From the NCBI GenBank assembly GCA_031266915.1, contig JAISAB010000002.1, positions 12,738 to 76,737 on the forward strand: DNA of 64,000 nucleotides, in the 5' to 3' direction. How positions within the stretch are numbered: position 1 is the first letter of the stretch; every line of letters begins with the position of its first letter. This DNA comes from Rickettsiales bacterium. GTDB taxonomy: Bacteria > Pseudomonadota > Alphaproteobacteria > Rs-D84. The translations under genes were made by a program, and so were the position numbers. The notes below the pieces were generated by a model that was not told where the DNA came from, searched no databases, and was given only the letters and a program-made list of their open reading frames with translations. Below, one piece after another: positions 1 to 64,000 of the stretch.

Positions 1-573
1 GACCTGTTTTTGCGCGACCCCGAAAAGACAACCGCCGTGCGCGAATCGCTGACCGCGCTGCTGCCGGATGGGTTTGTGGTCCGCGACTGGCGCGATTTGA
101 ACCGCGGATTTGTCGGCGCGCTGCAGGTCGAATCCAACGTGATGTTCCTGATTCTGATGCTGATAGTCATCGTCGCGGCGTTCAATATCGTCTCATCCCT
201 GGTCATGCTGGTCAAGGACAAGTCCAAAGACATCGCGGTGCTGCGCACGTTCGGCGTGTCGCGCCGTTCGATGATGAAAATCTTTATCCTGTCGGGGACC
301 AGTATCGGCGTTATCGGCGCTGCGCTGGGGACGGCGCTGGGCGTTTTGATTGCGACTTATATAGAGCCTATACGCCAGTTCTTTCAGTGGCTGACCGGCC
401 GCGATTTGTTTCCGGCCGAATTGTATTACCTGTCGGAATTGCCGTCCAAGCTGATTGCGTCGAATGTTATCGGCATAGCGCTGATTGCGGTGGCGCTGGC
501 GTTTCTGGCGACATTGTATCCGGCGTGGCGGGCCGCGGCCACCGACCCGGTAGAGGTGTTGAGGAACGAATAA
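1..573 (+). CDS. LolC/LolE-family lipoprotein-release permease (FtsX-like), C-terminal part; the gene begins upstream of the window
   Basis: C-terminal transmembrane region typical of FtsX/LolCE permeases (…LRTFGVSRRSMMKIF…), directly upstream of lolD. Confidence 0.75.
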   Translation, partial: DLFLRDPEKTTAVRESLTALLPDGFVVRDWRDLNRGFVGALQVESNVMFLILMLIVIVAAFNIVSSLVMLVKDKSKDIAVLRTFGVSRRSMMKIFILSGTSIGVIGAALGTALGVLIATYIEPIRQFFQWLTGRDLFPAELYYLSELPSKLIASNVIGIALIAVALAFLATLYPAWRAAATDPVEVLRNE

Positions 574-630
574 CATGATTAAATTAATTTAAAATAGTAA
601 GGTTTTTGGATAGCATAAACAGGAATAAAA

Positions 631-1344
631 ATGACAAACATACTGAAATCTTTATCCAAAGTGCAAAAGGGCGGCGACGTGGTCTTAAGCGTGCGCGACA
701 TCAAGAAAACGTTTATCGAGGGCGGCCAGCCTCTGCACATCCTGCGCGGCGGCGGGTTCGATTTGCGCCGCGGCGAAATCGTCGCGATGGTCGGCCCGTC
801 GGGATGCGGCAAATCGACATTGCTGCAATGTGTGGGATTGCTGGACCGGCCATCGTCGGGCAGCATTCTGGTGTCCGGCACTTCGGTTCAAAAAATGGAT
901 GACGAAATGCGCACCCTGACGCGCCGCCGCAAAATCGGATTCGTCTATCAGCGCCACAACCTGCTGTCGGATTTCACGGCGCTGGAAAACGTCGTTCTGC
1001 CTATGCTGGCCAACGGCGCGGACGAGGCCGCGGCCAATTCGCGCGCGAAAATGCTGCTGAAATCCGCGAACGTCCTGCACCGCGCGTCGCACCTGCCGGG
1101 CGAGATGTCCGGCGGCGAGCAGCAGCGCGTCGCCGTCGCGCGCGCCTTGGCGAACGACCCAGACATCCTGCTGGCGGATGAACCCACGGGCAGTCTGGAC
1201 CCTGCGCATGCCGCCGCGGTGTTCGACCTGCTGCTGGACTTGGTGCGCAAAAACAAAATGGCGATGTTGTTCGTGACGCATGACATGAATCTGGCCGCGC
1301 GTGCGGATAGGAGTGTCACAATCACGAACGGCATCGTGGGGTAA
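631..1344 (+). CDS. lolD: Lipoprotein-releasing system ATP-binding protein LolD (ABC ATPase)
   Basis: Walker A (GPSGCGKST), ABC signature (LSGGEQQRVAVARAL), Walker B (ILLADEPTGSLD); follows the lolC/E fragment. Confidence 0.85.
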   Translation: MTNILKSLSKVQKGGDVVLSVRDIKKTFIEGGQPLHILRGGGFDLRRGEIVAMVGPSGCGKSTLLQCVGLLDRPSSGSILVSGTSVQKMDDEMRTLTRRRKIGFVYQRHNLLSDFTALENVVLPMLANGADEAAANSRAKMLLKSANVLHRASHLPGEMSGGEQQRVAVARALANDPDILLADEPTGSLDPAHAAAVFDLLLDLVRKNKMAMLFVTHDMNLAARADRSVTITNGIVG

Positions 1345-1486
1345 AATTAAATATAACGACGCGTCTGACGGCTTTTGCGATGGCTCATGTAGGTTCACTA
1401 CACTTCGCCATCGCCAAAACCGCCATCCACATCATTCTATTTAATTTTACTAATATGAACAATAATAAACAATTAAGGAGAGAAAC

Positions 1487-2170
1487 ATGGAAAATAAAAA
1501 AACATCAAGATTCAGTTGGGGCAAATTCGCAGCGACGATATTCGTATTTTTGGCGCTGTTCGTCCTGGGACTGGCCGCTGGTCTGTTTTGGAACGCGGAC
1601 AAAACAAATGGCAAACGCCTTGAATTCAGCCAATACGAATGCGACAGTTTGTCGAGTCAGATAGTAAATGTTGCAAGAAACGATGGTTCCGACAGGGGAG
1701 AGGTATTGAAAGAACTGAACGATATTTATGCGAAAAACTGCGCTGGCCGCATCGTCGAAAAGCCAAAGCCAGCGTCGGAACCGGAAAAGACGGATGCCGA
1801 GGTCGTCAGAAATTGCGATGCGGTTGAAATGGCCATCAAGGGCAACCGTACGGATTCGGATAATCCGGAATATAGTGTTTCAGATACTTGGTATTATGTG
1901 TCCCGCGCGGAGTTTTACGCAACATTGGCAGCGCGCGGCTGTCAGGAAAATTCCGAGAAATATCGCGAACTGGCCCTGCGTGATATTGAAATTTCGCGCG
2001 CGTTGACGAATGACAAGTTTTATGACGACGGCAAAACTCTGGGATTGATAGAGGCTTATAAAAAACTGGATATGAAGCGCGATGCGGAAATGGTTATCGA
2101 CAAGGTGAAACAGCTGACCGACCCGGCGATTGACTTTATCCTGCAAGTTGAAAAAATCATCAACGAATAA
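1487..2170 (+). CDS. Hypothetical membrane-anchored protein (N-terminal transmembrane/signal anchor)
   Basis: Good Shine-Dalgarno (aaggagagaaacATG) and an N-terminal hydrophobic helix; intrinsic terminator immediately downstream. Confidence 0.55.
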   Translation: MENKKTSRFSWGKFAATIFVFLALFVLGLAAGLFWNADKTNGKRLEFSQYECDSLSSQIVNVARNDGSDRGEVLKELNDIYAKNCAGRIVEKPKPASEPEKTDAEVVRNCDAVEMAIKGNRTDSDNPEYSVSDTWYYVSRAEFYATLAARGCQENSEKYRELALRDIEISRALTNDKFYDDGKTLGLIEAYKKLDMKRDAEMVIDKVKQLTDPAIDFILQVEKIINE

Positions 2171-2175
2171 TCAAA

Positions 2176-2204
2176 AAAACGCCCCGAAACGGGGCGTTTT
2201 TCAA
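2176..2204 (+). terminator. Rho-independent terminator (aaacgccccgaaacggggcgttttt)
   Basis: Perfect GC hairpin followed by a T-run directly after the stop at 2170. Confidence 0.8.
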
Positions 2205-2316
2205 TTAACAGTTAATAAAGAATAGAGAATAAAGAATAAATAGCTCAACTAATAGGAATCTACCAAACTGTAATGTAAATACACAATATGTAATCATTTA
2301 ATAAAAATCCATTATT

Positions 2317-3618
2317 TTAATCCGATATTTTTTGCACTAATACACGAGCAAACCCACTTTTTCCGTTTGTATAAGGTTCATATCGTTTATCTTGAACGAT
2401 TTCATATCCGCGTTCCAATAATCCATCCAAAATAGGATTTGCCGATACGGCAAACGGCTTTTCATAATCGTTCGGAATATATCCATTATCAACCAACAAG
2501 GTTTCTGTATCATCATATTTTTTGTTTTTTTCTGGTATATCTGCCATTGGAATAATTTTTAAACATTTTGCTTTTGGACGATTCATGACGGGCAAGTTTG
2601 TGAACCAATGCCCCGCTGCTGTCATCAACTCTTTTTTCGGATTCAGATACCAACGAACCCGTCTATGCCCAGCCCAAACCTTTCCATTCATAAAATACGG
2701 AATGTATGCTGTATTTATTGTGTTTGTATAATTTGATATAATCAAAAACTTCTTACCGCTTTCAATTATTATTTTCCAATAATCTATTGCCCGCGAAAAT
2801 GGCGGGTTCGTGCAAACTATATCCGCTTCATCGTGCAAGATTCGCAAAGATTCTTTATCGTCAAAACTGCCAGTATAGTTGTCTGGTTCTGTTTTTATCT
2901 CTTGAAACCCGTCCTTGGTAAAAATATACCCTTTGCCTTTTGCATTGAATAAATCAAGACCGCCGCTGTAATGCGCACATATTAACTTTTTCAATCCAAG
3001 TTGCATAAAGTTCTGTATAAAATAAAGTGCAAACGCAGATGTATTATTGCCGTTTCGTGGAATGTCGCCGACCGCATCATCGCAATTACAGAAAACAACC
3101 TTATTTATCCAAATCTCTTTATCATACATTGCGATTTCTTTTTCTATGTCTTCATAGCGGGTATAAAACTCATCATTTTTGACTTTTCTTGCTTTTTGCA
3201 TCAGGTCTTTATGGGTTATATCTCTTTCTTTCAATGTTGGTGTTGTTTTCTTGATGATTTTCACAATGCGCTTTTTCGTATCGGGTTTCATAAAAACCTG
3301 TTTGATAAACAACTGGTGGGACTTTATAAAATCAACATATCCATCAAACAGTGCAGAATTATAAAAATAGATTTCACGCCGCGAATCTTCGCGTAATTGA
3401 GGAAAGTGATTTTTTATATCATTTTCCATTTTCTGCATATCCTTGACTTCGCAGGTAAACAAATACTGATAAACGTTATCTTTTGACCTGCCAGTCATGT
3501 TATTATATTCCGACAACCGCCGTTCAAGATTATCGGTCAATCCAATCTTGCATTTTCCTTGTTCTAACGATGCCTGAACAATATAGATATATTGTTTATT
3601 TTTCTTTTCCATGACCAT
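2317..3618 (-). CDS. Low-GC fusion protein: N-terminal GIY-YIG/T5orf172-like nuclease domain plus C-terminal amino-methyltransferase domain (motif IV 'IVCTNPPF'); putative DNA N6-adenine/N4-cytosine methyltransferase
   Basis: KQYIYIVQ…KIGLTDNLERRLSEY (GIY-YIG-like) then …DIVCTNPPFS. GC is about 33% against about 60% for neighbours. ORF tool start is 3822; ATG at 3618 (MVMEKKNKQ) chosen. Confidence 0.65.
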   Translation of the reverse strand: MVMEKKNKQYIYIVQASLEQGKCKIGLTDNLERRLSEYNNMTGRSKDNVYQYLFTCEVKDMQKMENDIKNHFPQLREDSRREIYFYNSALFDGYVDFIKSHQLFIKQVFMKPDTKKRIVKIIKKTTPTLKERDITHKDLMQKARKVKNDEFYTRYEDIEKEIAMYDKEIWINKVVFCNCDDAVGDIPRNGNNTSAFALYFIQNFMQLGLKKLICAHYSGGLDLFNAKGKGYIFTKDGFQEIKTEPDNYTGSFDDKESLRILHDEADIVCTNPPFSRAIDYWKIIIESGKKFLIISNYTNTINTAYIPYFMNGKVWAGHRRVRWYLNPKKELMTAAGHWFTNLPVMNRPKAKCLKIIPMADIPEKNKKYDDTETLLVDNGYIPNDYEKPFAVSANPILDGLLERGYEIVQDKRYEPYTNGKSGFARVLVQKISD

Positions 3619-3954
3619 TTTATCCCTGTTTCTACACTGATAGCAATTATATGATAAACGTTTTGACATTGCAAGGAATTGCATAACATCTGTGATAATC
3701 TGCTTGCGTAGCTGATTTCTTATGCCTTTAATATCAAAGGATGCAGAACAGATTTGAATTCTGTATGCAAATATGTCGTCAACAAGGCGAAGACAGAGGC
3801 AACTAGATAAATATCTCAACAATTACTGGAAAGGTACATTCTTGGTGGTTTAGCTATATTGATAAAAGAACGCCCTGCGCCGCCGCAGGGAAAATATATT
3901 ATTTATCAAGCACAACCGACAAGAATGTACCTTTTTGGCCCCAAAAGCCCAATA

Positions 3955-4052
3955 CTCGTCACCCCGGCGCAGGCCGGGGTCCATTGTGTTCAAACTATGA
4001 ACAATGCCCGTATGATGAATACATTGGATACCGGCCTGCGCCGGTATGACGC
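3955..4052. repeat. Pair of inverted GC hairpins (ccccggcgcaggccgggg … accggcctgcgccggt) flanking an AT palindrome
   Basis: Seen directly; lies between the low-GC methyltransferase gene and tRNA-Gly. The overlapping ORF 3859..4095 (…TPAQAGVH…) is just the hairpin translated. Confidence 0.5.
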
Positions 4053-4207
4053 CAAGAGAGAAGAATGTCGAAAAAGATACATTCCTATCACTTGAGTGAT
4101 CAATATAAAGCGGAATTTGCGGACATCACCGGGTGGCTTTTGCCGCGTTTAATAAAAACTTGATTTCAGCGGCGGTTAGTATATAATCCAAAGGCTTTTG
4201 AGAAAAC

Positions 4208-4250
4208 GCGGGTATAGTTCAAAGGCTAGAATGTCAGCCTTCCAAGCTGA
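4208..4250 (+). other. Truncated duplicate of the 5' half of tRNA-Gly (acceptor 5' strand, D-arm, anticodon stem-loop)
   Basis: 43 nt identical to 4341..4383 of the intact tRNA-Gly and then diverges; no T-arm. Confidence 0.7.
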
Positions 4251-4340
4251 CTACGAAGCTGCGGAGCAGCGAAGTGGGACGCGAGCATGCAAAGCATGCG
4301 CAGCGGTCAAAATGCAAGTTATCTTGCGAATGGGTGTTAT

Positions 4341-4415
4341 GCGGGTATAGTTCAAAGGCTAGAATGTCAGCCTTCCAAGCTGAAAATGCGGGTTCGAGTC
4401 CCGCTACCCGCACCA
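4341..4415 (+). tRNA. tRNA-Gly (anticodon TCC), CCA encoded
   Basis: Cloverleaf GCGGGTA/TACCCGC acceptor, anticodon loop CTTCCAA, T-loop GGTTCGAGTCC, 3' CCA. Confidence 0.85.
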
Positions 4416-4504
4416 AACAAACATCCACTTTAGTTACCCGAAAAAATCCCTTGTAGATGTTTCTACGCAAGGGGTCCGCCCGTCGTTACGGGTGTTTAGA
4501 GATT

Positions 4505-4591
4505 GGGCGTGCGCCGGAGTTGGAGAGCCGGGGCAGACTGTAAATCTGTTGGCTTATGCCTGAGCTGGTTCGAATCCAGCCACTCCCACCA
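4505..4591 (+). tRNA. tRNA-Tyr (anticodon GTA), type II with long variable arm; atypical C8 and one acceptor-stem mismatch
   Basis: Anticodon stem-loop GCAGA-CTGTAAA-TCTGT, variable arm about 14 nt, T-arm GCTGGTTCGAATCCAGC, CACTCCC-A-CCA end. The 5' strand GGGCGTG gives a C4·T69 mismatch. Confidence 0.55.
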
Positions 4592-4598
4592 AAAATAC

Positions 4599-4628
4599 AA
4601 CCGGTCTTGTGCCGGTTTTATTTTTGTG
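4599..4628 (+). terminator. Terminator after tRNA-Tyr (ccggtcttgtgccgg + T-run)
   Basis: Hairpin plus ttttattttt. Confidence 0.6.
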
Positions 4629-4685
4629 GCCTGGGATGGAGGAAGAACCGCTGGTTTGACAAGGAGTCCAAGAGCGAAGCGATTG

Positions 4686-4758
4686 GGAGTTTGCGAAGCA
4701 AACGATACGACTGCCCCGCAGTGGCAAAGCCACAAGGGAATCCAGCCACTCCCACCAA
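4686..4758 (+). repeat. Degenerate tRNA-Tyr-like copy: GGGAGTT 5' end and an exact duplicate of the tRNA-Tyr 3' end (gaatccagccactcccacca)
   Basis: 21-nt 3'-end identity to 4571..4591; the middle part is not tRNA-like; followed by a terminator hairpin at 4767..4790. Confidence 0.55.
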
Positions 4759-4766
4759 AATAGATT

Positions 4767-4790
4767 CCGCGTCCCCGTGACGCGGTTTTT
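4767..4790 (+). terminator. Terminator hairpin ccgcgtccccgtgacgcgg + ttttt
   Basis: Seen directly. Confidence 0.6.
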
Positions 4791-4851
4791 ATAAAAGAAA
4801 CTTCCACAGAATTATGTTATAATACAATTATAAATCTTGCGGGAATATAAG

Positions 4852-5394
4852 ATGAAAAAAATTGACTTTATTATAAGGGCCGCTGCTCCGGCGGACGCGC
4901 TGCCGACGATACGGATTGGCATCAAGGGCTGGCGGTACGCATACGGAAAAATTATCAGCGAGGGGCGTCTGCGCGAAAACGAGGCGCGAAAAATGTCGCC
5001 TGAGAACATCATGCGGGCGACCGAAGACATCGCTGGCGGCGTTGGCATTCGGCTGGTCGCAACCGACGCGAACGGCAAAGTATTGGGATTCAAATTTAAT
5101 CAGCCGGACGATGACGGCGAATGGCGCGGCGGCGGGACATATATTGACCCGGAATATGTCGGCATGGGAATCGGTCGTGCATTGTTTGTCGAATTTGCGC
5201 GCCGATTGCGCGCGATGGGCAAAGAAAAATTCTGGGTCAGCTGTATGACCGATAATAAATCCATGGATTTTTACAGGAAACTTGGCGGCAAAGTAATAAA
5301 AGAATATCCGTATGAAAAAATGGAAAACAAATCGCTTTCGGAATTGAAGTTCGAGGTCAAAGGTTTCTTCGATAGACATATAATGAAAAAATAA
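4852..5394 (+). CDS. GNAT-family N-acetyltransferase
   Basis: Acetyl-CoA-binding-like motif (VGMGIGRALFVEF) and size typical of GNAT enzymes; start taken at MKKIDF (ORF tool start 4837). Confidence 0.6.
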   Translation: MKKIDFIIRAAAPADALPTIRIGIKGWRYAYGKIISEGRLRENEARKMSPENIMRATEDIAGGVGIRLVATDANGKVLGFKFNQPDDDGEWRGGGTYIDPEYVGMGIGRALFVEFARRLRAMGKEKFWVSCMTDNKSMDFYRKLGGKVIKEYPYEKMENKSLSELKFEVKGFFDRHIMKK

Positions 5395-5424
5395 TTGCGT
5401 TGCCGTGACATGACAACCTAAATC

Positions 5425-5446
5425 AAACCCGCTGGGCGGCGGGTTT
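5425..5446. terminator. Bidirectional terminator hairpin (aaacccgc-tgggcg-gcgggttt) between convergent genes
   Basis: 8-bp stem with flanking A/T; serves both the GNAT gene (+) and the lipoprotein gene (-). Confidence 0.6.
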
Positions 5447-5447
5447 G

Positions 5448-7085
5448 TCACTCGTTCACTTCGACGCTGTCAATCAGCGTCCGGTCGATATGTTCCAGCG
5501 CCGCCGGCTGGAACTCGGTGGATTCTATAACATCGCTGTCATCTTCGGGCAGAATGACGACCGAATCCGCCGCTGGCGCCATCGGCGCGGTCGCCGCCAT
5601 GTTTGCGCCGAACGTCTTGGACGCGTACTTGCCGCGCAGACGTTCGGGAATCCGGATATATTTCATCGGATTGACGCCCGGACCCGTCAATTCCATTTCG
5701 TTCGCGCCGGAAATCTGGCCGGGCGCCGCGCTGTAAATCGGTATCAGAAAGTCCGTCCGCGGCGCGCGGACCAGCCGCGCCGCGCCGCCGCCAGTGATTT
5801 CAAGAATCTGCAAGGCGCGTTCGCTTTCGCCCGTCGGCCGTAATCGGAACAGGCCGTCCAATCCGTTATATCCGCCGGGGTCCAGCAGATAGGCCGCCGG
5901 CGCCCGGGATGAATGCAGCATGCCGATCGCCATGTTCGCGGCGTCGAATCCGAACGTGTCCAAACGCGACGGTTTGCGGCCCCAGACCTGTTCGTACAAT
6001 TTCGAAAAGTCCGCCGACTGCGGACCCAGCGCGGCGTACTTTGCCCCGACGAACGAAAAGTCGTTCAGCAATTCCGTGCCGTCCCACAGCGCCGTTCCAT
6101 AGAATCCGGCGTCGCGCGGCGCGACGTCGAAATAGCGCAGAAACGACGCGATGGCCTTGGTGTCGCCGGCGTTGCCCAGAAACAGGACGGCGTCGTACGG
6201 CACACCGCCCAATGTGTCGGATTTGCCCAGTTTGTCCAGCTGGGCGTTCAGGGACGATTTCTCGACCGCGGTCAGCGTTTCCCGGTTTAAAATATCAGCC
6301 AGGATTTCGCGCGCCTTGGTGTTCGCGGCCGTCCGCGCCCTATGCATAGAGGCCTTTTGCGCGGCGCGCTTGATGGAATCGGAATCGCCCTCGGCGTAAT
6401 AGAACACGCCCGCGACCGGCATGTCGTAGATGTTCGCGCTCTGCACGGCGGCGCCGGCCATTCGCGCGCCGGACGCGGTATCGGGCGCCATGACGATGAT
6501 TCCGCTGATATTGTCGGCGGTCATTTCTTTAACGATAATTTCGACGCTTTGCGACGGTATCAGGGCCATCGTCATAACGCCGTCGCCAATCGCGGACACG
6601 TCGGACGTAAACGACAAGACCGGCAGACTCTGGGGCTTCATATCGCGTAGCAGCGCCGCGTCTTCGGCAAAAACCGGGCCGATGACGATGTCCGGATTCG
6701 CCGCCAGGGCGCTTGTGATTACACCTTGTTTTTGCGATTTGTTTCCCGACAGGTCGTGAAATGTGACGGATATATTATCGTGCTTGCGTTGCAGAAACGC
6801 CATTTCGACGGACGCGTTTATGCCGTCGCCGACCGTCGCGTTCGGACCGGACAGCGGCAGCAGCACAGCGACGTTCTTCAAATCGGACGTCGGGGCGACT
6901 ACGTCCGTCGCATCGCCGCGCCCGTAAAGGCCGTATTCGGGGTAATAGAAATCACTTTGCATTTGGACGGGACGAGACGCCGGCGCTTCGCCGTATTCGC
7001 CGTGCCAGCCGGCCTGCGGCGCGCACGCGCCGACCAACATCGCAAGGCACAGGGCGCAAGGCGCGGACAGTTTTTTTATAAACAT
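5448..7085 (-). CDS. Periplasmic-binding-fold lipoprotein, LpoA/penicillin-binding-protein-activator-like (LivK-like fold)
   Basis: Lipobox LAMLVGAC; Leu/Ile/Val-binding-protein-like domain. Divergent from rsmI as in the E. coli yraM(lpoA)-yraL(rsmI) arrangement. Confidence 0.5.
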   Translation of the reverse strand: MFIKKLSAPCALCLAMLVGACAPQAGWHGEYGEAPASRPVQMQSDFYYPEYGLYGRGDATDVVAPTSDLKNVAVLLPLSGPNATVGDGINASVEMAFLQRKHDNISVTFHDLSGNKSQKQGVITSALAANPDIVIGPVFAEDAALLRDMKPQSLPVLSFTSDVSAIGDGVMTMALIPSQSVEIIVKEMTADNISGIIVMAPDTASGARMAGAAVQSANIYDMPVAGVFYYAEGDSDSIKRAAQKASMHRARTAANTKAREILADILNRETLTAVEKSSLNAQLDKLGKSDTLGGVPYDAVLFLGNAGDTKAIASFLRYFDVAPRDAGFYGTALWDGTELLNDFSFVGAKYAALGPQSADFSKLYEQVWGRKPSRLDTFGFDAANMAIGMLHSSRAPAAYLLDPGGYNGLDGLFRLRPTGESERALQILEITGGGAARLVRAPRTDFLIPIYSAAPGQISGANEMELTGPGVNPMKYIRIPERLRGKYASKTFGANMAATAPMAPAADSVVILPEDDSDVIESTEFQPAALEHIDRTLIDSVEVNE

Positions 7086-7143
7086 TGAAAAACCCATATT
7101 TTGTGCTAGTATCATAACACATAATAACAGAATGTAAAATAAA

Positions 7144-7989
7144 ATGAAACCGAATCACGAATCAAAAATCACAAATCACGACGAACGGCTGCCCGCCGGG
7201 CTGCATATCGTCGGAACGCCCATAGGAAATCTGTCGGATATGTCGCCGCGCGCAATCGATGTCCTGCGCCGCGCGGATTTAATTGCGTGCGAGGACACGC
7301 GTGTTTTCGGCAAGTTGGCCGCGCATTTCGACATAAAAACAAAAAAGGTGTCATTTCACGAGCATAACGAGCGCGCCGCGGTCGCAAACCTGACGGACAA
7401 AATTCAAAACGGCGCCGCCGTTGCCGTGGTCAGCGACGCGGGCATGCCCGGAATATCGGACCCGGGATTTCGCATTGCGCGCGAATGCCGCGCAGTGGGC
7501 CTGCCGGTGTTCGTGGTCCCAGGACCGGTGGCGGCGATTGCCGCGCTGGTGCTGTCGGGCTTTCCGACGGACCGGTTCACGTTCTGCGGATTCTTCGATG
7601 AAAAAAAAGCGCGCGACGACAACAGAATCCGCCACACAATTATTTACTACGAAAGTCCGAACCGCGTCATGGCGACCGTCGCGGCGCTGGCCCTGATTAT
7701 GCCCGAGCGACGCATAGCCATAGTGCGCGAAATCACAAAGATTCACGAAGAGACTATAATCGGCTATGCGGCGGAATTAATGCGCATAGAGCCGCCGCGC
7801 GGCGAAATCGTCATCGTAATCGAGCCTGCGCCGGAAACAAAGATGTCCGATGACGAAATATCCGAAATTGTAAATGATGTCGTCGCGGCGTCCACCAAGT
7901 CCGCGGCGGCAGATGTTGCCGCGCGCAGCGGGATTTCGAAAAAAGAAGCCTATAGGCGATTGATTAAAAAAGATGGGGGCACGCAATGA
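7144..7989 (+). CDS. rsmI: 16S rRNA (cytidine1402-2'-O)-methyltransferase RsmI
   Basis: LHIVGTPIGNLSDMSPRA…ACEDTR…VVSDAGMPGISDPG motifs; the N-terminal extension is encoded by a heptamer repeat. Confidence 0.85.
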   Translation: MKPNHESKITNHDERLPAGLHIVGTPIGNLSDMSPRAIDVLRRADLIACEDTRVFGKLAAHFDIKTKKVSFHEHNERAAVANLTDKIQNGAAVAVVSDAGMPGISDPGFRIARECRAVGLPVFVVPGPVAAIAALVLSGFPTDRFTFCGFFDEKKARDDNRIRHTIIYYESPNRVMATVAALALIMPERRIAIVREITKIHEETIIGYAAELMRIEPPRGEIVIVIEPAPETKMSDDEISEIVNDVVAASTKSAAADVAARSGISKKEAYRRLIKKDGGTQ

Positions 7990-8543
7990 TAAAATTTGTC
8001 GGCAGTTTTGAAAGGGTATCGCAATTGCCCAAAACGCAATTCCCCGAATACGCGTTTATCGGCCGCAGCAATGTCGGCAAGTCTTCACTGATTAACGCGA
8101 TTGCGGGCGCCGCAATTGCGCGCACGTCCAAGACGCCGGGCCGCACGCAGTCGCTGAATCTGTTTAATTTCGACGACCGGATTATAATTACGGACCTGCC
8201 CGGGTACGGATACGCCCGGGTTTCCAAGGCCGACCAGGTGCGCTGGCTGGACAGGTTGGGAGATTATCTGCTGAACCGCCGCCAGCTGGCAAGATTGTTC
8301 GTGCTGGTTGATTCGCGTGTCGGCGTCAAGGAATCCGATTTGGAACTGATGGATTTCTGCGACCGCAACGGAATTTCATACCAGGTCGTTCTGACAAAAA
8401 AAGATAAGAAAATCCGCGAAAAGAATCAGGATGTAATCCGCGCGGACAATCATCCGGCCATGATGGAAGAGGTAATCGAAACTTCGTCCGAAAAGAAATT
8501 CGGCGTCGACATAATGAGGGAGATACTCGGCCTATGCCGGTGA
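7986..8543 (+). CDS. engB: Ribosome biogenesis GTPase EngB/YihA
   Basis: G1 motif GRSNVGKSSLINA and G3 motif DLPGYG; overlaps the rsmI stop (coupled). Confidence 0.85.
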   Translation: MIKFVGSFERVSQLPKTQFPEYAFIGRSNVGKSSLINAIAGAAIARTSKTPGRTQSLNLFNFDDRIIITDLPGYGYARVSKADQVRWLDRLGDYLLNRRQLARLFVLVDSRVGVKESDLELMDFCDRNGISYQVVLTKKDKKIREKNQDVIRADNHPAMMEEVIETSSEKKFGVDIMREILGLCR

Positions 8544-11203
8544 AAAGCAACATCTTCTGCGCAAGCAATCCGGCAAGGCTGATTGACGCCTTGTGGGAAA
8601 TCATAAAGCAGGGCGGGTCGGACTTTTCCGACGACATTATATTCCTGCCGTCGCGGCGCGCTGCGCGCAGCGTTGAAAAAATGCTGGTTGAAAAATCCGG
8701 CGCCGCGGTATTGCTGCCTACGCTGGTGGCATTGGGCGAGGGTGCGGACGAAGACGACGATGACGTCGTCCATTCTGATGTTGTGTCGAATACCGAGCGC
8801 GTCGTCGTTCTGGCGAAACTGCTGAGCGCGGACGCGAACATACGGACGATTTCGAACGCGCTGCCGATTGCGCGCGATTTGACGCGTATGCAGGATTACC
8901 TGGAAAACGAGGGAATTGCCGCCGCCGCGATTGACTGGCCGGCGCTGGTCGATGAAAAGTACGCAGCGCATTTTCAGAAAAAGGCGGAATTTTTGAAATT
9001 ATCCGGCGCGTTCCTGTCTAACATATTTCCCAACAAAATCACCGAAACTCAAAAAAGAAACGCCGACATCCGCGCATGGATTAAATCCGAAATACTAAAT
9101 AATAAATCTAAAATCATTGTCTGCGGATCGACCGGCAGCGTACCGGCGACCGCCGACTTGATGGCCTATGTCGCGGGCATGTCCAACGGCTATATCATTC
9201 TGCCGGGCAAAATTAATTGCGGCCCCGGCGAATGGCCGATGGACGGCGGATTCAACGCGTGCAATCCGTACCATTGCGAAAAAATGTTCCTGGACCGGAT
9301 AAGCGTCGCGCCGTCTGACGTTCAAATTATCGATACAGGCCCGTCGAACATGGATTTCCTGAACGCTGCATTTTCAAATTCGGTTAACGGTTCACGGTTC
9401 ATGGTTTACGGCACGCAGTTGGTCGAATGCGCGCGCGAAAGCGAAGAGGCATGGTGCGTCGCCGAAATTGCTGCCCGCGCCGTGGCAGACAACAAAACCG
9501 TTCTGGTTATAACGCCCGACGCCGCCGGAAACCAGCGCATTGCCGCGGCGCTGAGCCATCGCGGCATAGCGGCCGACTTTTCGGGCGGAAAAAGCGGCGC
9601 CATGACGCTGGCGGGACGCGCGCTGTTGAATCTGTTCGACGATTGGATAGAGGATAAAAATTCGTCCGCATTCGACGGTTTGTATAAACGCAACGATTCC
9701 AATTTGTTCAAAACGTTGGTTGAGATTGTTGAAACAATGCCCGATGTTCTGTCGCCGCGGTTCCAATTCGATTCCGATGAATCGGCCGTCGTCTGGGACG
9801 CGCTGGAAAAGACGTCCGACGCATTGTCAAGGAACGGAATCGCGCTGACATTGTCCGACGCGCGCGCGGTGGTTGCGGACGCGCTGGCCGGCGCGACGGT
9901 CCGCCCGCCGATGAACGACGGCGCGGCCGTCTGCGTGCTGGGGACAATCGAATCCAGAATGCAAAGCGCCAATGTCGTCGTCCTGACCGGCTTGAACGAA
10001 GGGATGTTTCCCGCGCAAGGGTACGAGAATTCGTGGCTGCCGCGCACTATGGCGCAGAAAATCGGATTGCCGCCGGCGGACAGAAAGGTGTCGCTGATGG
10101 CACTGGACTTTATGAATCTGTCCTGCGGCGCGGAAGTTTACTGGCTGCGCAGCAAGACCGCCGGCGGCAGCCAGACCACCGAGAGCCGGTTTCTTTCAAG
10201 AATACAAGTCGCGACAAAGGTCGCAGATCGCAGAGCACAGAGCGAAGGTTTCGCCGCTTCGCGGCAGAGCGTAGAGCGCAGGTCGCAGGTGGAAGGTGTT
10301 GAACCACCTGCGCACTGCGCACTGCGACCTTCCACCTTGCTGCAAGCGGTGCGGGCCCGCGACGAGGTCGAATACAGGCCGCTGGATTATTCGCCGCCGC
10401 GCATTCCGGCCGACCGCAGCGACGTCTATGTGACCGAACTGGAATTGCTGATTCATAATCCTTATGCTTTCTATGCGCGGCATATATTGCGTCTGCGCCC
10501 GTTGGACGATTATTGGCAGGAACCCGATGCGCGCGACTTCGGCAATCTGGTGCACGGCGTGATAGAAGAATGTTCAAAGTTCAAAGTTCAGAGTTCAGAT
10601 GATTTGATAGAAATGATGGACAAACGCGCGAAGCAAATATTGCCGGCGGGCAGTGCCGTATATCATTTCTGGCACAAGCGCTTTGTCGAAATCGCTCCGG
10701 CTGTCGAGGCGCTGCTGCGGGAATCGCAGAGCCTGAACCGGCAGCAATCAGAAATCGACCTTTGTACGACCATCGCGGGTCGTCGCGTCCGTGCGCGCGC
10801 GGATATGGTTTATTACAAGCAATTTCCCGATTCTGCGGAACCGATTACCGTTGCGCTGGACATCAAAACGGGTGCAGTCCCGTCAAGAAGCCAGCTAGAG
10901 CAGGGCAATATGCCGCAATTGCCGCTGGAGGCGCATATGATTCAATCAGGCGGATTCGCCCAGGGGTCGGGGCCCCAGGTTCAAAGCCCGAATGTCGTCA
11001 TGCAGTTTCTGCAACTGAAAAACAATAACGTAAAGCTGATTGAATACGACGCGGACGCGACGCAAAAGATGATTGATGCCGCCGTCGACAAAGTATCACA
11101 GCTGTTCGGTCGATATTCGAATGATGGCGAGCCGTATGAATACTACGAAACGTCCGACCCAAAGTATAAGGTCTATGACGACCTGGCCCGCGTTGACGAT
11201 TAA
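8534..11203 (+). CDS. addB: AddB-like double-strand-break repair nuclease/inactive-helicase subunit, carrying an in-frame palindromic-element insertion
   Basis: N-terminal …IFLPSRRAARSVEKML… and C-terminal PD-(D/E)xK region (ADMVYYKQ…DIKTG), typical of alphaproteobacterial AddB. Confidence 0.6.
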   Translation: MPVKSNIFCASNPARLIDALWEIIKQGGSDFSDDIIFLPSRRAARSVEKMLVEKSGAAVLLPTLVALGEGADEDDDDVVHSDVVSNTERVVVLAKLLSADANIRTISNALPIARDLTRMQDYLENEGIAAAAIDWPALVDEKYAAHFQKKAEFLKLSGAFLSNIFPNKITETQKRNADIRAWIKSEILNNKSKIIVCGSTGSVPATADLMAYVAGMSNGYIILPGKINCGPGEWPMDGGFNACNPYHCEKMFLDRISVAPSDVQIIDTGPSNMDFLNAAFSNSVNGSRFMVYGTQLVECARESEEAWCVAEIAARAVADNKTVLVITPDAAGNQRIAAALSHRGIAADFSGGKSGAMTLAGRALLNLFDDWIEDKNSSAFDGLYKRNDSNLFKTLVEIVETMPDVLSPRFQFDSDESAVVWDALEKTSDALSRNGIALTLSDARAVVADALAGATVRPPMNDGAAVCVLGTIESRMQSANVVVLTGLNEGMFPAQGYENSWLPRTMAQKIGLPPADRKVSLMALDFMNLSCGAEVYWLRSKTAGGSQTTESRFLSRIQVATKVADRRAQSEGFAASRQSVERRSQVEGVEPPAHCALRPSTLLQAVRARDEVEYRPLDYSPPRIPADRSDVYVTELELLIHNPYAFYARHILRLRPLDDYWQEPDARDFGNLVHGVIEECSKFKVQSSDDLIEMMDKRAKQILPAGSAVYHFWHKRFVEIAPAVEALLRESQSLNRQQSEIDLCTTIAGRRVRARADMVYYKQFPDSAEPITVALDIKTGAVPSRSQLEQGNMPQLPLEAHMIQSGGFAQGSGPQVQSPNVVMQFLQLKNNNVKLIEYDADATQKMIDAAVDKVSQLFGRYSNDGEPYEYYETSDPKYKVYDDLARVDD
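10217..10340 (+). repeat. Palindromic element of about 125 bp (terminal inverted repeat AGGTCGCAG…CTGCGACCT) inserted in-frame in addB; RPE-like
   Basis: Near-identical copy at 47946..48079 inside xerC/D; open in several frames on both strands. Confidence 0.8.
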
Positions 11204-11312
11204 AAATCAAATTCTATGGACATCTGCTTGCATTAACTGCCGGTCATGTACCAGTATGTACACTCCCTATGGTTAATGCTGCGCATCTGCCTCATATAAT
11301 TTGATTTTTTAT
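11204..11312 (+). repeat. Post-stop-codon element family B (terminal inverted repeat AAAATCAAATTCTATGG…; core CATGTAC-N6-GTACAC; T-run); a partial second copy follows to about 11332
   Basis: Copies also after fadD, yebC, secB and the 37467 gene; flanking stems covary. Confidence 0.7.
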
Positions 11313-11329
11313 GGGCATCTGCTTGCGTT

Positions 11330-11437
11330 AAACACTAGTGTATAGTTAATAGTCATTAGTCAGTAGTCATTAGTGAATGTGTCGCGCCTTTGGCGCGATG
11401 ACTTTATTAACTATAGACTATTGACTGTGCACTATCG
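11330..11437. repeat. TAGTNNN-heptad long hairpin element with central GC hairpin (gtgtcgcgcctttggcgcgatgac)
   Basis: Arms tagtcat/tagtcag/tagtcat/tagtgaa and their reverse complements. Confidence 0.7.
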
Positions 11438-11695
11438 TTTACTTTCAATGCATTCTTCCCATTTTTTGTTGACGCACTTTTTTGTCCCAAGCAGACCCGT
11501 GGCCGTCAAGCATTGTACAATCATGCCGGATTCGCATACGTTGCTGGCGCATTTCCTGAACAATGCGTCGTCCAGATTTGGATAGCATGATTTCATGGCG
11601 CCAGTCGAAATTAGTTCGTTCGGCGCCGGGCTGTTCGTTTGCGGCGCGGCCCAGACGGCCGACGACGAAAATAAGAGAAAAATTAAAAATATCAT
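11432..11695 (-). CDS. Small secreted cysteine-rich protein (87 aa, signal peptide, 6 Cys)
   Basis: Signal peptide MIFLIFLLFSSSAVWA; preceded by the conserved structured leader. Confidence 0.5.
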   Translation of the reverse strand: MIFLIFLLFSSSAVWAAPQTNSPAPNELISTGAMKSCYPNLDDALFRKCASNVCESGMIVQCLTATGLLGTKKCVNKKWEECIESKR

Positions 11696-11872
11696 ATTTC
11701 AAACCTCGCTTTTCGTTCAGTTAAAAACCACCAAAATTTGGTGGTTGGAGGTTAAGAACTATAAATCAGTATAGCGTGCTTATTTTGCGGCAAGCCGCAT
11801 TATTCACAACCCTCCAACCTGATAAGTTGGAGGATTTTTTCGTCCCCGCGGACGCTGATTTCAGAGGTTCTT
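11696..11872 (-). promoter_or_regulatory. Conserved structured 5' leader (attenuator/riboswitch-like), subtype 1
   Basis: Gene-sense: hairpin CCTCCAAC/GGTTGGAGG; linker GAATAATGCGG; AACCTCCAACC; terminator CCACC-N-GGTGG-UUUUU; RBS; ATG. Confidence 0.65.
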
Positions 11873-12034
11873 AATCCTCGACGTCGGAACACCCGGCGTC
11901 ACCGGCAATGGTAGCATCTGTGAGATTTAAATCAATAAGATTTTTGTGTCAAGGCAAAAGGTAGAAGGCAGAAGTCAGAAGGTAAAAGGCAGAAGTAGGC
12001 AAGCTTGCCCCAAATCATAAATTTATTACTTCTG

Positions 12035-12095
12035 CTTTTAACTAATGGTTAGTGACAGTCCTGTGTGGTCGGCCAGGCGCGGCCTGGTTCATGAA
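12035..12095. repeat. Short repeat aactaatgg-tagtgaca-tcctgtgtggtcgg…gccaggcgcggc (second copy 12993..13060)
   Basis: Two copies seen in the window. Confidence 0.5.
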
Positions 12096-12129
12096 ACACT
12101 TCCGCTGATTAATTTTTCGCTATACTTTT

Positions 12130-12378
12130 CCTGAAAGCAATGCTACAATCCCTGTGTCGCGGAGAATTTCTGCGATGGGGTGTCACAGCCTTGCACATGC
12201 GTCGAGAGATGATTGGCGCGCTTTTGCGCCGATTTTTATATCACGGCGAAAAATAACTCCTGACCGGGTCAGGAGGGCTCGTGAATATATTGAATAAACG
12301 GCACAATTCATGTGATTGTTGTGAACCTCCTGACCGCCATTTACCGGCGGTTTTTCGTTCGAAAAAAAGGAGGTTAGG
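12130..12378 (+). promoter_or_regulatory. Conserved structured 5' leader (attenuator/riboswitch-like), subtype 2, upstream of a cysteine-rich secreted protein gene
   Basis: Hairpin CTCCTGACC/GGTCAGGAG; linker GAATATATTGAATAAACGG; AACCTCCTGACC; terminator GACCGCC-N-GGCGGTT-UUUUU; AAAAAAAGGAGG-ATG. Covaries with the other copies. Confidence 0.7.
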
Positions 12379-13002
12379 ATGAAGTTTAAAATATTAGTGC
12401 GCGCAACGGCATTTTTGATTGCGTTTGGATTCGCATTCGCATCGTCTGATTCATTTGCAGAGGAGCCTGTAGAAGAAGCCCCCGATTGTAGTGGTCAATC
12501 CTGGTGCACTTACTTTACTGGCGGTAGACGTTGTGGTGGTGAAGATTGCAATGTAGGTAGGTATGGTACTTGCGAGTGTGTGGAAATTGTTGCGCAATGC
12601 ATTTGCAACGCCGGATATGAAATTTTTGGCGACGGCGAAGATTGCACTTGCACCGCGAAATGCGCGAACACCTGCCAGTCCAGCGGCACCACGGCATGCG
12701 CCATCCAAAATGGCGCCGGCACCAAGCAGAATACAGGTGGAAACAACTGCACGGGCAACTGCACGTATGGAGCATGCACGGTATCGTCATGCAACAACGG
12801 GTACTATAAAAATGGAAATGTATGCACGGCATGTACGGCGCCCGACGGAATCACTTTGACTAATGGCAGCAATCCGGCTATCGGCATGAATATAAAAAGC
12901 AAGAACAACGGAGTGAATGGAAGAACCGATTGCTATATAGAAGGAAATTTCAACGATTCGACCGGGGCATTCGGCATCACTGGCACCAATTGCACTTATT
13001 AA
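12379..13002 (+). CDS. Secreted cysteine-rich protein (repetitive C-x-C / N-G-T-rich modules)
   Basis: Signal peptide MKFKILVRATAFLIAFGFAFA; more than 25 Cys; strong Shine-Dalgarno. Confidence 0.6.
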   Translation: MKFKILVRATAFLIAFGFAFASSDSFAEEPVEEAPDCSGQSWCTYFTGGRRCGGEDCNVGRYGTCECVEIVAQCICNAGYEIFGDGEDCTCTAKCANTCQSSGTTACAIQNGAGTKQNTGGNNCTGNCTYGACTVSSCNNGYYKNGNVCTACTAPDGITLTNGSNPAIGMNIKSKNNGVNGRTDCYIEGNFNDSTGAFGITGTNCTY

Positions 13003-13060
13003 CTAATGACTAGTGACAATCCTGTGTGGTCGGTCGGCTTGTCGGCCAGGCGCGGCTCCA
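12993..13060. repeat. Second copy of the short repeat seen at 12035..12095
   Basis: actaatgactagtgacaatcctgtgtggtcgg…gccaggcgcggc. Confidence 0.5.
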
Positions 13061-13769
13061 TATCGATTTCGCAATTTTTGATTAGTTTCTGCGCAGCTTT
13101 GTTCGCCAGGAAATAATCCAATCGCAGACCCTGATTCTTTTGCACAGTGTTGCCGCCGCGGTATCCGAACCAAGTGTATCCGACCTCGGTCGGGTGCAGA
13201 TGACGCCATACGTCCAGCCAGCCCGCGTCCAGCCATTTCTGCATGACCGCGCGCGCGGCCGGGGCCGATATGCTGCTGCCACGATAGGCAGTCGGATTCC
13301 ACACGTCGCGGTCTTCGATTGCGACGTTGAAATCGCCGGCCAGAATAACGGCCTCTTCGCTGTCGATGTAACGTTCGATATATTTGGTAAAATGGTTCAT
13401 CCATTCGATTTTGTACGGGAATTTCGGGGAATCAACCGCCTCGCCGTTCGGCATATAGGCATTGATAATGCGGACCCGTCCGTCGACGACGCATTCGATA
13501 AAGCGGGCATTGGCGTCCGGATAGTTCGGCAGGCCGAATGTCGCGTCTTCGATGGAATGCTTGGAAAAGACGGCGACGCCGTTATAGCTTTTCTGGCCGA
13601 ACACCTTGACGTTGTATCCGTATTCGTCGAACAAATTGTGCGGAAAATTGGCGGTTTCGCACTTCAGTTCCTGGACCAGAATTGTGTCGTATCCGCCGCG
13701 GCGCAGGATGTCGATAAAGCTTTCCGCGTGAGCGCGGATTGAATTTATGTTCAAAGTCAGTATTTTCAT
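12999..13769 (-). CDS. xthA: Exodeoxyribonuclease III (Xth, AP endonuclease)
   Basis: MKILTLNINSIRA…, …VQELK…, …LAGDFNV…, …DHTGLSLVI… motifs of the EEP/ExoIII family. Confidence 0.85.
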   Translation of the reverse strand: MKILTLNINSIRAHAESFIDILRRGGYDTILVQELKCETANFPHNLFDEYGYNVKVFGQKSYNGVAVFSKHSIEDATFGLPNYPDANARFIECVVDGRVRIINAYMPNGEAVDSPKFPYKIEWMNHFTKYIERYIDSEEAVILAGDFNVAIEDRDVWNPTAYRGSSISAPAARAVMQKWLDAGWLDVWRHLHPTEVGYTWFGYRGGNTVQKNQGLRLDYFLANKAAQKLIKNCEIDMEPRLADKPTDHTGLSLVIS

Positions 13770-13914
13770 AATATATAATTCCTAATTGCTAATCATGGAT
13801 TCCTGATTTATAATATCTGTTGTCCAATATAAAAACAATAACAAATTCCCACCATGAATAGACATGCACGGGAATAACCTTAAGGGACGCCCGCCTGGCG
13901 CGGGCGCGGAAAAA

Positions 13915-15495
13915 ATGAATATGTTTCAATTGCTGGAAAAGACGACCGGACAGTATCCGAATAATCTTTTCCTGGTGCGCGAGGGCGTGAATTACACGGA
14001 CTTTGTGGATTTGGTGAAAAAACGCGCCGCCGTTCTGGACGGCATGGGCGTCAAAAAGGGCGACGTTGTTGGCATTCTGGCCCATAATATCCCCCAATTC
14101 CCGACCACTTTGTTCGCGATTTGGTATCTGGGCGCGCAATGCCTGCTGCTGGATACTAATCTGACCCCGTTCGAATACAACAACATGGCTGAGCTGACCA
14201 GCTGCAAAATCGTGTTCGCAGAAAACTCGTTCTTTTTCAAGACGAACAAAATCAAGTTCGTGGACATAACCGCCCCGGACGGCGCGGCGAACCCCGATTT
14301 AAAGGCCGCAGCCGTCGAGGCGTCCGACATCGCGACCCTGTCGTTCACATCCGGTTCGACCGGCACGCCCAAGGTCGTTCCACTGACGCACTTTAACTTG
14401 GTTGAATGCGCAAATTCGCTGGAAGACATGAACCGATGGATTAACCCGGGCGATGTCTTGTACGGATTCCTGCCGATGTACCACGTGTTCGGATTCGCGG
14501 TCGAAATCCTGGCGACGCTGCATTACGGCGCCGGGGTCCTGCTGCAGCCGACTGTCAACCCCAAGGACATCATGGATGACTTCAAGACATTTCGTCCGCA
14601 TGTCATTCCGGCCGTTCCGCGTTTGTGGGAGGTATTCCGCAACAAAATTATCGACAATATCAAGTCCCAAAAGAAATGGTGGCTGGTTTCGTTCGTACTG
14701 AAATACGGGAAATCGATGAAAAAAATCGGCTTGGGCTTTCTGGTAAGAAAGGTCCAGGGTCAAATTCTTGGCGTTTTCGGCGGACGCGCGGCGTTGCTGA
14801 TTGCGGGCGGCGCCGCCACCAAGCCTGAGGTCGAAACATTCTACGAGCGCCTGGGGCTGACGTTTATCCAAGGCTATGGCCTGACAGAAACGGTAGGACC
14901 AATTTGCATTTCCAAACCGACAAAAAAACGCTATCCTTTCGCGTTCGGCGGGCCGATAACGAACAACGAATGCGACATCCGTGACAAGAACGACGACGGC
15001 GTCGGCGTGCTGTGGCTGCGCGGGCACCAGGTGTTCGGCGGATATCTGGACAACCCGGACGTGAACGCAGAAGTGTTCGACGAAAAGGGATTCTTCAACA
15101 CAGGCGACATGGTCAGCATGGACCCGAACGGAGAGCTGCATTTCGCCGGCCGCAAAAAGCAGGTCATCGTTCTGGATTCGGGCAAGAACGTTTATCCCGA
15201 CGAGCTGGAGGGATTGTACATAACCATTCCGGGCGTCAAGAATGTCGCCGTATTTGAGCACAAGGTCAAAAACAAAACCGTGTCCTATGCGGTCTTCAGC
15301 GTCGACGACAAGATGACGGTCAACGAGTTGGCGTCCGCCGTCGCGTCAGCCAACAAAAAGGTCGCCAGTTACAAGTGGGTCACGCACTTTGCCATGACGA
15401 CCGAAGACCTGCCGCTGACCAGCACGCAAAAGGTCCGCCATCATGTCGTGCGCGATAAGCTGGTTGCCGGCGATTATCCGACAAGAAAAGAGTAA
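13915..15495 (+). CDS. Long-chain fatty-acid-CoA ligase (AMP-binding family, FadD-like)
   Basis: AMP-binding motifs TSGSTGTPKVV, YGLTET, GDMVSMDPNGELHFAGRKK. Confidence 0.75.
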   Translation: MNMFQLLEKTTGQYPNNLFLVREGVNYTDFVDLVKKRAAVLDGMGVKKGDVVGILAHNIPQFPTTLFAIWYLGAQCLLLDTNLTPFEYNNMAELTSCKIVFAENSFFFKTNKIKFVDITAPDGAANPDLKAAAVEASDIATLSFTSGSTGTPKVVPLTHFNLVECANSLEDMNRWINPGDVLYGFLPMYHVFGFAVEILATLHYGAGVLLQPTVNPKDIMDDFKTFRPHVIPAVPRLWEVFRNKIIDNIKSQKKWWLVSFVLKYGKSMKKIGLGFLVRKVQGQILGVFGGRAALLIAGGAATKPEVETFYERLGLTFIQGYGLTETVGPICISKPTKKRYPFAFGGPITNNECDIRDKNDDGVGVLWLRGHQVFGGYLDNPDVNAEVFDEKGFFNTGDMVSMDPNGELHFAGRKKQVIVLDSGKNVYPDELEGLYITIPGVKNVAVFEHKVKNKTVSYAVFSVDDKMTVNELASAVASANKKVASYKWVTHFAMTTEDLPLTSTQKVRHHVVRDKLVAGDYPTRKE

Positions 15496-15600
15496 ACTTT
15501 ACTATCGGTTCGCGTTGCGGGTGTTTTCGAACATTCATGTACGTTTTGTACACTACATGGTCGAAAACACCCGCAGTCGGCACAATATATGAAAATGATT
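15496..15600 (+). repeat. Divergent member of post-stop element family B (stem cgggtgttttcgaac / gtcgaaaacacccg around CATGTAC-N6-GTACAC)
   Basis: Same conserved core with covarying flanking stem; a T-run follows. Confidence 0.6.
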
Positions 15601-15633
15601 TGGTTTTTTAAGATGTGTATATAAAATACTTTC

Positions 15634-15672
15634 CACAAAAAAACAAACCCGCAGCCTGATTTGGCCTGCGGG
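15634..15672 (-). terminator. Terminator for the minus-strand gene 15723..16520 (cccgcaggc…gcctgcggg + T-run on the minus strand)
   Basis: 7-bp GC stem with an A-run on the plus side. Confidence 0.6.
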
Positions 15673-15722
15673 CAATTCATTTTGATTCGTCGATTTTTAT
15701 GTTCGGAATGTGTCGGAAAACG

Positions 15723-16520
15723 CTATTTGAAACCCAAAGGGTATTCGTCCCTGTTGCTTATGGGGATACCGGGCAAATCAATATTCGGATAACCTTCTGA
15801 TTTTAACAAATCCGTAATTTCATTGCCTGCAAATAGTTTTACATCATCCATACCGTCGTGTTTTGGATAAAATCCATTCGCAACATTATACCCATGTATA
15901 CATTGCAGCCCGCCGACCCCGCGCAAACAAATGGATTTCTGTTCATAGAAAAAATCCTTGTTATGCGCGCCCGGTATATCTCGGATGGTTTTCCCATCAG
16001 TAGACAAATATGCCAAACCTATGGAATTAAGTTTGTGTTCGTGGGTTCCAGTTTTATATGTATTTTCTGAAACGCGCTGAATCTTTCGTATATTCGGTAT
16101 GGAGATGATTGTATTATCAAAGTATCCATCTTTTCTTAAATAAATATTTTGCATATTTTCCATAAAGTTTTTGGGCAGTCCGTCATCATTGTCTATTCGG
16201 AATGTCAGCATGCGTTTTGCCTTTATGTCATCCGGGACGGTCATTTTATCATCTGAAATAAAAACATTTCGCAAAAAGGGAAATTCAGTCTCCAAACCTT
16301 TGAATATCAACCTTGCGTCTTCCGGCATAGTGTCAGAATGGTATAAAAGCAGTATAAAATCTTTGTTCGTTTGTTGCAATAGGCTTGCCAATGTGACCGC
16401 ACGAAATAATTTCAAACGGTCTTGCAAATATGGATTTTTCCACAAATCAACATTCCCTGTTACCGGATGGCCTTTTAAAAAAGCATTCAAGACCGAATAT
16501 CTCACCATTCCAATAATCAT
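15723..16520 (-). CDS. Hypothetical protein, low GC (about 40%), possibly horizontally acquired
   Basis: Long intact ORF with its own terminator; no confidently recognised domain. Confidence 0.5.
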   Translation of the reverse strand: MIIGMVRYSVLNAFLKGHPVTGNVDLWKNPYLQDRLKLFRAVTLASLLQQTNKDFILLLYHSDTMPEDARLIFKGLETEFPFLRNVFISDDKMTVPDDIKAKRMLTFRIDNDDGLPKNFMENMQNIYLRKDGYFDNTIISIPNIRKIQRVSENTYKTGTHEHKLNSIGLAYLSTDGKTIRDIPGAHNKDFFYEQKSICLRGVGGLQCIHGYNVANGFYPKHDGMDDVKLFAGNEITDLLKSEGYPNIDLPGIPISNRDEYPLGFK

Positions 16521-16607
16521 TATTATTTCCCAATTTTTTTCAATTCTTTCGCATTTCGGCAGGCTATGATTGGTTTTCCGAATTCAAGCACCGGTTTTTC
16601 TATCAAA

Positions 16608-17330
16608 TTATTTTCCGGAATTTTGCTTTGCGCGTTTCCATATTTCAAAACGAATTGTCGGGAACGGGGTGTCGGTTTTTTCCAATTTATGTTCGGCTGG
16701 GATGCGTGGCAACAGCTCGGCTTCTTCCTTGGTTTCAACGACCGTGTGATCGGTTGCCTCGTAAATGCCCGGCTCCATGGCGCCCAATCCATATTCTATA
16801 TAGTAATACAATTCGAAATTCGGCGCGGACATAAGCCCTAACATCTTTTCATCCATAGGGACCTTGCCGATCGGGCAAGCGTCTTTCGGCAGAACGGTTT
16901 TAAAGATTGCGTCGACCCGCGGCGTCGTCATCAATTCCGTCCCGGTCTGGCCGGCGCGCAGCACGTTTTGGCACATCGCATGGCCGCCGGTTATGAATGC
17001 CTTGTCATAATTTTTGTAAAAGCGCAGCGCTTCGCCCAAAGGGTCGTAAAAGGCCCCGATACCGAATGTCAGATGGGGGCCACGACTGAACACATCTGGC
17101 ACGATACCGGTGTTGCATTTGTTTGACGCAACCGCGCACGGCCTGTTTCGCAGCGAAAACAACGGCATGTTTTGCGCGGTGGCGCCGTCGAAAATCACCG
17201 GATAACCAATGGTGTTTAGGTCAAACCATTTCAGCGCAAGCGAGGAGTCATACGGTTCGGTAACCAGACCGTTTTCGGCCGTCGTTATAATCAGATTTAC
17301 TTCGGGGAAGTTTGCATACTTGGCGTTCAT
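16608..17330 (-). CDS. Dihydrofolate-reductase-fold protein (RibD C-terminal / DHFR family)
   Basis: NLIITTAENGLV…PYDSSLALKWFDLNTIGYPVIFDGATAQNMP…LRNRPCAVASN parallels the DHFR motifs (I-A-x-x-x-NG-IG; LPW…DL…FK; VIMGRKT; RPLPGR-N-IVLS). ATG at 17330 chosen. Confidence 0.45.
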   Translation of the reverse strand: MNAKYANFPEVNLIITTAENGLVTEPYDSSLALKWFDLNTIGYPVIFDGATAQNMPLFSLRNRPCAVASNKCNTGIVPDVFSRGPHLTFGIGAFYDPLGEALRFYKNYDKAFITGGHAMCQNVLRAGQTGTELMTTPRVDAIFKTVLPKDACPIGKVPMDEKMLGLMSAPNFELYYYIEYGLGAMEPGIYEATDHTVVETKEEAELLPRIPAEHKLEKTDTPFPTIRFEIWKRAKQNSGK

Positions 17331-17390
17331 TGTAAAAACCTTTTTTTGTTTTTTTCGACCACATTGTATATGAAAATATTCGGATTTCAA

Positions 17391-18716
17391 CTATTTCCCC
17401 AAACACAGTTGCCCGAACGCCGCATCCGCGATTTCGTCCGCGCCGATGACGCCCAATATCCTGCCGACGGCGTCAGCCGCGGCGCGCGCGTGTTCTGCGA
17501 ATATATCGTAATCGGTAATCGGTAATCGGTAATCCGACAGGGCGGACCGCAATTCATCGGCGGCGGTTTCCAGCAGTCCGCGCGTTCGTTCATTCACGGC
17601 GATGTCGGATTCCGCGCCATCCAGCATCGCGTGCATTTTTTGCTTAATCGCGTCCAGCAGTTCAGGAATACCGTCGCCGGTAAGGGCGGAGGCATGAATG
17701 GATGATGGATGATGGATAATGGATGACGGGTCGATTAAATCGGATTTGTTGATAACAATAATCTCGTTATCTTTGGCCGCTTCATTCAACATTCCACACT
17801 CAACATTCAACACTTTTATAATCAAATCGGCGTTTTCGATTTCCGCATGCGCGCGCTGGATGCCGATGTTTTCAATCGCGTCGTTCGATTCGCGGATGCC
17901 GGCCGTGTCGGACAGATTGACCAGGTATCCGTCTATGTCCAGTTCCGCGTCGACCACGTCGCGCGTCGTTCCGGGAATGTCTGACACGATGGCGCGCGCA
18001 TGGCCGACCAGTCTGTTGAACAAAGACGATTTGCCGACGTTGGTTTCACCCGTAAAAACGATATTGAAACCGCCGCGGACGGCGCGCGCCGCCGCATAGC
18101 CCGATAACGCGCCGCGGATGTCCGCATGCAGTTTCTTTGTTTGCGCAAATAATTTCTCGCCGATGTTTTCCGGCAATTCGTCGGAGGCATAATCCAAAAT
18201 CGCGGCAGCGTACGCGGCGATTTCCACCATTTGGCTGCGCCATGATTCATAGACGGAACTATCGCCGCCCGTCATGGATTTCAGGGCAAGCATGCGCTGG
18301 CGGTCCGTGCGCGCATCCAGCAGCGCCGCCAGGCCATCGACCGCCGGCAAATCCATTTTATTGTTGTAAAAGGCGCGGCGGGAAAACTCGCCGGGCTGGG
18401 CTATGCGCATTCCATGTGTGCGCAGATGTTCGAATATTTTCTCGATAACGGCCGACGCCCCGTGGCAATGGATTTCGACGACGTCTTCGCCGGTGAACGA
18501 ATTCGGCGCGCGAAAATAAATCGCGATAATTTGGTCAATCAAAGCGCCGCTGTCGTCGCGCAGGTCGGTCAGATAGGCATGGCGCGGAATAATGGATGAT
18601 GGATAATGGATGATGGATGACGGGTTGATTTGGCCGCTGATGCGGATGACGGCGACGCCGGATTTTCCCAGGCCCGATGATAATGCAAAGATTGCGTCGC
18701 CGGTTTCTCGGTTCAT
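17391..18716 (-). CDS. mnmE: tRNA modification GTPase MnmE (TrmE), carrying three in-frame heptamer-repeat insertions
   Basis: G-domain GETNVGKSSLFN, DTAGIRE, NKSDL; C-terminal …CLGK. Confidence 0.85.
   Translation of the reverse strand: MNRETGDAIFALSSGLGKSGVAVIRISGQINPSSIIHYPSSIIPRHAYLTDLRDDSGALIDQIIAIYFRAPNSFTGEDVVEIHCHGASAVIEKIFEHLRTHGMRIAQPGEFSRRAFYNNKMDLPAVDGLAALLDARTDRQRMLALKSMTGGDSSVYESWRSQMVEIAAYAAAILDYASDELPENIGEKLFAQTKKLHADIRGALSGYAAARAVRGGFNIVFTGETNVGKSSLFNRLVGHARAIVSDIPGTTRDVVDAELDIDGYLVNLSDTAGIRESNDAIENIGIQRAHAEIENADLIIKVLNVECGMLNEAAKDNEIIVINKSDLIDPSSIIHHPSSIHASALTGDGIPELLDAIKQKMHAMLDGAESDIAVNERTRGLLETAADELRSALSDYRLPITDYDIFAEHARAAADAVGRILGVIGADEIADAAFGQLCLGK
17512..17535. repeat. 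GGTAATC heptamer tandem repeat (×4) inside the mnmE CDS
   Basis: Seen directly; encodes …DYRLPITDYD… without breaking the ORF. Confidence 0.7.
17696..17728. repeat. TGGATGA/TGGATAA heptamer tandem repeat inside the mnmE CDS (encodes PSSIIH-type repeats)
   Basis: Seen directly; related copies at 18592..18621 and 56727..56830. Confidence 0.7.
18592..18621. repeat. Second TGGATGA heptamer repeat tract inside mnmE
   Basis: aatggatgatggataatggatgatggatga. Confidence 0.7.
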
Positions 18717-18717
18717 A

Positions 18718-19302
18718 TCATTTCCCGCTTATTAATTTCAGCGCCATCGGGACCAGTTTCTCGACGCCGGAATCCGGATTGTCGCCGACCAGTTTCTGGG
18801 CGACCTCGACAATGTCCGCCCGTTTATATCCCAATGATTCCAGCGCTGACAACAAATCCGCCAATGCGGAATAATTCGAACCAGTTCCCGATACCTGATA
18901 CCCAGTACCCGTTTTTCCCTTTAATTCCAGAATAATCTTTTCCGCGACCTTTTTGCCTACGCCCGGCGCTGTATGGATTGTCTTGGCGTCGCCGGCGGCG
19001 ATGGCCGTCAGCAAAACGTCCGTTTTCAACGCGCCCAGGATGGCCATCGCGACCTTGGGGCCTACGCCGGACACGGTCGTCAATTGGTTGAATAATTCCT
19101 GGCTTGCCCGCGTCGCGAATCCGAACAGACGGATGGAATCGTCGCGTACAATCGTTTCAATCCACAATGTTGCTGCGGATTTCGGGTCGCCGATTGCCGA
19201 TTTGTCCGGCGTAAAGACCTTGTATCCCACACCGCCGGACGTCATAATAATCACATAATCGTTATCGATGTAGTCAACAATTCCTTGCAATTTGCCAATC
19301 AT
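18718..19302 (-). CDS. ruvA: Holliday junction branch-migration protein RuvA
   Basis: MIGKLQG…; HhH motifs (LTTVSGVGPKVA, IHTAPGVGKKVAEKI). Confidence 0.85.
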   Translation of the reverse strand: MIGKLQGIVDYIDNDYVIIMTSGGVGYKVFTPDKSAIGDPKSAATLWIETIVRDDSIRLFGFATRASQELFNQLTTVSGVGPKVAMAILGALKTDVLLTAIAAGDAKTIHTAPGVGKKVAEKIILELKGKTGTGYQVSGTGSNYSALADLLSALESLGYKRADIVEVAQKLVGDNPDSGVEKLVPMALKLISGK

Positions 19303-19371
19303 TTTGTATCCTTTTGGAAAATCATAGATTATAAATCGTCAGTCAGCAATAAAAAAACGGAGTCTTTTTAC

Positions 19372-20088
19372 ATGTCGGGACATTCAAAATGGCATAACAT
19401 TATGCATAAAAAGGGCGCCGCCGACGCGGCCCGCAGCGGCTTGTTCACCAAACTGGCGCGCGAAATCACCATGGCGGCCAAGCTGGGCGACAAGAACCCT
19501 GACAACAATCCGCGCCTGCGGCTGGCGATTTTAAACGCGCGCAAGAATTCCATGCCGAACGATAATATCAAGCGCGCGATTGACAAGGCCTCGGCTGGCG
19601 GCATGGACAATTATTCGGCCGTTCGGTACGAGGGGTACGGTCCGGGCTCGGTCCCTGTTATAGTCGAGGCGCTGACCGACAACCCGCGCCGCACCGTGCC
19701 GGAAATCCGCAGCATATTCAACAAGAACGGCGGCAGCATGGGCGAGGAAAATTCCGTATCGTTCCTGTTTACCCGCGCGGGCCAGATTTTCTATGCGCCG
19801 AATGCGGCGGCGAATCCCGACGACATGATGATGGCCGTGATGGAGGCCGGCGGCGACGATGTCGAATCGTCCGAAGACGGATATATCGTAACGACCAAGC
19901 CGGACGATTTCATGGCCGTTCAAAAGGCGCTGGCGGACAAGCTGGGCGACCCCGAGCGGGCCGAGCTGACCTGGATTCCGAACATGCCGGTCGATTTGGA
20001 CGACGAAACGTACGCGCGGCTGGAGAAACTGGTGGACTTGCTGTCTGATAACGACGATGTACAAAAGGTAATAACGGCAGCGGCGTAA
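19372..20088 (+). CDS. yebC: YebC/PmpR-family transcriptional regulator
   Basis: MSGHSKWHNIMHKKG… canonical N-terminus; start ATG at 19372. Confidence 0.85.
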   Translation: MSGHSKWHNIMHKKGAADAARSGLFTKLAREITMAAKLGDKNPDNNPRLRLAILNARKNSMPNDNIKRAIDKASAGGMDNYSAVRYEGYGPGSVPVIVEALTDNPRRTVPEIRSIFNKNGGSMGEENSVSFLFTRAGQIFYAPNAAANPDDMMMAVMEAGGDDVESSEDGYIVTTKPDDFMAVQKALADKLGDPERAELTWIPNMPVDLDDETYARLEKLVDLLSDNDDVQKVITAAA

Positions 20089-20210
20089 AATTAAATTCTA
20101 TGGATGTCTGCTTGCATTAACCGTCGGGTCGTGTACGTCTTTGTACACTCCCCTTTGGTTAATGCGGCGCATTCATCTCATATAAATTTAATTTTTTAAA
20201 ATATAAAAAA
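20088..20210 (+). repeat. Post-stop element family B copy (terminal inverted repeat AAATTAAATTCTATGG…CTCATATAAATTTAATTTTTT; stem gcattaacc/ggttaatgc; core CGTGTAC-N6-GTACAC)
   Basis: Seen directly; begins at the yebC stop. Confidence 0.7.
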
Positions 20211-20220
20211 AGGTGTATCA

Positions 20221-20628
20221 ATGAAAATAGTGCAAAAAATAACAGACAAACTGTTTACAGCCGGTGGAAGAATCATATTACCGCCAAGGCGGACCGACCC
20301 GAACAAGCCGACCGACACACAAGCCATGTACGAAGACCAATACGGCCGGGATATTACGGCGGCTTTGGATTCGCACCACAATCTGGACGCCGCGGGCGCT
20401 GTCGGCGAAGCTGTCAGGATATACACCGGCGGTTACAAATTGACGGACAAACGGCGCGATGTGTTTCCGTTCTATATCCTGTCGCCAAGCAGATTGAATT
20501 TTGGCAATCAGGATATTACGGACCGGGTCACGCAGAATTTTATAACTGAAAAATATGCCGAAGTAATTAACAGCGCCGCATATAGGTTTCGCGTAAGCCT
20601 TGGTCAGAATACCAGGGAAGGCCGATAG
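20221..20628 (+). CDS. Hypothetical protein (135 aa)
   Basis: Shine-Dalgarno aaggtg; intact ORF between yebC and ruvC; no recognised domain. Confidence 0.4.
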   Translation: MKIVQKITDKLFTAGGRIILPPRRTDPNKPTDTQAMYEDQYGRDITAALDSHHNLDAAGAVGEAVRIYTGGYKLTDKRRDVFPFYILSPSRLNFGNQDITDRVTQNFITEKYAEVINSAAYRFRVSLGQNTREGR

Positions 20629-20638
20629 GGGTTATGAT

Positions 20639-21124
20639 ATGACGCGCATTTTGGGGATTGACCCCGGGCTTTTGCACACGGGATGGTCTGTGATTGATTC
20701 GGCCGGCAACGCGCGGGCCTATGTCGCCAGCGGCGTGATTCTGCCGCCAAAGACCGAGGAGCTGGCCGTGCGCCTGGCATTTATTTTCCGCGAAGTGTCG
20801 AAATTGCTGGATATATGGAAACCTGACGAATGCTCGGTCGAAATCATATTTGTGAACAAGAATCCGAAAACGACGCTGGTTCTGGGCCAGGCGCGCGCGG
20901 CCGCGCTGATTGCCGTCGCGGACAAGGTTATCCCGGTTTTCGAGTACGAGCCGAACAAGATAAAAAAAGCGCTGAGCGGCGCGGGCCACGCCGACAAGGA
21001 ACAGATTTATAAAATGGTGAAGCTGCTGCTGCCGGTGGCCAATCCGAAAACGTCGGACGAAAGCGACGCGATTGCCATCGCGCTGGCGCATAGTAATATG
21101 AGCAGGGTAATAGTTAGTAAATAG
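20639..21124 (+). CDS. ruvC: Crossover junction endodeoxyribonuclease RuvC
   Basis: MTRILGIDPGLLHTGWSV…; catalytic D/E pattern; …AIAIALAH… C-terminal motif. Confidence 0.85.
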   Translation: MTRILGIDPGLLHTGWSVIDSAGNARAYVASGVILPPKTEELAVRLAFIFREVSKLLDIWKPDECSVEIIFVNKNPKTTLVLGQARAAALIAVADKVIPVFEYEPNKIKKALSGAGHADKEQIYKMVKLLLPVANPKTSDESDAIAIALAHSNMSRVIVSK

Positions 21125-21212
21125 TGATTAGTGCTTAGTTGATAGTGCATAGTTAATTAGTTCACTAATCACTATAAACTATTCACTATACACTACCAAC
21201 TATTTGTTTTTC
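21104..21212. repeat. TAGTNNN-heptad hairpin element between convergent ruvC and the 21211 gene
   Basis: tagtgat tagtgct tagttga tagtgca tagttaa … cactaat cactata aactatt cactata. Confidence 0.7.
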
Positions 21213-21609
21213 AGTTTCCGCACAGCGTGTGCGTGCCGGACGAATCGCGGACCTGGATGCATCCGTTTTGAAACCATATCTTTGCGCGTCCGGCCGGGGC
21301 CGCGGCCGATGGTTCCGATGTCTTGACGGTGTCGAAACGCGCGTCGTCGCCGGCCGCGACGGTGCCTGTATCCGTACCGACGGGAATCCGCGCGATACCT
21401 AATGTTCCACTTGTTATATTCGCCGCATTCGTCTGGTCCAAGTTCTGAACGTTACCGAGGCCGACCTGGGCCGCCGTCACGTTATGCGGATTGTCAGTTC
21501 GCGCGGTGTGCGCGTCGACATAGCTCTTGCCGGCAATTTCCGCCAATGCCGGCGTCGCGGCAAAAAAACATAATAAAAACATAATTCGTTTTTTCATATT
21601 CACAGCCAT
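21211..21609 (-). CDS. Secreted tail-fibre-like protein, short paralog (signal peptide + 'EIAGKSYVD…DNPHNVTAAQVGLGNVQN…' N-module + small Cys C-terminus)
   Basis: N-module about 80% nucleotide-identical to the start of the upstream gene 21600..22475; motifs recalled from phage tail-fibre N-terminal domains. Confidence 0.55.
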   Translation of the reverse strand: MAVNMKKRIMFLLCFFAATPALAEIAGKSYVDAHTARTDNPHNVTAAQVGLGNVQNLDQTNAANITSGTLGIARIPVGTDTGTVAAGDDARFDTVKTSEPSAAAPAGRAKIWFQNGCIQVRDSSGTHTLCGN

Positions 21610-22475
21610 ATGTCCGACAGCATATTTATCATGTCGCCGCCGGACAGGTAATAGACTTCGTCATTGCAGCTGTTGACGCAATTGGTATAGCTGTTGCCGC
21701 CAAGCTGGTTCCAGTTTGAATTTGTCGGGTAATACCATCGGGACGTGCGGCCGTATTTGTCCGTTGCGCGAATCCAGCAATATCTGCGGGCGTGGTATTC
21801 CATAGTCTGGTCAATCGCGACTTCTTCGATAACGCGTCCGGTGCCGCCGGGCCGCGTGGTCGACGAGCATGTCGCGACCAGGAAAAATTTCTGGCCCAGA
21901 TGCGCCGCCAGCGCCCCGGCGCACAAATTCGACGTGCAGCTTTTGCCGCAATACTCGCCCCGATACAAACTAACGCTTACCAAGGTCCCGTTCGGCCCCA
22001 TTACCAATCCGGCGGTTTCGCCCGCGACGCCGCACATCAGTCCCAGCTCGTGTTTGCTGACGTAATCGACCGGCTGTCCGGCGCCGTTTTCGCACAGGGC
22101 GGGGGTCGTCACGCCGCCGCTGCGAACATAAAGGCATCCGTTTTCATACCATACCTTATCGCGGCCGTCGGCGGGAAGGCGCCAGGGCTCGGCCAATTCG
22201 ACGGTGTCGAACCGTGCGTCGTCGCCGGCCAAGACAGTGTTTTCATTTGTTCCAATGGGAATTCGCGCGGCATCCAATATGCCGGCGGTTATGTTCGCCG
22301 CGTTCGTCTGGTCCAAATTCTGGACGTTTCCCAGACCGACTTGGGTCGCCGTCACGCTATGCGGATTATCCGTGCGCGCGGCGTGCGCGTCGATGTACGC
22401 GTTGCCGGCGACATCAGCCCTGGCGTTTGCAACGCATGCGATTATGCAAATAAGACCGGCGGCGATGGATTTCAT
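21600..22475 (-). CDS. Secreted tail-fibre-like protein with Cys-rich C-terminal domain (long paralog)
   Basis: Signal peptide MKSIAAGLICIIACVANARA; same N-module as 21211; ATG at 22475 chosen (ORF tool start 22505 is GTG). Confidence 0.6.
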   Translation of the reverse strand: MKSIAAGLICIIACVANARADVAGNAYIDAHAARTDNPHSVTATQVGLGNVQNLDQTNAANITAGILDAARIPIGTNENTVLAGDDARFDTVELAEPWRLPADGRDKVWYENGCLYVRSGGVTTPALCENGAGQPVDYVSKHELGLMCGVAGETAGLVMGPNGTLVSVSLYRGEYCGKSCTSNLCAGALAAHLGQKFFLVATCSSTTRPGGTGRVIEEVAIDQTMEYHARRYCWIRATDKYGRTSRWYYPTNSNWNQLGGNSYTNCVNSCNDEVYYLSGGDMINMLSDIWL

Positions 22476-22665
22476 TTTTAACCTGTTTGACACAAAGCCA
22501 CCCACAGCGAACGCAAGGGTGGTTGGAGGTTAAAGACTATAATTTTCAGAAAATAGCGGGCTTATTCGATATATTCGCCGCCCTCCAACCGATGGTTGGA
22601 GGTTTTTATCGTCCCCGCGGACGCTGAAAATTAAGAGGTCTTTACGCCCCGCCGCAGGCCTTTGC
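22476..22665 (-). promoter_or_regulatory. Conserved structured 5' leader, subtype 1 (as 11696..11872)
   Basis: Hairpin AACCTCCAACC-atc-GGTTGGAGG; linker CGAATATATCGAATAAGC; AACCTCCAACC; hairpin CCACCC-N-GGGTGG; shared distal module cgtccccgcggacgctga…agaggtc. Confidence 0.65.
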
Positions 22666-22719
22666 CGCCCGCGACAAATATAGTTTAGCAAAAACGAGAA
22701 TGTAAATCAATAGGTTCGT

Positions 22720-22835
22720 GAAACCGTGATACGTGACACGAAATACGTAATACGAAATTGGCACAATAATGATTATATCGCACGATTTACGTATCACGAG
22801 TCACGTATTTCGTATTACGGCCTGCCGGATTCCTT
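22720..22835. repeat. Inverted repeat built from CGTGATA/CGTAATA-type heptads (about 30-bp arms, about 40-bp spacer)
   Basis: cgtgatacgtgacacgaaatacgtaatacg … cgtatcacgagtcacgtatttcgtattacg. Confidence 0.6.
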
Positions 22836-22919
22836 TCCTGTGATTTTCCCCTGCGCGTTTTGATAAAATACCAGGGTCATGACTCAATGACTTCAAACGC
22901 ATAACCAAAAGGATTCATT

Positions 22920-23216
22920 ATGAAAGATATGCCAAAAGACCAAATGGAACGCATCATGCACAAGTTGTATCACAAACGCAACTTTCTGCTGCGCGCGTTC
23001 GTAATCAACCTGGTTCTGATAATAGCGGTGTGGGGACTGTCCATGACGGATTTCTATGCGAATATGGCGGGACACTTTATGCACTGTCCGGCGGCGCAGG
23101 CGGAAACGTATACCATGGATTTGCTGGGCGCGTGGAAAATCGCGGGCGTTCTGTTCTTCCTGGTGCCTGCGCTGGCCGCATGGTGGGAACTGCATGCATG
23201 CCGGAAACGCCAATAG
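22920..23216 (+). CDS. Small hypothetical membrane protein (2 transmembrane helices)
   Basis: Two hydrophobic helices; intact ORF with upstream AT-rich promoter region. Confidence 0.45.
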   Translation: MKDMPKDQMERIMHKLYHKRNFLLRAFVINLVLIIAVWGLSMTDFYANMAGHFMHCPAAQAETYTMDLLGAWKIAGVLFFLVPALAAWWELHACRKRQ

Positions 23217-23312
23217 TTATTAGTGCATAGTGATTAGTGCTTAGTTTATAGTACATAGTTAAAATTTACTAAACACTAAGCACTATAAACTATGCACTAC
23301 TCACTAATGACT
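23214..23312. repeat. TAGTNNN-heptad hairpin element (7 heptads per arm) between convergent genes
   Basis: tagttat tagtgca tagtgat tagtgct tagttta tagtaca tagttaa | tactaaa cactaag cactata aactatg cactact cactaat gactatt. Confidence 0.75.
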
Positions 23313-23637
23313 ATTTTCTTATCGTCACCTTTGCCACGGCGTCATAGCCGAAGTATTTGTTTATCTTTGCCGCGATGTCGTCTTTCATATAGGATAATTG
23401 CAGCGCGAACGCCGGATTCGCGGCGCGCACGGCGATATTGAATTTCTTGTCGCGGGTCTTGGTTATCGCGGCCAGCCGCGCAATCGACGCGATGTCGCCG
23501 CCCATGATTTCATCCCAGCGATTGCTCAAATCAGCGTCTGATGCGCGGACGCCGAACAGCCGCATCAATCCCCCGAACGTCGACGCGATGGTCTGGGGGC
23601 GGGCAGTGCGTTTGTTAAGATTAACAGGATTGGCCAT
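23311..23637 (-). CDS. DUF721/DciA-like protein (putative helicase-loader family)
   Basis: …RWDEIMGGDIASIARLAAI…FNIAVRAANPAFALQLSYMKDDIAAKINKYFG…VKVTIRK fits the DUF721 pattern. Confidence 0.5.
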   Translation of the reverse strand: MANPVNLNKRTARPQTIASTFGGLMRLFGVRASDADLSNRWDEIMGGDIASIARLAAITKTRDKKFNIAVRAANPAFALQLSYMKDDIAAKINKYFGYDAVAKVTIRK

Positions 23638-23645
23638 TGTTGAAC

Positions 23646-23740
23646 CATTAGTTTATAGTGATTAGTGCTTAGTTTATAGTGCATAGTTAAATAGCTTACT
23701 AATCACTAAGCACTATTCACTATACACTACAAACTAGTGT
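23646..23740. repeat. TAGTNNN-heptad hairpin element between dciA-like gene and mltA
   Basis: tagtttatagtgattagtgcttagtttatagtgcatagtt … aatcactaagcactattcactatacactacaaactag. Confidence 0.7.
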
Positions 23741-24832
23741 CTAGTAAGGTTTCACATACACGTATTCTTTGGGCATCAGGATGTACATCTCGCCCTGGGA
23801 ATGCTGGCCTTGGGCGTATTTGTACGCGTCGTCGCCCTTGCCGAAGAATATGTCCGCGCGTATCCAGCCGCGGATGGCGCTGCCGGTGTCTTGGGCAATC
23901 ATCAGCCGGCGGAACTTGCGCCCGTCGGATAGGTTCGTGTTGACATATACGGGCAGCCCCAGCGTATACAGCGAATCGTCCATCGCGATGCTGCGGATTT
24001 TCGACAGCGGCGTGCCGATTTTGCCAATCACGTCCGGCGGCACCGACACATAGAAATACACATAGCGCGGATTGTTGTAAATAACCTCGCGCGCAAGCGC
24101 CGGGTTCTGGCGTAGATGCTGCCATACGGCCTCGGACGAATATCCGTTTGCCGGGCGGATGTTTTTCGCCTTCAGCTGTTCCCCAATCGATTTGAACGGC
24201 ATGTCGTTCACGGCCGCGAAGTTCAATTTGACCAGGGTGCCGTCTTCCAGCTGCAGCATGCCGCTGCCTTGGATTTGGATGTTCTGAACATCGACAATGT
24301 TCGCCCAGTACAGAACTTTGCCGATTTGGTTGTTCACGATTGTCTTCTTGTCCACGCCTTTGTACGCTCGCCCGTCAGTCGGAATGCCCATCAGGGGTTC
24401 GTTATACTGTGTGCTTTTGCTTTTCGAGGCAGGGATAATCGGCGAATAATATCCTGTGTATGTTCCTTTGTCTTTGCCGGCATCGTCATGGATTTTATAC
24501 GGCTGGAAGTGCGATTCGAACCAAGCGCGCACGGTCGCGGTGTCCGCGGACGCCGCGGGCAGCATTTTGCACTTTTCTTCGAACAGCGCCGCGTCAGGCA
24601 CGACCCGGCCGACATATTGGATGCGGGCCTTGCAGCTGTTGCGGAACGACTGCAGGGCGTATCGGACGTCATCCTCGCGCCAGCCGGGCAGCTGCGAGTA
24701 CGAAACCGCGCGCAGATTGGACGGCACGGTCGACCGGTTGCCTGTATGATGTGTCGGGCTCGGCGCAGGCCCGCTTAAATCGCAAGATGCCAAAAACAGG
24801 CATAGCACGCCAAGTATCGATATTTTTTTCAT
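23741..24832 (-). CDS. mltA: Membrane-bound lytic murein transglycosylase A (MltA-like lipoprotein)
   Basis: Lipobox LFLASC; MltA/3D-domain motifs (…QDTGSAIRG…); size about 360 aa. Confidence 0.7.
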   Translation of the reverse strand: MKKISILGVLCLFLASCDLSGPAPSPTHHTGNRSTVPSNLRAVSYSQLPGWREDDVRYALQSFRNSCKARIQYVGRVVPDAALFEEKCKMLPAASADTATVRAWFESHFQPYKIHDDAGKDKGTYTGYYSPIIPASKSKSTQYNEPLMGIPTDGRAYKGVDKKTIVNNQIGKVLYWANIVDVQNIQIQGSGMLQLEDGTLVKLNFAAVNDMPFKSIGEQLKAKNIRPANGYSSEAVWQHLRQNPALAREVIYNNPRYVYFYVSVPPDVIGKIGTPLSKIRSIAMDDSLYTLGLPVYVNTNLSDGRKFRRLMIAQDTGSAIRGWIRADIFFGKGDDAYKYAQGQHSQGEMYILMPKEYVYVKPY

Positions 24833-24899
24833 AAATTTTAATCCTTGCTTGAAAAATATTGTGTTTGTACTATAATATCATAAAACAGGAGTAAAAATA

Positions 24900-25331
24900 A
24901 TGCCAAAATTTAACATCATTCAGCAATTCTTGAGAGACATCTCGTTCGAGAGCCCGAATGTTCCGGAATTGTTCTTCAAACAAGACAACGGCAACGCCAA
25001 GCTGGAAATCAGCATCGACGTTCAAATCAAGGGCGCCGAGAACAATCTGTTCATGGTCGATTTGATTACCAAGGTTCATTCCAAGCTGGAGGCGGACGGC
25101 AAAACGATTTTCCTGATTGAATCCAGCTATGCGGGCCTGGTTCAGATGGAAGAGGAAAAGGACGAGGAAGTCAAAAAGCGCACCTTGCTGATTGATATTC
25201 CGAAGATGCTGTTTCCATCCGTGCGTGCGCTGGTCGCCAGACTGACGTCCGAATCTGGATTTCCGACGTTCGCGATGCAGCCGGTTGATTTCCAGGCGCT
25301 GTATGAAGAAAAGCAGAAGCAGGGACAATAA
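24900..25331 (+). CDS. secB: Protein-export chaperone SecB
   Basis: MPKFNIIQQFLRDISFESPN… typical SecB N-terminus and acidic C-terminal tail. Confidence 0.85.
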   Translation: MPKFNIIQQFLRDISFESPNVPELFFKQDNGNAKLEISIDVQIKGAENNLFMVDLITKVHSKLEADGKTIFLIESSYAGLVQMEEEKDEEVKKRTLLIDIPKMLFPSVRALVARLTSESGFPTFAMQPVDFQALYEEKQKQGQ

Positions 25332-25437
25332 ATCAAATTCTGCGGGTTCTTGTCGCGTTTGCTGATTCTCATGTACGTTATGTACACTTCGAATCATCAA
25401 ACACTTCCAATAACCTCGCATAATTTGATTTCTTAAA
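25329..25437 (+). repeat. Post-stop element family B copy after secB (core TCATGTAC-GTTATG-TACACT; stem gtttgctgattc/gaatcatcaaac)
   Basis: Seen directly. Confidence 0.65.
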
Positions 25438-25462
25438 AAAACCGGCGAAAGCCGGTTTTTTA
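25434..25462. terminator. Bidirectional Rho-independent terminator (aaaaaaaccggcgaaagccggtttttt)
   Basis: Perfect hairpin flanked by A- and T-runs. Confidence 0.8.
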
Positions 25463-25554
25463 AATAGCAAATATCAAATAGCAATTTGGTGCAGAATTGG
25501 GCTATAACACCATAAACGGCACCCCATTTGCTATTTGATATTTGCTAATTGCTA

Positions 25555-25720
25555 TTTTTCTTCTGGACACGGGCGTCACAAAGGCGCACAATGCCATCAC
25601 AGGACCGCTAATCCAAACCATCCTTGGATTGTACATAGTTCCCGTTTTCAAAAATCCCGCATTTCCGCCGTCTCTTATTTCCCATTTATTGCCTAATCTA
25701 AACCATGGTTTTTATATCAT
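25555..25720 (+). promoter_or_regulatory. 165-bp duplicated promoter/5'-UTR block (second copy 63805..63965) containing TTATTGCCTAATCTAAACCATGGTTTTTATATC (-35/-10-like)
   Basis: About 90% identical to 63805..63965; the TTGCCT-N17-TATAT motif is also at 44290 and 44395; upstream of a secreted tail-fibre-like gene. Confidence 0.55.
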
Positions 25721-25743
25721 TCTTGGCAATGGGGAAAAGAGAG

Positions 25744-26385
25744 ATGAACAGAATAATTTCCAAGTTATCACGTGTGTTATTATGTGTGGCGCTTATCGCG
25801 TTATTTGCACCCATGTCGGCCCGGGCCGAAATCGCGTCTAAGTCCTATGTAGATAGTCTGGCGATGCCGAACGGTGACGATTACTTGCAAAAAGCCGGCG
25901 GCACGATGACCGGTGAAATCGCGATGGGCGGAAATAAAATAGCAGGTTTGGGCGCGCCGACGGACGGCGACGATGCGACGACCAAGGACTATGTTGATAA
26001 TCTGGCCGCGGCCGGCGGAGGGACCATCGGCGGCGGTTCCGTCCCATCGTGGGCCGCGCTGAACGGCGAAGACTGGGCGGACAGCGGCTGGGGCGTCAAA
26101 TGGGTTGTCGATAACGGAACATATATGGTTGACGGCGTCGGCACATGCCTGTCGACAGATAGCAGAAGCGGCATCCTACCCAGCACATTCGGTTACGGCC
26201 CGAACTGCTGGTGCAGGGTCGAAGGAATAAACAATACGCGCGTTTTGGGCGCCTGGGTGTTCAAGCATACTGAAAGCGGCGGCTATGAAGATTGTTATGC
26301 GACCTGCGCGTCAAGATGCGCCAATTGCGTACGCGTAGGCTCGTCCGATGGATGCAGCCGCGCCGCGTTGTTCACTGCGCCATGA
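25744..26385 (+). CDS. Secreted tail-fibre-like protein ('EIASKSYVD…GGTMTGEI…KDYVDN' N-terminus) with Cys-rich C-terminus
   Basis: Signal peptide MNRIISKLSRVLLCVALIALFAPMSARA; motifs recalled from phage tail-fibre/collar N-termini; C-terminal CWC…CYATCASRCANC. Confidence 0.55.
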   Translation: MNRIISKLSRVLLCVALIALFAPMSARAEIASKSYVDSLAMPNGDDYLQKAGGTMTGEIAMGGNKIAGLGAPTDGDDATTKDYVDNLAAAGGGTIGGGSVPSWAALNGEDWADSGWGVKWVVDNGTYMVDGVGTCLSTDSRSGILPSTFGYGPNCWCRVEGINNTRVLGAWVFKHTESGGYEDCYATCASRCANCVRVGSSDGCSRAALFTAP

Positions 26386-26389
26386 TAAT

Positions 26390-26605
26390 AAATAATAAAG
26401 AATAGATAATAAAGAATAAAAATATGTTCGGTCTAATTTCCCCTCCTATGGAGGGGTGGCGCGCGGATGCGCGACGGGGTGGTTAGAGGTTTCGAGATTA
26501 AATTTTGATTATCCAACCACCTCCCGGTCTTCGACCGTACTCCTCCAAAGGAGGAGAACTTAGACCGAACATATTTTTATTCTTTATTATTTATTCATTA
26601 AAAAG
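26390..26605. mobile_element. MITE-like non-coding element with terminal inverted repeats of about 30 bp (ataataaagaataaaaatatgttcggtctaa … ttagaccgaacatatttttattctttattat) enclosing several GC hairpins
   Basis: Terminal inverted repeats seen directly; a solo repeat-like sequence (aataaagaatagagaataaagaataaa) occurs at 2213..2245 next to the low-GC island. Confidence 0.55.
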
Positions 26606-26698
26606 GGCAAATATGATTCGCCCCTACATCACCTGGGTCGCGGGGTCAAGCCCCGCGATGACAAAGCAAGGAGTGACAGCCACTGGATGACAGCTTGA

Positions 26699-26822
26699 GA
26701 AATAGTCTATAGTCGATAGTCATTAGTCTATAGTGATTAGTATTTAGTTGATAATGCATAGTTGACTAGTTTACTGAACACTAACGACTATTGACTATAG
26801 ACTAATGATTATTGACTACACC
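26699..26822. repeat. TAGTNNN-heptad hairpin element
   Basis: tagtctatagtcgatagtcattagtctatagtgattagtatttagttgataatgcatagttgactagtt … and reverse-complement arm. Confidence 0.7.
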
Positions 26823-26863
26823 GTGTGGTTTTGTGATATGATGTTCCAACGGGGGGCGTCTGT

Positions 26864-28048
26864 ATGGCCAAAGACAAATATATTTCTATGAAAAAGTCCG
26901 TAAACGGATTCTCGTTCGCGAATCTGGGACTGTTCACCGGATTCGGAAACGGAATTTACAACGCCGTCTATTCGCTGGTTCTGCTGGAGATTTTCAAGAA
27001 TTCCGCGACGGTCGGAATCTATGTGTCAATCTATTCGGTGTTCTGCATGCTGGTCGCGCTGTTCGCGAACGAGCTTCTGCGCTATTTTTCCAAGGCCAAG
27101 CTGTTCTATTTCGCGATGATGGCGATGGCGGCGGGATATTTCATGATGGGATTTTCAATCAAGCCGGGAACGTTCATCTCGCTGGATTACGCGACGGGCG
27201 TCGCAATTGTGCTGGTGTCGGTGCTGCTGCCGCTGTTTATGGCGGATTTCTCGCGTAATGTCGGAATGGCGAAACTGAACGCGCGGTATCATCTGTGGCT
27301 GAATGCGGGCGCGCTGCTGGCGCCGATGGTTGCGATGTTCGTCGCCGGGCAGTTCGGAAACCGCAGCGCGTTTTTCGCATCGGCCATGGTGTATATGCTG
27401 GGATTCTGGTTCTTCAAGTATTTTAAAATCGTCCAGGAAGACAAAAAAGCGCGCAAGCCCAATCCGCGCCGCACGCTGAAATCGCTATGGCGCAACACGG
27501 CGTCGTTCTTTGTCCGCCGCGACCTGATGCGCGCGTATGTCGTGAATTTCGGGCATTACGCGCTGGCCAATATGCGGTATCTGTACGTGCCCATCATGAT
27601 GATTGAAAACGGTTTCAGCAAGGATACCCTGGGTCTGGTCCTGACAATCGGCATTATTCCCTATTTGATTCTGTCCGAGCCCATGGGCCGCCTGGCGCGT
27701 CGATTCGGAACCAAGCTGTGGATGTCTATTGGATTCCTGACGTTCGCGGGATTTTCCGTATGGGCCACGTTTGCGGGCGGGTGGACGCTGCCGCTTATCT
27801 TTATATTATGGCAAATATCGGGCGCGCTGATGGAGCCGGTGCACGATTTGATGTTCTTTAACGCCGCGAAAAAGGCCGAGCAGTCCAAATATTACGGCGT
27901 GTTCCGCACGTCCCAGAATCTGCCCAGCGTCGTCGCGCCGATGGTGGGCGCCGGCTTTATAACGTTTTTCGGCGGAACGTGGGCGGTATGGCTGGTGACG
28001 GCGGCCATCGGCGTTTTGTCGACATGGGTGCTGCTTTCTAAAAAATAG
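26864..28048 (+). CDS. MFS-family transporter
   Basis: 12 predicted transmembrane segments; MFS-like loop motifs. Confidence 0.75.
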   Translation: MAKDKYISMKKSVNGFSFANLGLFTGFGNGIYNAVYSLVLLEIFKNSATVGIYVSIYSVFCMLVALFANELLRYFSKAKLFYFAMMAMAAGYFMMGFSIKPGTFISLDYATGVAIVLVSVLLPLFMADFSRNVGMAKLNARYHLWLNAGALLAPMVAMFVAGQFGNRSAFFASAMVYMLGFWFFKYFKIVQEDKKARKPNPRRTLKSLWRNTASFFVRRDLMRAYVVNFGHYALANMRYLYVPIMMIENGFSKDTLGLVLTIGIIPYLILSEPMGRLARRFGTKLWMSIGFLTFAGFSVWATFAGGWTLPLIFILWQISGALMEPVHDLMFFNAAKKAEQSKYYGVFRTSQNLPSVVAPMVGAGFITFFGGTWAVWLVTAAIGVLSTWVLLSKK

Positions 28049-28049
28049 C

Positions 28050-28185
28050 GGATAGCATATAGCGGTAGTTGATAACCATTAGTGATTAGTGCATAGTGTT
28101 TAATTATTAGTAAACTAGTTAACTATTCACTATAAACTAATCACTATTAACTACTGACTAATGACTATTGACTAACAGTTGTTTT
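28050..28185. repeat. TAGTNNN-heptad hairpin element between MFS gene and recA
   Basis: …cattagtgattagtgcatagtgtttaattattagtaaactagttaactattcactataaactaatcactattaactactgactaatgactattgacta. Confidence 0.7.
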
Positions 28186-28223
28186 CTCTGTACCATTTGT
28201 CTTAAGAAAAAAGAGGAAAGGTT

Positions 28224-29309
28224 ATGGCAAAAAAAGAAGTCGCAAAGGCGCCGTCGGCGCCCGCGAAAAATCCCGCGCTGGAATCCGCTTTGGCGCAAAT
28301 TCAAAAACAATTCGGCAAGGACGCCATCATGAAAATGGGCGACGGCTCGCAGCAGAATATTGAGGCCATATCATCCGGCTCGCTGGGGCTGGACATCGCG
28401 CTGGGAATCGGCGGATACCCAAAGGGACGCATTGTCGAGATATACGGCCCGGAAAGTTCGGGCAAGACGACGCTGGCGCTGCATGCCGTGGCCGAGGCGC
28501 AGAAAAAAGGCGGAACATGCGCCTATATTGACGCCGAAAACGCGCTGGACCCGTCGTATGCCAAGAAACTGGGCGTGGACGTCGCGAACCTGATTATATC
28601 CCAGCCGTCCAGCGGCGAAGAGGCGCTGGAGATTGCTAACACCCTGATTTCCAGCGGCGCCGTCGACGTGGTCGTCGTGGATTCGGTCGCGGCCTTGATT
28701 CCCAAGGCCGAGCTGGAGGGTAACATCGGCGACACATTCATGGGCACGACGGCGCGCCTGATGTCGCAGTCTTTGAAAAAGCTGTCGGGCTCGGTGTCGC
28801 GTAGCAACACGCTGATGATTTTCATCAACCAAATCCGTATGAAAATCGGCGTCATGTTCGGTAATCCTGAAACTACGTCGGGCGGCAACGCGCTGAAATT
28901 CTACGCCTCGGTCCGCCTGGATATTCGCCGCATCGGCGCGATTAAGGACAAAGAGAGCGTGGTCGGAAACGAAACGCGCGTCAAGGTCGTCAAGAACAAG
29001 GTCGCGCCGCCTTTCCGCATCGTGGATTTCAAAATCATGTATGGCGAAGGCATTTCCCGCCTCAGCGAAATCATGGACATGGGCATCAAGTATGACCTGA
29101 TTGAAAAAGCCGGAAGCTTTTATTCGTACAACAACGAGCGCATGGGCCAGGGCGAGGCCAACGCCCGCCAGTGGTTGAAGGACAGGCCGGAAGTTCAGAA
29201 CGAATTGCTGAATAAAATTATGGCTAAATCGACCGGAATCGCCGAAGAAATGACGACCGGCCCGATTGCCGGCGAAGATGAAGACACGGACGCACCAGTC
29301 GGCGAATAG
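28224..29309 (+). CDS. recA: Recombinase RecA
   Basis: [20 protein letters not shown]2 loop, …acidic C-terminal tail. Confidence 0.95.
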
Positions 29310-29336
29310 GGTAGCGCAATGGATTAAAGCAAGAGG

Positions 29337-30239
29337 ATGGGTATGAATTTTCCAAGATTCTGGGCGTTGACCAAGATTCTGTTTCAGTCGCATGTGTTCA
29401 ATTGGTTTTGGCGCCCGCGCGCGCGCCGCAGCGAAGTCAGAACGCGCGTTCTGTCCAGCGTCGCGCCGGGTTATTTCAAGCGATATTTGCACGCGGCCGC
29501 CGCGGTTCGCGAAGAAGAAGTCATCCGGGACGACCGGCGCGACAAAATATTCACCATCTGGCAGCAGGGCGAGCAAGCCGCCCCCGAATTGGTCAAGGCG
29601 TGCTTTCGCGCTATCCGCAAAAATTGCAAACAGGAATTGGTCGTCTTGGACGACAATAATCTATTCGACTATATCGATTTGCCGAAAATCATCGTCGACA
29701 AATACAAAAAAGGCCGAATCCGGCGCGCGCACTTCGCGGATATTTGCCGCGTGGAATTGCTGTACCGCTACGGCGGATATTGGATGGACGCGACCGACTT
29801 TGCGGTCGGCCCGATTCCAAAATCCATCGAAGACCTGGATTTCTTCGTCTATCTGGTGGGGGACCATGTCGGACAGAAATACATGTATATGCAGAACTGC
29901 TTTATCCGCGCGCGCCGTGGCGCGTATCTGCTGGCCGCGTGGCGCGCCATGATTTTGGAATACTGGATTCACGAACCGAAAAGCTTTGATTACTTCATGC
30001 ACCAGATGCTGTTCCAAACGCTGGTGGAGAACGACCCGCGCGCCAAAAAATATTTCGCCGAAATGCCGCACGTCGACCAGTATCTGACGCACATCTTGTG
30101 GCATGCTTATAAATACAGGCCGTTCGACCGGAAAAAGTTCGAGGAGTTAACAGCCGGTGTGTTTTTTCAAAAGATTAGCTATAATGATGCGGTCAAACGC
30201 GGAACTTATGCCGACGCCATGACGCAAATGTACAAATAA
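29337..30239 (+). CDS. Glycosyltransferase with DxD sugar-binding region (GT32/Och1-like)
   Basis: …DICRVELLYRYGGYWMDATD… typical of the Gly_transf_sug / GT32 DxD motif. Confidence 0.55.
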   Translation: MGMNFPRFWALTKILFQSHVFNWFWRPRARRSEVRTRVLSSVAPGYFKRYLHAAAAVREEEVIRDDRRDKIFTIWQQGEQAAPELVKACFRAIRKNCKQELVVLDDNNLFDYIDLPKIIVDKYKKGRIRRAHFADICRVELLYRYGGYWMDATDFAVGPIPKSIEDLDFFVYLVGDHVGQKYMYMQNCFIRARRGAYLLAAWRAMILEYWIHEPKSFDYFMHQMLFQTLVENDPRAKKYFAEMPHVDQYLTHILWHAYKYRPFDRKKFEELTAGVFFQKISYNDAVKRGTYADAMTQMYK

Positions 30240-30252
30240 CTGGGGGTGCGCT

Positions 30253-31260
30253 ATGCCGGCAATATCGGTCGTGATACCTGTATATAATGTTGAAAAATAC
30301 CTGCGGCGCTGTTTGGACAGCGTCGCGGGTCAGACTTTCTCGGACTGGGAGGCGATTTGCGTCAACGACGGCAGCCCTGACAACAGCGCCGCGATACTGG
30401 CCGAATACGCCGCACGCGACAAGCGGTTCAAAGTCATCACCAAGGAAAACGGCGGCCTGTCCGACGCGCGCAATGTCGGCACGGACGCCGCGACCGGCGA
30501 CTATCTGATTTATTTGGATTCGGACGATTTTATTCATCCCCAGACGATGGAATTTTCCTATGCGCTGGCGCAGCGCGACGGTTCCGACATCGTATCCTGG
30601 TACAAGGATAAGTTCTTTCGCCCGCAGTTGCTGATATGGTACAAGCTGGGGTTCGACATCGATTCCATGATGCCGCGCCGAATCAAAAAAAGGTACAAGC
30701 TGGAAAAAATCAGGACATGCGTCACGGACGATGTCTTCGCGCATACGACCGAGCGTCCGAACAGCAGCATCAAATGGCCCATCAAGCATTTTTACGTATG
30801 GCGCCATTTAATCCGCCGCGAATTCATCAAAGGAATAAAATTCATCAAGGGAATCACTTTCGAGGATTTTCCCTGGTGGTCCGAGGTCATGCTGCACCAT
30901 CCGCGCGTCACGATTACCAAGCTGCCGTTCCTTTATTACTTTCCGAACCTTAATTCCATCGACATGGCGTCCAACGAGGTCAAGAAAGTGCGCAACTGGA
31001 TAATCGGTTTGGAATCGTCTTACAATATGTACAGGGCACGGGCGACCGATTATGAAAAGATCGCATGGGAACGCGAAGTCATGTGGCCGGTCATCGTCTA
31101 TCAGATTTTTCGCAAGGTAAGATATATCAAAAAGTCGGCGGATGCCGAATTTATCAAAGAGACGTTGCTGCGTTTCAAAGAAATGGGCATGTTCGACAAT
31201 CCACAGACCTGGCGGGCAAAAATATATCAGCGCAGAATTTTGAAGTATATCAATCAATAG
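30253..31260 (+). CDS. Family 2 glycosyltransferase
   Basis: ISVVIPVYNVEKYLRRCLDSV…NDGSPD…YLDSDD GT2 motifs. Confidence 0.8.
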   Translation: MPAISVVIPVYNVEKYLRRCLDSVAGQTFSDWEAICVNDGSPDNSAAILAEYAARDKRFKVITKENGGLSDARNVGTDAATGDYLIYLDSDDFIHPQTMEFSYALAQRDGSDIVSWYKDKFFRPQLLIWYKLGFDIDSMMPRRIKKRYKLEKIRTCVTDDVFAHTTERPNSSIKWPIKHFYVWRHLIRREFIKGIKFIKGITFEDFPWWSEVMLHHPRVTITKLPFLYYFPNLNSIDMASNEVKKVRNWIIGLESSYNMYRARATDYEKIAWEREVMWPVIVYQIFRKVRYIKKSADAEFIKETLLRFKEMGMFDNPQTWRAKIYQRRILKYINQ

Positions 31261-31352
31261 TCATTAGTGAGTAGTGCATAGTTTATAGTGATTAGTGAAT
31301 TAGTTAACTATGCACTATAAACTAAGCACTAATCACTATGCACTAACTATTA
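31256..31352. repeat. TAGTNNN-heptad hairpin element between convergent glycosyltransferase genes
   Basis: tagtcattagtgagtagtgcatagtttatagtgattagtgaattagtt | aactatgcactataaactaagcactaatcactatgcactaacta. Confidence 0.7.
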
Positions 31353-32210
31353 AATATTGTATTCCCGGAATCGCGATGGGATTTTTGTGACCAGTTTGAT
31401 GCCAAACATAAACGGCTTGTTCCATGCATATGGCGGTCGGAATACCGTCTGCATCGCGCGCGCCAATTTGATATAGGACGCGCGGCGGCGCTTTTTCCGT
31501 GTGATGATAAAAATCGTTTCGGCGCGGCGCGCCAGATGTTTCCGCCAATTCGGATTCCGGTCGCCGATTTTGTTTCGAAGCATCTCGTAATCAACACTGC
31601 CGAAATGCAACAGGTGCAGATTTTTATCAATATGGAAATTGTGTCTTTTGACGCTGTGAAATCCGCTGCCCCAGCGCAGCGGTTTCGCCAAGACCACAGG
31701 CTTGGTATAGCGCGTCGACAGCAGGGCGTATTCGCGCTGCGCCAGGAATGGCTCGTTCGCGTCCAATGGATATTCGCGATTCAAATCCTGACCGACGTCC
31801 AGGCCCAGGCCTGAAACAGAGGTTTTAATGTCCGCGTCCGACAAATATTGTTTCAGCGTCTTGCCAACCGCCGGGTTGACGACCAGGAATTCGTCGCAAT
31901 CGCATCCGATAACCAAGTCATATCCCTGGGCAAACAATTCCGTGGCCCGTTTTGACAGCAATCTGATGCGGTGTTTGTCGCCGGCCCGGCGGGACAGCCC
32001 GTCGATATGTTCCATCTTGGTTATATGGGCGTTTCGGGCGCCGCCTGGGATTTTCTGGTCCAGACCGTCAAGGTAGATGTACAGATTTTCTTCGCCCAAT
32101 TGTTCGCCGTAATAGGCAATCCAACGGTTCAGAAAGAACTCGTCATTTCGCGCCATAGTTATCGCGGCGATTCTATTCCCGCGCCGACGGGAATCCTTTG
32201 TATTTGACAT
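31350..32210 (-). CDS. Putative glycosyltransferase (GT2-like fold)
   Basis: Within the glycosyltransferase cluster; IAAITMARNDEFFLNRWIAYY…YLDGLD resembles GT2-type N-terminal motifs (weak). Confidence 0.45.
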   Translation of the reverse strand: MSNTKDSRRRGNRIAAITMARNDEFFLNRWIAYYGEQLGEENLYIYLDGLDQKIPGGARNAHITKMEHIDGLSRRAGDKHRIRLLSKRATELFAQGYDLVIGCDCDEFLVVNPAVGKTLKQYLSDADIKTSVSGLGLDVGQDLNREYPLDANEPFLAQREYALLSTRYTKPVVLAKPLRWGSGFHSVKRHNFHIDKNLHLLHFGSVDYEMLRNKIGDRNPNWRKHLARRAETIFIITRKKRRRASYIKLARAMQTVFRPPYAWNKPFMFGIKLVTKIPSRFREYNI

Positions 32211-32212
32211 TT

Positions 32213-33085
32213 TTAAAATCCCCCAGAAGTTGATTTATACAACGCGTAGCGAATGTTTCGGAATAATATCTTGAACGGATTGCGCGTCAGCAGTTTCGAC
32301 ACGTATTCGCGGCCATACTGTCGTTCGGCATTTTGAATCACTGCGCTGCGAACATGCGCGGGCGCGCGATTCAGCACGTACAATATCTGCCGCCCCAGCG
32401 CACCGTTGTGGCGGGTTAGCGCCAGCTTTTTCATAAAGGGAAAACCGCGGTGGAACAGCCGCGCGACCCGGTTGTAAATCCCGCGGTTTTTTATCGTGTA
32501 CGCGCATCCCCACGGAATGTTCCTTTTAATAAGATTGCGGGTAAAGCCTTGTTCGTAAAGACGGGTTATGGCGCCTTTTTCATTATGACGCGCCACGCCG
32601 CGCATAAATGTGCCAAACCAATCCGCGGCGAAGACGCTTGGGGACATGCCGATAAACCAGGACTGGATATGCGGATGTTTGGGATTCGGATTGCAAGTGG
32701 CGCCGGTCGCGTCCCAACGGGACGATTCCATCCGTTCGACAAGCGGCCCCAACGGGCGCAGCGGCGCGTACACCGAATCGTTAACCATATAGACCCAGTC
32801 ATAACCGGATAAATCAAGATTCTCGGACGCCCAGATATAGGCGCGCTTGTAACTGCCGAAATCATATTCTTTGTGACGATTGGCGCCGGCGTGCAGCACG
32901 AACGGCGCGACCTTATTTAATTCGTCGGCCGCGACGTCGTTGTCCATATACAGGACGACGTCGCCCAATTCATTCAGCGCTGACAGATAAACCAGCAGGG
33001 AATCGTCGACAATTCCATGATTCTGGTCCTTCGGGTCGAATGCCGCGAATAAAAACAGGCGTTTTGGCGTCATTTTTTTGTACAT
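32213..33085 (-). CDS. Putative polysaccharide-biosynthesis glycosyltransferase (rhamnan-synthesis RgpF-like)
   Basis: Cluster context and weak remembered similarity; no search was run. Confidence 0.4.
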   Translation of the reverse strand: MYKKMTPKRLFLFAAFDPKDQNHGIVDDSLLVYLSALNELGDVVLYMDNDVAADELNKVAPFVLHAGANRHKEYDFGSYKRAYIWASENLDLSGYDWVYMVNDSVYAPLRPLGPLVERMESSRWDATGATCNPNPKHPHIQSWFIGMSPSVFAADWFGTFMRGVARHNEKGAITRLYEQGFTRNLIKRNIPWGCAYTIKNRGIYNRVARLFHRGFPFMKKLALTRHNGALGRQILYVLNRAPAHVRSAVIQNAERQYGREYVSKLLTRNPFKILFRNIRYALYKSTSGGF

Positions 33086-33147
33086 CTTTTCTTGGAACGT
33101 ATATATAATATACCTGTTTGATTATCAATTTGCAACAGGCAGGTACA

Positions 33148-34353
33148 ATGTCGTATAAAATCTATGCGCCGGACGGTTTCGGAAAATACTTCGAAAGAAA
33201 GACCAGAAAACAAATCATCAAGTCGGGACTGCCGATTGAAAACGTGGCCGGTGGAGTTATCGCCGTGGACCAACAGACGCGTGCGTACGGCGTGTTTACC
33301 AAAGATTTCAAATTCGTGAAGTCGTCGCTGCAGAAACGCAACCAAGACGGCCAGTTTATTCCGAAAATCGCCCGACAAAAGGATATTCCGTTCATCGACG
33401 CGGATGCGCTGTATTTGGGAAATGTTTATCCGCAGTTCGGACACTTTCTGCTGGAACATATGAACAGGGCCTGGGGCCTGCTTGACGACAGGTACGGGAA
33501 CGCAAAGGTCGTCCTGGTCCGAAATAAAAAATGCGATGTGCCGGAATGGATGTACGCCCTGGTGGAAATGATTGGCGTCCGCCGCGACGACATTATCGTC
33601 CTGGACCGGACCACACGGTTCCGCAGCGTTATTGTCCCGGCCCAGGGCTTTAACATTCCCGTGTATTCGTCCCGGGAATATCAGACCGCATTCGACAAGA
33701 TGGCCGCCCGTGCGTCCGCGCCGGACGTCGTTCACGAGAAGATCTATTTGTCGCGCGCGGCGCTGAGTCCAAGGCGCATACATGGCGAAGAAAAAATCCA
33801 AAGAATATTTGAAAAGAACGGCTTTTACATCGCATATCCCGAAAAGATGCCGCTGAGGGAACAAGTGTCGCTGATGAAGAATTGCAAAGTGCTGGCCGGT
33901 TTGGCAGGGACTGCGCTGCATCTGGCGCTGTTTATGCCCGCCGGCGGCCGGGTCATTCAAATAAAAAGAAACCGTCGGAATAAATGCAATGCGCCGATAC
34001 AATATCTGATAAATAAAAACAAGAATATCGATTCGGTATTCATATGGGCATCGCTGGAAAAATACAAAACCGACCACGGAACGCTGGGCTTGCAGATTGT
34101 CGGCGTCACCAGATACATGCGCGAATTCTTTCGCGATTTCGGTTTTGAGTGCAGCCAGGAAGACCTGTGCCCTGACGTCGCCGAATGGAATCGATACAAA
34201 GACGCGCTGGCCGCATATAAAAAGGAAAAGGGCGGCATGCTGGCGAACGATGTCAAACGACTGGCGATCAAATTGTCGGCCTGCGCGGTTCCAGGCCGGA
34301 TGCGGCGCGGGCGCTTTCGCAAATGGATGAAAAGGAGATTAAAGGTGGAATAA
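33148..34353 (+). CDS. GT61/DUF563-like glycosyltransferase
   Basis: …KVLAGLAGTALHLALFMPAGGRVIQI… matches the characteristic DUF563 C-terminal motif; ATG at 33148 (MSYKIY). Confidence 0.5.
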   Translation: MSYKIYAPDGFGKYFERKTRKQIIKSGLPIENVAGGVIAVDQQTRAYGVFTKDFKFVKSSLQKRNQDGQFIPKIARQKDIPFIDADALYLGNVYPQFGHFLLEHMNRAWGLLDDRYGNAKVVLVRNKKCDVPEWMYALVEMIGVRRDDIIVLDRTTRFRSVIVPAQGFNIPVYSSREYQTAFDKMAARASAPDVVHEKIYLSRAALSPRRIHGEEKIQRIFEKNGFYIAYPEKMPLREQVSLMKNCKVLAGLAGTALHLALFMPAGGRVIQIKRNRRNKCNAPIQYLINKNKNIDSVFIWASLEKYKTDHGTLGLQIVGVTRYMREFFRDFGFECSQEDLCPDVAEWNRYKDALAAYKKEKGGMLANDVKRLAIKLSACAVPGRMRRGRFRKWMKRRLKVE

Positions 34354-34426
34354 AGAATGGTTTCGTTCGAAAATCAAAACATGCGGGAACAAAAGCTCTG
34401 CGGATTGTTGTTTTGAATTCTCGTCA

Positions 34427-34858
34427 TTATTCGCATTCGTTTTTTATGCAAGGAATGTCATTATAAACCGCAGTTGCCTGTTCCTTGTTTAATTTTCGAA
34501 CAATTATGCATTCCATTGCATTGTCACCAGTGTAAAGCCTTTGAGTCGGAGCATAAGGATTTTCAGCTTTGAAATAAATCCAACTATCGTTTGTGTTCCA
34601 AAGCGCGGAGACTTTGGAGTAATCTTCTTCATATTTTATCGTGCCATTATCGTTCGTAGCCTGTGTCATTGTCACGGTATATCCGGCACCCGCGCCAACC
34701 AAAACGGATGAATCAAAAATCAAAATATCCAACTCTTGTGAAAAATTTTCATTTTTACATAACAGGCTTATGCCGGATATTGGCAATCGGGCTGGATTGT
34801 CATTCGCAGCGCAAGACGCCAGCAAGCCGATTAATACGGTGCTTATAAGTTTCTTCAT
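34427..34858 (-). CDS. Hypothetical lipoprotein (low GC)
   Basis: Lipobox LLASCA; about 40% GC. Confidence 0.5.
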   Translation of the reverse strand: MKKLISTVLIGLLASCAANDNPARLPISGISLLCKNENFSQELDILIFDSSVLVGAGAGYTVTMTQATNDNGTIKYEEDYSKVSALWNTNDSWIYFKAENPYAPTQRLYTGDNAMECIIVRKLNKEQATAVYNDIPCIKNECE

Positions 34859-34876
34859 ATTGTTTGCACGTTTTTC

Positions 34877-36709
<1,833 letters not shown>

Positions 36710-36918
36710 TTTTTTACCTTTGTTATTGCGGGATGTTCCGCCTTTGCGAAACGAACGCATCCGATTTTTTCACAATCCCAAGATTATACTATAAAATCGC
36801 GATTTCAACAAATAATACGGCCATTTTGCAGAAAAATCGCGAGCGGCCAAAGTTACTGTTGACAAAATATAATATTTGTGTTATTATTACGATTGTAAGA
36901 GCCTAAGGAAAAACGATA

Positions 36919-37239
36919 ATGTTTACTGAGAAATATGAACTTTTTGACGAACGCGCCGTTAATGTCGGAATCCCCTGTAACCGCTATTCGTGCATTTACG
37001 CGCCGCGCGCGACGGCCATCGCCGGCGTTGCGGCCGATATTATTTTCTGCGGCGACGCGACCAAGCTTGACATAGCATGCCAAGACGTTCGCCGCGGCCG
37101 GTGGGTTTTCAAAGACGGCGTCATACGCAGCCGAACGGACAAGGCGTTCGAATATATCCCAGAAACAGACCCAAACAGCCAGATTGCGAATGTTTTGGTC
37201 GAGGCGGGGGCGCTGTTGAAAGAGATTAGGGGAAGATAA
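36919..37239 (+). CDS. Hypothetical protein (106 aa)
   Basis: Shine-Dalgarno aaggaaaaacgataATG; followed by a strong terminator. Confidence 0.45.
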   Translation: MFTEKYELFDERAVNVGIPCNRYSCIYAPRATAIAGVAADIIFCGDATKLDIACQDVRRGRWVFKDGVIRSRTDKAFEYIPETDPNSQIANVLVEAGALLKEIRGR

Positions 37240-37249
37240 GCCTTTGTTG

Positions 37250-37276
37250 AAAACCGCCCGCCCGGGCGGTTTTTTC
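37250..37276 (+). terminator. Rho-independent terminator (aaaaccgcccgcccgggcggttttttc)
   Basis: GC hairpin plus T-run. Confidence 0.75.
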
Positions 37277-37280
37277 GTAA

Positions 37281-37306
37281 ATCGTGACTCGTGATTCGTG
37301 AATCGC
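37281..37306. repeat. TCGTGAC/TCGTGAT/TCGTGAA heptamer tract (reverse complement of the CGAATCA repeat found in ftsK and rsmI)
   Basis: atcgtgactcgtgattcgtgaatcg. Confidence 0.6.
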
Positions 37307-37319
37307 AAGATGGCATATA

Positions 37320-37370
37320 AAACAGTAGTGAGTAGTGAACTAGTTAACTATGCACTAATCACTACTGATT
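37320..37370. repeat. Short TAGTNNN-heptad hairpin element
   Basis: agtagtgagtagtgaactagttaactatgcactaatcactactg. Confidence 0.6.
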
Positions 37371-37466
37371 GTTTCATATTCGCCATCCTTTGGATATTTG
37401 TTTTGAAACGATTCCCATAGGGCGTGCGGCGGAATTTTGATACGATATTCAAAAAGGTGTGCGCCA

Positions 37467-37889
37467 ATGAATTTATTAATCGCGGCGGTATTGTCGATTC
37501 TGCTGGCGGGCGCGTCGCATGCGGCAAATGATGCGCTGGTCGATACATTGTTCGAAGGGCCCTATACCGATTTATCATACGGCGATTATTCGACGATGTC
37601 CCAGCGCGTGCGCGTCTGCCGCCGCGTGGCGGACGTTGGCACGGACGCCGATTATGTTCTGCAGTGTTTGAAACGTCCGGAGCTGACCGAAATCGCTGAA
37701 CGCGAAGATGGCGAAAGGCTGTTCTTTGCGGCCGGGGATATAATCGCCGCCGCAGCGTCAGACGACCGGTATGTTTTTGTAAACGTCGTGTCGGACGCAG
37801 GCAAAACATGTTACCGCATTATTCGCGAAATAGACGAGGCGCGCGATGGGTATTATGCGGTGGAGGTGTGCGAACGAAATGAAAATTAA
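37467..37889 (+). CDS. Hypothetical secreted protein (signal peptide MNLLIAAVLSILLAGASHA)
   Basis: Shine-Dalgarno aaggtg 7 nt upstream of ATG at 37467 (ORF tool start 37437 is TTG). Confidence 0.5.
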   Translation: MNLLIAAVLSILLAGASHAANDALVDTLFEGPYTDLSYGDYSTMSQRVRVCRRVADVGTDADYVLQCLKRPELTEIAEREDGERLFFAAGDIIAAAASDDRYVFVNVVSDAGKTCYRIIREIDEARDGYYAVEVCERNEN

Positions 37890-37990
37890 TTTCTATGGGC
37901 GCCTGCTGGTTGTTGGCTTGCTCATGTACCTGTTTGTACACTACGCTCGCCAACAACTGCGCATTCGCCTCATATAAATTAATTTTTGCC
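37887..37990 (+). repeat. Post-stop element family B copy (terminal inverted repeat AAATTAATTTCTATGG…CCTCATATAAATTAATTTTT; stem gttgttggc/gccaacaac; core TCATGTAC-CTGTTT-GTACACT)
   Basis: Seen directly. Confidence 0.7.
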
Positions 37991-38082
37991 CAACGGACAG
38001 GAATGTTGTTTTTCGCGGTTTACCACTACCCTGTCTTCACGCTTCGCGTGAATCCACCCCTTCGCCAAGCGAAGGGGATTTA

Positions 38083-39360
38083 TTAATGTTTCCCGCCGAT
38101 TTTTATGCGGCCGCCCATAAGCGGCTGCAATTTTTTCGGAACGTTGACGCTGCCGTCGGCGTTCTGGTGGTTTTCAATCACCGCAGCCAAAGAGCGCGGC
38201 AGAGCCATGGCCGTATTGTTCAATGTCGCGACGAATTTGACCTCGTTGGTGCCGTTTTCGCGATAGCGCGTGTTTGTGCGGCGCGCCTGGAATTCACCGA
38301 TGGATGAACAGCTGCCCAGTTCCACGTATTTATCCTGGCCGGGCATGAAGGCTTCGATGTCATGCTGTTTGACTTTGTTAAAGCCCATGTCGCCCGTCGA
38401 AATGGCCAGCGTGCGGTACGGCATTTCCAAATCTTCCATAATTTCTTCCAAGATTGCGCGCAGCAAATCATGCATTTCGTCGCTTTGCTCGGGCTTGCAA
38501 AAAATAAACTGCTCGACTTTGTGGAATTGATGCACGCGAATCAATCCGCGCGTGTCGCGGCCGGCAGCGCCGGCCTCTTTGCGGAAACAGGGCGACCAGC
38601 CGGCATACTTTACGGGCAAATCGTTGTCGGATAAAATCTCGCCGTTGTGCAAAGAGTTCAATACGATTTCGCCCGTTCCGGACAGACATCGGTCCGTATC
38701 TTCCAGCATAAAGACGTCATTATTCATGACAGATAAATCAGCGCCCATAAAATGCCCGGCGTTAAAGACAGATTCGGGCTTGGTAATGGACGGCACCTGG
38801 ATGTACGTAAATCCGCGCGAAATCAATTTCTGCAAGACAAATGTTTGGATTGCCAAATCAAGCTCTGCGACTTCGCCCATCAGGCAATAGGTTCGCGAAC
38901 CGCAAACTTCGGCAATCTTTTCAGGCGACCACCACTTGTTCATATCCAAAATATCCCAGTGGGCAAGCGGAGTGAAACCAAAATCGCGAACTTTGCCCGC
39001 GCGCTTTATTTCCGTATTGGCGCTTTCGTCGCCGATTGGCGAATCGGCCGACGGGATTTGCGGAACGCGGTGCAGCAGGTCGTTCAATTGTGCCTCTTTA
39101 TCCGCCAATTCGGCCATGTCCGCGGCGATTTCGTCGCCGATAGCCTTGGATTGCGCAATCAGCGCGGCCTTGTCGGCGGCGGTCGGGATTTGTTTTGAGA
39201 TTTTATTTTTTTCCGCCGTTTTGGTTTGCGTTATTGTTTTCAATTCGCGGATGCGCGCATCCAGCGCGATAATGGCGTCCGTGTGGTCCGCGAATCCCTT
39301 GACCCGGCAGGCGTTCTTGACGACATCCGGGTTTTCGCGGATAAATTTTATGTCCAGCAT
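38083..39360 (-). CDS. serS: Serine-tRNA ligase SerS
   Basis: N-terminal coiled coil MLDIKFIREN…; class II motifs (…TGEI…, …GWSPCFRKEAGAAGRDTRGL…). Confidence 0.9.
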   Translation of the reverse strand: MLDIKFIRENPDVVKNACRVKGFADHTDAIIALDARIRELKTITQTKTAEKNKISKQIPTAADKAALIAQSKAIGDEIAADMAELADKEAQLNDLLHRVPQIPSADSPIGDESANTEIKRAGKVRDFGFTPLAHWDILDMNKWWSPEKIAEVCGSRTYCLMGEVAELDLAIQTFVLQKLISRGFTYIQVPSITKPESVFNAGHFMGADLSVMNNDVFMLEDTDRCLSGTGEIVLNSLHNGEILSDNDLPVKYAGWSPCFRKEAGAAGRDTRGLIRVHQFHKVEQFIFCKPEQSDEMHDLLRAILEEIMEDLEMPYRTLAISTGDMGFNKVKQHDIEAFMPGQDKYVELGSCSSIGEFQARRTNTRYRENGTNEVKFVATLNNTAMALPRSLAAVIENHQNADGSVNVPKKLQPLMGGRIKIGGKH

Positions 39361-39589
39361 GTTTGTACCTATTTTTGATTTCTGATTTAGTTTGGCTAAA
39401 TCATAAATTATATAATTGATTATAATGATGGCGCGCGTCAGCGCAATAGAAATTACATCCCCGACGGGGACGAGAATTTAGAGCACAGATAACAGCTAGC
39501 AGAGCACATATTTTTCATGATGCTTGGATTATAAACGATTCCCTTGATGAAATCAAGGATTGAAACACCTTATATTGCGCGACGTGCAA

Positions 39590-39883
39590 TCATAAGCCCC
39601 TTAGCATGCTGTGAGAGCGAACATGCGCCACCAGCGTCCGCAATTCCGCATAGATTATCTTATTTTTAACAAGATGGTCGCGAGTCCAATTTTGAGCCGC
39701 CCGTCTGTCTTTCGTTTCCATTTCTCGCTTTACGCGCAAAAGGTGCCCGACTTCAATCGCCTTGCGTTCGCCGTTCGGTATGATGTCGTTCAGTTCAACG
39801 AAATCATAATGCGCGGCCACCGCGTTCGGATAAAAAGACGGCGGATAATCAAATATGGACAATTCGGTTCTTAGCATAGGCAT
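39590..39883 (-). CDS. Hypothetical protein (97 aa)
   Basis: Intact ORF upstream of serS; no recognised domain. Confidence 0.35.
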   Translation of the reverse strand: MPMLRTELSIFDYPPSFYPNAVAAHYDFVELNDIIPNGERKAIEVGHLLRVKREMETKDRRAAQNWTRDHLVKNKIIYAELRTLVAHVRSHSMLRGL

Positions 39884-39898
39884 TTTGCACTCCTTTGA

Positions 39899-40438
39899 TT
39901 AGGCCGCGACAACCTTTTTGTCGTCGGTTTCCATTTCGTCCCGGAACAAGGCCGGCTGGGACTGGGCGCGCTCGAAGCTTTTGACGAACAAAAAATCGCT
40001 GAGCCTGTTCAGATACTGGATAACCGGCGCCAGGTTCATCCCGTATCTTTCAATTTCGGGCAGGGCGCGCTCGCCCTCCATCAATTCGACGACGCGCCGT
40101 TCCGCGCGGCGGCAAATCGCGCGCGCCAGCGACACGTATCCGCGCGGATTGACAAAGAACGGCGGAATGGAATTGTTGTGCGTGGTGATGTAATCCTCCA
40201 GCTGCCAAATCTGCTGGGCGACGCGGCGCTCGTCCACGTTCTTGTAATAGAAATAGCCCATCAGTTCGGACAGGAATGTCTGGACGTTGTCGAATTTGTC
40301 GTCGGCCAGACCCAGCGCGCAGGACAGCTCGTCCAGTTCGCCCTGAATCGTGATGACAGGATGAGTCTTGCTGGCAATCCTGTTCGGATTCAGCTGGGTC
40401 ATTCCCGTATCTCCGCCTTTTGTTGTAATCAGTGCCAT
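39899..40438 (-). CDS. ATP:cob(I)alamin adenosyltransferase, PduO type
   Basis: ITTKGGDTGMTQL… N-terminal signature of the PduO/MMAB family; adjacent to the B12-dependent RNR. Confidence 0.75.
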   Translation of the reverse strand: MALITTKGGDTGMTQLNPNRIASKTHPVITIQGELDELSCALGLADDKFDNVQTFLSELMGYFYYKNVDERRVAQQIWQLEDYITTHNNSIPPFFVNPRGYVSLARAICRRAERRVVELMEGERALPEIERYGMNLAPVIQYLNRLSDFLFVKSFERAQSQPALFRDEMETDDKKVVAA

Positions 40439-40482
40439 TTCAAAAATCCTCCGGATTTTTTAATTTATAAGTTATAAAGGAT

Positions 40483-40833
40483 AAGTTATAACTTTTTAAC
40501 CTTTTTTATAATCGATGTCAGAATCTTTTCCAATTCTACGCAATCCTTGTAAATATCATCAAACTGTTTCTTTGTAATAAAACCAGACTTTTGCAACAGC
40601 CGCAGCCAAAACAGTGTTTAGGAACATTCGCGCTGCGATATTTCAAGCTTTGCAACAAAATCCCTGTCGCTTGATGCATGCACCGCTTCCGCCGCATTCG
40701 CACCAATGCTTGTGCCTGAGCGAAAAATCTGTTTCGAAATAATGAACTCTTTTTTATTATTAAGATATTTAAAGAGTTTTATTATTCTTAAGGCGAAATC
40801 TTCGCTTTTTTGCAAAATCAGACTCTCGGCCAT
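40483..40833 (-). pseudogene. Four-helix-bundle ('23S rRNA intervening sequence') protein interrupted by an in-frame TAA
   Basis: …GTSIGANAAEA…KLEISQRECS*TLFWLRLLQKSGFITKKQFDDIYKDCVELEKIL… continuous in one frame across the stop at 40615..40617; low-GC region. Confidence 0.55.
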
Positions 40834-40881
40834 ATTATAACTTATCCCTTATAACTTATAATTGGTTTGACAGCTTCGCTG

Positions 40882-42747
40882 TCAAACCAATTCGCATCCG
40901 CCGGCGGCGCAGGCCGCCTCGGCGCCAAAGTTAACGAAATTCTTTTCCTCGTGAATTCTTTCCAAGTGCAGGTCGCGGACCCGGTTCGCGAATTCCCTGT
41001 ACACGTCTTCGTTCGTGTCTTCGAACGGCGCCTGGACATAGGACGAATCGGAATAAGGCAGCAGCGAGATTCCCGTATAGCTGCCGCGGTTGTTCCACAT
41101 CCATTCGCGCACCTCGTCCCATTCGTGGTTCTTGACGTTGCAGGTGCAGGACACGTTGTTGTAATTCTCGCCCTTGACGTGGCCGGGCACGACCCAGTTT
41201 TCAAAGATATACTTCACGCGTTCCAGAAATTCGACGGCCGTTTCATTGCGGCGCGTCACCGCGCCTTCAGGCGCGCGGATGACCAGCGACACGACGGCGT
41301 TCTTGTTGGGGTTCATTTCTTCGTCCTCGACCAAATCGGGAAAATTTTCGACCATATAGGCGTATAAGGGTTCCATCTTGTTCACGCGCAGGCGGCGGAT
41401 ATAATGCTTGGCGTGCCACGGGTGAATTCCGCTGGATGTTCCCAAGACCAAGCTGCCCGTGCCGTCAGGCTTTACAGTCGTCAGCCTGTCAGCCGTCTTG
41501 ATGCCGATTTTATCGGCAATGTGTTTGTTCGCGTCCTTGACATGGCCGGCCGCTTCCTTGAAATTCAAGGCGGATAAATCCGGGTGTGACGCGATGCCCG
41601 TCAGCGATACGCCAATCAGCGCCATATCATCAGCCCTTTCTTTCCACCGCGGGTCGATATACTTAAAGTCCGTATACGCGGCCTGCAGCGTGCCCAAGAC
41701 CGATGCATAGTACGCGCGTTCGTTGAAATCTTCCTGGGATTCGACGCTGCCCAGATTGACGGACGTCAGATTGCAGAAACCGTTCGACGGCATGGAAATC
41801 TCGCAGCAGGGATTGACCAACCAGTCGTTCGCGTTCGACAATACCACGCCCGGTTCGCCGCAGCCCGATGCCTGGCACTGGGCGAAGATTCTGTCGAAGT
41901 CTTCGCGCGTCATGTCTTCGCGGTCGAATTGCACGGAATTGTTGGACAGGCCGCGCTGGGGGTTTGTTTCCCACCAGTTGCCTTCCTTGGCATGCAGCAT
42001 AAGCTCGTCGTCCTTGTCGAACAGGCAAATCATAGCGCTGCGGCGCACGCCGCCGGCCAGGACGGCCTCGGATATAAAGCAGCAGATGTCATAGCAGTCC
42101 AGCGATGTCAGTTTCTTTTCGCCGTCCGCGATTTTCCGGTCCATCAGCTTTTTCAAATTATCCAGGCTTTGGCGCAGCGGCTCTGGTCCCGGCGCGGCGC
42201 ACATCGACGATTTAATCAGCGCGCCCTTTGGGCGAATAGCCGACAAGTCGAATTCAATATCATCGCCCGTTTCAAAATAAGCCTTGAACAATGCGCGCGT
42301 GCAGTCCGCCCAGCCCTCGATGGAATCATCCGGCTTGAACACGGTTTTCCTGCCGCTGCGCGCAACCATTTCCGGCAGTTTTTCCACAAAATTCCGGCGG
42401 ACGGAAAAACCGACGCCCGTGCCGCATAATAATAAATAGAACAGGTCCGAAAAGGCCTCGACCTTGTCGATTCCAATCGCGCTGCAGTTATACATGCGCG
42501 CGTTGTTGCGGAATATGCCGTCACCGCCGAACTGCATCGAGCGCATGGACGGCAATATCTTTTTTTCCAGCACCAGCTGATAGGCGCGTTCAATCTTGTC
42601 GGCGACTTGGGGGAATTTCGCCATGTGCATGTCCTTGTTGCGCTGGATGGTCTCTTCCCAAGTCTCGCGGCGCTTTTTGTCCGGCATGTATTTGGAGTAC
42701 TTCATATAATAGGTCAAATCGGATAAAAGTTTAAGGGTCTCGTTCAT
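40882..42747 (-). CDS. nrdJ: Adenosylcobalamin-dependent ribonucleotide reductase, class II (NrdJ-like, monomeric type)
   Basis: 621 aa; RNR active-site features (…NPCCEI…), C-terminal Cys pair; neighbours the PduO adenosyltransferase. Confidence 0.7.
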   Translation of the reverse strand: MNETLKLLSDLTYYMKYSKYMPDKKRRETWEETIQRNKDMHMAKFPQVADKIERAYQLVLEKKILPSMRSMQFGGDGIFRNNARMYNCSAIGIDKVEAFSDLFYLLLCGTGVGFSVRRNFVEKLPEMVARSGRKTVFKPDDSIEGWADCTRALFKAYFETGDDIEFDLSAIRPKGALIKSSMCAAPGPEPLRQSLDNLKKLMDRKIADGEKKLTSLDCYDICCFISEAVLAGGVRRSAMICLFDKDDELMLHAKEGNWWETNPQRGLSNNSVQFDREDMTREDFDRIFAQCQASGCGEPGVVLSNANDWLVNPCCEISMPSNGFCNLTSVNLGSVESQEDFNERAYYASVLGTLQAAYTDFKYIDPRWKERADDMALIGVSLTGIASHPDLSALNFKEAAGHVKDANKHIADKIGIKTADRLTTVKPDGTGSLVLGTSSGIHPWHAKHYIRRLRVNKMEPLYAYMVENFPDLVEDEEMNPNKNAVVSLVIRAPEGAVTRRNETAVEFLERVKYIFENWVVPGHVKGENYNNVSCTCNVKNHEWDEVREWMWNNRGSYTGISLLPYSDSSYVQAPFEDTNEDVYREFANRVRDLHLERIHEEKNFVNFGAEAACAAGGCELV

Positions 42748-42956
42748 TACATTCCTTTTTACGTCTGGTCAGCACTTGAATCACGCAACCTTGCAAATCA
42801 CATTACAATTCGCCGCTAATAACGCGGCTCATCAAATGTTCATATGCTCGGTTTCGTTCATATCACAGTTACTTTGTTGTTATTCCTGTTTTTTTGCGTC
42901 CCTCCCCCCATAAATACGCAAAAATCAACAGGTAGTATTAATTTAGCTGGTTTTAA

Positions 42957-42972
42957 CACAATATATAGTATT
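42957..42972. promoter_or_regulatory. Candidate NrdR box (ACACAATATATAGTAT, 13/16 to consensus ACACTATATATAGTGT) upstream of nrdJ
   Basis: Single palindrome-like site about 210 bp upstream of the RNR start; no clear second box. Confidence 0.3.
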
Positions 42973-43255
42973 TCGAGTCGAAATGGTTAAAAAAAATTTG
43001 ATAAAAACGATAATTTGGGCTTGACTTAAAAATATGCCCGTTTTCCGCACGATTCATAAGGGGACGAAGCAGCGGACTTTTGCACAAAAAACCGGTTTGT
43101 ATTAATAATTTTGGGAATCGGAAGACAATTGATTTAGAATCGGTTCCGAATCCGTTGCGAATCATGGCGGACAGGGCGGTTTTTAAAAATGACTTTTATC
43201 GGCGGATTTTATATGGTATGCTGCCCCAATCAAAACTAAGATGGAGAACTATAGT

Positions 43256-44167
43256 ATGTATGACGTTATTATTTTGGGCTCGGGACCGGCCGGATTGACG
43301 GCGGCGCTGTATTGCGCCCGCGCAGGAAAGCGGACGCTGGTCCTGGGCGGCGACAAGCTGGGCGGCCAGACGGCCGGCATCGCCATATTGGAAAATTACC
43401 CGGGCTGGGCCGGCAGTGGGCTGGAACTGTCCAAATTCATAAAGAACCAGGCGACTAGCTTCGGCGCTGAGATTATTCTCGCCAGCGCGAAATCTGTTAC
43501 GGCGAATCAGAAACAGGGAATCGGATTTACGGTCGTTGCCGACAACGCGGCGGAATATGAATCGCGGGCCGTCATCGCGTCGACCGGCGCGTCGCCGCGC
43601 AAGTTGGAAATCGCCGGCGCGCGCGAATTGTTCGGCCGTGGCGTATCCTATTGCGCGACGTGCGATGGATTCTTTTACAACGGCAAGAGCGTACTGGTCA
43701 TCGGCGGCGGGAATTCCGCGCTGAACGACGCGCTGTATCTGGCGGATTTGGCCGAAACGGTAAAGATTGTTTATCGCAAGGATTCCTTTGCCCGCGCCGA
43801 ACAGGTTATGGTCGACCGCGTCAATGAAAGGTCCAACATCGAATGTCTGTTCAACACGGAACTGGCAAGCCTGGCGCTTAAACCGGACAGCGCGGATGGC
43901 GAATTGATTGCGACCACGACAAGCGGCGATACGATTGCATGCGACGGCGTGTTTGTCGCCATCGGGCACGAGGCCAATACGGATTATCTGCCCGAAGACA
44001 TCAAGCGCGACGACATGGGGCGTCTGGCGCAAAGCGAATTGCCGCCGGGCCTGTTTGTTGCCGGCGACGTGCAAAGCGACCTGAAGATGCAGATTGCAAC
44101 TGCGGTCGGCACTGGCTGTTCGGCCGCGATGGACGCGATTGCGTTTATTAACACCAGTAGTGAATAG
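43256..44167 (+). CDS. trxB: Thioredoxin-disulfide reductase TrxB
   Basis: MYDVIILGSGPAGLTAALYCARAG…CATCDGF…GGGNSALNDALYL; ATG at 43256 with GGAGA Shine-Dalgarno. Confidence 0.9.
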   Translation: MYDVIILGSGPAGLTAALYCARAGKRTLVLGGDKLGGQTAGIAILENYPGWAGSGLELSKFIKNQATSFGAEIILASAKSVTANQKQGIGFTVVADNAAEYESRAVIASTGASPRKLEIAGARELFGRGVSYCATCDGFFYNGKSVLVIGGGNSALNDALYLADLAETVKIVYRKDSFARAEQVMVDRVNERSNIECLFNTELASLALKPDSADGELIATTTSGDTIACDGVFVAIGHEANTDYLPEDIKRDDMGRLAQSELPPGLFVAGDVQSDLKMQIATAVGTGCSAAMDAIAFINTSSE

Positions 44168-44262
44168 TCATTAGTCAGTAGTCTATAGTCAATTAGTTAA
44201 TAAAGTCGTCGGCTCCGCCGACACATTCACTAGTGACTATTGACTAATGACTATTCACTAGC
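44160..44262. repeat. TAGTNNN-heptad hairpin element with central GC hairpin (gtcgtcggctccgccgacac)
   Basis: agtgaatagtcattagtcagtagtctatagtcaattagtt … cactagtgactattgactaatgactattcactag. Confidence 0.7.
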
Positions 44263-44509
44263 GTTTTAATAGTTGACTTTTTTCACGATAAATACTATTG
44301 TCAGCGTGACGGATTGCCTAATCTAAACCAGCGTTTTTGCGACGCTTTTTTTATGTTTTTTATTCATTGGTTTTCTCGGCTTTTTTCATTTCTTTTATTG
44401 CCTAATCCAAACGCTGGTTTTGATTAGCAGTCTGGGGGTTGCCATAAAGGCGCGGGTTTCCCAGTGTTTTTTGCCTTTTAAACAGGTTGCGAAAATCGGG
44501 GTTCCGATT

Positions 44510-45229
44510 ATGGCGATATTGCTGTGTTTATTCGCGTTCGGCCCGGCGCATGCCTATGATAGAGACTGTAACGACGAATATGAAAATTACTGTGGATTTG
44601 TGCTTCAAATTGGAAGAAGAGATACGGTAACTTGTTCTGGGGAGTATTATATGGGCGAATATATCGGAGACGTTACATGCGGTTGTAGTGATCCCGAAAA
44701 AGAACTTTCACGTGAAGCTGGCGGTTGTGTTTGTATGTCGGGATATTATGGTCTGGGCGGTAACGAAGCCTGCAATAAATGTCCGGACAACGGTCTTGCG
44801 GACAGCGGTGGGGATAACAAAGGTGGCTTGCTCAATGGTAGTATAGAAGATTGCTATAAAATCATGAATAATGTTTCTGATTCGTCGGCTCATGCCACGC
44901 TAAGGCAAATGTGTTTTTATAAAGACGGTTCGTACAGCGACTGCACGATGACATCGATTGTTAGGTGCGAGGCGGGATATTACCGCGTTAACGCGTCAGA
45001 TTTATCGTGTGTCGCGGTCGGCGTGAATTATTACAGCGTTTCGCCTTTTTCCCGCCAGTTGTGCGAGTCTTATACCAATCCGTCAGGCGGCGCGTCCTAT
45101 GGTCAGACAAGCGGTTACGGTACCGACGCAGACGCCAAAACCGATTGCAAAATCCCGGGAACCGAGGTCTTTACCGACACCACCGGCAGTTGGAATTACG
45201 ACTACGGCGGATGCCCGTGGAGCAATTAA
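44510..45229 (+). CDS. Secreted cysteine-rich protein (signal peptide MAILLCLFAFGPAHA; more than 25 Cys)
   Basis: Cys-rich repeats (CGC, CVC, CNKC…); upstream TTGCCTAATC(T/C)AAAC motifs. Confidence 0.55.
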   Translation: MAILLCLFAFGPAHAYDRDCNDEYENYCGFVLQIGRRDTVTCSGEYYMGEYIGDVTCGCSDPEKELSREAGGCVCMSGYYGLGGNEACNKCPDNGLADSGGDNKGGLLNGSIEDCYKIMNNVSDSSAHATLRQMCFYKDGSYSDCTMTSIVRCEAGYYRVNASDLSCVAVGVNYYSVSPFSRQLCESYTNPSGGASYGQTSGYGTDADAKTDCKIPGTEVFTDTTGSWNYDYGGCPWSN

Positions 45230-45276
45230 TGGTACTGGGTGCTGGCGAGAGAGAATAAACCGAAAATGAAACAACG

Positions 45277-47001
45277 ATGAAATACACATTGAAAAACAAC
45301 CTGATAAAGATGGCGGTCTGGTCGAAATCGGCTGCATTGACAGCATTAATGTTCATGGCGGCATGCGACGGGACGGAGCCGATTGAACCGGTCAATCCGA
45401 CGCCGGAACCAGGACCGGAACCGAAAACGGAAAAGGTTCAAATAAATCTGAATGCCTTGTCCGATTTCGAATCGAATCTGAAAACTCCGCGACGCGACGG
45501 CAAGACCTATGACGCGTTTGTTTTGCAAGACATCGCCGCGGATTCGGTTGGTCTGGCGAAAACCTTGGCCGACTGGAAATCGATGAACGACACCGTGCCG
45601 AATTTAAAAACGGATTGGAAAGGTAAGGGAATTTACGTTCCAAAAAAGAAAACCGTTTACGCGTTCGGCGATTATGTTGCGGCTGGAATGCCAAAGATTA
45701 TCGCGAACCCTGAAAACGGCGTTATGCCGTCTGCGGCCAGCGCGGCCGATTCGACGGAATACAGCAAGCTGGGGCTGACGCTTGAAGTCCGCCGGGAAAA
45801 AGCGTCGAACGACGCTGAAACTGTCGAGGATTTAGCGAACTTGGTCAACGCTGCGCAGGTCGCAACGGAGCCGGTCGTTATCAACGTGACGGACGTTCTA
45901 GAGGTCGGCAACGGCAATGCCGGGAAGCTGGAAGCCGCTTTGGCGCAGATAGTTGCAAGCCCAAACATAAGCGTCGGGGGAAAGATAGAGATTGCGCCTA
46001 CAAGTGATTCGGTCGCGGTAACGAATGCCTTTATTGGGAATCTGGCTGCGACGAATGGTCGGATAGTCGGCGGCGGCGCGAACGCGTTGTTTATAAATGA
46101 TGTCAAAGATTCGGAAACCCTGCGCACAGTTCTGGCCGATGGCGCGCGGGTCAGAACGGACGTGTCCGTGAACTTCGCGAATACGGATATTGCGATTCCG
46201 AATCAAATAATCTATAACGCAAATGCGCAATTAATGGGCGCCGCGACAAAATCCGCCGCGGTCGCGCCGACATTCGCCCAGGGCGTCAGGGGACTGCCGT
46301 CGCGCAATGGGTGGCGGAATAAGAACTATCGCCTGCGGACTGAATCCAGCATCGACCTGTATAATAACGAGGAGGAAATACTGTCGCGCATATCGCAGCC
46401 GTCCGTTCGCGGCACGGTCGATTATCCGAATCCTGACATCTGGTGCGATAACGACCCGGTTTATCGAAACATATTTCTGGACAAGACACGGGTGTATTCT
46501 GATTCAGTCGGTTTGGCGATTAACCAGCGCGTCAAAGGCTCGCACGGTCAGACCAAGATACGCACGGTCAGCATGTCGTCGGCTATGTCGTATGACATCG
46601 CGCATTATTACGAAGATGCGAACATGGTGACAAAATCGCCGGGCGGCATAGAGCGGCTGCAGGTTATTCTGCTGCATATTAACAGCGCGAGATTGCCGCT
46701 GAATAATCCTGTATTGGCCGAGCATGCGGACTTGCACGTTTTTCCGTATACGATTGACGCGATGAAGTATTGCTTTGTGGTGCCAGATAATGTCGTTTTG
46801 GAAAAAGGGGATGGATTTGAAGTTATGTTTGAGAACGACAGAAAGGTGATGAAGCTGATAGAGGGCGCCGGCGTTATCACAATATCGAACCGCAAGGTGA
46901 ATGATGCGGGCGCGGGCATTCTGGGTCAGAGAAAGAGTTTCTTTTGGATAACGTCCGAAGAGTACGCCCAGTACGTCGCCGATGGAAAACGGGCAAGATA
47001 A
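45277..47001 (+). CDS. Large hypothetical lipoprotein (574 aa)
   Basis: Lipobox LMFMAAC; Pro/Glu-rich linker then a long soluble domain; no recognised family. Confidence 0.55.
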   Translation: MKYTLKNNLIKMAVWSKSAALTALMFMAACDGTEPIEPVNPTPEPGPEPKTEKVQINLNALSDFESNLKTPRRDGKTYDAFVLQDIAADSVGLAKTLADWKSMNDTVPNLKTDWKGKGIYVPKKKTVYAFGDYVAAGMPKIIANPENGVMPSAASAADSTEYSKLGLTLEVRREKASNDAETVEDLANLVNAAQVATEPVVINVTDVLEVGNGNAGKLEAALAQIVASPNISVGGKIEIAPTSDSVAVTNAFIGNLAATNGRIVGGGANALFINDVKDSETLRTVLADGARVRTDVSVNFANTDIAIPNQIIYNANAQLMGAATKSAAVAPTFAQGVRGLPSRNGWRNKNYRLRTESSIDLYNNEEEILSRISQPSVRGTVDYPNPDIWCDNDPVYRNIFLDKTRVYSDSVGLAINQRVKGSHGQTKIRTVSMSSAMSYDIAHYYEDANMVTKSPGGIERLQVILLHINSARLPLNNPVLAEHADLHVFPYTIDAMKYCFVVPDNVVLEKGDGFEVMFENDRKVMKLIEGAGVITISNRKVNDAGAGILGQRKSFFWITSEEYAQYVADGKRAR

Positions 47002-47003
47002 AT

Positions 47004-47122
47004 AATAGTCAATAGTCTATAGTCGTTAGTTATTAGTGAAGGTGTCGCGCAACCTGTCCACCGAAGCCTTGGCGAAGGTGGAAGCGCGACGACTTTATTA
47101 ACTATTGACTAATAACTATTTC
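47004..47122. repeat. TAGTNNN-heptad hairpin element with extended central GC hairpin (gtgtcgcgc…ccaccgaagccttggcgaaggtgg…gcgcgacgac)
   Basis: The central hairpin is related to that of 11330..11437. Confidence 0.7.
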
Positions 47123-47619
47123 TTGTAATATGTCTGCAGCGTCTTGTACGCGTCGGCCAGCTTGGCAAAGGCGTCGGCCGATGCGTCCTTTTTATTTCGG
47201 GCGGTATCAGGATGCAGCTGTTTGGCCAGCGCGCGGTACCGGGCCGCGATTTCGCGCGCGTTGGCGCTGATGGGCAGTTCCAAAACCTTTAGCGCAGATA
47301 CGATTTTCGACGGCAAGGATTTCGGTTTCGGCGACAGGTCGAACATCGCGCGGCCCGCGATAAAGCTGTGGATAAACTGCTCGTATTCTTTGGCGTCTTT
47401 GTTGGCGGCGTCCTTGTCCCTCAGCTGCGTGCCGAATGTTTGTTTTTCCCAATCGGCCTCGATTTCATCGGCGCTCATGTCCGCATAGAAATTCCAATTC
47501 CTGTTGTATTCCGCCGCGTGTTCGGGGCAGAAATACCAATAGTCTTTCAAATCGCGGGATTTCGGCGCTCGGCAGGTTCCGGCTTTGCCGCATCCGGCAT
47601 GGTCGCATTTCTTAATCAT
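47116..47619 (-). CDS. J-domain protein with N-terminal Cys-rich region (DnaJ-like co-chaperone)
   Basis: C-terminal J-domain with the HPD motif (…LAKQLHPDTARNKKDA…); N-terminal CDHAGCGK…C. Confidence 0.65.
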   Translation of the reverse strand: MIKKCDHAGCGKAGTCRAPKSRDLKDYWYFCPEHAAEYNRNWNFYADMSADEIEADWEKQTFGTQLRDKDAANKDAKEYEQFIHSFIAGRAMFDLSPKPKSLPSKIVSALKVLELPISANAREIAARYRALAKQLHPDTARNKKDASADAFAKLADAYKTLQTYYKK

Positions 47620-47659
47620 AAAAAATTACTCCGTAATTTTTTTAGTTATAATTTATAAC

Positions 47660-48631
47660 TTATAACTTCCTCCGCGCCAGCGGATGGTGCTGTTCGACGG
47701 TGTCCCGCAGTTTCTGGGGCAGGACGTGCGTGTATATCTGCGTGGTGGAAATATCCTCGTGCCCCAGCATGGTCTGAATCGCGCGCAGGTTCGCGCCGCC
47801 CGCCAGCAGATGCGACGCGAACGAATGCCGCAGGACGTGCGGGCTGACGCGATTCGGGTCGATTCCGGCCAGGACCGTGCACTTTTTCAATATCTTGAAA
47901 AATCCGTCGCGGGTTATGTGACCCGTCTTGCTGTTTGATGGAAAAACATATTTTGAGGTCGCAGAGCGCAGAGCACAGAGCGCAGGTTTCGCCGCTTCGC
48001 GGCAGAGCGAAGAGCGCAGGTCGCAGGTAGAAGGTGTTGATAATGACGAACCACCTTCGCTCTGCGTTCTGCGACCTTCCACCTGTTGCGCATCCATCCA
48101 CTTGCCCAGCGCGCGCTGGGCGGATTCGTGCATCGGGACCAGACGTTCCTTGGCGCCCTTGCCGTGAATCAGCAACTTGTCGCCCAAGACGGCGGTAACG
48201 GGCAGCTCGCACAGCTCGGACACGCGCAAACCCGACGCGTACAGCAATTCCAGCATGGCCCGCAGGCGCAGTGAATTTTTAATATCGCCGGCGCTGGATA
48301 TTAGCAGCTCGATTTCGTCGACCGACAGGAATTTCGGCAACGTTTTCTGGCGCTTGGGCAATTCCAAGCCAATCGACGGATTGGCATGGATGATTTTTTC
48401 CAACATCAGGAATTTGTAAAATCCGCGCAGAGAGCTGGCCTTGCGCGCAACCGACGACGCGCGGCAGGGCAGGGACGACAGATACGACTGCAGCGCCTCG
48501 GCGGTCGTGGCCGTCAAATCGCCCAGATGATTCTGCGCGTGCGACAGGTCGCTGCCATAGCTTTCCAGCGTTTTTCTGCTGCGGCCTTTTTCGGCCGACA
48601 GGGCCTCTAAAAATATCTCGATACAATTCAT
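47660..48631 (-). CDS. XerC/XerD-family tyrosine recombinase carrying an in-frame palindromic-element insertion
   Basis: …HVLRHSFASHLLAGGANLRAIQTMLGHEDISTTQIYTHV… catalytic R-H-R-Y box; start at MNCIEIF (ATG 48631). Confidence 0.8.
   Translation of the reverse strand: MNCIEIFLEALSAEKGRSRKTLESYGSDLSHAQNHLGDLTATTAEALQSYLSSLPCRASSVARKASSLRGFYKFLMLEKIIHANPSIGLELPKRQKTLPKFLSVDEIELLISSAGDIKNSLRLRAMLELLYASGLRVSELCELPVTAVLGDKLLIHGKGAKERLVPMHESAQRALGKWMDAQQVEGRRTQSEGGSSLSTPSTCDLRSSLCREAAKPALCALRSATSKYVFPSNSKTGHITRDGFFKILKKCTVLAGIDPNRVSPHVLRHSFASHLLAGGANLRAIQTMLGHEDISTTQIYTHVLPQKLRDTVEQHHPLARRKL
47946..48079 (+). repeat. Second copy of the palindromic element of about 130 bp (terminal inverted repeat AGGTCGCAG…CTGCGACCT), in-frame in xerC/D in the opposite orientation relative to the host gene
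   Basis: About 85-90% identical to 10217..10340; adds about 45 aa (…QQVEGRRTQSEGGSSLSTPSTCDLRSSLCREAAKPALCALRSATS…). Confidence 0.8.
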
Positions 48632-48775
48632 CGGAACAATACGATTTCGGTTGTATTCTGCGTCGGCGCGAACGAGACAATCATCAGCACCACAACGATG
48701 GCGACGACCGTCCAAACGATAATTTTGTTGCGCGTCGTGTTTTTCTTCTTCAGTGGCATATCGGATTCCTTTTGC

Positions 48776-49837
48776 TCAGGCCGTGTCGAAACTGGCGATG
48801 AATGCGCCGGATGCGGCGATTATAATCAGCGGCGGCGCGACGACCGCCAGCAACGCCGGCAGCGCGCCCGTCGCGCCCAGCGCGTTGAACATGTTCGTCA
48901 GAAAATACAGCGCAAAGCAGGTGACGATTCCGGCGCCGAACTTGACGCCAAAGCTATAGTTGCGGCGCTGGCGGGTCTGCGAAAATGCGACGCCCAGCGC
49001 CGTCATCGCAATCATGGTCAGCGGCATGAACAGCAATGTCCAGAACTGGACCATGTGGGTGCGGACGGACGCGCCTATTTTGCCCATCTTTTCGATAAAG
49101 GACGGCAGACGCCAGAATGAAATCTGGCTGGGCTGCAGATAGCGGTCCAAAACCGTCTTGGGATTCAGCAGCGTGTCGGCATGCCACGGCGCGGTCCTTT
49201 GGTGGCTTTTTGCATTCCAGACCGTCGCCCGTTTTGCGTCCAGACCATTGTCTGATAGTGTGATTTCTGTGGATTCCACGCGCTCGCTTAATTTAAAGTC
49301 GGCGGTCTGGACGAACACGGTCGCGTTTTTGAACAACAGCGCGTCACCGTCGCCGGCGACATTTTCGGACTTCATCGTGATATAGCCGTTTTCCGATGAT
49401 TCGCGCAGCCAAATCGCGTCGTCGATCAGATGCAGGCTGTCCGCGCTGATATTCTTCGACGACAGGCCGACCGAATACGGATTTACGACCGTCGTCGTCA
49501 GCAATCCGATTATTAACGCCCCAATCAGAAAGGGCTTGGATGCCTGGTACGGCGACAGTCCCGCACCTGACACGATGATGTTTTCGGTAGATTTGGTCAG
49601 CTTGTAAGACGCGAACAGCGTTCCCATGAACACCGCCAGCGGCAGAAATAGCGGAATGTATTCCATCAGGCGGACCCAGGCCTCCGAAACAGCGGCGCCG
49701 GCCGTCGGGTTTGATGGCAATCTTTCGACGAAGGTGATGGCCAGGATAATGCCGCACACCACCAGCAGGACCGTACCGAGACTCTCGAGCCATCGGACCA
49801 TCAAAAATCGGGTTAAAATTCTGGGTCGTAAAAACAT
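48776..49837 (-). CDS. LPS export permease LptF/LptG family (YjgP/YjgQ)
   Basis: 6 transmembrane segments with a large periplasmic loop; start at MFLRPRILTRF (ATG 49837). Confidence 0.65.
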   Translation of the reverse strand: MFLRPRILTRFLMVRWLESLGTVLLVVCGIILAITFVERLPSNPTAGAAVSEAWVRLMEYIPLFLPLAVFMGTLFASYKLTKSTENIIVSGAGLSPYQASKPFLIGALIIGLLTTTVVNPYSVGLSSKNISADSLHLIDDAIWLRESSENGYITMKSENVAGDGDALLFKNATVFVQTADFKLSERVESTEITLSDNGLDAKRATVWNAKSHQRTAPWHADTLLNPKTVLDRYLQPSQISFWRLPSFIEKMGKIGASVRTHMVQFWTLLFMPLTMIAMTALGVAFSQTRQRRNYSFGVKFGAGIVTCFALYFLTNMFNALGATGALPALLAVVAPPLIIIAASGAFIASFDTA

Positions 49838-49939
49838 AAATTCGCGCGTTCGTACGGATAACCGTGGCAGTATAGCCTGTTCGATTGACAATTGCAAAAT
49901 TAAAATGAATACTGTCTGGTAAACAATAGGAAGACCGAA

Positions 49940-50410
49940 ATGGATAAAAAGCCGATTTCTCGCGCGGGTTTCGACGCCCTGGTAAAAGAACTGAAGCAAC
50001 TGCAGGAAACCGACAGGCCCGAAATCCTGAAGGTTGTCCAATGGGCGCGCTCGCTGGGTGATTTGTCCGAAAACGCGGATTACAGCGCGGCCAAGGAAAA
50101 ACAGCGCACCATCGACAAGCGCATCCGCTTTATCGAAGAGACGGTCTTGGCCGCCGCCGTGGTCGACATCGACGGCCTGTCCGGCGACCGCGTAGTTTTC
50201 GGCGCGCGCGTCGTCGCCCAGGACCAGGACGGCAACGTCATGCAGTGCCGCATACTGTCCGATATAGAATCCGACGGCAAGCAGGTAATTTCATGCACGT
50301 CGCCGGTGGGCCGCAGCATGATTGGCAAGTGCGTCGGCGACACCTGCGTCGTGCGCCTGCCGGGCGGCGAAAAGGAATACGATATTCTGGAAATAAAATT
50401 CAAGGAATGA
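49940..50410 (+). CDS. greA: Transcription elongation factor GreA
   Basis: N-terminal coiled coil and C-terminal FKBP-like domain motifs (…SENADYSAAKE…). Confidence 0.9.
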   Translation: MDKKPISRAGFDALVKELKQLQETDRPEILKVVQWARSLGDLSENADYSAAKEKQRTIDKRIRFIEETVLAAAVVDIDGLSGDRVVFGARVVAQDQDGNVMQCRILSDIESDGKQVISCTSPVGRSMIGKCVGDTCVVRLPGGEKEYDILEIKFKE

Positions 50411-50465
50411 CTAAAGATTTCTGATTTTTTTAATCCCAAATCAGAAATCATAAATCAGAAATAAC

Positions 50466-52208
50466 ATGTCAATTCGCATACTGCCTGATTCACTAATCGA
50501 TCAAATCGCCGCCGGCGAAGTGGTCGAGCGTCCCGCCAGCGTCGTCAAAGAACTGGTCGAAAACGCGCTGGATGCCGGCGCGGATGCGATTATCGTCGAC
50601 GCGGTCGACGGCGGGCGCACGCTGCTCAGCGTCATCGACAACGGATGCGGGATGTCGCGCGACGATTTGGAAAAAAGCATTACCCGGCACGCGACGTCGA
50701 AACTGCCCGACAACGATTTGATGAACATCAATTACATGGGATTCCGCGGCGAGGCGCTGCCGTCCATCGCGTCCGTGTCCGACATGACCATCGATACGCG
50801 AAGCATGACAGAATCACACGGCTGGCAGATGGATTGCGCCACTGGCCAGATAAAGCCGTCAGCGTGGGAGGCCGGCACGCGCATCCGCGTCGCGAATCTG
50901 TTTGCTAAAACGCCGGCCCGATTGAAATTCCTGCGGACCGACCGTGCCGAGATGATGTCCGTGACCGAGGTCGTAAAGCGCCTGGCGATGGCGCGCCCGG
51001 ACGTTGGATTCACGCTGAACAATCGCTGGCGTTTTCCAAAGGGCCAGAGTCTGGCCGAGCGCATTATCTCCGTCATGGGCGAAGAAGTTCGCGGCCGGAT
51101 GCTGGCGGTCGGCGACGCGTCAAATTCCGCCGGCACGCTGTCGCTGCGCGGATTTATTTCCGAACCGACGCTGCGCCGCGCGTCGTCAGTCGACCAGTAT
51201 CTGTTCGTCAACGGCCGGCCGGTCAAGGACAAGGTTTTGGTCGGCGCGCTGCGCGCCGCATATATGGATGTCATGCATGCGCGCGAATTTCCGCTGTGCG
51301 CGCTGTATCTGGAACTGGACCCGCGCAGCGTCGACGTGAACGTGTCGCCCGCCAAGACCGAGGTTCATTTTCTGGAACCGTCGCGCGTGCGCGGCTTTAT
51401 CATCCGAACATTGCGCGAAGTCCTGGCCAAAACAATGTTCGATTCTTTTTCAGAATCCGTGTCGGACGGCGGCGCGCCCTTTGTTCCCGCGCCGCACCAA
51501 GCGTCCTTTATGATGGGATTCAGTGACGTCGGCACTGTGGTGCGCAGCCGCCCGGCGGCATTTTTCGATACACAAATCCCTGTCAGTTTTGACGGATTCA
51601 GACCAGAAACGCCGGCCGTCGTCGACGAAGATACCGTCCATACCCGGCCGCTGGGGCGCGTCATTGGTCAATACAGCAAAAAATATATCGTTGCCGAAAG
51701 CGAACAGGGATTCGTAATCGTAGACCAGCACGCGGCGCACGAAAGAATCGTCTACGAAACCCTGCGCATGCATGCTATCAAGGTCCAGCCACTGTTAGCG
51801 CCGATTGTAATCAATATGAAGCCCGAGCAGGTCGACGCCGTTCTGACCGTCCGGGACGAGATGAAAAACTGCGGTCTGGCAATCGACCAATTCGGCGCGG
51901 ACAGCATCGCGATATTCGAAAAGCCCGCCGACTGGGATTTGAACTGGCAGACATTGCTGTCCGATATTGCGGACGAGGTGACGGCCCACGGGCATTCGTC
52001 CCAGCTGCATGAAAAACTGCACCTGAAGCTGGCGAATCACGCCTGCCACCATTCCGTACGCGCCGGCCAGCGACTGGATTACGCGCAGATGGACGCGCTG
52101 CTGCGCGATATTGAAAACACCGAGCGCGCCGGCCAATGCAACCACGGCCGCCCGGTATATAAGATTATAAAACAGCGAGAGCTGGATGGCTGGTTCGAGC
52201 GTATTTAA
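50466..52208 (+). CDS. mutL: DNA mismatch repair protein MutL
   Basis: MSIRILPDSLIDQIAAGEVVERPASVVKELVENALDAGA… GHKL ATPase N-terminus; C-terminal dimerisation domain. Confidence 0.9.
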   Translation: MSIRILPDSLIDQIAAGEVVERPASVVKELVENALDAGADAIIVDAVDGGRTLLSVIDNGCGMSRDDLEKSITRHATSKLPDNDLMNINYMGFRGEALPSIASVSDMTIDTRSMTESHGWQMDCATGQIKPSAWEAGTRIRVANLFAKTPARLKFLRTDRAEMMSVTEVVKRLAMARPDVGFTLNNRWRFPKGQSLAERIISVMGEEVRGRMLAVGDASNSAGTLSLRGFISEPTLRRASSVDQYLFVNGRPVKDKVLVGALRAAYMDVMHAREFPLCALYLELDPRSVDVNVSPAKTEVHFLEPSRVRGFIIRTLREVLAKTMFDSFSESVSDGGAPFVPAPHQASFMMGFSDVGTVVRSRPAAFFDTQIPVSFDGFRPETPAVVDEDTVHTRPLGRVIGQYSKKYIVAESEQGFVIVDQHAAHERIVYETLRMHAIKVQPLLAPIVINMKPEQVDAVLTVRDEMKNCGLAIDQFGADSIAIFEKPADWDLNWQTLLSDIADEVTAHGHSSQLHEKLHLKLANHACHHSVRAGQRLDYAQMDALLRDIENTERAGQCNHGRPVYKIIKQRELDGWFERI

Positions 52209-52777
52209 TATGGGCAATCAGATGTATATGTAAAGCTGCCGGTGGAATCTGAACCAGCGGTGCCAGCCGGTATATAGCAGCTGTTGACCGATGTCGCACC
52301 TGTACCGGACGTTGTGCCGCCGCCCGAGCATGGTTCGCAAATGGAACCGGACAAATAAAATCCCTTGTTGCATGTAATAGAACAATTTCCCGCCGACTTG
52401 GTGCACGAAGTATTACACTCGTTTGTGCCGCTGCATGCTTGATAACGCTTGGATGCGCCATTTGTTGGCTGTGTGCAACCGGTTGTGCTGTATGTCTGGT
52501 CACATTCGCAGATGTTTGGGTCGCAGGTTTCCCAATATGAGTTTTTGCATACATAACCGTCAATTTTTGTTCCGTTCTGTTGGTTTTTATTACATGTTTT
52601 GCCATTGCATTCCGAAACGACAGAGCAATCCATGTTTGCGCACGCGTAGCATTGACCGTTGTTTGCCAAAAGAAAGTACCCGTGGCCGCTTTCGGGAACA
52701 GATGCCGCTGCGCAGGGCCCCGTGTTGGCAAAGATGCATAAAGCCGTGTATAAAAATATAAATCCTGATTTCTTCAT
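52205..52777 (-). CDS. Secreted cysteine-rich protein (signal peptide; C-x-C/T-rich repeats)
   Basis: MKKSGFIFLYTALCIFANTGPCAAA signal peptide; more than 25 Cys; preceded by the conserved leader. Confidence 0.6.
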   Translation of the reverse strand: MKKSGFIFLYTALCIFANTGPCAAASVPESGHGYFLLANNGQCYACANMDCSVVSECNGKTCNKNQQNGTKIDGYVCKNSYWETCDPNICECDQTYSTTGCTQPTNGASKRYQACSGTNECNTSCTKSAGNCSITCNKGFYLSGSICEPCSGGGTTSGTGATSVNSCYIPAGTAGSDSTGSFTYTSDCPY

Positions 52778-53050
52778 TCCAAACCTCCTTTTTTAGCGAA
52801 TGAAAAAACCGCCGGGAAAAAGGCGGTCGGGAGGTTTACGACAATCCAATGAATTGTGCCGCTTATTCAATATATTCGCGAGCCCTCCCAACCAAGTCGG
52901 GAGATATTTTTCGCCGCAATAACAAAAATGGCGCGAAAGCGCGCCGATTTGTCAACAGCGCATTGGAAAGAGGTCGTAACACCCCGTCGCGGAAACTCTC
53001 CGCGGCACTTGAATCATACCAATAGTGAAATGTTTTTACAAGTGGTATAA
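52778..53050 (-). promoter_or_regulatory. Conserved structured 5' leader, subtype 2 (as 12130..12378)
   Basis: Gene-sense: CTCCCGAC/GTTGGGAG hairpin; GAATATATTGAATAAGCGG; AAACCTCCCGACC; terminator GACCGCC-N-GGCGGTT-UUUUUU; CATTCGCTAAAAAAGGAGG-ATG; distal module ccccgtcgcggaaactctccgcggcac. Confidence 0.7.
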
Positions 53051-53123
53051 TTACTAAAAAAAGGAATACGGATGAAAATTGCGACTATCTGAATCATAGG
53101 GGCCCGCCGCGCATTGGTATGCG

Positions 53124-53672
53124 TCATGGCGCGAAAGCCGATAGCAGCGCGGACACGAAAGCGGAACTGCTGGCGTCAGTTGAAGATACGCACTCATTCG
53201 CACACTTCGTTGCGCAATTGGCACCCCCGCTAAGTGACCCGTAATAAACCCAGCCGGCATAGTTTACATTATCGGAAATTCTTTTCAAACGGCACCAGCA
53301 GTACCATTCGGGGTAATTTAACTCCGTACCGCTGTGATTTCTGACGATATTGCAGCTCGCAATACCGGAACCGGCGGCAGAGGTAAGGCTGCATACGCTC
53401 TGAATAAGGTAGCCTCTGACCGCATTATTCGGAGTATGAGAAGATTGATAAACAGTGTATCCTTTGTATTCAAGTTCCAAGCCGGCATAGTTGCTGCCGG
53501 AATTATACTGCGTGTAGATGCCGTCCGCATAGTCTTCTGCCGGGTTCGCGTTTCCGGCATCGCCGCCGATTTCAAACTTCCCAGTTTCATCCTCTAAGGC
53601 TAAAACGGCAAAAGCGCCGCGCATTGCAGATACAAGCGCCCATGCGAATACGGCCAGGGTTAATTTTTTCAT
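53124..53672 (-). CDS. Hypothetical secreted protein with several Cys (signal peptide MKKLTLAVFAWALVSA)
   Basis: ATG at 53672 chosen (signal peptide); preceded by the conserved leader. Confidence 0.55.
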   Translation of the reverse strand: MKKLTLAVFAWALVSAMRGAFAVLALEDETGKFEIGGDAGNANPAEDYADGIYTQYNSGSNYAGLELEYKGYTVYQSSHTPNNAVRGYLIQSVCSLTSAAGSGIASCNIVRNHSGTELNYPEWYCWCRLKRISDNVNYAGWVYYGSLSGGANCATKCANECVSSTDASSSAFVSALLSAFAP

Positions 53673-53900
53673 CCAAACCTCCTTTTTTTTTGCGAATGAA
53701 AAAACCACCAGAAATTGGTGGTTGGAGGTTAGCGACTATCATTGCAAATAGCGGCGGTATTCGATATATTCCCGCGCCCTCCAACCGAAACGATTGGAGA
53801 CACAAAAAACATGCACGACAACGCTTCGTGCCAGCGTGCAATGAAGGAGGTCGCTAAACCCCGTCGCGGAAACTCTCCGCGGCACAAAGATTATGCACCG
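53673..53900 (-). promoter_or_regulatory. Conserved structured 5' leader, subtype 2: candidate attenuator/riboswitch
   Basis: Gene-sense: CTCCAA/TTGGAG hairpin; GGTTGGAGG…linker GAATATATCGAATACCGCC…AACCTCCAACC; terminator CCACC-AATTTCT-GGTGG-UUUUUU; CATTCGCAAAAAAAAAGGAGG-ATG. Confidence 0.7.
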
Positions 53901-53985
53901 CTGCCATCCGCAATGCAAGATGTATTTTGCGCTGGACGCGCATGCCTTTTTCTACTACGATTTCCCCATAAATAAGGAGAAAAAT

Positions 53986-54297
53986 ATGAATACAGAAGTA
54001 ATTGAAGTCGTCGGCAACGCCGCCGCAGCGCCAAAGAACGATACCTGGGCGCTGGTGGTATATTGTCTGGTTATCTTCGCCATCGTCTATTTCTTGATGA
54101 TACGCCCGAACCGCCGCCGCATGGCTGAATACCAGAAAATGCTGGATTCCCTGAAGGTGGGCAACCGCGTCATGGCCGCCGGCATTTACGGCACCATCAA
54201 AAAGATAAACGAAAAATCCGTCGAACTGGAAGTTTCCAAGGGCGTCGTCATCGAAGTGAACAAAAACGCCGTGGCGGGAATCGAAGGACAGAAATAA
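53986..54297 (+). CDS. yajC: Preprotein translocase subunit YajC
   Basis: Single transmembrane segment plus …MIRPNRRRMAEYQKMLDSLKVGNRVMAAGIYGTI…; Shine-Dalgarno aaggagaaaaatATG. Confidence 0.8.
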   Translation: MNTEVIEVVGNAAAAPKNDTWALVVYCLVIFAIVYFLMIRPNRRRMAEYQKMLDSLKVGNRVMAAGIYGTIKKINEKSVELEVSKGVVIEVNKNAVAGIEGQK

Positions 54298-55850
54298 TGT
54301 TTAAAAAACTGGCGATAATATTCGTTGCGGTGTTCGGCGTGCTGCTGGCCGTGCCGACCATCGCGCCGCAGGCGGCGAAATATTTCCCGTCCTGGATTGG
54401 ACCGGTCAACCTGGGTCTGGATTTGAAGGGCGGCGCGCAGCTGCTGCTGGAGGTCGACACCGAAGTCATGTTCCACGAAAAGGCCGCGCAATTGTACGAG
54501 GGCGCGCGCTCCGCGCTGATTAACCGCGAAAAGGGCGTCATCCGCTTTTCGGATTTGCGCAATGCGGGCGGCAAAGTGTCTTTGACAATCCGCGACGAAT
54601 CCGACGTGTCCCGCGCCAAGGGCCGCTTGAAAAGCGAGCTTGGCGACGGCGTCGACATAGATTCGTCTGGCGCGGCGATAACGATTTCCTATTCCGACAA
54701 ACAGAAATCTGAGATGGTTCGTGACGCGCTGTCGCGCAGCATCGAGATTGTGCGCCGCCGCATCGATGCGCTGGGCACCAAAGAGCCGTCCATCCAGACC
54801 CAGGGCGGAAAATATATTCTGGTGCAGCTGCCGGGCGTCGACAATCCCGAACGTATCAAGGAACTTATCGGCCAGACCGCGAAGATGAGCTTTCATCTGG
54901 TGAACGAAAGCGTGACGGTGGAGCAAATCGCGTCGGGCCGCGCGCCGACTGGCACGGAATATCTGCCGTCGCAGGACGCGCCTTGGCAGATGATCCCGGT
55001 CTATTCGCGCGTCGAGGTCTCGGGCGATTCGCTGAAGGATTCCCAGGCGGATTTCGACCAAAGCAATATGCCGGTCGTCACGACCGTCTTTGATTCGACG
55101 GGCGCACGCAAGTTCGCCAAGCTGACGACCGAGCACGTGAACGAAAGATTTGCAATCGTTTTGGACGGCAAAGTCCTGAGCGCACCGACAATCCGCGAGC
55201 CAATTCCCGGCGGCCGCGGCCAGATTTCTGGCGGATTCTCGCTGCAGGGCGCGAAAGATTTGGCAGTATTATTGCGCTCGGGCGCGCTGCCTGCGCCATT
55301 GTCGGTTATCGAAGAACGCACCGTCGGCGCGGGCCTGGGCGCGGACAGCATCGCCGCGGGCAAGCTGGGCTCGGCGGTCGCGGTGCTGCTGATTATGCTG
55401 TTCATGCTTTATTACTATCGCGGATTCGGAATGGTCGCCAATATCGTATTGCTGGTCAACGTCGCCATGATTATCGGCGTGACGGCGCTGCTGGGCGGAA
55501 CGCTGACGCTGCCCGGAATCGCGGGAATCGCGCTGACGCTGGCGATGGCGGTGGACGCCAATATCCTGCCGTTCGAGCGAATGCGCGACGAAGTCCGCGG
55601 AGGTGTGCCGACCCTAAAGGCTGTGGAATACGGTTTCCATCGGTCGACAAAGACCGTGATGGACGGAAATCTGACCAATCTGATTTGTTCGCTGATTCTG
55701 TTCCAATTTGGCGCGGGGCCGATTCGCGGATTCGCGGTGACCTTGTCGGTCGGCGTTATCACGACGCTGTTCACGTGTCTGGTGCTGTCCAAGGTCATCA
55801 TCGAATGGCACATGGACGGCAAGAACAAGAAAATCGGATTTATTAAATAA
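54297..55850 (+). CDS. secD: Protein translocase subunit SecD
   Basis: …GLDLKGGAQLLLEVD… and C-terminal transmembrane bundle typical of SecD. Confidence 0.9.
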   Translation: MFKKLAIIFVAVFGVLLAVPTIAPQAAKYFPSWIGPVNLGLDLKGGAQLLLEVDTEVMFHEKAAQLYEGARSALINREKGVIRFSDLRNAGGKVSLTIRDESDVSRAKGRLKSELGDGVDIDSSGAAITISYSDKQKSEMVRDALSRSIEIVRRRIDALGTKEPSIQTQGGKYILVQLPGVDNPERIKELIGQTAKMSFHLVNESVTVEQIASGRAPTGTEYLPSQDAPWQMIPVYSRVEVSGDSLKDSQADFDQSNMPVVTTVFDSTGARKFAKLTTEHVNERFAIVLDGKVLSAPTIREPIPGGRGQISGGFSLQGAKDLAVLLRSGALPAPLSVIEERTVGAGLGADSIAAGKLGSAVAVLLIMLFMLYYYRGFGMVANIVLLVNVAMIIGVTALLGGTLTLPGIAGIALTLAMAVDANILPFERMRDEVRGGVPTLKAVEYGFHRSTKTVMDGNLTNLICSLILFQFGAGPIRGFAVTLSVGVITTLFTCLVLSKVIIEWHMDGKNKKIGFIK

Positions 55851-55861
55851 GGAAAAATGTC

Positions 55862-56728
55862 ATGCAATTGAAATTTATGAAGTACAGAAAGCTGTCGTAC
55901 TGGGTTTCCGGCATTTTGGTGGCGCTTAGCGTTCTGTCACTGGCGACGCGCGGATTGAATTACGGCATCGATTTCGCGGGCGGCATTTCGATGGAGGTCA
56001 CGCCAATCTCGGCCGACTACACAATCGACAAGATGCGCCACGACTTGGCCGAATTTGGCCCAGAACTGCAATCGGTGGACAACAACAAATCCATCTTGGT
56101 GCGCGTCGGCCTGCCCAAGGGCGCCACGGACGAGCAGCAGAACCAGCGCGTCCGCGAAATTAAAGAAATCTTGGGCGAAAAAGTTCAATACTCCCAGGTT
56201 CAAATCGTCGGTCCGAAAATCGGCGGCGAACTGGTCCGCGGCGGCATATGGGCGATTCTGATTTCATTCATACTGATGTCGGTTTATATCTGGATTCGAT
56301 ACAAGGGCGGATATGCGGTGGGCTCGTTCGTGTCGCTGGTGCTGGACTTTGTTTTGATGTTCGGATTCTTCTCGGTCGCGGGACTGGAATTCAACCAGAC
56401 GTCCATCGCGGTCATCTTGATGGGTATCGGATATTCCATCAACGACAAGGTCGTGAATTATGACCGCATCGACGAGAACATCAGAAGATACCACAAGATG
56501 CCGATGACGGATTTAATCGACCTGTCGGTGAACGAGATGATGCGCCGGACAATCATGACCTCTGTTTCCACCATCCTGGCCATGATAGGGCTGTACTTGT
56601 TCGGCGGCGGCATGCTGCGGGATTTCTCGGTCGCGATGACGTTCGCGGTCGTTATGGGCACGCTGACAAGCATCTATATATCCAACGTCGTGCTGTATCA
56701 CTTTAACCTGCGCGAGACGGACTATTAA
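55862..56728 (+). CDS. secF: Protein translocase subunit SecF
   Basis: …GIDFAGGISMEV… SecF signature and 6 transmembrane segments. Confidence 0.9.
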   Translation: MQLKFMKYRKLSYWVSGILVALSVLSLATRGLNYGIDFAGGISMEVTPISADYTIDKMRHDLAEFGPELQSVDNNKSILVRVGLPKGATDEQQNQRVREIKEILGEKVQYSQVQIVGPKIGGELVRGGIWAILISFILMSVYIWIRYKGGYAVGSFVSLVLDFVLMFGFFSVAGLEFNQTSIAVILMGIGYSINDKVVNYDRIDENIRRYHKMPMTDLIDLSVNEMMRRTIMTSVSTILAMIGLYLFGGGMLRDFSVAMTFAVVMGTLTSIYISNVVLYHFNLRETDY

Positions 56729-56745
56729 TGGATGAGGGATAAGGG

Positions 56746-58284
56746 ATGATGGGATTTAAAAAAATATTCGACATAAAGATATTATTTGCGTTGATGTCTT
56801 TTCTGCCATCATCCATCATTTATCATCCATTGTTCGCAACCGATTTGTTCCATGAAGATGAAACCGTCCAGGCTGGGCTGAATGTGTTCGCGGTCTCGGA
56901 TGTCTTCGCCGATATATATCAAAAGCTGGACGGGATGTCCTGGGGCGGCAAGACCATCAACGTCGCCATCGAATCGGTGGAAAACATTCACCCTGACGCG
57001 CATATTGCCGCAACGGACGAGCGCGTCGTCCTGGTCTGGCGCGATTCGATTGTCTCGAATTATCCGCGGCCCGCGGCCGGCGACTGGCAGGGATTCGGCC
57101 AGATTACGACCGCGCTGATTGTGAAACTGCGCCAGCTGATTCCCGAATTCGGTCGCGCGTCGGAAAGCGCCATGTACCAAACGGTGGTCGACAGCCTGAT
57201 GCGCGGCGTGGATGAAAACGGCCGGTATATCTATTCGCGCGCGGCCGAAATCGACGAAGATGGTCGGATTCTGACCAGCGCCGGGTTGCAGGGTGGACGC
57301 GACAACCGCGGCAATTTCCGCGTGACCGGCATTTACAAGGATTCACCCGCGGACGTCGGTGGCGTCAAAGCCGGCGATTTGATTACGAAAATGAACGGCG
57401 CGCGCGTCGCGGATATGTCAGAAGCGGATGTGGCGTCCGTGCTGTCGGGCTTTAATTCCGGCACTTTGAAACTGACGGTTCTGGCCCCCGGCGGCGAAAA
57501 GCAGGTAGTTCTACGCCGTGCGACAATCGTTCTGGCGGATGCGGACATCGTTCATCGCGCCGATGCCGACAGCGGCGCGGGATTGCTGGAAATCGTCGTG
57601 CACAAGGTATCGAACGCCTCGGTTTCCATCGTCAACGAAGCCTTGGCAAAATATCCCGATGTGACGGGAATCGTTCTGGACCTGCGCGGCGCGATTGGCG
57701 ACGACGAGCGTGCGGCCGCGAAACTATCCGGCCTGTTTATCGGTCAGGTTCCGGTCATGCGCATTGTCGAGACGGCCCGCGCCGAGGTCGAAATCGTCCC
57801 GGGCGCCGGCAAAGTCGCCGACGCGCCGATTGTCGTTCTAATATCTAACACGACGCGCGGCACGGCCGAGGCCATCGCCGCCGCGTTTTATGAAAACAAT
57901 CGCGGCGTCTTGGTCGGAACGCCGACCGCCGGCAGCGCGCGCATCGCGACAAAAATCGATTTGGAAAACGGCGGCGCGCTGGAATTGCTGAACAAGTCCG
58001 TCAAAACCGGCCGCGGCAGCATAATCGACGGCCGCGGAATTTTCCCACTGGTATGCCTGTCCAATATCCGTTCGAACGAACAGCAGGGCGCCTTTTTCCT
58101 GAACGTGCTGAACGGCGATTTCAAGGCCCAGGACTTTAACGGAAATATGAATCTGACGCCGGACGCCATCCGCAAGGGATGCCCGACCATCACCAGCGGC
58201 GCGGACGAGGATGCGCTGTCCGCCGCCGTTTCGGTTCAGATACTGACGGATAGGAAGATTTATAATAAGCTTATAAGTGAATGA
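56746..58284 (+). CDS. Carboxy-terminal-processing (S41) peptidase with PDZ domain; the N-terminus contains TGGATGA-type heptamer repeats
   Basis: PDZ (…GVKAGDLITKMNGARV…) and S41 motifs (…GIVLDLRGA…, …VLISNTTRGTAEAIAAAF…). Confidence 0.7.
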   Translation: MMGFKKIFDIKILFALMSFLPSSIIYHPLFATDLFHEDETVQAGLNVFAVSDVFADIYQKLDGMSWGGKTINVAIESVENIHPDAHIAATDERVVLVWRDSIVSNYPRPAAGDWQGFGQITTALIVKLRQLIPEFGRASESAMYQTVVDSLMRGVDENGRYIYSRAAEIDEDGRILTSAGLQGGRDNRGNFRVTGIYKDSPADVGGVKAGDLITKMNGARVADMSEADVASVLSGFNSGTLKLTVLAPGGEKQVVLRRATIVLADADIVHRADADSGAGLLEIVVHKVSNASVSIVNEALAKYPDVTGIVLDLRGAIGDDERAAAKLSGLFIGQVPVMRIVETARAEVEIVPGAGKVADAPIVVLISNTTRGTAEAIAAAFYENNRGVLVGTPTAGSARIATKIDLENGGALELLNKSVKTGRGSIIDGRGIFPLVCLSNIRSNEQQGAFFLNVLNGDFKAQDFNGNMNLTPDAIRKGCPTITSGADEDALSAAVSVQILTDRKIYNKLISE

Positions 58285-58408
58285 AATTCCCCTTTCCTGT
58301 GGAAAGGGGTGGACGCGAAGCGGACGGGTATGGGTAAAAATATTAATTTAACCACTACTCCGCCGTCCGAAAACGGACGGCACCCCTTCGCCAGCGAAGG
58401 GGATTACA

Positions 58409-59095
58409 ATGTTTCTGCGAAGCGACAACACTTTGAAATGGAATTGGATTGCGGTCGGCTTTGCCGCGACCGCGGCGCTGTGCCTGGGCGGGATTTTCTG
58501 GCTGGACAAGTCGGTCTATCTGTTTATGCGCGGTTTTGATTGGGTGGGCTTGCGCGTTTTGGACGACGTTTTTTCGACCAAGGCTTGGCTGGTTTTCGGC
58601 GCGGTATGGACTGGTATTTTCTTTATTAAAAACCTGGTAAAATCAGATAAAAAATCAGAAAAACAAAAGTTCAGCTTTAAAAGATTTTTGACGAATTTTA
58701 TAGCGAAATCGAAAAGCAATCCGGGCTTTTTAATTTTGTGCAGCGTCGTTGCCGCCAGTCTGGTTGGCGGCGCGTTAAAGGTGCTGATTGGCCGCGCCCG
58801 GCCGATTTTTTTCGATGCCCTGGGACAGACAGGATTCTATCCGCTTAATTTCGACTGGGCGTTCAATTCAATGCCGTCTGGGCACGCGGCCGCCAGCTTT
58901 GCGGGCCTGGTCATGATGGGGATGTTGTTTCCAAAAATCAAACCTGCGACATGGACGATTGCGATTATCATAGGCGCGTCGCGCGTATGCTATGGCGCGC
59001 ACTGGCCGACGGATGTGATTCTGGGCGCTTTTATCGGGATGGTGGCCGCCGATATTATAAAATGCAAATATAACGACGAATCTGCTGGCGTTTGA
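58409..59095 (+). CDS. PAP2-family phosphatase (membrane)
   Basis: KVLIGRARP…PSGH…SRVCYGAHWPTDV acid-phosphatase signature. Confidence 0.7.
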   Translation: MFLRSDNTLKWNWIAVGFAATAALCLGGIFWLDKSVYLFMRGFDWVGLRVLDDVFSTKAWLVFGAVWTGIFFIKNLVKSDKKSEKQKFSFKRFLTNFIAKSKSNPGFLILCSVVAASLVGGALKVLIGRARPIFFDALGQTGFYPLNFDWAFNSMPSGHAAASFAGLVMMGMLFPKIKPATWTIAIIIGASRVCYGAHWPTDVILGAFIGMVAADIIKCKYNDESAGV

Positions 59096-59099
59096 ACCA

Positions 59100-59360
59100 A
59101 TGGAAGTAATGCCAATGGATAAAATCATAGACAATTTGCATACGACCCCGATGGGGCAGGCGCGCGTGCGCCGCAATATCGGCATTGCGAATGACGCGGA
59201 TGTTATCGATTGGGCAAGGTCCGTGATTGCGGCGGCGCCGGAATCGGCGATTGTCCGGCGGGGCAAGAACTGGTATATCGCGCATGACAAATGCATTCTG
59301 ACCGTCAACGCCCGCAGCCACACATTAATAACCGCGCATAAGGAAAAGGAATCAAAATGA
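59100..59360 (+). CDS. Small hypothetical protein (86 aa)
   Basis: Intact ORF; no confident domain. Confidence 0.35.
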   Translation: MEVMPMDKIIDNLHTTPMGQARVRRNIGIANDADVIDWARSVIAAAPESAIVRRGKNWYIAHDKCILTVNARSHTLITAHKEKESK

Positions 59361-59932
59361 AAAACGCGATAATCATACACGGTATACTAGAGACGCGTGA
59401 AGAATTGTTTGATTCGCCCGTCAGTGCGTCCAATTTTTCTTGGCTGCCGGGGGTTCAAAGACAGTTGGTTCAACGTGGGATTTTGACACAGACCCCCGAA
59501 ATGCCCACGCCGTATATGCCTGATGTTGATTTTGATGGATGGGTTGCGGTTTTCGAACAATTTAACATAGGCAGGGACACATTATTGATAGGACATTCAG
59601 CCGGCGGCGGATTCCTGTTGAAATATTTGTCTTTGAATCCGCAAATTAATCCGGGCCGCTTGATATTGGTCGCGCCGTGGCTGGATATAGATGCCGAGCA
59701 TCCGACATTTTTTCAGAATTTTGACTTGGATATAGATTTGCCGAAACGTATAAACAGAATAGATGTTCTCTATTCGACAGACGATATGAATATAATTATC
59801 AAGTCAATTGATAAAATAAAAAAAGTTTATGGCAATCGGATAAATTATCATGAATTTTCCGACAGAGGTCATTTTGATGAAATTGATACAGGCAAAGATT
59901 TTCCGGAATTGCTGGATGTCATAAATCAATAG
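59357..59932 (+). CDS. Alpha/beta-hydrolase-fold serine hydrolase (RBBP9/YdeN-like), low GC
   Basis: GHSAGG nucleophile elbow; about 190 aa; about 40% GC. Confidence 0.55.
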   Translation: MKNAIIIHGILETREELFDSPVSASNFSWLPGVQRQLVQRGILTQTPEMPTPYMPDVDFDGWVAVFEQFNIGRDTLLIGHSAGGGFLLKYLSLNPQINPGRLILVAPWLDIDAEHPTFFQNFDLDIDLPKRINRIDVLYSTDDMNIIIKSIDKIKKVYGNRINYHEFSDRGHFDEIDTGKDFPELLDVINQ

Positions 59933-60240
59933 TCATTAGTCTATAGTGTTTAGTTGATAGTGCATAGTACCCCTGCTTTCGCAGGGGTGACGAGTCTTGA
60001 GTTTTTGGGACCAAAAAGATACATTCCTGTCAATTGAGCATAAATCCCCCACCGGCGCCAACCAACAATCTCCCTGAATTTTCATCGGCAACAAGTTGCC
60101 GGAAAATTCTCCCCCTCTTTAAACAAGAGGGGCAGGTGTCTGATGCAACTAATCACTATATATACTATGCACTACTCACTATCGACTACTTACTACAGAC
60201 TAATGACTATAGACTACTGACTAACCACTGACACTAACGC
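59928..60240. repeat. Composite element: TAGTNNN-heptad arms (59930..59972 and 60148..60240) flanking about 180 bp of GC hairpins
   Basis: Internal hairpins cccctgctttcgcagggg, cggcaacaagttgccg, ccccctctttaaacaagagggg; MITE-like architecture. Confidence 0.6.
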
Positions 60241-60275
60241 TTACACTGTCCGCTTTTTTATGATAAAATGCGCCC

Positions 60276-62504
60276 ATGGCCGATAATTCGAAATTCTTGC
60301 CGGAACGCGTTTCCGGCGCGTTAAAAAGTCTGGGCGTCCGCGCGGCGGGGGCTGCTTTGTCGCTGTTGGGCGTTTGGCTTGTCTTTGCGCTGGTGTTCGG
60401 CGACCCATATCTGAACGGATTCGCCGCCGCCGGCGGATTTGGAAAACAAAGCCTGGTCGGCAATATCGTCGGATTTATCCGCTACGGCATCGGCTTTGTG
60501 CCGGCATTGTTTCTGTTCCTGTGCCTGGCGCGGACTGGTTTATCGTTTATGCTGAACCGGCCGGCAGAACGCGCGCCGGAATATAATTTATTGCGCGGCT
60601 TTATCGCGGTGTGCGCGGGCGCGGCCGGATTGGGCGCGATGGCGCCATCAGGCACCCTGGGCGGACTGGCGGGCAGCATTGTTGCGAATGACATAGGCGG
60701 AATACTGGGCGGCTGGACAGTCCTGGCGGGGATTCTGTTCTTCGGCGTTTTTGTGCTGATAGCGTGCCGGCTGCTGAATATAAAGCTGAGCGATTTGCGC
60801 GGCATTATCCGCGCAATCTTCAGGTCCGTCGTCTGGCTGCTGTCCGTGTTCCATCTAATCAAGCCGACCGCTGCGCCGAACCAAGACGACGAGGAATACG
60901 AGTACGACGCCGCCACCGACGCTGTGCCCGCAAAAAAAAGCAAAAGGCAAAAGGCCGAGGTTCCGGCAACAAAGCAACCACCGCGTCGGCGAATCACGAG
61001 TCACGAATCACGAGTCACGAACGAATACGAATTGCCGCCGCCGGAATTCCTGGAAAAATCCGTGATGGGCAAGACTTCGATTACGCCGGATCTAAAGCGC
61101 AACGCCGGCGCCCTGGAAACACATTTCGAGGAGTTCGGCGTATACGGACGCGTGATGGGAATCAAGCCGGGTCCCATCGTCACGCTGTATGAATTCCAGC
61201 CCGATTCCGGCGTCCGCATCGCCAAGGTCACCGATACCGTCAAGGACATGACGCGCGCGATGGCGACCGAAAACATCCGTATTGCACATATTCCGCGCAC
61301 CAACTATATCGGCGTTGAGATGGTGAATTTGAACCGCCAGACCCTGCGTTTCCAGTCACTGATAACCAATCCGTCGTTCATGAATTCCAAGTATCGGATA
61401 CCGCTGGCGCTGGGGGTGGACATCGGCGGAAATTCCATGTACTTTGATTTGGCCAGAATGCCGCACGTGCTGATTGCGGGACGCACGGGCTCGGGCAAGT
61501 CCGTGTTCGTGCAATCTATTATAATGTCCGTGCTGTATCACTTTACGCCGGACCGGTGCAAGCTGATGATTGTCGACCCAAAGGGCGTCGATTTTACGCT
61601 GTGGGACAACATACCGCATCTGGTAACGCCCGTTCTGACCGATCCGGCGTCTTCGGTGAACGCGCTGAAGTGGTCCGTGCGCGAAATGGAAGAGCGGTAT
61701 AAAAAACTGAAAGACCTGGGCGTCCAGAATATCGAGGGATACAACGACGCCGTCGCGAAGCTGCGCGCCGCCGGAAAACCGGTCACCAAGCAGATTGCCG
61801 TCGGCACCGACGAAGAGACCGGCGGCTTGATATTCGAGAACCAGGAAATCGATTTATCGGACATGCCGTATCTGGTCATTATTATCGACGAGGTCGCGGA
61901 CCTGATGTCCGTCGCGCGAAAAGAGGTCGAGGCCTGCGTCCAGCGCCTGGCGCAAAAGGCGCGCGCCGCCGGAATCCACCTGGTCGCGGCGACCCAGCGT
62001 CCGGACACGACCGTCATCACCGGCGTCATCAAGGCCAATTTCCCGACGCGCATATCGTTCCAGGCGCGCAGCAACATCGACAGCATGACCACATTGGGCG
62101 AGAAGGGCGCCGAGCAATTGCTGGCGTTCGGCGACATGCTGTTCAGCGAGGCCGGGCGCGTCCCCGTCCGCATCCACGGGTCGCTGATTGAAAATTCCGA
62201 AATCAACAAGGTGGCCGATTTCCTGCGCGCCCAGGGCGAGCCGACGTATGCCGCCGGCGTGACCGACGGAGACGGCGACGACGGATTCGCGGGCGGCGGC
62301 ATGCCGATGTCCAAGGGCGACAAGGATTCCGATTTGTACGAGCAGGCCAAGCAATACGTCGTGCGCGACAAAAAGCCGACGATTTCCTATATCCAGCGCC
62401 GGCTGGGCGTGGGCTATAACAAGGCCGCGGGCTTTATGGAACGCATGGAGGCCGAGGGCGTCGTCAGCCCGCCCGACGCCAACAACAAAAGGCAGATATT
62501 GTAA
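60276..62504 (+). CDS. ftsK: DNA translocase FtsK (with an in-frame CGAATCA/CGAGTCA heptamer tract in the linker)
   Basis: N-terminal transmembrane segments, Walker A GRTGSGKSV, DEVADLM, and a C-terminal winged-helix gamma domain. Confidence 0.9.
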   Translation: MADNSKFLPERVSGALKSLGVRAAGAALSLLGVWLVFALVFGDPYLNGFAAAGGFGKQSLVGNIVGFIRYGIGFVPALFLFLCLARTGLSFMLNRPAERAPEYNLLRGFIAVCAGAAGLGAMAPSGTLGGLAGSIVANDIGGILGGWTVLAGILFFGVFVLIACRLLNIKLSDLRGIIRAIFRSVVWLLSVFHLIKPTAAPNQDDEEYEYDAATDAVPAKKSKRQKAEVPATKQPPRRRITSHESRVTNEYELPPPEFLEKSVMGKTSITPDLKRNAGALETHFEEFGVYGRVMGIKPGPIVTLYEFQPDSGVRIAKVTDTVKDMTRAMATENIRIAHIPRTNYIGVEMVNLNRQTLRFQSLITNPSFMNSKYRIPLALGVDIGGNSMYFDLARMPHVLIAGRTGSGKSVFVQSIIMSVLYHFTPDRCKLMIVDPKGVDFTLWDNIPHLVTPVLTDPASSVNALKWSVREMEERYKKLKDLGVQNIEGYNDAVAKLRAAGKPVTKQIAVGTDEETGGLIFENQEIDLSDMPYLVIIIDEVADLMSVARKEVEACVQRLAQKARAAGIHLVAATQRPDTTVITGVIKANFPTRISFQARSNIDSMTTLGEKGAEQLLAFGDMLFSEAGRVPVRIHGSLIENSEINKVADFLRAQGEPTYAAGVTDGDGDDGFAGGGMPMSKGDKDSDLYEQAKQYVVRDKKPTISYIQRRLGVGYNKAAGFMERMEAEGVVSPPDANNKRQIL
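60990..61027. repeat. CGAATCA/CGAGTCA heptamer tandem tract inside the ftsK linker
   Basis: gaatcacgagtcacgaatcacgagtcacgaacgaatacg encodes …RRITSHESRVTNEYE…; related tracts at 7150..7185 and 37281..37306. Confidence 0.7.
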
Positions 62505-62540
62505 AATTGGATTTTTATTGCTGAAAATAGCGAGGATAAA

Positions 62541-63725
62541 GTGAAAAAGCGCAAAAAGCTGTTATGGAAATCGTATATTAAACAAACAGTACTGACATTG
62601 ACCATAACGGTTGCCAGCAGCTGGTTGATTTTCAAAGCAATCGATTCTTTTACGGTCGGCAATCCAAAGCAATCGGCGCAGTCGTCGCGGTCTGCCGCCG
62701 AAACCCGGGCAGATTCCCTGCAGATGGTGCTTAAAAGCTTATCGCCGGAAAAATTATCAAAGATAAAAGCATTGTATGAAGATACCTATGCATTTTCGGA
62801 GCCTGATGCAAAACTGGGCAGTTCGGAAAATCCCGGCGCAGAATCAAATCGCGGCCCAACGTTGAGCGTATCGGATTGGCCCATATTCAATGAATTAAAA
62901 AAAATTGATATAGGAATCGAATGGAGAAAAATGGGCTATGTCGCCATAAACAACGATACCGTTTATATTCAAGACAGAGACACGTTGGCGCTTGGCATAG
63001 AATATGGGTGCGCATACAATAATGTGCCGCAGATAGACATACATTATTTTAAATACGACGGGGATATAGAAGCGCTGAAAAAAATCGCCGAGCAACACAA
63101 TTCCTATGAATTTCGTACGGAAATCGTCTGTCACGAGATTCGTCACGCCGATAATTTCAGACATATCATAAGGGTCCCGAAAGAGCAAAGGACGCGCGCG
63201 GTTGCGGCGGCCGATGAATTGTTTGCGACAATCGCCGGCAACCTGAGCGATTATGCCGAGATGGGTCCCGAATCAAAAGGCTGGAATAAATCGTTTCGCC
63301 AAAAAATAAGCGTATGGGATGTGGATTATAAGCTTCCGGAAAATTCCCGGCCAATCATAGATTCTGCGATAACTTCGGCTTTGGATGCGCTGGAAGGTCA
63401 ACACTCTTACAGAAAACGTTTTATAGACAGGGAAGGATATGAATACCACCATTTGATTGAAGAGCGTTACGGAGCAAAAATCAGGACCGCCGCAGATGCC
63501 GTATTCATGATGCGACACGGATTAAAAATAAATGGCAAATTGACCGATATATTCAGCCTGGCGTCTGAAAAGGTGCGCAGGCGCGCGAATGATTTTATAA
63601 ATTCCAATGACGACGATATGAGGCTTGTCATCGGATTGCACGACAACAATGTAAAGTTCTTTAATCCGCCCGTATTTATATTGTCGAACCTTTTTAAACC
63701 GGCACATACTGAAACCAAAAATTAA
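62541..63725 (+). CDS. Hypothetical membrane-anchored protein with HExxH motif (putative zinc metallopeptidase-like), low GC
   Basis: N-terminal transmembrane helix; …IVCHEIRHADN…; about 43% GC. Confidence 0.45.
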   Translation: MKKRKKLLWKSYIKQTVLTLTITVASSWLIFKAIDSFTVGNPKQSAQSSRSAAETRADSLQMVLKSLSPEKLSKIKALYEDTYAFSEPDAKLGSSENPGAESNRGPTLSVSDWPIFNELKKIDIGIEWRKMGYVAINNDTVYIQDRDTLALGIEYGCAYNNVPQIDIHYFKYDGDIEALKKIAEQHNSYEFRTEIVCHEIRHADNFRHIIRVPKEQRTRAVAAADELFATIAGNLSDYAEMGPESKGWNKSFRQKISVWDVDYKLPENSRPIIDSAITSALDALEGQHSYRKRFIDREGYEYHHLIEERYGAKIRTAADAVFMMRHGLKINGKLTDIFSLASEKVRRRANDFINSNDDDMRLVIGLHDNNVKFFNPPVFILSNLFKPAHTETKN

Positions 63726-63800
63726 TAGTCAATAGTGCATAGTGCTTAGTAAGCGGTTTAACTATGCACGACTTGCTATTCGTCCATATCACTAACCAGT
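63726..63800. repeat. TAGTNNN-heptad element after the stop of the 62541 gene
   Basis: taatagtcaatagtgcatagtgcttagtaag…aactatgcac. Confidence 0.6.
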
Positions 63801-63804
63801 ATTT

Positions 63805-63965
63805 ATTTTTTTGCTGGACACGGGCGCCACAAAGGCGCACAATGCGCTTACGGGACCGCTAATCCAAACCATCCTTGGATTGTACATAGTTGCTATTCTT
63901 AAAAATCCCGCATTTCCGCCATATCTTATTTCCCATTTATTGCCTAATCTAAACAATGGTTTTTA
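63805..63965 (+). promoter_or_regulatory. Second copy of the 165-bp promoter/5'-UTR block (see 25555..25720)
   Basis: ctggacacgggcgccacaaaggcgcacaatg…ttattgcctaatctaaacaatggtttttatg; the downstream gene lies beyond the window. Confidence 0.55.
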
Positions 63966-64000
63966 TGTTTTTTCTGAGAATCACAAAACGCTATTGCAGA

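Follow-up and report, generated by a model that had tools for sequence, protein, structure and literature searches.

The heptamer tracts within mnmE and at the start of the S41 protease gene are probably passenger sequence, carried by a lineage that reiterates its DNA genome-wide in a 7-nt register. Their role as on/off switches, proposed in a preliminary description of this DNA, is mostly not supported, and nothing in our data indicates it. In what follows, the window is the whole 64-kb stretch of DNA that was analysed, and the features discussed are listed in Table 1.

Heptamer Arrays within mnmE

The mnmE gene is a single open reading frame whose product is 100% identical to NCBI MDR1337518.1, and it carries four heptamer arrays (sites A, B, C, and D). 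The preliminary description had placed its tracts inside an open mnmE frame, which is correct, as the 441-aa ORF at 17391-18716 is uninterrupted. It had listed three tracts; all of these exist, but the total is four, since CATTCAA at 17783-17812 (site B, 4.3 copies by TRF) had been missed. The TGGATGA/TGGATAA tracts reported near 17696..17728 and 18592..18621 were found again as ATGGATG, with 4.1 copies at each place (17698-17726 for site C and 18592-18620 for site A, both with 90% matches). The tract described as four copies of GGTAATC lies within a few bases of where it had been put, but it consists of three perfect copies plus CGTAATC; TRF reports it as GTAATCG, 3.9 copies, at 17508-17534 with 100% matches (site D). 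This tract alone is pure, the remaining ones having 82-90% matches, and over all four sites TRF gives 3.9-4.3 copies with 82-100% matches. Translation confirmed that the tracts make peptides of the PSSIIH type, and it is true that gaining or losing a single unit would put the gene out of frame, the units being 7 nt long inside both the mnmE and the protease ORFs. At site B, a TGTGGAA unit sits exactly where a perfect copy would have created an in-frame TGA.

AlphaFold models all four sites as coil (mean pLDDT 76). Site C follows the G4 motif NKSD and precedes the next strand, and site D occupies the loop linking helices 376-394 and 403-421. The MnmE motifs G1-G4 and the C-terminal CLGK are invariant, and dN/dS away from the tracts is 0.10-0.13. 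By self-BLAST, sites A and C share a duplicated copy (17697-17736 against 18591-18630, 92.5% identity across 40 bp, non-periodic flank included), and the match covers codons that are native at site C only. No inverted partner of the mnmE tracts was found within 250 nt in the window, the best reverse-complement match (9-11/14) being about random, and the duplex between sites B and C was not significant (-20 kcal/mol, z = -0.4). For lack of a complementary partner and of a significant B/C duplex, a hairpin role for the window's mnmE tracts was rejected. An assembly artefact was also rejected, as the tracts are at most 40 nt long, are the same in two assemblies, and have analogous arrays in many independent MAGs. 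The Logan assembly of run SRR14710922, which is independent but apparently from the same sample, is 100% identical and gapless over all four tracts.

Table 1: Position, strand, and description of the features of the window.
Feature	Position	Strand	Remarks
mnmE ORF, 441 aa, intact	17391..18716	-	From ORF list; Pfam TrmE_N, MnmE_helical, MMR_HSR1; PDB MnmE E 1.7e-69
mnmE site A array	18587..18626	-	Sense unit CATCCAT, ~5 copies; encodes NPSSIIHYPSSII, aa 31-44
mnmE site B array	17783..17814	-	Sense unit TGTTGAA, ~4 copies; encodes KVLNVECGMLNE, aa 301-312
mnmE site C array	17695..17731	-	Sense unit CATCCAT, ~4-5 copies; encodes PSSIIHHPSSIH, aa 330-341
mnmE site D array	17505..17539	-	Sense (GATTACC)x3 + GATTACG-AT; encodes SDYRLPITDYD, aa 393-404
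ACGAATC array, rsmI (TP_methylase)	7150..7182	+	N-terminus
TCAAAGT array, AddB-like gene	10567..10601	+	Encodes CSKFKVQSSDD; net +3-4 aa, variable loop
ACGAATC/ACGAGTC array, ftsK	60989..61022	+	
Protease pair, arm 1, ATGGATG family	56726..56752	+	Overlaps secF stop, protease Shine-Dalgarno-like AAGGGA, and start ATG
Protease pair, arm 2, CCATCAT units	56805..56830	+	Inside S41/PDZ protease ORF; encodes LPSSIIYHPL
Palindromic element, ~120-125 bp, AGGTCGC/AGAGCGC units	10218..10337	+	In AddB-like PD-(D/E)XK nuclease gene
Second copy of ~125-bp element	47956..48084	-	In frame in xerC/D; adds ~34-43 aa
TAGT-core heptamer palindrome, representative	21108..21202	.	Intergenic, ~90-100 bp
TAGT-core copy	11341..11430		
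TAGT-core copy	23220..23315		
TAGT-core copy	23646..23736		
TAGT-core copy	26700..26808		
TAGT-core copy	28077..28176		
TAGT-core copy	31254..31352		
TAGT-core copy	44156..44261		
TAGT-core copy	47002..47118		
TAGT-core copy	59929..59968		
TAGT-core copy	60171..60229		
TAGT-core copy	63722..63769		

Period-7 Excess in the Window

With a strict threshold of at least 17/21 lag matches, 25 arrays were counted at lag 7 and 14 at lag 14 in the window, and the remaining lags between 4 and 15 gave zero; 20 Markov shuffles gave no arrays at the same threshold. The excess is well outside what chance would produce. Lag 14 is itself a multiple of 7. A looser threshold raised the count at lag 7 to 47 arrays, against 0-12 at other lags, and many distinct heptamer units are represented among the arrays of the window. 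Per 10 kb, the window holds 3.9 arrays, compared with 2.35 in the relative L002, 1.4 in both L001 and L064, and 0 in most other relatives.

Coding DNA holds about 0.33 arrays per kb; in the non-coding 14% of the window the density is roughly 10-fold higher, at about 3.3 per kb. The sense unit is free of stops in 16 of the 18 coding arrays, and both exceptions are mismatched exactly at the would-be stop, while 27 of the 29 intergenic or gene-edge arrays have a stop on at least one strand. The longest array reaches 4.6 units in coding DNA and 7.6 in intergenic DNA. Copy numbers of the two classes differ only marginally (Mann-Whitney p = 0.065), for which reason a quantised copy number of the coding arrays was not accepted as proof and is kept as a supporting observation.

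One apparent array, at 8651-8673, is a conserved GC-rich segment and was excluded from the evidence as a false positive; the segment at 57062-57088, also GC-rich, may be another and was excluded as well. An Rfam search over the window returned two tRNAs and no other known RNA family, and no transposase or RAYT (Y1 transposase) was found among the approximately 60 ORFs of the 64 kb. Loss of mismatch repair was rejected as the cause of the arrays because mutL is present (50466-52208).

Inverted Pairs and Palindromic Elements

The repeat that had been described at the start of the protease gene (Pfam Peptidase_S41 and PDZ) does consist of tracts of the ATGGATG family, but these form an inverted pair and not one direct repeat. 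The pair straddles both the stop codon of secF (56726-56728) and the start of the protease gene (56746), and the hairpin over the start codon has a predicted MFE of -38.4 kcal/mol (z = -3.88).

Palindromic heptamer-periodic elements also occur elsewhere in the window. The two copies of the ~125-bp element match over 85 bp at 95% and 37 bp at 89% identity by self-BLAST. The copy in the AddB-like gene folds at about -65 kcal/mol and, by orthologue alignment, is in frame with a net insertion of about 30 aa; in XerD, query residues 204-252 match residues 188-202 of PDB XerD 1A0P. Neither end of the element shows an evident target-site duplication. The TAGT-core family has at least 12 dispersed copies by self-BLAST, and in their alignment TAGT/ACTA is conserved at a spacing of 7 nt, with variable bases in between.

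Arrays in MnmE Orthologues

The alignment of orthologues, which had been suggested as a check, placed the tracts in the least conserved segments of the protein. Among 145 orthologues, the four least conserved 12-aa windows of MnmE (305-316, 390-401, 328-339, and 32-43) are sites B, D, C, and A, respectively, site A ranking fourth. These 145 unique genes carry 28 lag-7 arrays, 26 of them inside sites A-D, with repeat units that differ. The gene is uninterrupted at all 146 full-length orthologous loci, none being frameshifted. The nearest relative found in protein clusters, GTDB species genomes, and JGI metagenome contigs has about 72% protein identity.

The codon alignment at site D shows that the 3'-most unit of the array is the native D-Y-D block GAT TAC GAT, at which relatives read AAT TAC GAT. 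The site D array of L084 terminates in the native block AAT CAC GAC, and its loop equals that of L002 plus exactly 7 codons (3 units). Since these arrays end in native codons and the L084 loop is longer by 7 codons, the sequences at site D suggest that a native heptamer was reiterated where it stood and that, of the products, those in frame (+3 units) alone survived. Over the mnmE tracts, the net length change relative to orthologues is about -2 to +4 aa; at the window's site D it is only 0 to +3 codons relative to the nearest relatives.

L116 has two AAAGTTC and two AAAGTGC units and L109 has four AGAGTGC units, with MnmE 89% identical between them, that is, the units have changed in concert at constant copy number. 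Such concerted change means that some slippage or conversion does occur. Copy number is kept between the mnmE arrays of relatives, and the site B array stays at about 4 units between lineages with just 59-68% protein identity.

Sites B and C are reverse complements flanking the G4 motif in L001, L084, L030, L064, and L082, which belong to two distant clades. In these five relatives the energy of the B/C duplex is -26 to -32 kcal/mol, which places it no higher than the 1st percentile of cross-genome controls, and the hairpin is present in only 5/85 orthologues. In L084, the site C arm is perfectly homogeneous and the site B arm heterogeneous, so each arm was homogenised separately; L109 has a perfect site B array without a site C array, so pairing is not what maintains the B array. 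P0006 and P0048 carry strong, unrelated hairpins as insertions at site A (-54 and -53 kcal/mol), and L028 and L052 have a G/C-rich hairpin at site B.

Origin of the Arrays

In the explanation that we favour, a native heptamer would be multiplied in place by a slippage-like process, with occasional copying to other sites. Intergenic arrays would then grow freely, up to 7.6 units, usually as inverted pairs giving hairpins at gene ends. In genes, purifying selection would spare arrays in the most permissive surface loops only, and would further require that the unit and its orientation be stop-free in every frame and that the change in length be in frame, either through +3 units (+21 nt, or 7 codons) or through loss of neighbouring loop codons. 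As a heptamer array passes through all three frames every 21 nt, PSSIIH-type peptides would arise automatically. As the arrays are mutationally active, frameshift variants with one unit more or fewer probably arise and are purged, and these would be mutational load and not regulation. We infer slippage as the enzymatic cause of the arrays, and likewise the reason for the register of 7.

Several observations sit uneasily with this passive reiteration. Simple slippage does not account for the absence of arrays at lags 5 and 8. The TAGT core with its variable spacers is more like motif selection or copying of mobile palindromes than pure slippage, and slippage alone does not predict the reverse-complement B/C arrays around G4 in five relatives. 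A gain of 7 codons at the window's site D would need a compensating deletion to give the observed net change, and a step of +3 units, the intermediates of which are frameshifted, requires either that several units were gained in one event or that loss of mnmE was tolerated for a time.

Small, non-autonomous mobile palindromes of the RPE or MITE type, which insert into genes in frame, offer a different origin, the mnmE tracts then being their decayed copies or solo arms. The ~125-bp palindrome, with 95% identity between copies and a net in-frame insertion in XerD and the AddB-like protein, is of this kind, as may be the dispersed TAGT-core palindromes. Sites A and C share their 40-bp copy, and the unit of these sites also forms the hairpin at the protease start; the unrelated hairpins at site A and the G/C-rich one at site B in other genomes fit as well, and RPEs are documented in frame in housekeeping genes (PMC10969869). 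However, we consider this origin unlikely for the mnmE tracts, which are without an inverted partner in the window and add little or zero net length. In two lineages the site D arrays have different units, each built from the native codons of the place, which is not expected from insertion of a foreign element; moreover, the 64 kb contain no transposase or RAYT, and the ends of the ~125-bp element show no evident target-site duplication. The arrays might also be selected for a function at the nucleic-acid level, as structures in RNA or DNA or as binding sites at regular intervals, for instance an mRNA hairpin governing translation or decay, or a protein reading a motif every 7 nt. The complementary B/C arrays in two distant clades, the persistence of the site B array, the TAGT core conserved every 7 nt, and a protease-site hairpin lying over both the start codon and the Shine-Dalgarno-like sequence would all suit such a function. 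It is rendered quite improbable by the window's own B/C complementarity, which is insignificant, by sites A, C, and D being unpaired there, by the perfect B array of L109, by the separately homogenised arms of L084, and by the rarity of the hairpin among orthologues, and the many unrelated units argue against a single sequence-specific binder.

Adaptive phase variation, in which heptamer gain and loss would toggle mnmE and the protease, had been put forward because units of 7 nt do not fit the triplet frame. A perfect run of 3.9 copies is indeed present in the GTAATCG tract, and array units do change in concert over evolutionary time. Even so, such switching is very improbable: the tracts are short, with no more than 4-5 copies against 13-24 in hmw1A, a switch established by experiment, and all but one are imperfect. 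MnmE, a tRNA-modification GTPase, belongs to a gene class atypical of contingency loci, and similar arrays are found in the housekeeping genes ftsK, xerD, and rsmI and in the AddB-like gene, the mnmE tracts being a small sample of the 47 arrays in the 64 kb. The orthologous loci contain 28 arrays and yet 0/146 are frameshifted, array copy number is conserved between relatives, and in the independent k-mer assembly all four tracts are identical and without a break. The other possibility raised earlier was relaxed selection; in its stronger form, mnmE and the protease would be on the way to becoming pseudogenes. Odd low-complexity peptides within conserved enzymes could suggest it, and the relatives come from a reduced-genome lineage (PMC12306168). 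The data already contradict it, to the point that it is hardly credible: the mnmE ORF is intact, the GTPase motifs and CLGK do not vary, the tracts are restricted to the four most variable loops, the mismatch in one array specifically averts an in-frame stop, and a dN/dS of about 0.1 outside the tracts means that selection is not relaxed.

Implications

This lineage is an unusually clean natural experiment, as the birth of arrays from native codons is visible, the reading frame is a built-in filter that passes +3 unit steps only, a single conserved enzyme has received arrays of differing units in the same four loops again and again, and units change in concert with a fixed copy number. To our knowledge, the over-representation of heptamers in bacteria, known since 2007, is still without a tested explanation. 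PSSIIH-like low-complexity peptides in conserved enzymes are not necessarily assembly errors, signs of pseudogenes, or switches, and predictors of phase variation based on SSRs will over-call in genomes of this kind.

It seems rather doubtful that the clade goes beyond ordinary slippage and has an active machinery dedicated to writing DNA in a 7-nt register, some products of which have been co-opted. The candidates for co-option would be the TAGT palindromes and, in two subclades distant from each other, the complementary arrays on either side of the mnmE segment that encodes G4. If this were true, palindromes with TAGT every 7 nt at gene ends could be periodic binding sites, or terminators with stops in every frame.

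Comparison with Known Systems

Heptamer SSRs are over-represented in many bacteria, for which slippage related to the polymerase footprint has been hypothesized (Mrazek 2007 as cited in Rehm 2015, PMC4692102). According to the latter paper, the cyanobacterial STRR, with units GGGGA(T/C)T, and the Xanthomonas repeat GGGAATC share with our arrays a specific period-7 excess, several unit families, and a mostly intergenic location, as well as some inverted pairs between convergent genes and variation of length and sequence among related species; polymerase slippage is proposed there as their cause. Our arrays behave like STRR but are outside the named STRR families. They come from a different phylum, in the MAG of an uncultured alphaproteobacterium related to Rs-D84/Enterousia, and consist of other units, which are not G-rich and therefore have no G-quadruplex potential. 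They are also short (3-7 units), a substantial fraction is in frame in housekeeping genes, and homologous loops are hit repeatedly across the clade.

The heptanucleotide SSR in the hmw1A/hmw2A promoters of Haemophilus influenzae, which has 13-24 perfect copies and serves a surface adhesin, shares the 7-bp unit, and its copy number can change by slippage (PMC8262952). Our arrays differ from it in having at most 4-5, mostly imperfect, copies within housekeeping ORFs, with OFF alleles at 0/146 orthologous loci. RPEs are short palindromic repeats found in frame in unrelated housekeeping genes at structurally tolerant positions (PMC10969869). Compared by description, they are matched exactly in behaviour by the ~125-bp element of the xerD and AddB-like genes, although descriptions of RPEs do not mention a heptamer period; the mnmE tracts depart from RPEs in being unpaired, in adding almost no length, and, at site D, in coming from native codons.

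The TAACTGA repeats of marine Beggiatoaceae, cyanobacteria, and Bacteroidetes occur within ORFs in the stop-free orientation only, at the protein periphery, and one orientation has stops in all three frames and is limited to gene ends and intergenic DNA (MacGregor 2015, PMC4679880). The same logic of stops and orientation was seen in the arrays of the window. In the TAACTGA system a single unit predominates and is placed directly before start codons, which suggested translational regulation (PMC4679880), whereas here many units occur, mostly as inverted pairs at 3' ends, together with arrays internal to enzyme loops.

Heptamer arrays in the window

A lag-autocorrelation scan of the 64-kb window at a strict threshold (at least 17/21 matches, lags 4 to 15) returned 25 arrays at lag 7, 14 at lag 14 and none at every other lag, and 20 shuffles of the sequence gave none at all. 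With a looser threshold (at least 11/14 matches, lags 4-12), 47 arrays were found at lag 7 and 0-12 at the other lags. Their units are diverse (TAGTCAn/TAGTGAn, CGAATCA, ATGGATG, GTAATCG, AGAGCGC/AGGTCGC, CAAAGTT, AATAAAG, GCAAATA and AAATCAG, among others). Because 29 of these 47 arrays are intergenic or overlap a gene end though around 86% of the window is coding, array density is about 10-fold higher outside genes; for 22 of the 29, an array of reverse-complementary sequence lies no more than 250 nt away. Further coding arrays lie in rsmI, an AddB-like PD-(D/E)XK nuclease gene, xerC/D and ftsK, and the tracts are not peculiar to mnmE and the S41 protease gene, where the preliminary description had placed them. 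Coding arrays reach 4.6 units and intergenic ones 7.6, a marginal difference (p = 0.065).

The units of 16 of the 18 coding arrays are stop-free in all frames (random expectation 0.70), and the two with a stop-capable unit are each mismatched exactly at the would-be stop; at site B of mnmE, the TGTTGAA unit reads TGTGGAA there. TAG, TGA or TAA is exposed on at least one strand by 27 of the 29 intergenic or gene-edge arrays. The stop-free units of the coding arrays are evidence of selection on the reading frame.

Loss of mismatch repair, as a cause of the heptamer excess, is ruled out in its simple form since a full-length mutL (HATPase, DNA_mis_repair and MutL_C domains) is present at 50466-52208. 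No transposase or RAYT gene is encoded within the 64-kb window. The sole published proposal for the register of seven is that it reflects the polymerase footprint (Mrazek 2007, as cited in PMC4692102).

Coordinates of heptamer arrays and other repeats in the window (L-numbers are loci or contigs of related genomes)
Feature	Position	Location	Matches or identity	Unit at site in window	Units in relatives
ATGGATG x4.1	18592-18620	mnmE, site A	90%	CATCCAT	AAATCRC (L051, L054)
CATTCAA x4.3	17783-17812	mnmE, site B		TGTTGAA	AATCAGG (L002); CAAAGTK (ten lineages)
ATGGATG x4.1	17698-17726	mnmE, site C	90%	CATCCAT	CCTCAAA (L002); CACTCTG/GAACTCT (six lineages); A-rich tract (L093)
GTAATCG x3.9	17508-17534	mnmE, site D	100%	GATTACC	AATCACR (L084)
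Inverted heptamer pair (from sequence)	56726-56752 and 56805-56830	protease gene start region
TAGT-core palindrome copies	11341-11430, 21108-21202, 23220-23315, 23646-23736, 26700-26808, 28077-28176, 31254-31352, 44156-44261, 47002-47118, 59929-59968, 60171-60229, 63722-63769
~125-bp element	10218-10337 and 47956-48084	AddB-like gene; xerC/D	95% over 85 bp, then 89% over 37 bp
Non-heptamer repeat, 163 bp direct	25553-25715 and 63804-63966		91%
Non-heptamer repeat, 142 bp inverted	12215-12355 and 52804-52945		84%
Non-heptamer repeat, 106 bp direct	21413-21518 and 22288-22393		87%

Tracts in mnmE and in the protease gene

The mnmE tracts are enclosed by a single open frame of 441 aa (17391-18716, minus strand). 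Its product is a genuine MnmE: it matches the Pfam families TrmE_N, MnmE_helical and MMR_HSR1, and solved MnmE structures align with it over the whole length (E 1.7e-69). The three tracts first reported are all present in this frame, but the count was short by one, the CATTCAA array of site B. When 145 unique MnmE orthologues were aligned, as the preliminary description had proposed, the four least conserved 12-aa windows (residues 305-316, 390-401, 328-339 and 32-43) coincided with sites B, D, C and A. In the AlphaFold model (mean pLDDT 76), all four sites are predicted to be coil between conserved secondary-structure elements: A after the second strand of the N-terminal domain, B and C on either side of the G4 (NKSD) strand of the G domain, and D between two helices of the helical domain. 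Native loop residues are replaced at about equal length (net -2 to +4 aa).

The tracts reported at the start of the protease gene are also present, as an inverted pair and not as a direct repeat. As RNA, the pair folds at -38.4 kcal/mol (z = -3.88), with 0/200 shuffles equally good, and the stem spans the secF stop codon and the protease Shine-Dalgarno-like sequence and start codon. The protease start (window 56746-58284) differs by annotation source (512 aa in JGI, 511 aa in NCBI, 496 aa in Logan); the upstream start codon and its Shine-Dalgarno-like AAGGGA are predicted to be sequestered by the heptamer hairpin. The peptide PSSIIYHP falls within the presumed signal-peptide region.

Arrays in related genomes

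NCBI lists the window MnmE, at 100% identity, as MDR1337518.1, encoded on a 151-kb contig of a "Rickettsiales bacterium" MAG; the protein is the single member of its 90% identity cluster. Its nearest relatives, at most 72% identical, come from the group of uncultured Alphaproteobacteria around Candidatus Enterousia (order Rs-D84), whose members live in the gut and have reduced genomes (PMC12306168); in that paper, no mention of such repeats was found. Heptamer arrays number 3.9 per 10 kb in the window, 2.35 in L002, and 1.4 in both L001 and L064. Most of the 80 related loci are without them, and where sporadic arrays exist the commonest period is lag 7; array density is a lineage trait. In L084, ruvA carries an AAATCAG x5 array in its N-terminal part (1622-1661), and the yebC-ruvA spacer holds another heptamer array (1439-1473). 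The AAATCAG family also occurs at window 50432-50466, and unit families are therefore common to genomes but at different loci.

The 145 orthologues hold 28 arrays at lag 7, 12 at lag 5, 11 at lag 6 and at most one at lags 8-10. All but two of the lag-7 arrays (26/28) fall at sites A-D (A 3, B 12, C 9, D 2). Site A also carries non-heptamer in-frame inserts with strong hairpins, of 35 aa in the orthologue P0006 (L081:987-2429; -54 kcal/mol) and 17 aa in P0048 (L082:10001-11359; -53 kcal/mol), and site B of L028 and L052 carries a G/C-rich double hairpin; these are unrelated palindromes.

Sites B and C carry reverse-complementary arrays (CAAAGTG-type and CACTTTG-type) in five loci from two distant clades (L001, L084, L030, L064 and L082). 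The duplex of the two arrays, at -26 to -32 kcal/mol, ranks no higher than the 1st percentile among cross-genome controls, and the loop of the long hairpin (L084:3013-3140; equivalents of window aa 299-342) is the conserved segment coding for G4 (NKxD). Neither slippage nor one insertion accounts for the origin of complementary arms flanking an essential native segment. In the window, this pairing has been lost (z = -0.4). L109 has a perfect site B array without a site C array, and the pairing is therefore not what maintains the arrays.

Origin of the arrays

The site D array of the window consists of (GATTACC)x3 and GATTACG-AT, the final unit being the native D-Y-D codon block (AAT TAC GAT in relatives). 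That of L084, CACGAAT-CACAAAT-CACAAAT-CACGAC, ends in the native N-H-D block (AAT CAC GAC in L002), and its loop is longer than that of L002 by exactly 7 codons, or 3 units. Since the final units are native, each of these two lineages made a different array out of the heptamer already at its own locus, which points to in-place reiteration; frame preservation would permit only steps of +3 units. At site B, L116 has AAAGTTC x2 and AAAGTGC x2 and L109 has AGAGTGC x4, in proteins that are 89% identical; all four units differ with copy number four in both, which reads as concerted evolution of units. Sites A and C of the window have 40 bp in common at 92.5% identity, including a non-periodic flank encoding I-D/N-P, and "L-I/L-D" is native at site C only, which suggests an ectopic copy from C to A.

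The preliminary description offered two explanations, a phase-variation switch and relaxed selection. At hmw1A, where a heptanucleotide switch is experimentally established, an adhesin promoter carries 13-24 perfect units (PMC8262952), whereas the tracts here lie inside mnmE and have no more than 4-5 units, all but one of them imperfect. All 146 full-length orthologous mnmE loci give one uninterrupted alignment; a set of 85 MnmE orthologues has no internal stop, and 84/85 end in GK. Copy number is conserved between relatives. A separate Logan assembly of run SRR14710922 (contig L167, covering window 11993-20154) is 100% identical and gapless through all four tracts, and Logan contig breaks fall at dispersed intergenic repeats, not at the mnmE tracts. 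Phase variation is not supported by these assemblies and orthologues, which are compatible with low-frequency variants. Relaxed selection on mnmE is contradicted, with the G1-G4 and CLGK motifs invariant and dN/dS outside the tracts at 0.10 against L001 and 0.135 against L002.

The mnmE and protease tracts are best explained as survivors, kept in frame, of a tendency to heptamer reiteration across the lineage. Heptamer SSRs are over-represented in cyanobacteria and Xanthomonas (PMC4692102). The TAACTGA repeats of Beggiatoaceae are confined to gene ends in their all-frame-stop orientation and occur inside ORFs, at the protein periphery, in the stop-free orientation only (PMC4679880). The window arrays work like both but differ in taxon and units and belong to neither. 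They bring the old question of why heptamers are favoured among bacterial SSRs within easier reach.

Dispersed palindromes and other repeats

Commonest among the arrays are palindromes of ~90-100 bp located at gene ends, with arms of 5-6 heptamers and at least 12 copies in the window. The TAGT/ACTA core is kept every 7 nt while spacer bases vary, and with three or more units, every frame of both strands contains TAG or TGA. Such a pattern resembles a motif under selection more than the outcome of slippage. Its UAG-N4 periodicity may resemble the binding site of HutP.

A heptamer-periodic palindromic element of ~125 bp is clearly inserted in frame in both the AddB-like gene and xerC/D. The xerC/D product aligns with XerD (PDB 1A0P) over residues 32-204 and 252-338, leaving ~48 residues between the blocks against ~14 in XerD. 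Compared with eight orthologues, the AddB-like protein has gained a net ~30 aa with the element, at a variable site where the L001 orthologue has an unrelated insert. The element behaves as described for Rickettsia palindromic elements (PMC10969869); compared by description, it works like these families but, by taxon and units, would not be a member.

The 106-bp non-heptamer repeat pair sits in adjacent unannotated ORFs (21211-21609 and 21600-22505) that are probably paralogues. The 5' part (4341-4383) of tRNA-Gly(TCC), at 4341-4415, is duplicated exactly (43 bp) at 4208-4250, 91 bp upstream. This duplicate adjoins an EcoRI-like adenine methyltransferase with a T5orf172 domain (ORF 2317-3822) and could be the remnant att site left by a small integrated element.

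Follow-up and report, generated by a model that had tools for sequence, protein, structure and literature searches.

The locus behind yebC raises a simple question. A hairpin-forming sequence of about 110 nucleotides starts at the stop codon of this gene and recurs behind other genes of the same stretch of DNA (the window, by which we mean all 64,000 nt analysed), and it could be a signal that ends transcripts, an RNA element kept for the sake of the gene, or a piece of DNA that spreads by itself. The sequence-only reading had proposed five copies of a post-stop-codon element, with a TGTAC-N6-GTACA core inside covarying stems and a T-run at the 3' end, and had interpreted them as elaborate intrinsic terminators, 3'-UTR RNA elements or protein-binding palindromes. 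In our analysis the window holds six copies of the family, all on the + strand and each placed where a + strand gene has its stop codon, with the following features (CM, covariance model score).

1342-1449, + strand: copy 6, type II, directly 3' of the stop codon of the ABC-ATPase ORF 631-1344; CM 24.9 bits, E 0.011.
11202-11309, + strand: copy 1 (addB), type I; CM 79 bits; the stop codon ends at 11203.
11298-11338, + strand: truncated 5' part of a further copy, adjoining copy 1 and 68% identical to 11203-11243 (repeat family D13).
15492-15609, + strand: copy 2 (AMP-binding ligase), with degenerate ends and an N5 tip; CM 33.4 bits; the stop codon ends at 15495.
20086-20197, + strand: copy 3 (yebC), type I; RNA fold -46.5 kcal/mol, z -10.4; CM 73.5 bits.
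20129-20152, + strand: apical module of copy 3, TCG-TGTAC-GTCTTT-GTACA-CTCC.
25328-25433, + strand: copy 4 (secB), type I, with an N5 tip; CM 76.9 bits; the stop codon ends at 25331.
25436-25462, + strand: canonical secB terminator hairpin AAAAAAACCGGCGAAAGCCGGTTTTTT, intact, 3' of copy 4 and outside the element.
37881-37987, + strand: copy 5, type I; CM 84.3 bits; the stop codon ends at 37889.

All five copies proposed earlier are real and lie where they had been placed, while the sixth, at 1342-1449 on the + strand, had been missed. The genes named upstream were confirmed as encoding an AddB-like protein (PDDEXK_1), an AMP-binding ligase (the acyl-CoA ligase of that reading), YebC and SecB; for the supposed secreted-protein gene, 37437-37889, a signal-peptide-like N-terminus was found in a product that has no Pfam match. 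Likewise, the co-orientation of these structured 3' elements with the upstream gene holds in all copies. Placement after the stop codon needs a slight change, since the copies starting at 11202, 15492, 20086 and 25328 begin at stop codons (the TAA of yebC is 20086-20088), whereas the copy at 37881 contains the stop codon of ORF 37437-37889 in its left arm.

Every window copy folds as a long hairpin with the tip TGTAC-loop-GTACA, or TGTAG...CTACA in the 1342-1449 copy, and the z-scores of the five originally noted hairpins range from -4.7 to -10.4 against shuffles. The pattern TGTAC-N3-9-GTACA matches five times in the window, always on the + strand, against 0.11 expected. In the yebC copy, which has the outer arms AAAATTAAAT/ATTTAATTTT, the boxes TTCTATGG / CTCATATAA and the 3' end TTTTTT, the tip consists of a 5-bp stem and a 6-nt loop, placed on top of a conserved asymmetric internal loop. 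Some details of the earlier description apply to part of the copies. The N6 spacing of the core becomes N5 in the copies at 15496 and 25329; the conserved terminal repeats (for example, TAAAATTAAATTCTATGG / CTCATATAAATTTAATTTT) are absent from the 15496 copy; and the clean T-run is broken in the 25329 copy, which ends TTTCTT. Where present, this T-run belongs to the terminal inverted repeat, being complementary to the 5' A-run. The ABC-ATPase copy has its boxes swapped between arms (5' TATAAC ... ATTCTA 3'), and its tip, TGTAG-GTTCA-CTACA, is a compensatory change with respect to TGTAC/GTACA.

A pattern scan recovered the same architecture from other genomes, at 81 loci where we would have expected roughly 5-10 by our own estimate, and a covariance model yielded 112 matches in these loci plus six in the window. 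Carriers, which belong to many bacterial orders and hold many copies, include gut Alphaproteobacteria, Rickettsiales-like and Legionellales metagenome-assembled genomes, Kangiella and Brucella/Ochrobactrum (L008, L068 and L069), with K. japonica and B. pseudogrignonensis as cultivable members; in viral contigs the pattern scan gave no match. The source genome of the window lies outside the species representatives behind the 81 loci, and BLAST of the window against these loci gave no match at 1e-10. As to known RNA families, Rfam gathering scores were reached by tRNAs and the tmRNA only, over the window and 18 loci, and a permissive Rfam scan of 20060-20230 returned, at E <= 10, a single 6.5-bit chance match. 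No description of the family was found in the literature on MITEs, stop-codon and Legionella repeats, Bru-RS and REPIN/RAYT. This family of hairpin repeats of about 110 bases is apparently undescribed so far, with the proviso that Bru-RS and QMITE2 are known to us by description only. Bru-RS1 and Bru-RS2, from the work of Halling and Bricker of 1994, are reportedly palindromic Brucella repeats of 103-106 bp.

Three features are shared throughout the family, namely, a basal box pair, an apical stem-loop, TCA-TGTAC-N5T-GTACA-CTCC, and TA(A) at both ends. The box pair, TTCTRY/RYATAA with a C-T mismatch, may sit on either arm, which defines types I and II, and the ends of the element read TAAA-n-TTCTRYGG ... 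CRYATAA-n-TTTA. The tip profile of the family is T98 C95 A100 [TGTAC] N5 T93 [GTACA] C95 T95 C72 C83, with spacings of N5, N6 and N7 and with an internal loop below it that is both conserved and asymmetric (flanks TCA versus CTCC). This central tip is the only sub-palindrome of the element, the ends being simple arms. Some copies lack the tip (ligase copy of L089) or the mismatch (secB copy of L089).

The covariation noticed between the stems of different copies proved genuine. Across 87 aligned matches, of which 86 rows are distinct, pairing holds in 92.9% of cells; shuffles give 65.6% and slid controls 32-55%. Double-sided changes number 694 against 205 and are seen in 25 of 29 pairs. Within some genomes the outer repeat varies in sequence from copy to copy and keeps its complementarity. 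The shape of the hairpin is mainly what the family conserves. The swap that relates types I and II belongs here too: in the folded stem it is the same duplex turned round, whereas on linear DNA it is not a simple operation. A stem with arms that match each other at each site could also arise if the end of the gene itself were copied in inverted form at insertion; in the window genome, however, unrelated genes are followed by copies with the same outer arms, and for this genome we rejected the idea.

Position and polarity were evaluated in 80 arrays with usable flanks. In 57 of them a stop codon of a same-strand ORF falls within 40 nt on either side of the 5' end, and in 42 it falls between -5 and +8 nt (35 TAA, 5 TAG and 2 TGA); an opposite-strand ORF stop abutting the 3' end of the element was seen in none of the 80. 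Polarity at stop codons is 42 to 0 in the sense direction. This preference goes together with one for a DNA strand. In the window, where gene numbers are about equal on both strands, six out of six copies are on the + strand (Fisher p about 0.008), along which the cumulative GC skew rises; elsewhere, 22 of 23 additional arrays lie on the strand of the first array of their locus, with about 41% of ORFs on the opposite one (P = 8e-5). Measured along the element strand, GC skew amounts to +0.127 in ORFs of that strand and to +0.021 in those of the other strand, the latter value being only marginally above zero (p = 0.044); by our own decomposition this leaves a replication component of about +0.07, replication direction being read here from GC skew in short loci rather than from mapped origins. 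Elements sit, then, on the G-rich strand within a locus, and this strand bias exceeds what gene orientation alone explains. Apparently, insertion takes place in one direction, exactly at stop codons, and behind genes of a single DNA strand.

Presence and absence of the element could be followed at the four genes addB, ligase, yebC and secB, whose neighbours are syntenic housekeeping genes. All four sites are empty in L083, L084 and L085, those of yebC and secB are empty in L087, and some of the four are filled in L086 and L089. L085, from contig OZ246409.1 of a related assembly, has no copy. By gene, addB has an orthologous copy in L089 and none in L083-L086; the ligase site is filled in L086 and L089 and empty in L083-L085; and the yebC site holds type I in the window and type II in L086. 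Occupancy does not track YebC similarity. At these orthologous sites it is the element alone that comes and goes, rather than gene plus element.

At secB, the element separates the stop codon from the canonical terminator, which is intact, and TAA is present at either junction, the second one (25435-25437) just beyond the 3' end of copy 4. In the empty sites of L084 and L085, the stop codon is directly followed by a matching CCGGC-stem terminator at the same position. The empty site thus reads TAA|AAAACCGGC... (terminator) and the filled one TAA[element]TAAAAAAACCGGCG..., so that the retained terminator defines the insertion point. TAA at both junctions, as read by eye, recurs in seven of nine copies of the window lineage (window plus L086). 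A clear TAA duplication is confined to this lineage; elsewhere the ends read only TA...TA, in the same way as repeat ends would, and because TA is self-complementary these may be either a target duplication or the ends of the inverted repeat.

These same junctions bear on the elaborate intrinsic terminator that had been among the readings proposed earlier, which we consider quite improbable. It draws on the run of five or six T residues that follows the long hairpin in five of six window copies, and on yebC, which has no other terminator before the next gene. However, secB keeps its canonical terminator 3' of the element, a terminator hairpin for the convergent gene is also found downstream of the ligase copy, and the T-run is missing from most relatives in other genomes. 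Moreover, instead of a G+C-rich stem followed by an unpaired U-tract, as expected of an intrinsic terminator, the stem beside the T-run (AAAATTAAAT/ATTTAATTTT) is made of A and T only, with the T-run itself paired to the 5' A-run. A simple terminator scan flagged no element ends, although this is a weak test, since it also misses the secB terminator, whose A- and T-runs pair. The element is not primarily a terminator, and termination is at most a local by-product.

We favour, with a probability of roughly 0.5, the view that the element is a dispersed, non-autonomous mobile hairpin of the MITE/REPIN kind, moving as a folded single strand next to TA(A). In such a cycle, an enzyme encoded elsewhere, perhaps of the HUH/Y1 type or another hairpin-specific recombinase, would recognise the fold through its apical stem-loop and mismatched box, and integration would take place next to 5'-TA(A) on the lagging-strand template. 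On that strand, TAA would be tolerated mainly where it ends a gene transcribed in the direction of replication, and this tolerance would account for the position at stop codons as well as for the fixed polarity. After insertion, the element would be co-transcribed as a 3'-UTR hairpin, and the A/T-rich ends of the copies described here could make it a weak hairpin-plus-U-run, with some termination or mRNA stabilisation as a possible by-product. As for the partners of such a cycle, neither solo ends nor longer elements occur in the window; a non-exhaustive look at the loci revealed no parent insertion sequence with the same ends; a Pfam search of ten window ORFs returned housekeeping genes only; the ORFs between the only inverted pair, in L003, are likewise housekeeping genes, with neither RAYT nor recombinase among them; and no transposase or recombinase partner was seen in the window or in any locus. 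Also less easily reconciled with this view are the copies within the tmRNA gene, which follow no stop codon, those without tip or mismatch, and the compensated changes in orthologous copies. A more specific version of this proposal, in which the family forms an unrecognised superfamily of Alpha- and Gammaproteobacteria that homes strand-specifically to TAA stop codons co-oriented with replication, through a single-stranded intermediate and an enzyme reading the invariant tip, is tentative and, as a whole, less likely true than false.

Mobility could also be of the classical cut-and-paste type, that is, a MITE with a TA target, Correia/ERIC or IS630/Tc1-like, inserted as double-stranded DNA either way round, after which selection leaves only those that lie at stop codons and point in the harmless direction. 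This agrees with terminal inverted repeats that are delimited by TA...TA in most copies, with the filled and empty orthologous sites, and with the tandem and nested copies, but we regard it as rather unlikely. Copies within one genome have different, though still complementary, outer repeats, which makes a transposase that reads the sequence of terminal repeats improbable; selection would have to be very strong to yield 22 of 23 arrays on one strand within loci, besides the polarity of 42 to 0 at stop codons; and no parent insertion sequence was found. Doubtful to a similar degree is the opposite view, that a 3'-UTR RNA element was selected first by the host, whether through protection of the upstream mRNA from 3' exonucleases, RNase III processing or a protein that binds the tip, and spread only secondarily. 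Its position between stop codon and terminator means that the element is transcribed with the gene, and the fixed sense orientation and the conserved asymmetric internal loop under the tip would suit such a role, as would the divergence of orthologous copies, in which 31 compensated pairs stand against 23 broken ones and which suggests a constraint at the level of the host, beyond selfish spread. An RNA function does not explain, however, why there are no copies behind genes on the other strand, why close relatives lack the element at the same genes, or why copies within the tmRNA gene are antisense to it. In addition, the sense strand has the weaker fold in 96 of 109 copies with RNA parameters and in 102 of 106 with DNA parameters, mostly owing to the conserved C-T versus A-G mismatch and to the A-C beside the tip. 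Nor are G-U pairs enriched on the sense strand (199 G-T wobble pairs, versus 236 on the antisense strand), and such similar counts single out no folding strand.

Two further readings start from parts of the element. The tip TGTAC-N6-GTACA could be a duplex operator, like the TGTA-N8-TACA sites of dimeric regulators (CRP/FNR or NtcA type), that the repeat disperses, and its 5-6-5 inverted repeat is invariant across phyla; the earlier idea of a protein-binding palindrome survives to the extent that the conserved tip could bind a protein. Nevertheless, spacings from N5 to N7, flanks that are conserved but asymmetric, copies without any tip, and sites downstream of genes rather than at promoters leave an operator very improbable. 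Even less credible are attC-like recombination sites of integron gene cassettes, despite imperfect hairpins in which structure is kept more than sequence, the placement at ORF 3' ends overlapping the stop codon, and the single polarity with strand-asymmetric folding. The flanking genes are syntenic housekeeping genes and not cassettes, RYYYAAC/GTTRRRY core sites are missing from the five window copies read for them, no integrase was found nearby, and what is present or absent is the element and not gene plus element.

What is new with respect to the original interpretation is a repeat dispersed in many orders and present or absent at orthologous sites. If strand-specific, stop-codon-targeted insertion is true, the family would be a clean natural example of a safe harbour for a selfish element in a compact genome, a bacterial 'stop-codon homing' element that spreads without breaking genes, and it would point to an undiscovered hairpin-recognising enzyme, possibly retargetable, whose motif is conserved across bacterial orders. 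On the practical side, the family populates the 3' UTRs of housekeeping genes in uncultured gut and host-associated Alphaproteobacteria, where annotation should mask or model it, and it breaks metagenome assemblies right behind genes, as in the Logan contig L082, which stops inside the yebC copy. It also provides dozens of natural 3'-UTR hairpins with a stop codon in their base, usable for studying how translation termination is coupled to mRNA fate.

Among known systems, integron attC sites share with the element a structure-defined hairpin with conserved unpaired bases, a single active strand, a location at ORF 3' ends that often includes the stop codon, and a dependence on orientation with respect to replication, but they come with core sites, cassettes and an integrase, and here the element itself comes and goes. 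From classical MITEs the element has the terminal inverted repeats, and no parent insertion sequence was seen in the window or loci. ERIC/IRU and Correia (NEMIS) repeats are closer, being imperfect palindromes of 100-150 bp that have TA at their limits, are co-transcribed with adjacent genes, can overlap ORF ends and keep their hairpin between copies, with no known transposase. Copies of these families are met either way round and on either strand, and the sequence of their terminal repeats is kept. Searches for the ERIC core and for the terminal repeat of Correia elements gave no match at up to three mismatches. IS200/IS605 elements and their miniatures insert in an orientation-specific manner by a short target on the lagging-strand template and are recognised by hairpins rather than by sequence-specific terminal repeats, in both respects as proposed for the element; unlike it, they carry subterminal hairpins, separately at either end, and are not palindromic as a whole, and no tnpA was found here.

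QMITE2 of Coxiella burnetii is a small hairpin MITE of a Legionellales host, mainly found in 3' UTRs, with short REP-like versions, and it extends over the C-terminal 1-10 bp of housekeeping genes, ruvB and recN among them (PMC5896051). Compared by description, it is larger (150-190 bp), has direct repeats of 7-11 nt of variable sequence and, unlike the element, shows both forward and reverse insertions on its ring map (PMC5896051). The last comparison is with REPINs and the REP-RAYT system of Pseudomonas and Enterobacteria (PMC3116915, PMC8266576). In REPtrons, the tetranucleotide GTAG directly precedes the palindrome of the REP sequence (PMC8266576), whereas the element has T98 C95 A100 there, before a stem that starts TGTAC; its ends are not small palindromes, as each REP end is, and its most conserved part is the tip. 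A strict stop-codon position and polarity, a host range centred on Alphaproteobacteria and Legionellales, and the lack, among the ten window ORFs searched and between the inverted pair of L003, of the single-copy tnpA-REP (RAYT) gene that repeats flank in REPtrons also set it apart. On the other hand, REPINs are defined by two conserved inverted ends and a variable spacer in one hairpin with compensatory changes (PMC3116915), and the element shows just this, with double-sided changes in 25 of 29 pairs and 92.9% of cells paired. Like REPINs, it is a non-autonomous sequence of about 100 nt that forms one long hairpin, has conserved blocks separated by a variable, compensating stem, occurs in clusters and tandem arrays, and carries irregularities in its stem, which in REPINs are needed for recognition. 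It may also share with them their proposed movement as single-stranded DNA by means of an HUH/Y1 enzyme encoded elsewhere.

All five elements that the sequence-only reading had reported behind stop codons are present in the window as described, and the pattern TGTAC-N3-9-GTACA occurs there five times, always on the + strand, against 0.11 expected. The core had been given as TGTAC-N6-GTACA, which holds for three copies; a strict N6 spacer catches only these because the copies at 15496 and 25329 carry N5. When folded, every copy gives one long hairpin 104-116 nt in length, with minimum free energies (MFE) of -31 to -46.5 kcal/mol and z-scores of -4.7 to -10.4 against shuffled sequences. In every one of the five, the stop codon that closes the preceding + strand ORF is the element's first triplet, lying inside its left arm in the 37887 copy, and the upstream genes were confirmed as encoding an AddB-like protein (PDDEXK_1), an AMP-binding ligase, YebC and SecB. 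A covariance model made from family members and run unfiltered on the window re-found the five copies at 33-84 bits, together with a sixth that had been overlooked, with the tip TGTAG...CTACA, in which both sides of the apical stem have changed and still pair.

Element copies in the window
1342-1449, + strand: sixth copy, directly 3' of the stop codon of an ABC-ATPase ORF (24.9 bits)
at 11204, + strand: copy 1, after addB
11298-11338: 5' fragment of another copy, abutting copy 1
at 15496, + strand: after the AMP-binding ligase gene
at 20088, + strand: after yebC
at 25329, + strand: after secB
at 37887, + strand: after a putative secreted-protein gene

Scanning one genome per species with the pattern TTCTRYGG-N15-40-TCRTGTAC-N5-6-GTACACT, we obtained 81 loci, against about 5-10 by chance according to our own estimate. 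Uncultured gut Alphaproteobacteria, with multiple copies in each genome, make up most of the hosts; the others are Rickettsiales-labelled and Legionellales MAGs, Kangiella, Brucella/Ochrobactrum, and a few Clostridia, Alistipes and Desulfobacterales bins. The window itself belongs to an uncultured alphaproteobacterium, whose YebC is 79-89% identical to that of 'Rickettsiales bacterium', 'Alphaproteobacteria bacterium' and Candidatus Enterousia MAGs. The pattern had no match in viral contigs, and no Rfam family matched the window, the element or 18 loci. Within the pattern-scan loci the covariance model found 112 copies, and the family matches share an architecture that extends beyond the scan pattern: a 5' (T)AAA-n5-9 arm, a TTCTRYGG box and variable stems; the tip TCA-TGTAC-N5T-GTACA-CTCC; and, on the 3' side, a CC-n-CRYATAA box followed by a complementary arm ending TTT(A). 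Among 87 aligned matches (86 distinct rows), standard pairs occupy 92.9% of cells, compared with 65.6% after shuffling and 32-55% with partners slid; 694 cells changed on both sides, against 205 shuffled, such changes occur in 25 of 29 pairs, and the RY of the box covaries cleanly (AT/AT, GC/GC, GT/AC). Outer arms and inner stems vary between copies of some genomes with complementarity kept, and there the conserved property is shape, not arm sequence. Two types of box pair, with identical tip orientation, were distinguished: type I, 5' TTCTRY...RYATAA 3', and type II, 5' YATAAY...RTTCTR 3', the latter in the window copy at 1342 and in the copies of L086, a locus from another genome.

Position and polarity were counted in 80 arrays flanked on each side by 350 nt or more, using ORFs of at least 100 codons for the same strand. 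A same-strand stop codon lies within 40 nt either side of the 5' end in 57 arrays, and at -5 to +8 nt in 42 (35 TAA, 5 TAG, 2 TGA); in five arrays, an ORF enters the element by about 23 nt and ends at an internal TAA or TAG. Opposite-strand stop codons fall within 40 nt of the 3' end in seven of the 80, and none abuts it. The + strand of the window carries all six copies, against a near-even split of ORFs (25 +, 28 -; Fisher p about 0.008), and cumulative GC skew rises along the window. At multi-array loci, every additional array but one (22 of 23) is on the same strand as the first, whereas 41% of ORFs there are opposite (binomial P = 8e-5). GC skew on the element strand is +0.127 in same-strand ORFs and +0.021 in opposite-strand ORFs, of which we attribute about 0.05 to coding and about +0.07 to replication. 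Thus, G-richness tends to fall on the TCATGTAC...GTACACTCC strand, which, judging from skew, would usually be the leading strand, its sequence being that of the lagging-strand template.

Syntenic loci from other genomes, retrieved via YebC homologues, contain both filled and empty sites.

Element occupancy (YebC identity to the window in brackets)
Window: addB filled; ligase filled (degenerate); yebC filled, type I; secB filled, type I
L087 (89%): yebC and secB empty; addB and ligase, no entry
L083 (88%): all four empty
L089 (87%): addB filled; ligase filled (different interior); yebC empty; secB filled
L084 (85%): all four empty
L086 (84%): addB empty; ligase filled; yebC filled, type II; secB filled
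L085 (83%): all four empty

Occupancy does not track YebC similarity, and the yebC site is type I in the window and type II in L086, which means repeated gain at one stop codon, or precise loss. At empty secB sites the stop codon is followed by AAAACCGGC...GCCGGTTTTTT, a canonical terminator, whereas the filled site in the window reads TAA, element, TAAAAAAACCGGCGAAAGCCGGTTTTTT; the element therefore separates the secB stop codon from the terminator of that gene, and TAA stands at each junction. By eye, TAA recurs just past the 3' end in seven of nine copies of the window lineage. In L089, the ligase copy (5232-5333) keeps the family ends around a different interior without the TGTAC tip, and the secB copy (10454-10558) has perfectly complementary boxes, TTCTATG/CATAGAA, without the usual C-T mismatch.

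An element lies antisense inside a permuted alpha-tmRNA gene in L025 (2245-2370 within 2029-2534, - strand), the gene match covering 506 nt against a 355-nt model, and inside the same gene in L034, L043 and L059, all from gut Alphaproteobacteria, with four tandem repeats in L059. Types I and II stand head to tail behind one gene in L074 (3150-3640, -) and L011 (65-821, -), and one element of L011 is interrupted right after GTACACTCC by a palindromic repeat of another kind; ends or tips may thus be insertion hot spots. The public short-read contig L082 (Logan SRR14710922_96550), which carries the window's yebC, ends 66 nt past the stop codon, within the element, a case of the element breaking assemblies at gene ends.

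Other repeats and one further ORF were seen alongside. A second intergenic repeat, far commoner than the element, forms hairpins from arrays of 7-nt units (TAGTNNN in one arm, ACTANNN in the other).

Other features of the window
7-nt-unit arrays (families D1-D5): 11327-11455, 21113-21216, 23205-23327, 23647-23764, 26701-26839, 28064-28188
7-nt-unit arrays, continued: 31256-31359, 37326-37373, 44156-44281, 47004-47117, 59914-60237, 63717-63787
10218-10302 and 47956-48040: 85-nt repeat, 95% identical
25553-25730 and 63804-63981: 178-nt pair, 88% identity (D6)
21325-21544 and 22200-22419: 220-nt pair, 78% identity (D7), in two adjacent - strand ORFs, probably paralogues
2317-3822, - strand: ORF fusing a T5orf172 (GIY-YIG-like) domain to an EcoRI-type adenine methyltransferase

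The first 85-nt copy lies inside addB, at a stretch of some 32-40 residues that the L084 orthologue lacks, and looks like an in-frame coding-region insertion reminiscent of Rickettsia palindromic elements. The ORF at 2317-3822 lies in a low-G+C segment (0.45) adjoining two tRNA genes (4341-4588), so the region may be an island.

The most economical reading is a mobile, non-autonomous hairpin akin to MITEs and REPINs, to which we give a probability of about 0.5. The element would move as single-stranded DNA and integrate adjoining TA(A) on the lagging-strand template, where TAA would be tolerated chiefly as the stop codon of co-directional genes, a codon that insertion would regenerate. Polarity, stop-codon position and the one-strand rule would be explained jointly. 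No suitable candidate for the recognising enzyme was seen in the window, where 10 ORFs were compared with Pfam, or in the loci. Outside the window lineage, TA stands at the start and at the end of the arms, which, TA being self-complementary, could be a duplication or the repeat ends. A double-stranded, TA-targeting MITE shaped by selection would suit such junctions and is a less likely alternative. Several features point to a folded single strand: shape is conserved over arm sequence, the two strands differ in fold stability, types I and II are one mismatched duplex turned round in the folded stem, in linear DNA a swap of left and right boxes, and below the tip lies a conserved internal loop with unlike sides (T98 C95 A100 opposite C95 T95 C72 C83).

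The elaborate intrinsic terminator proposed earlier fails as a general explanation: secB keeps its real terminator downstream; the stem beside the T-run is A/T only, the T-run being the partner of the 5' A-run; a T-run is missing from most relatives; and a simple terminator scan, weak in that it also misses the canonical secB terminator, did not call the element ends. Behind yebC, where the next gene begins 24 nt past the element, the hairpin and TTTTTT could act as a putative weak terminator. A host-selected 3'-UTR RNA hairpin is a further, less likely alternative to the mobile hairpin. Orthologous-site copies show 31 compensated pairs, 23 uncompensated breaks and 16 one-sided changes still pairing, and the compensated changes suggest some constraint after insertion; variable stems hold 199 and 236 G-T pairs on the two strands, so wobble pairs point to no RNA strand in particular. 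The gene-collinear hairpin is the weaker one with RNA parameters (-40.8 against -47.4 kcal/mol antisense; 96 of 109 copies) and DNA parameters (-22.2 against -26.5 kcal/mol; 102 of 106), mainly because conserved C-T and A-C oppositions become A-G and G-T on the other strand.

Small palindromic repeats at gene ends are a known kind, e.g. REP/REPIN, ERIC, Correia and Coxiella QMITE2, and our literature searches returned no description of this family, of a tip conserved across orders, or of such strict stop-codon and strand rules. The family may include the locally named Brucella Bru-RS and Coxiella QMITE2 repeats. For the mobile hairpin, REP/RAYT biochemistry is the nearest model: there the hairpins are single-stranded, irregularities in the stem are required, and cleavage takes place next to the hairpin (PMC8266576). 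Our family, however, lacks the defining GTAG, and its best-conserved block is the tip, not the ends, although it shows the same design of conserved ends and compensating spacer as REPINs (PMC3116915).

What the first reader, a model, noticed from the sequence alone, without database searches (positions are those of the whole stretch)
21211..22475. Tandem paralogous secreted 'tail-fibre-like' proteins
Two adjacent minus-strand genes share an N-terminal module of about 100 aa at about 80% nucleotide identity: signal peptide, then EIAGKSYVDAH.ARTDNPH.VTA.QVGLGNVQNLDQTNAANIT.G.L…GDDARFDTV, then EP…NGC..VR…LC.N. The motifs (KSYVD…; A-QVGLGNV-N) are ones I recall from phage tail-fibre N-terminal domains. 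Here they are fused to Sec signal peptides and, in the longer paralog, to a Cys-rich C-terminal domain. The short gene (21211..21609) looks like a duplicated N-module. The longer gene carries the conserved leader RNA. Possible roles are secreted adhesin/receptor-binding, bacteriocin-like or tailocin-derived proteins.
Basis: partly seen in the sequence, partly recalled or inferred. Interest (0 to 1): 0.7.

Follow-up and report, generated by a model that had tools for sequence, protein, structure and literature searches.

The report
Secreted phage-fibre-like protein pair
Two neighbouring genes of an uncultured gut alphaproteobacterium encode exported proteins built around a phage tail-fibre-type module, and they are unusual members of an undescribed family that probably forms surface fibres for attaching to partner cells.

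Summary
Two translationally coupled minus-strand genes share a Sec signal peptide and a 91-aa module: long 21600-22475 (291 aa) and short 21211-21597 (128 aa). BLASTP gives E 5e-51, with 74-75% nt and 69% aa identity and dN/dS 0.29.

The module carries real phage tail-fibre and minor-tail motifs (PHROGs E down to 6e-9; 78 phage records). The genes nevertheless lie among ruvA, yebC, ruvC, dciA, mltA and secB, with no phage or tailocin cluster nearby.

They belong to an unnamed family of more than 100 proteins with no Pfam or NCBIfam model. Its members are Sec-exported, fibre-like proteins found in reduced-genome gut Alphaproteobacteria (Rs-D84/Candidatus Enterousia and termite, ruminant and human MAGs).

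In 91 of 92 relatives the protein ends with this module (...WFN/E). Only these two continue. Both add a Cys-bracketed beta-hairpin. The long one also adds a 161-aa, 8-Cys domain found only in this MAG, which has at least three paralogues.

My best reading, at moderate confidence, is that these are subunits of a cell-surface fibre or adhesin with a lineage-specific tip. This is inferred, not shown.

The "conserved leader" is real. It is a covarying RNA switch with 5 copies in the window and 83 more in gut metagenomes.

The parts
22677..22706 (-). Promoter-like site (TTTACA-18-TATATT) ahead of the leader
   Evidence: 10 of 12 consensus match. It aligns with -10-like boxes (TACAAT, TATGAT, CATAAT) upstream of the other four leader copies.
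22470..22612 (-). Structured 5' leader of the long gene. It has hairpin P1 (CCUCCAACC/GGUUGGAGG), a conserved GNGAAUAUAUYGAAUAA stretch, hairpin P2, a second CCUCCAACC copy that can pair with either the P1 3' arm or the Shine-Dalgarno region, and a terminator-like hairpin P4.
   Evidence: Covariance model R1 scores 118 bits here. Cognate-specific duplex energies for A:B, A2:B and A2:SD are. Covariation was seen in 13 of 16 pairs across 83 further homologues.
21600..22475 (-). Long gene, 291 aa (LBJ73_00665, MDR1337524.1), stop codon included
22416..22475 (-). Long: Sec-type signal peptide (aa 1-20, ...ANARA|DVAG)
   Evidence: Read from the sequence. The same SP-AxA|[DEN][IV]A[SG]xxY[VI] start occurs in 83-84 of 92 family members.
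22143..22415 (-). Long: fibre module (aa 21-111). It comprises the AGNAYIDAH start, the H..TDNPHSVTATQVGLGNVQN motif, NAANITAG..ARIPIGT...TVLAGDDARF, and P..GR.KVWYE.
   Evidence: PHROGs tail families, phage tblastn and family alignment A4.
22086..22142 (-). Long: Cys-bracketed hairpin extension NGCLYVRSGGVTTPALCEN (aa 112-130)
   Evidence: It aligns to the short protein's extension. The equivalent region in the short protein is modelled as beta strands at pLDDT above 90. It is absent from 92 of 92 other family members.
21603..22085 (-). Long: 161-aa C-terminal domain with 8 Cys, an orphan outside this MAG
   Evidence: phmmer against 1.84 billion representatives found only itself plus two spurious repeat proteins. 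There is no Pfam or NCBIfam hit. It shows weak paralogy to window ORFs 53127-53672 and 25744-26385 through the motif CW[CI]R..W.[YF]..GG..C...C.
21211..21597 (-). Short gene, 128 aa (LBJ73_00660, MDR1337523.1). An alternative ATG lies at 21609. It is translationally coupled to the long gene.
21541..21597 (-). Short: signal peptide (aa 1-19, ...TPALA|EIAG)
   Evidence: Read from the sequence.
21268..21540 (-). Short: fibre module (aa 20-110)
   Evidence: PHROGs E 6e-9 to 1e-4. The family profile search scored it at E 1e-69 and about 100 relatives at E below 1e-25.
21214..21267 (-). Short: Cys-bracketed hairpin extension NGCIQVRDSSGTHTLCGN (aa 111-128)
   Evidence: AlphaFold2 with the family alignment places strands at 106-110, 113-118 and 121-126, with pLDDT 92-96.
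21125..21210 (.). AT-rich palindrome between the short gene and convergent ruvC. It is a copy of a dispersed TAGTGATTAGTG repeat and is the likely terminator of the operon.
   Evidence: The fold has z-score -4.45. The repeat has 24 matches in the window against 0.06 expected.
25744..26385 (+). Paralogue elsewhere in the window. It has a signal peptide, EIASKSYVDS, a GGTMTG..NKI..L..P...DA.TK.YVD fibre motif, and a Cys-rich C-terminal domain (CWCR..W.F..GG..C...C...C).
   Evidence: Translation. It shares 41% identity over 54 aa (E 1e-7) with the 53127-53672 product. PHROGs tail-fibre hits have E about 4e-4.
53124..53672 (-). Paralogue of the Cys-rich C-terminal domain (LBJ73_00820), preceded by a leader copy

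Best explanation
The locus is a two-gene operon. It runs from a promoter through a structured leader to the long gene and then the translationally coupled short gene. Both products are Sec-exported subunits of a phage-fibre-like cell-envelope structure.

After signal-peptide cleavage, both proteins start with the family hallmark [DE][IV]AGxxY[VI]D. This is followed by a tail-fibre-type stalk/neck module (H..NPH.VT..QVGLGNV.N, then NAANIT.G...R.P.GT...TV.AGDDARF, then P..GR.K.W[FY]). By analogy with phage fibres, this module probably drives oligomerisation, most likely trimerisation.

In phage proteins that carry this module, a receptor-binding domain follows it. The long protein reproduces that layout with a lineage-specific, disulfide-rich 161-aa domain, which I interpret as the distal binding tip. 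The short protein has only an 18-aa disulfide-bracketed hairpin cap. It is either a tip-less fibre or a co-assembling partner that sets how many tips a fibre carries.

The organism belongs to, or is close to, the reduced-genome, partner-dependent gut Alphaproteobacteria. The likely role is therefore contact with a host or partner cell.

What is shown: the paralogy, purifying selection, tail-fibre motif homology, family membership, the unique extensions, the non-phage context, and the leader structure. What is inferred: export, oligomerisation, surface location, binding function, and any hetero-assembly.
For: - Paralogy and selection: E 5e-51. dN/dS is 0.285 at dS 0.76, so both copies are old and maintained.
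- Tail-fibre motif homology: PHROGs tail, minor tail and tail fiber families with E 6e-9 to 1e-4, covering aa 19-110. 78 phage records match.
- Phage layout: in Gordonia phage Frizzle gp26, VGLGNV.N...GTLAYARLPVGT...VVAGDDARL precedes a C-terminal domain.
- Cellular family: 124 hits, about 100 with E below 1e-25, all labelled 'hypothetical' and with no Pfam model.
- Taxonomic spread: Candidatus Enterousia, 'uncultured Rickettsiales', and ruminant, human and termite gut MAGs.
- Family features: 84 of 92 members look SP-bearing and 83 of 92 have the IASxxYV start. Lengths run from 80 to 646 aa through variable stalk repeats, which is fibre-like modularity.
- Lifestyle: Rs-D84 genomes are under 1 Mb and are inferred to be obligate symbionts or parasites with unexplained surface proteins (PMC12306168).
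- Precedent: Bdellovibrio MAT proteins are signal-peptide-bearing, phage-fibre-like surface adhesins (PMC10769870).
- Tip-domain expansion: the Cys-rich C-terminal domain recurs in at least three other secreted proteins of the same MAG. Two of them also start with EIASKSYVD.
- Context: the neighbours are ruvA, yebC, ruvC, dciA, mltA, secB and trmE.
Against: - Oligomeric state, export route across the outer membrane, and surface location are all untested.
- At 109 and 271 mature residues, these proteins are far shorter than known fibre adhesins.
- In 91 of 92 relatives the module is the C-terminal end of the protein rather than a neck before a tip. Its family-wide role could therefore be anchoring instead.
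- No secretin or TcpQ gene, as found next to many relatives, lies in this 64-kb window.
- The homology of the long protein's C-terminal domain to the other Cys-rich domains is weak (E 0.025 pairwise).
Confidence: 0.45

Rival explanations
1. The proteins are components or substrates of a type-IVb-like secretin machine rather than free-standing adhesins. On this view, the family module docks to, or is exported through, a PilN/TcpC-type lipoprotein secretin with its TcpQ partner. The window pair would be dispersed paralogues of that secretin-linked gene.
For: In 17 of about 45 alphaproteobacterial loci, the family gene lies directly downstream of TcpQ (PF10671) and a 542-aa lipoprotein secretin (PF00263). 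The secretin's best NCBIfam match is TIGR02520 PilN, at 242 bits. The fibre gene at that position varies from 117 to 525 aa, while the secretin is 83-100% identical across loci.
Against: All 17 loci share one synteny block (RuvX...SufBD-TcpQ-secretin-fibre-S20-PlsY-DprA-DnaA). The linkage may therefore reflect shared ancestry within one clade. In several loci an intrinsic terminator separates the secretin from the fibre gene. No secretin or TcpQ gene lies in this window. No pilus assembly genes lie within 8 kb in the relatives. The TIGR02520 score is below its cutoff of 288 bits.
Confidence: 0.15
2. The pair is a targeted toxin or effector, of bacteriocin or 'fibre-toxin' type. The fibre module would provide target recognition or oligomerisation, and the Cys-rich C-terminal domain would be the active moiety. 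The short protein would act as an immunity-like or competing partner.
For: The protein is secreted, and its disulfide-rich orphan C-terminal domain has expanded into several paralogues in one genome. A small partner gene is tightly coupled to it. The shared leader also fronts other small secreted Cys-rich proteins.
Against: The C-terminal domain shows no similarity to any toxin, bacteriocin or immunity family in Pfam, NCBIfam or PHROGs, or to any PDB sequence (one search covers the module; searches cover the C-terminal domain). The short protein is itself exported and is a paralogue of the module, unlike immunity proteins. No lysis or release genes lie nearby.
Confidence: 0.12
3. The genes are decaying remnants of a prophage or tailocin tail-fibre gene with no cellular function.
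For: The only detectable homology outside the family is to phage tail proteins.
Against: dN/dS is 0.285 between copies that have diverged to dS 0.76. Both have intact ORFs with signal peptides, which phage fibres lack. A dedicated promoter and regulated leader precede them. A conserved family of more than 100 members exists in cellular genomes. The flanks are housekeeping genes, and PHROGs found no hit in the neighbours tested.
Confidence: 0.04

Closest known systems
Phage tail-fibre / minor-tail proteins carrying the H..NPH.VT..QVGLGNV.N and ...GT..ARLPVGT...V.AGDDARL motifs (e.g. Gordonia phage Frizzle gp26, SPbeta YomR-like virion proteins, Bacillus BppU-type baseplate proteins; PHROGs 2012, 25620, 3285, 8780, 35034)
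   Same: The sequence motifs are the same and occur in the same order. In the phage protein, as in the long gene here, the module is followed by a separate C-terminal domain.
   Different: The window genes have Sec signal peptides. They are 128 and 291 aa rather than 400-1000 aa. They lie among housekeeping genes with no virion or tailocin cluster. Their C-terminal domain is unrelated to any phage domain found.
Unnamed family of small signal-peptide 'mini-fibre' proteins of Rs-D84 / Candidatus Enterousia and related gut Alphaproteobacteria (e.g. MBQ7055314.1 IJN91_00050; all annotated hypothetical)
   Same: They share the signal peptide, the [DEN][IV]A[SG]xxY[VI] mature N-terminus, and the full module with 45-60% identity.
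   Different: 91 of 92 relatives terminate 21-26 aa after ..RF, at W[FI][NE]. The two window proteins continue for 40 and 202 aa after ..RF. Many relatives sit beside a TcpQ gene and a PilN-like secretin gene, and/or ahead of genes for Gly-rich proteins of about 330 aa. Neither feature is present in this window.
Bdellovibrio bacteriovorus MAT (mosaic adhesive trimer) fibres (Caulton et al. 2024, PMC10769870)
   Same: The concept is the same: chromosomally encoded, signal-peptide-bearing, phage-fibre-like proteins on the surface of a bacterium that depends on other cells. They have a conserved proximal part and variable C-terminal tips, expanded into paralogue sets.
   Different: MATs are roughly 600-1100 aa, have a conserved beta-rich N-terminal domain of about 130 aa, and 13 of 21 carry an S74 chaperone-protease. 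No S74 or other Pfam domain is found here. No PDB sequence match to solved MAT fragments was obtained. The lineage is also different: Alphaproteobacteria rather than Bdellovibrionota.
Phage tail-fibre gene followed by a small tail-fibre assembly (Tfa) gene
   Same: The gene order is the same: a fibre-like gene followed immediately by a small, translationally coupled gene.
   Different: The small protein here is a paralogue of the fibre module with its own signal peptide. It is not a Tfa/Caudo_TAP homologue, as no Pfam hit appears at E up to 10.

Membership tests
Phage tail fibre / minor tail protein | Sequence motifs of tail-fibre stalk/neck modules | tested here: met
   PHROGs returned 22-23 families per protein, mostly tail, with E 6e-9 to 1e-4. 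78 phage records matched by tblastn.
Phage tail fibre / minor tail protein | Encoded within a phage, prophage or tailocin structural gene cluster | tested here: not met
   The flanking genes are ruvA, yebC, ruvC, dciA, mltA, secB and trmE. Neighbouring unknown ORFs have no PHROG hit.
Phage tail fibre / minor tail protein | Cytoplasmic assembly, i.e. no Sec signal peptide | tested here: not met
   Both proteins begin with a typical n-h-c region and an AxA site. This is read from the sequence; no signal-peptide predictor was available.
Phage tail fibre / minor tail protein | Trimeric fibre fold | not testable with these tools
   Only monomer prediction was possible. The model is extended and has no structural neighbours.
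Rs-D84/Enterousia mini-fibre family (unnamed) | Signal peptide followed by a [DEN][IV]A[SG]xxY[VI] mature N-terminus | tested here: met
   The window proteins have EIAGKSYVD and DVAGNAYID. The motif occurs in 83 of 92 relatives.
Rs-D84/Enterousia mini-fibre family (unnamed) | Complete conserved module (NPH..VGLGNV.N / NA.N.TSGT..RLPVGT..TVAAGDD.RF / P.G...W[FI]) | tested here: met
   The profile search gave E 1e-69 for the short protein. Relatives score E 1e-48 to 1e-25 at 45-65% identity.
Rs-D84/Enterousia mini-fibre family (unnamed) | Protein ends at W[FI][NE], 21-26 aa after ..RF | tested here: not met
   This holds for 91 of 92 relatives. The short protein has 40 aa and the long protein 202 aa after ..RF.
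Rs-D84/Enterousia mini-fibre family (unnamed) | Adjacency to TcpQ and a PilN-like secretin (seen in a subset only) | tested here: not met
   17 of about 45 related loci have this adjacency. tblastn with both proteins finds nothing in the 64-kb window.
Bdellovibrio MAT fibres | Conserved beta-rich N-terminal domain of about 130 aa after the signal peptide | not tested
The mature short protein (109 aa) is too small to contain that domain plus a fibre.
Bdellovibrio MAT fibres | S74 chaperone-protease (S74 subfamily), or a trimeric beta-prism with a variable tip | tested here: not met
   No Pfam domain appears at E up to 10. No PDB sequence hit was found. The fold could not be assessed.
Tail-fibre assembly chaperone (Tfa) - for the short gene | Homology to Caudo_TAP/Tfa families | tested here: not met
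   Pfam returned zero families. All PHROGs hits are fibre or tail proteins, none of them chaperones.
Rfam sRNA-Xcc1 (RF02221) - for the leader | Score at or above the gathering threshold (53 bits) | tested here: not met
   The score is 33.3 bits, and it appears only in a 481-nt search space. The match is absent from the whole-window scans.

The most novel reading that the evidence does not exclude
The pair may belong to a previously undescribed, phage-fibre-derived attachment apparatus of obligately partner-dependent gut Alphaproteobacteria (Rs-D84 and relatives). In this reading, Sec-exported mini-fibres have a conserved terminal strand that is completed either in cis or in trans. The cis case is the Cys hairpin and tip domain seen here. 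The trans case would involve a partner or an orphan type-IVb-like secretin. Expression would be set by a new class of covarying leader RNA switch that also governs a regulon of secreted Cys-rich proteins.
Probability: 0.2. Interest if true: 0.75.

Novelty: new variant of a known kind. Interest (0 to 1): 0.5.

Why it matters
Rs-D84-type Alphaproteobacteria are widespread in human, livestock and termite guts. Their genomes are under 1 Mb, and they are thought to live off other cells, but no contact or attachment machinery has been described for them (PMC12306168).

A conserved, rapidly diversifying family of exported phage-fibre-like proteins is a concrete candidate for that machinery. This locus shows a fibre module naturally fused to a lineage-specific tip. 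That makes it a convenient construct for testing oligomerisation and binding.

The locus also adds a second bacterial lineage, after Bdellovibrio, in which phage-fibre building blocks appear to have been taken over for cell-cell contact.

Finally, the associated leader RNA is a testable new cis-regulatory element.

Tried and rejected
- **Pfam and NCBIfam.** Both proteins, their paralogues and relatives gave no hits.
- **PDB sequence searches.** A single-sequence search and a motif-profile search found only 7z47 'putative tail fiber', at E 3.5.
- **AlphaFold2 of the long protein alone.** pLDDT was 32, which is unusable.
- **Exhaustive phmmer of the Cys-rich domain.** Only self and two spurious repeat proteins were found. 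A three-paralogue profile found only proteins of the same MAG.
- **Complementation hypothesis.** I asked whether the Gly-rich proteins encoded downstream of family genes in Enterousia are homologous to, or complement, the window's hairpin extension. hhalign gave probability 0.5%, so this is not supported. No Gly-rich homologue lies in the window.
- **Stop-codon readthrough hypothesis.** I asked whether readthrough fuses the fibre and Gly-rich genes. The stop codons are mixed (TAA, TAG, TGA), the spacers are SD-like, and 4 of 12 pairs are out of frame, so I rejected this.
- **Secretin and TcpQ in the window.** None found.
- **Rfam identity for the leader.** Only a sub-threshold sRNA-Xcc1 match was found.
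- **Literature search on the NPH motif.** Nothing useful.
- **Contig look-up for paralogue LBJ73_02910.** It is not on record.
Full report
**1. What is in the sequence**

The minus strand carries two ORFs exactly where the finding places them. The long gene runs 22475 to 21600 from the ATG that NCBI also uses. It encodes 291 aa, 'MAG: hypothetical protein LBJ73_00665 [Rickettsiales bacterium]', MDR1337524.1. The upstream GTG at 22505 lies inside a leader hairpin and is unlikely to be used.

The short gene runs 21597 (or 21609) to 21211. It encodes 128 aa, LBJ73_00660, MDR1337523.1. Its ATG lies two bases after the long gene's TGA, so the two genes are translationally coupled in one operon.

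BLASTP of short against long gives 59% identity over 133 aa, E 5e-51. blastn gives 75.5% over 277 nt. Over 96 aligned codons, identity is 74% (nt) and 69% (aa), with dS 0.76 and dN/dS 0.285. This is an old duplication with both copies under purifying selection, not a recent copy or a decaying fragment.

Each protein starts with a typical Sec signal peptide ending in AxA. This is read from the sequence.

Coordinates of the sub-parts are:
- Long: signal peptide aa 1-20, module aa 21-111, Cys-bracketed hairpin aa 112-130, and an 8-Cys domain aa 131-291.
- Short: signal peptide aa 1-19, module aa 20-110, and hairpin aa 111-128.

**2. The tail-fibre resemblance is real but limited to motifs**

Pfam and NCBIfam find nothing. 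PHROGs gives 22-23 families per protein, mostly 'tail fiber', 'minor tail' or 'tail collar fiber'. E-values run from 6e-9 to 1e-4 and the matches cover aa 19-110.

tblastn against 50,697 phage genomes finds 78 records. The annotated features matched include minor tail, tail fiber, virion structural protein and YomR.

Gordonia phage Frizzle gp26 (698 aa) contains ...DVGLGNVANL...GTLAYARLPVGTGAGSVVAGDDARL... at about aa 505-575, followed by a separate C-terminal domain. The shared module is therefore a stalk/neck element that precedes a tip in phages. It is not an N-terminal virion-attachment domain.

A PDB sequence search found only a marginal match to a 'putative tail fiber' (7z47, E 3.5).

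**3. Context is cellular, not viral**

The neighbours are:
- ruvA (18718-19302)
- yebC (19285-20088)
- ruvC (20600-21124, convergent with the short gene)
- dciA (23311-23637)
- mltA (23741-24832)
- secB (24900-25331)
- trmE
- an AMP-binding enzyme, and others

Unknown neighbouring ORFs have no PHROG hits. There is no phage or tailocin cluster in the locus.

**4. The module defines an undescribed cellular family**

A profile of the two modules retrieved 124 proteins, about 100 of them with E below 1e-25. All are unnamed or 'hypothetical' and have no precomputed Pfam domain.

A scan of GTDB species representatives places them in gut Alphaproteobacteria. These include Candidatus Enterousia, 'uncultured Rickettsiales' UMGS MAGs, ruminant RGIG MAGs and termite-gut MAGs.

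The architecture has four parts:
- a signal peptide;
- a mature N-terminus [DEN][IV]A[SG]xxY[VI];
- zero to many stalk repeats, giving total lengths of 80-646 aa;
- the module.

Of 92 members with the module, 84 look SP-bearing and 83 have the IASxxYV start. In 91 of them the protein ends 21-26 aa after '..AAGDDARF', at W[FI][NE].

The two window proteins are the only ones that continue, by 40 and 202 residues after RF. The common form of the family is therefore the short one.

**5. The extensions**

AlphaFold2 of the short protein with the 62-sequence family alignment gives mean pLDDT 75.7. Most of the module is extended. Residues 80-128 score pLDDT 84-96 and form a three-stranded meander: KIWFQ, CIQVRD, GTHTLC. 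The family's terminal WF strand pairs with the extension, and the two Cys flank the last hairpin.

The long protein's 161-aa, 8-Cys domain is an orphan. phmmer against 1.84 billion representatives returns only itself plus two spurious repeat proteins.

Within the same MAG the domain has paralogues:
- Window ORF 53124-53672 (LBJ73_00820).
- Window ORF 25744-26385. This one also has EIASKSYVD after its signal peptide, plus a GGTMTG...NKI..L..P...DA.TK.YVD fibre motif.
- LBJ73_02910, on another contig.

They share ..[ST]C....CW[CI]R....W.[YF]....GG..C...C... The link between the long protein and the others is weak (E 0.025). The link among the others is clear (E 1e-7).

**6. Clues to function from relatives**

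In 17 of about 45 alphaproteobacterial loci, the family gene lies directly downstream of a TcpQ-like gene and a gene for a 542-aa lipoprotein secretin. The secretin's best NCBIfam match is the PilN type-IVb secretin (242 bits, below cutoff).

All these loci share one synteny block, so the linkage may be inherited. Terminators separate secretin and fibre in several loci, and the window has no secretin.

In 11 loci the family gene is followed by one or two genes for Gly-rich proteins of about 330 aa that lack signal peptides. They have no homologue in the window, no detectable similarity to the window's extension, and no sign of readthrough fusion.

The literature describes Rs-D84/Enterousia as flagella-less bacteria with genomes under 1 Mb. 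[quoted passage not shown]

The clearest precedent is the Bdellovibrio MAT family. Its members are signal-peptide-bearing, phage-fibre-like trimeric surface adhesins with variable tips (PMC10769870).

**7. Most likely mechanism**

I propose that both proteins are exported by Sec and oligomerise through the module, most likely as trimers as in phage fibres. They would form short fibres on the cell envelope.

The long protein displays the disulfide-rich domain as a binding tip. The short protein forms a capped, tip-less version or co-assembles with the long one, which would fit the translational coupling and the conserved module.

Shown: paralogy, selection, motif homology, family membership, unique extensions, cellular context. 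Inferred: export, oligomerisation, location, binding. Confidence is about 0.45.

The rivals are a secretin-associated component or substrate (0.15), a targeted toxin or effector (0.12), and a prophage remnant (0.04). The remainder is unassigned.

**8. The leader**

The 'conserved leader' is real. A covariance model built from four copies recovers them and finds a fifth, independent copy:
- 22470-22612(-)
- 11690-11843(-)
- 53667-53810(-)
- 52772-52914(-)
- 12246-12384(+), the independent copy, at 106 bits

All five lie immediately upstream of genes for signal-peptide, Cys-rich small proteins. A promoter-like site precedes each.

The RNA has these elements:
- hairpin P1, formed by A (CCUCCAACC) and B (GGUUGGAGG);
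- a conserved single-stranded GNGAAUAUAUYGAAUAA stretch;
- hairpin P2;
- a second copy of A (A2), which overlaps a terminator-like hairpin P4 and can also pair with the gene's Shine-Dalgarno sequence.

A, B and A2 co-vary as a trio in three sequence variants, and cognate combinations are always the most stable. This indicates mutually exclusive helices, i.e. a switch.

A scan of metagenome contigs with the conserved core returned at least 120 stretches. 83 of them match the model at 31-106 bits. 13 of 16 modelled pairs show double changes, with 93.5% of cells paired against 44-67% in slid controls. That alignment was fitted to the model, so it leans toward the model's structure.

Downstream genes in those contigs are mixed. 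32 of 63 look SP-bearing, 24 of 63 have at least 6 Cys, and many others are small HTH-like proteins. The leader is therefore not specific to the fibre family.

A related MAG (L050) has leader-like elements before both a mini-fibre gene and Cys-rich secreted genes. Rfam offers only a sub-threshold sRNA-Xcc1 match.

**9. Verdict**

The locus is a new variant of a known kind: cell-encoded, exported, phage-fibre-like proteins. It belongs to an undescribed family and has unique C-terminal extensions. Interest is moderate (0.5). It would be higher if the attachment-apparatus reading and the leader switch are borne out.

Noticed in passing
window 22470-22612(-), 11690-11843(-), 53667-53810(-), 52772-52914(-), 12246-12384(+): There are five copies of a structured leader RNA of about 140 nt plus an upstream promoter, each directly before a gene for a signal-peptide, Cys-rich small protein. 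Three elements co-vary: A, B and A2 (CCUCCAACC / GGUUGGAGG / CCUCCAACC). They allow alternative pairings that would mask or free the Shine-Dalgarno sequence and a terminator-like hairpin. Gut metagenome contigs hold 83 further full-length homologues, and 13 of 16 pairs covary. No Rfam family reaches threshold.
   Followed up: yes
window 21122-21174, 23214-23313, 23656-23722, 26731-26742, 28080-28146, 31258-31338, 37326-37364, 47027-47038, 60147-60181, 11364-11375: A dispersed AT-rich palindromic repeat built from TAGTGATTAGTG units has 24 matches against 0.06 expected. It sits in intergenic regions, often between convergent genes, and folds into long hairpins (z = -4.45 for the copy after the short gene). 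It is probably a REP-like element or a bidirectional terminator.
   Followed up: partly
window 25744-26385(+), 53124-53672(-), 52205-52777(-), 12379-13002(+), 11432-11695(-): These are further small secreted Cys-rich proteins. 25744-26385 combines the EIASKSYVD start and a GGTMTG...YVD tail-fibre motif with the CWCR..W.F..GG..C...C...C domain, which it shares with 53124-53672. 52205-52777 and 12379-13002 carry GYY..C..C repeats reminiscent of VSP or furin-like Cys repeats (Pfam VSP E 0.012; DUF6520 just below cutoff).
   Followed up: partly
L004 4984-8354, L007 5085-8576, L010 5297-8519, L002 6073-10564 and 13 more loci: In Enterousia-type genomes the mini-fibre gene sits directly downstream of a TcpQ-like gene and a gene for a 542-aa lipoprotein secretin (PilN type-IVb-like, 83-100% identical across species). 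No pilus assembly genes lie within 8 kb, while the fibre gene at that position varies from 117 to 525 aa.
   Followed up: partly
L023 6409-7401, L043 6400-7395, L019 6313-7311, L026 6281-7273, L027 6268-8300, L029 6255-8270, L016 3247-5243 and others: One or two genes for Gly-rich, Cys-containing proteins of about 330 aa (MPAINIGDFQ...YRVELRGGAGG...SYVKIYR) follow the mini-fibre gene by 8-30 nt. These proteins have no recognisable signal peptide and no Pfam or PHROG hit. It is unexplained how they would meet an exported fibre.
   Followed up: partly
L050 5830-6234 and 7667-8524: A roe-deer caecum MAG (RGIG4037) has leader-like elements before an 80-aa mini-fibre gene and before two secreted Cys-rich protein genes. 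This repeats the association seen in the window.
   Followed up: partly
metagenome loci L110, L168, L094, L119, L165, L117, L100 and others: In many metagenomic copies the same leader precedes small (70-85 aa) HTH-like proteins (e.g. MKIMAKLLIDANYYGNIMRCARQHLRISVADAAALLKMSKKDYKKCERG...). The leader therefore serves a wider set of accessory genes than secreted proteins alone.
   Followed up: no
window 26428-26620: An odd GC-rich element downstream of the 25744-26385 gene contains CCTCC/GGAGG palindromes and an AACCTCTAACCACC motif related to the leader. It scores only 15.5 bits with the leader model.
   Followed up: no
window 2317-3822(-): This ORF combines a T5orf172/MUG113 (GIY-YIG-like) domain with an EcoRI-type adenine methyltransferase domain.
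   Followed up: no
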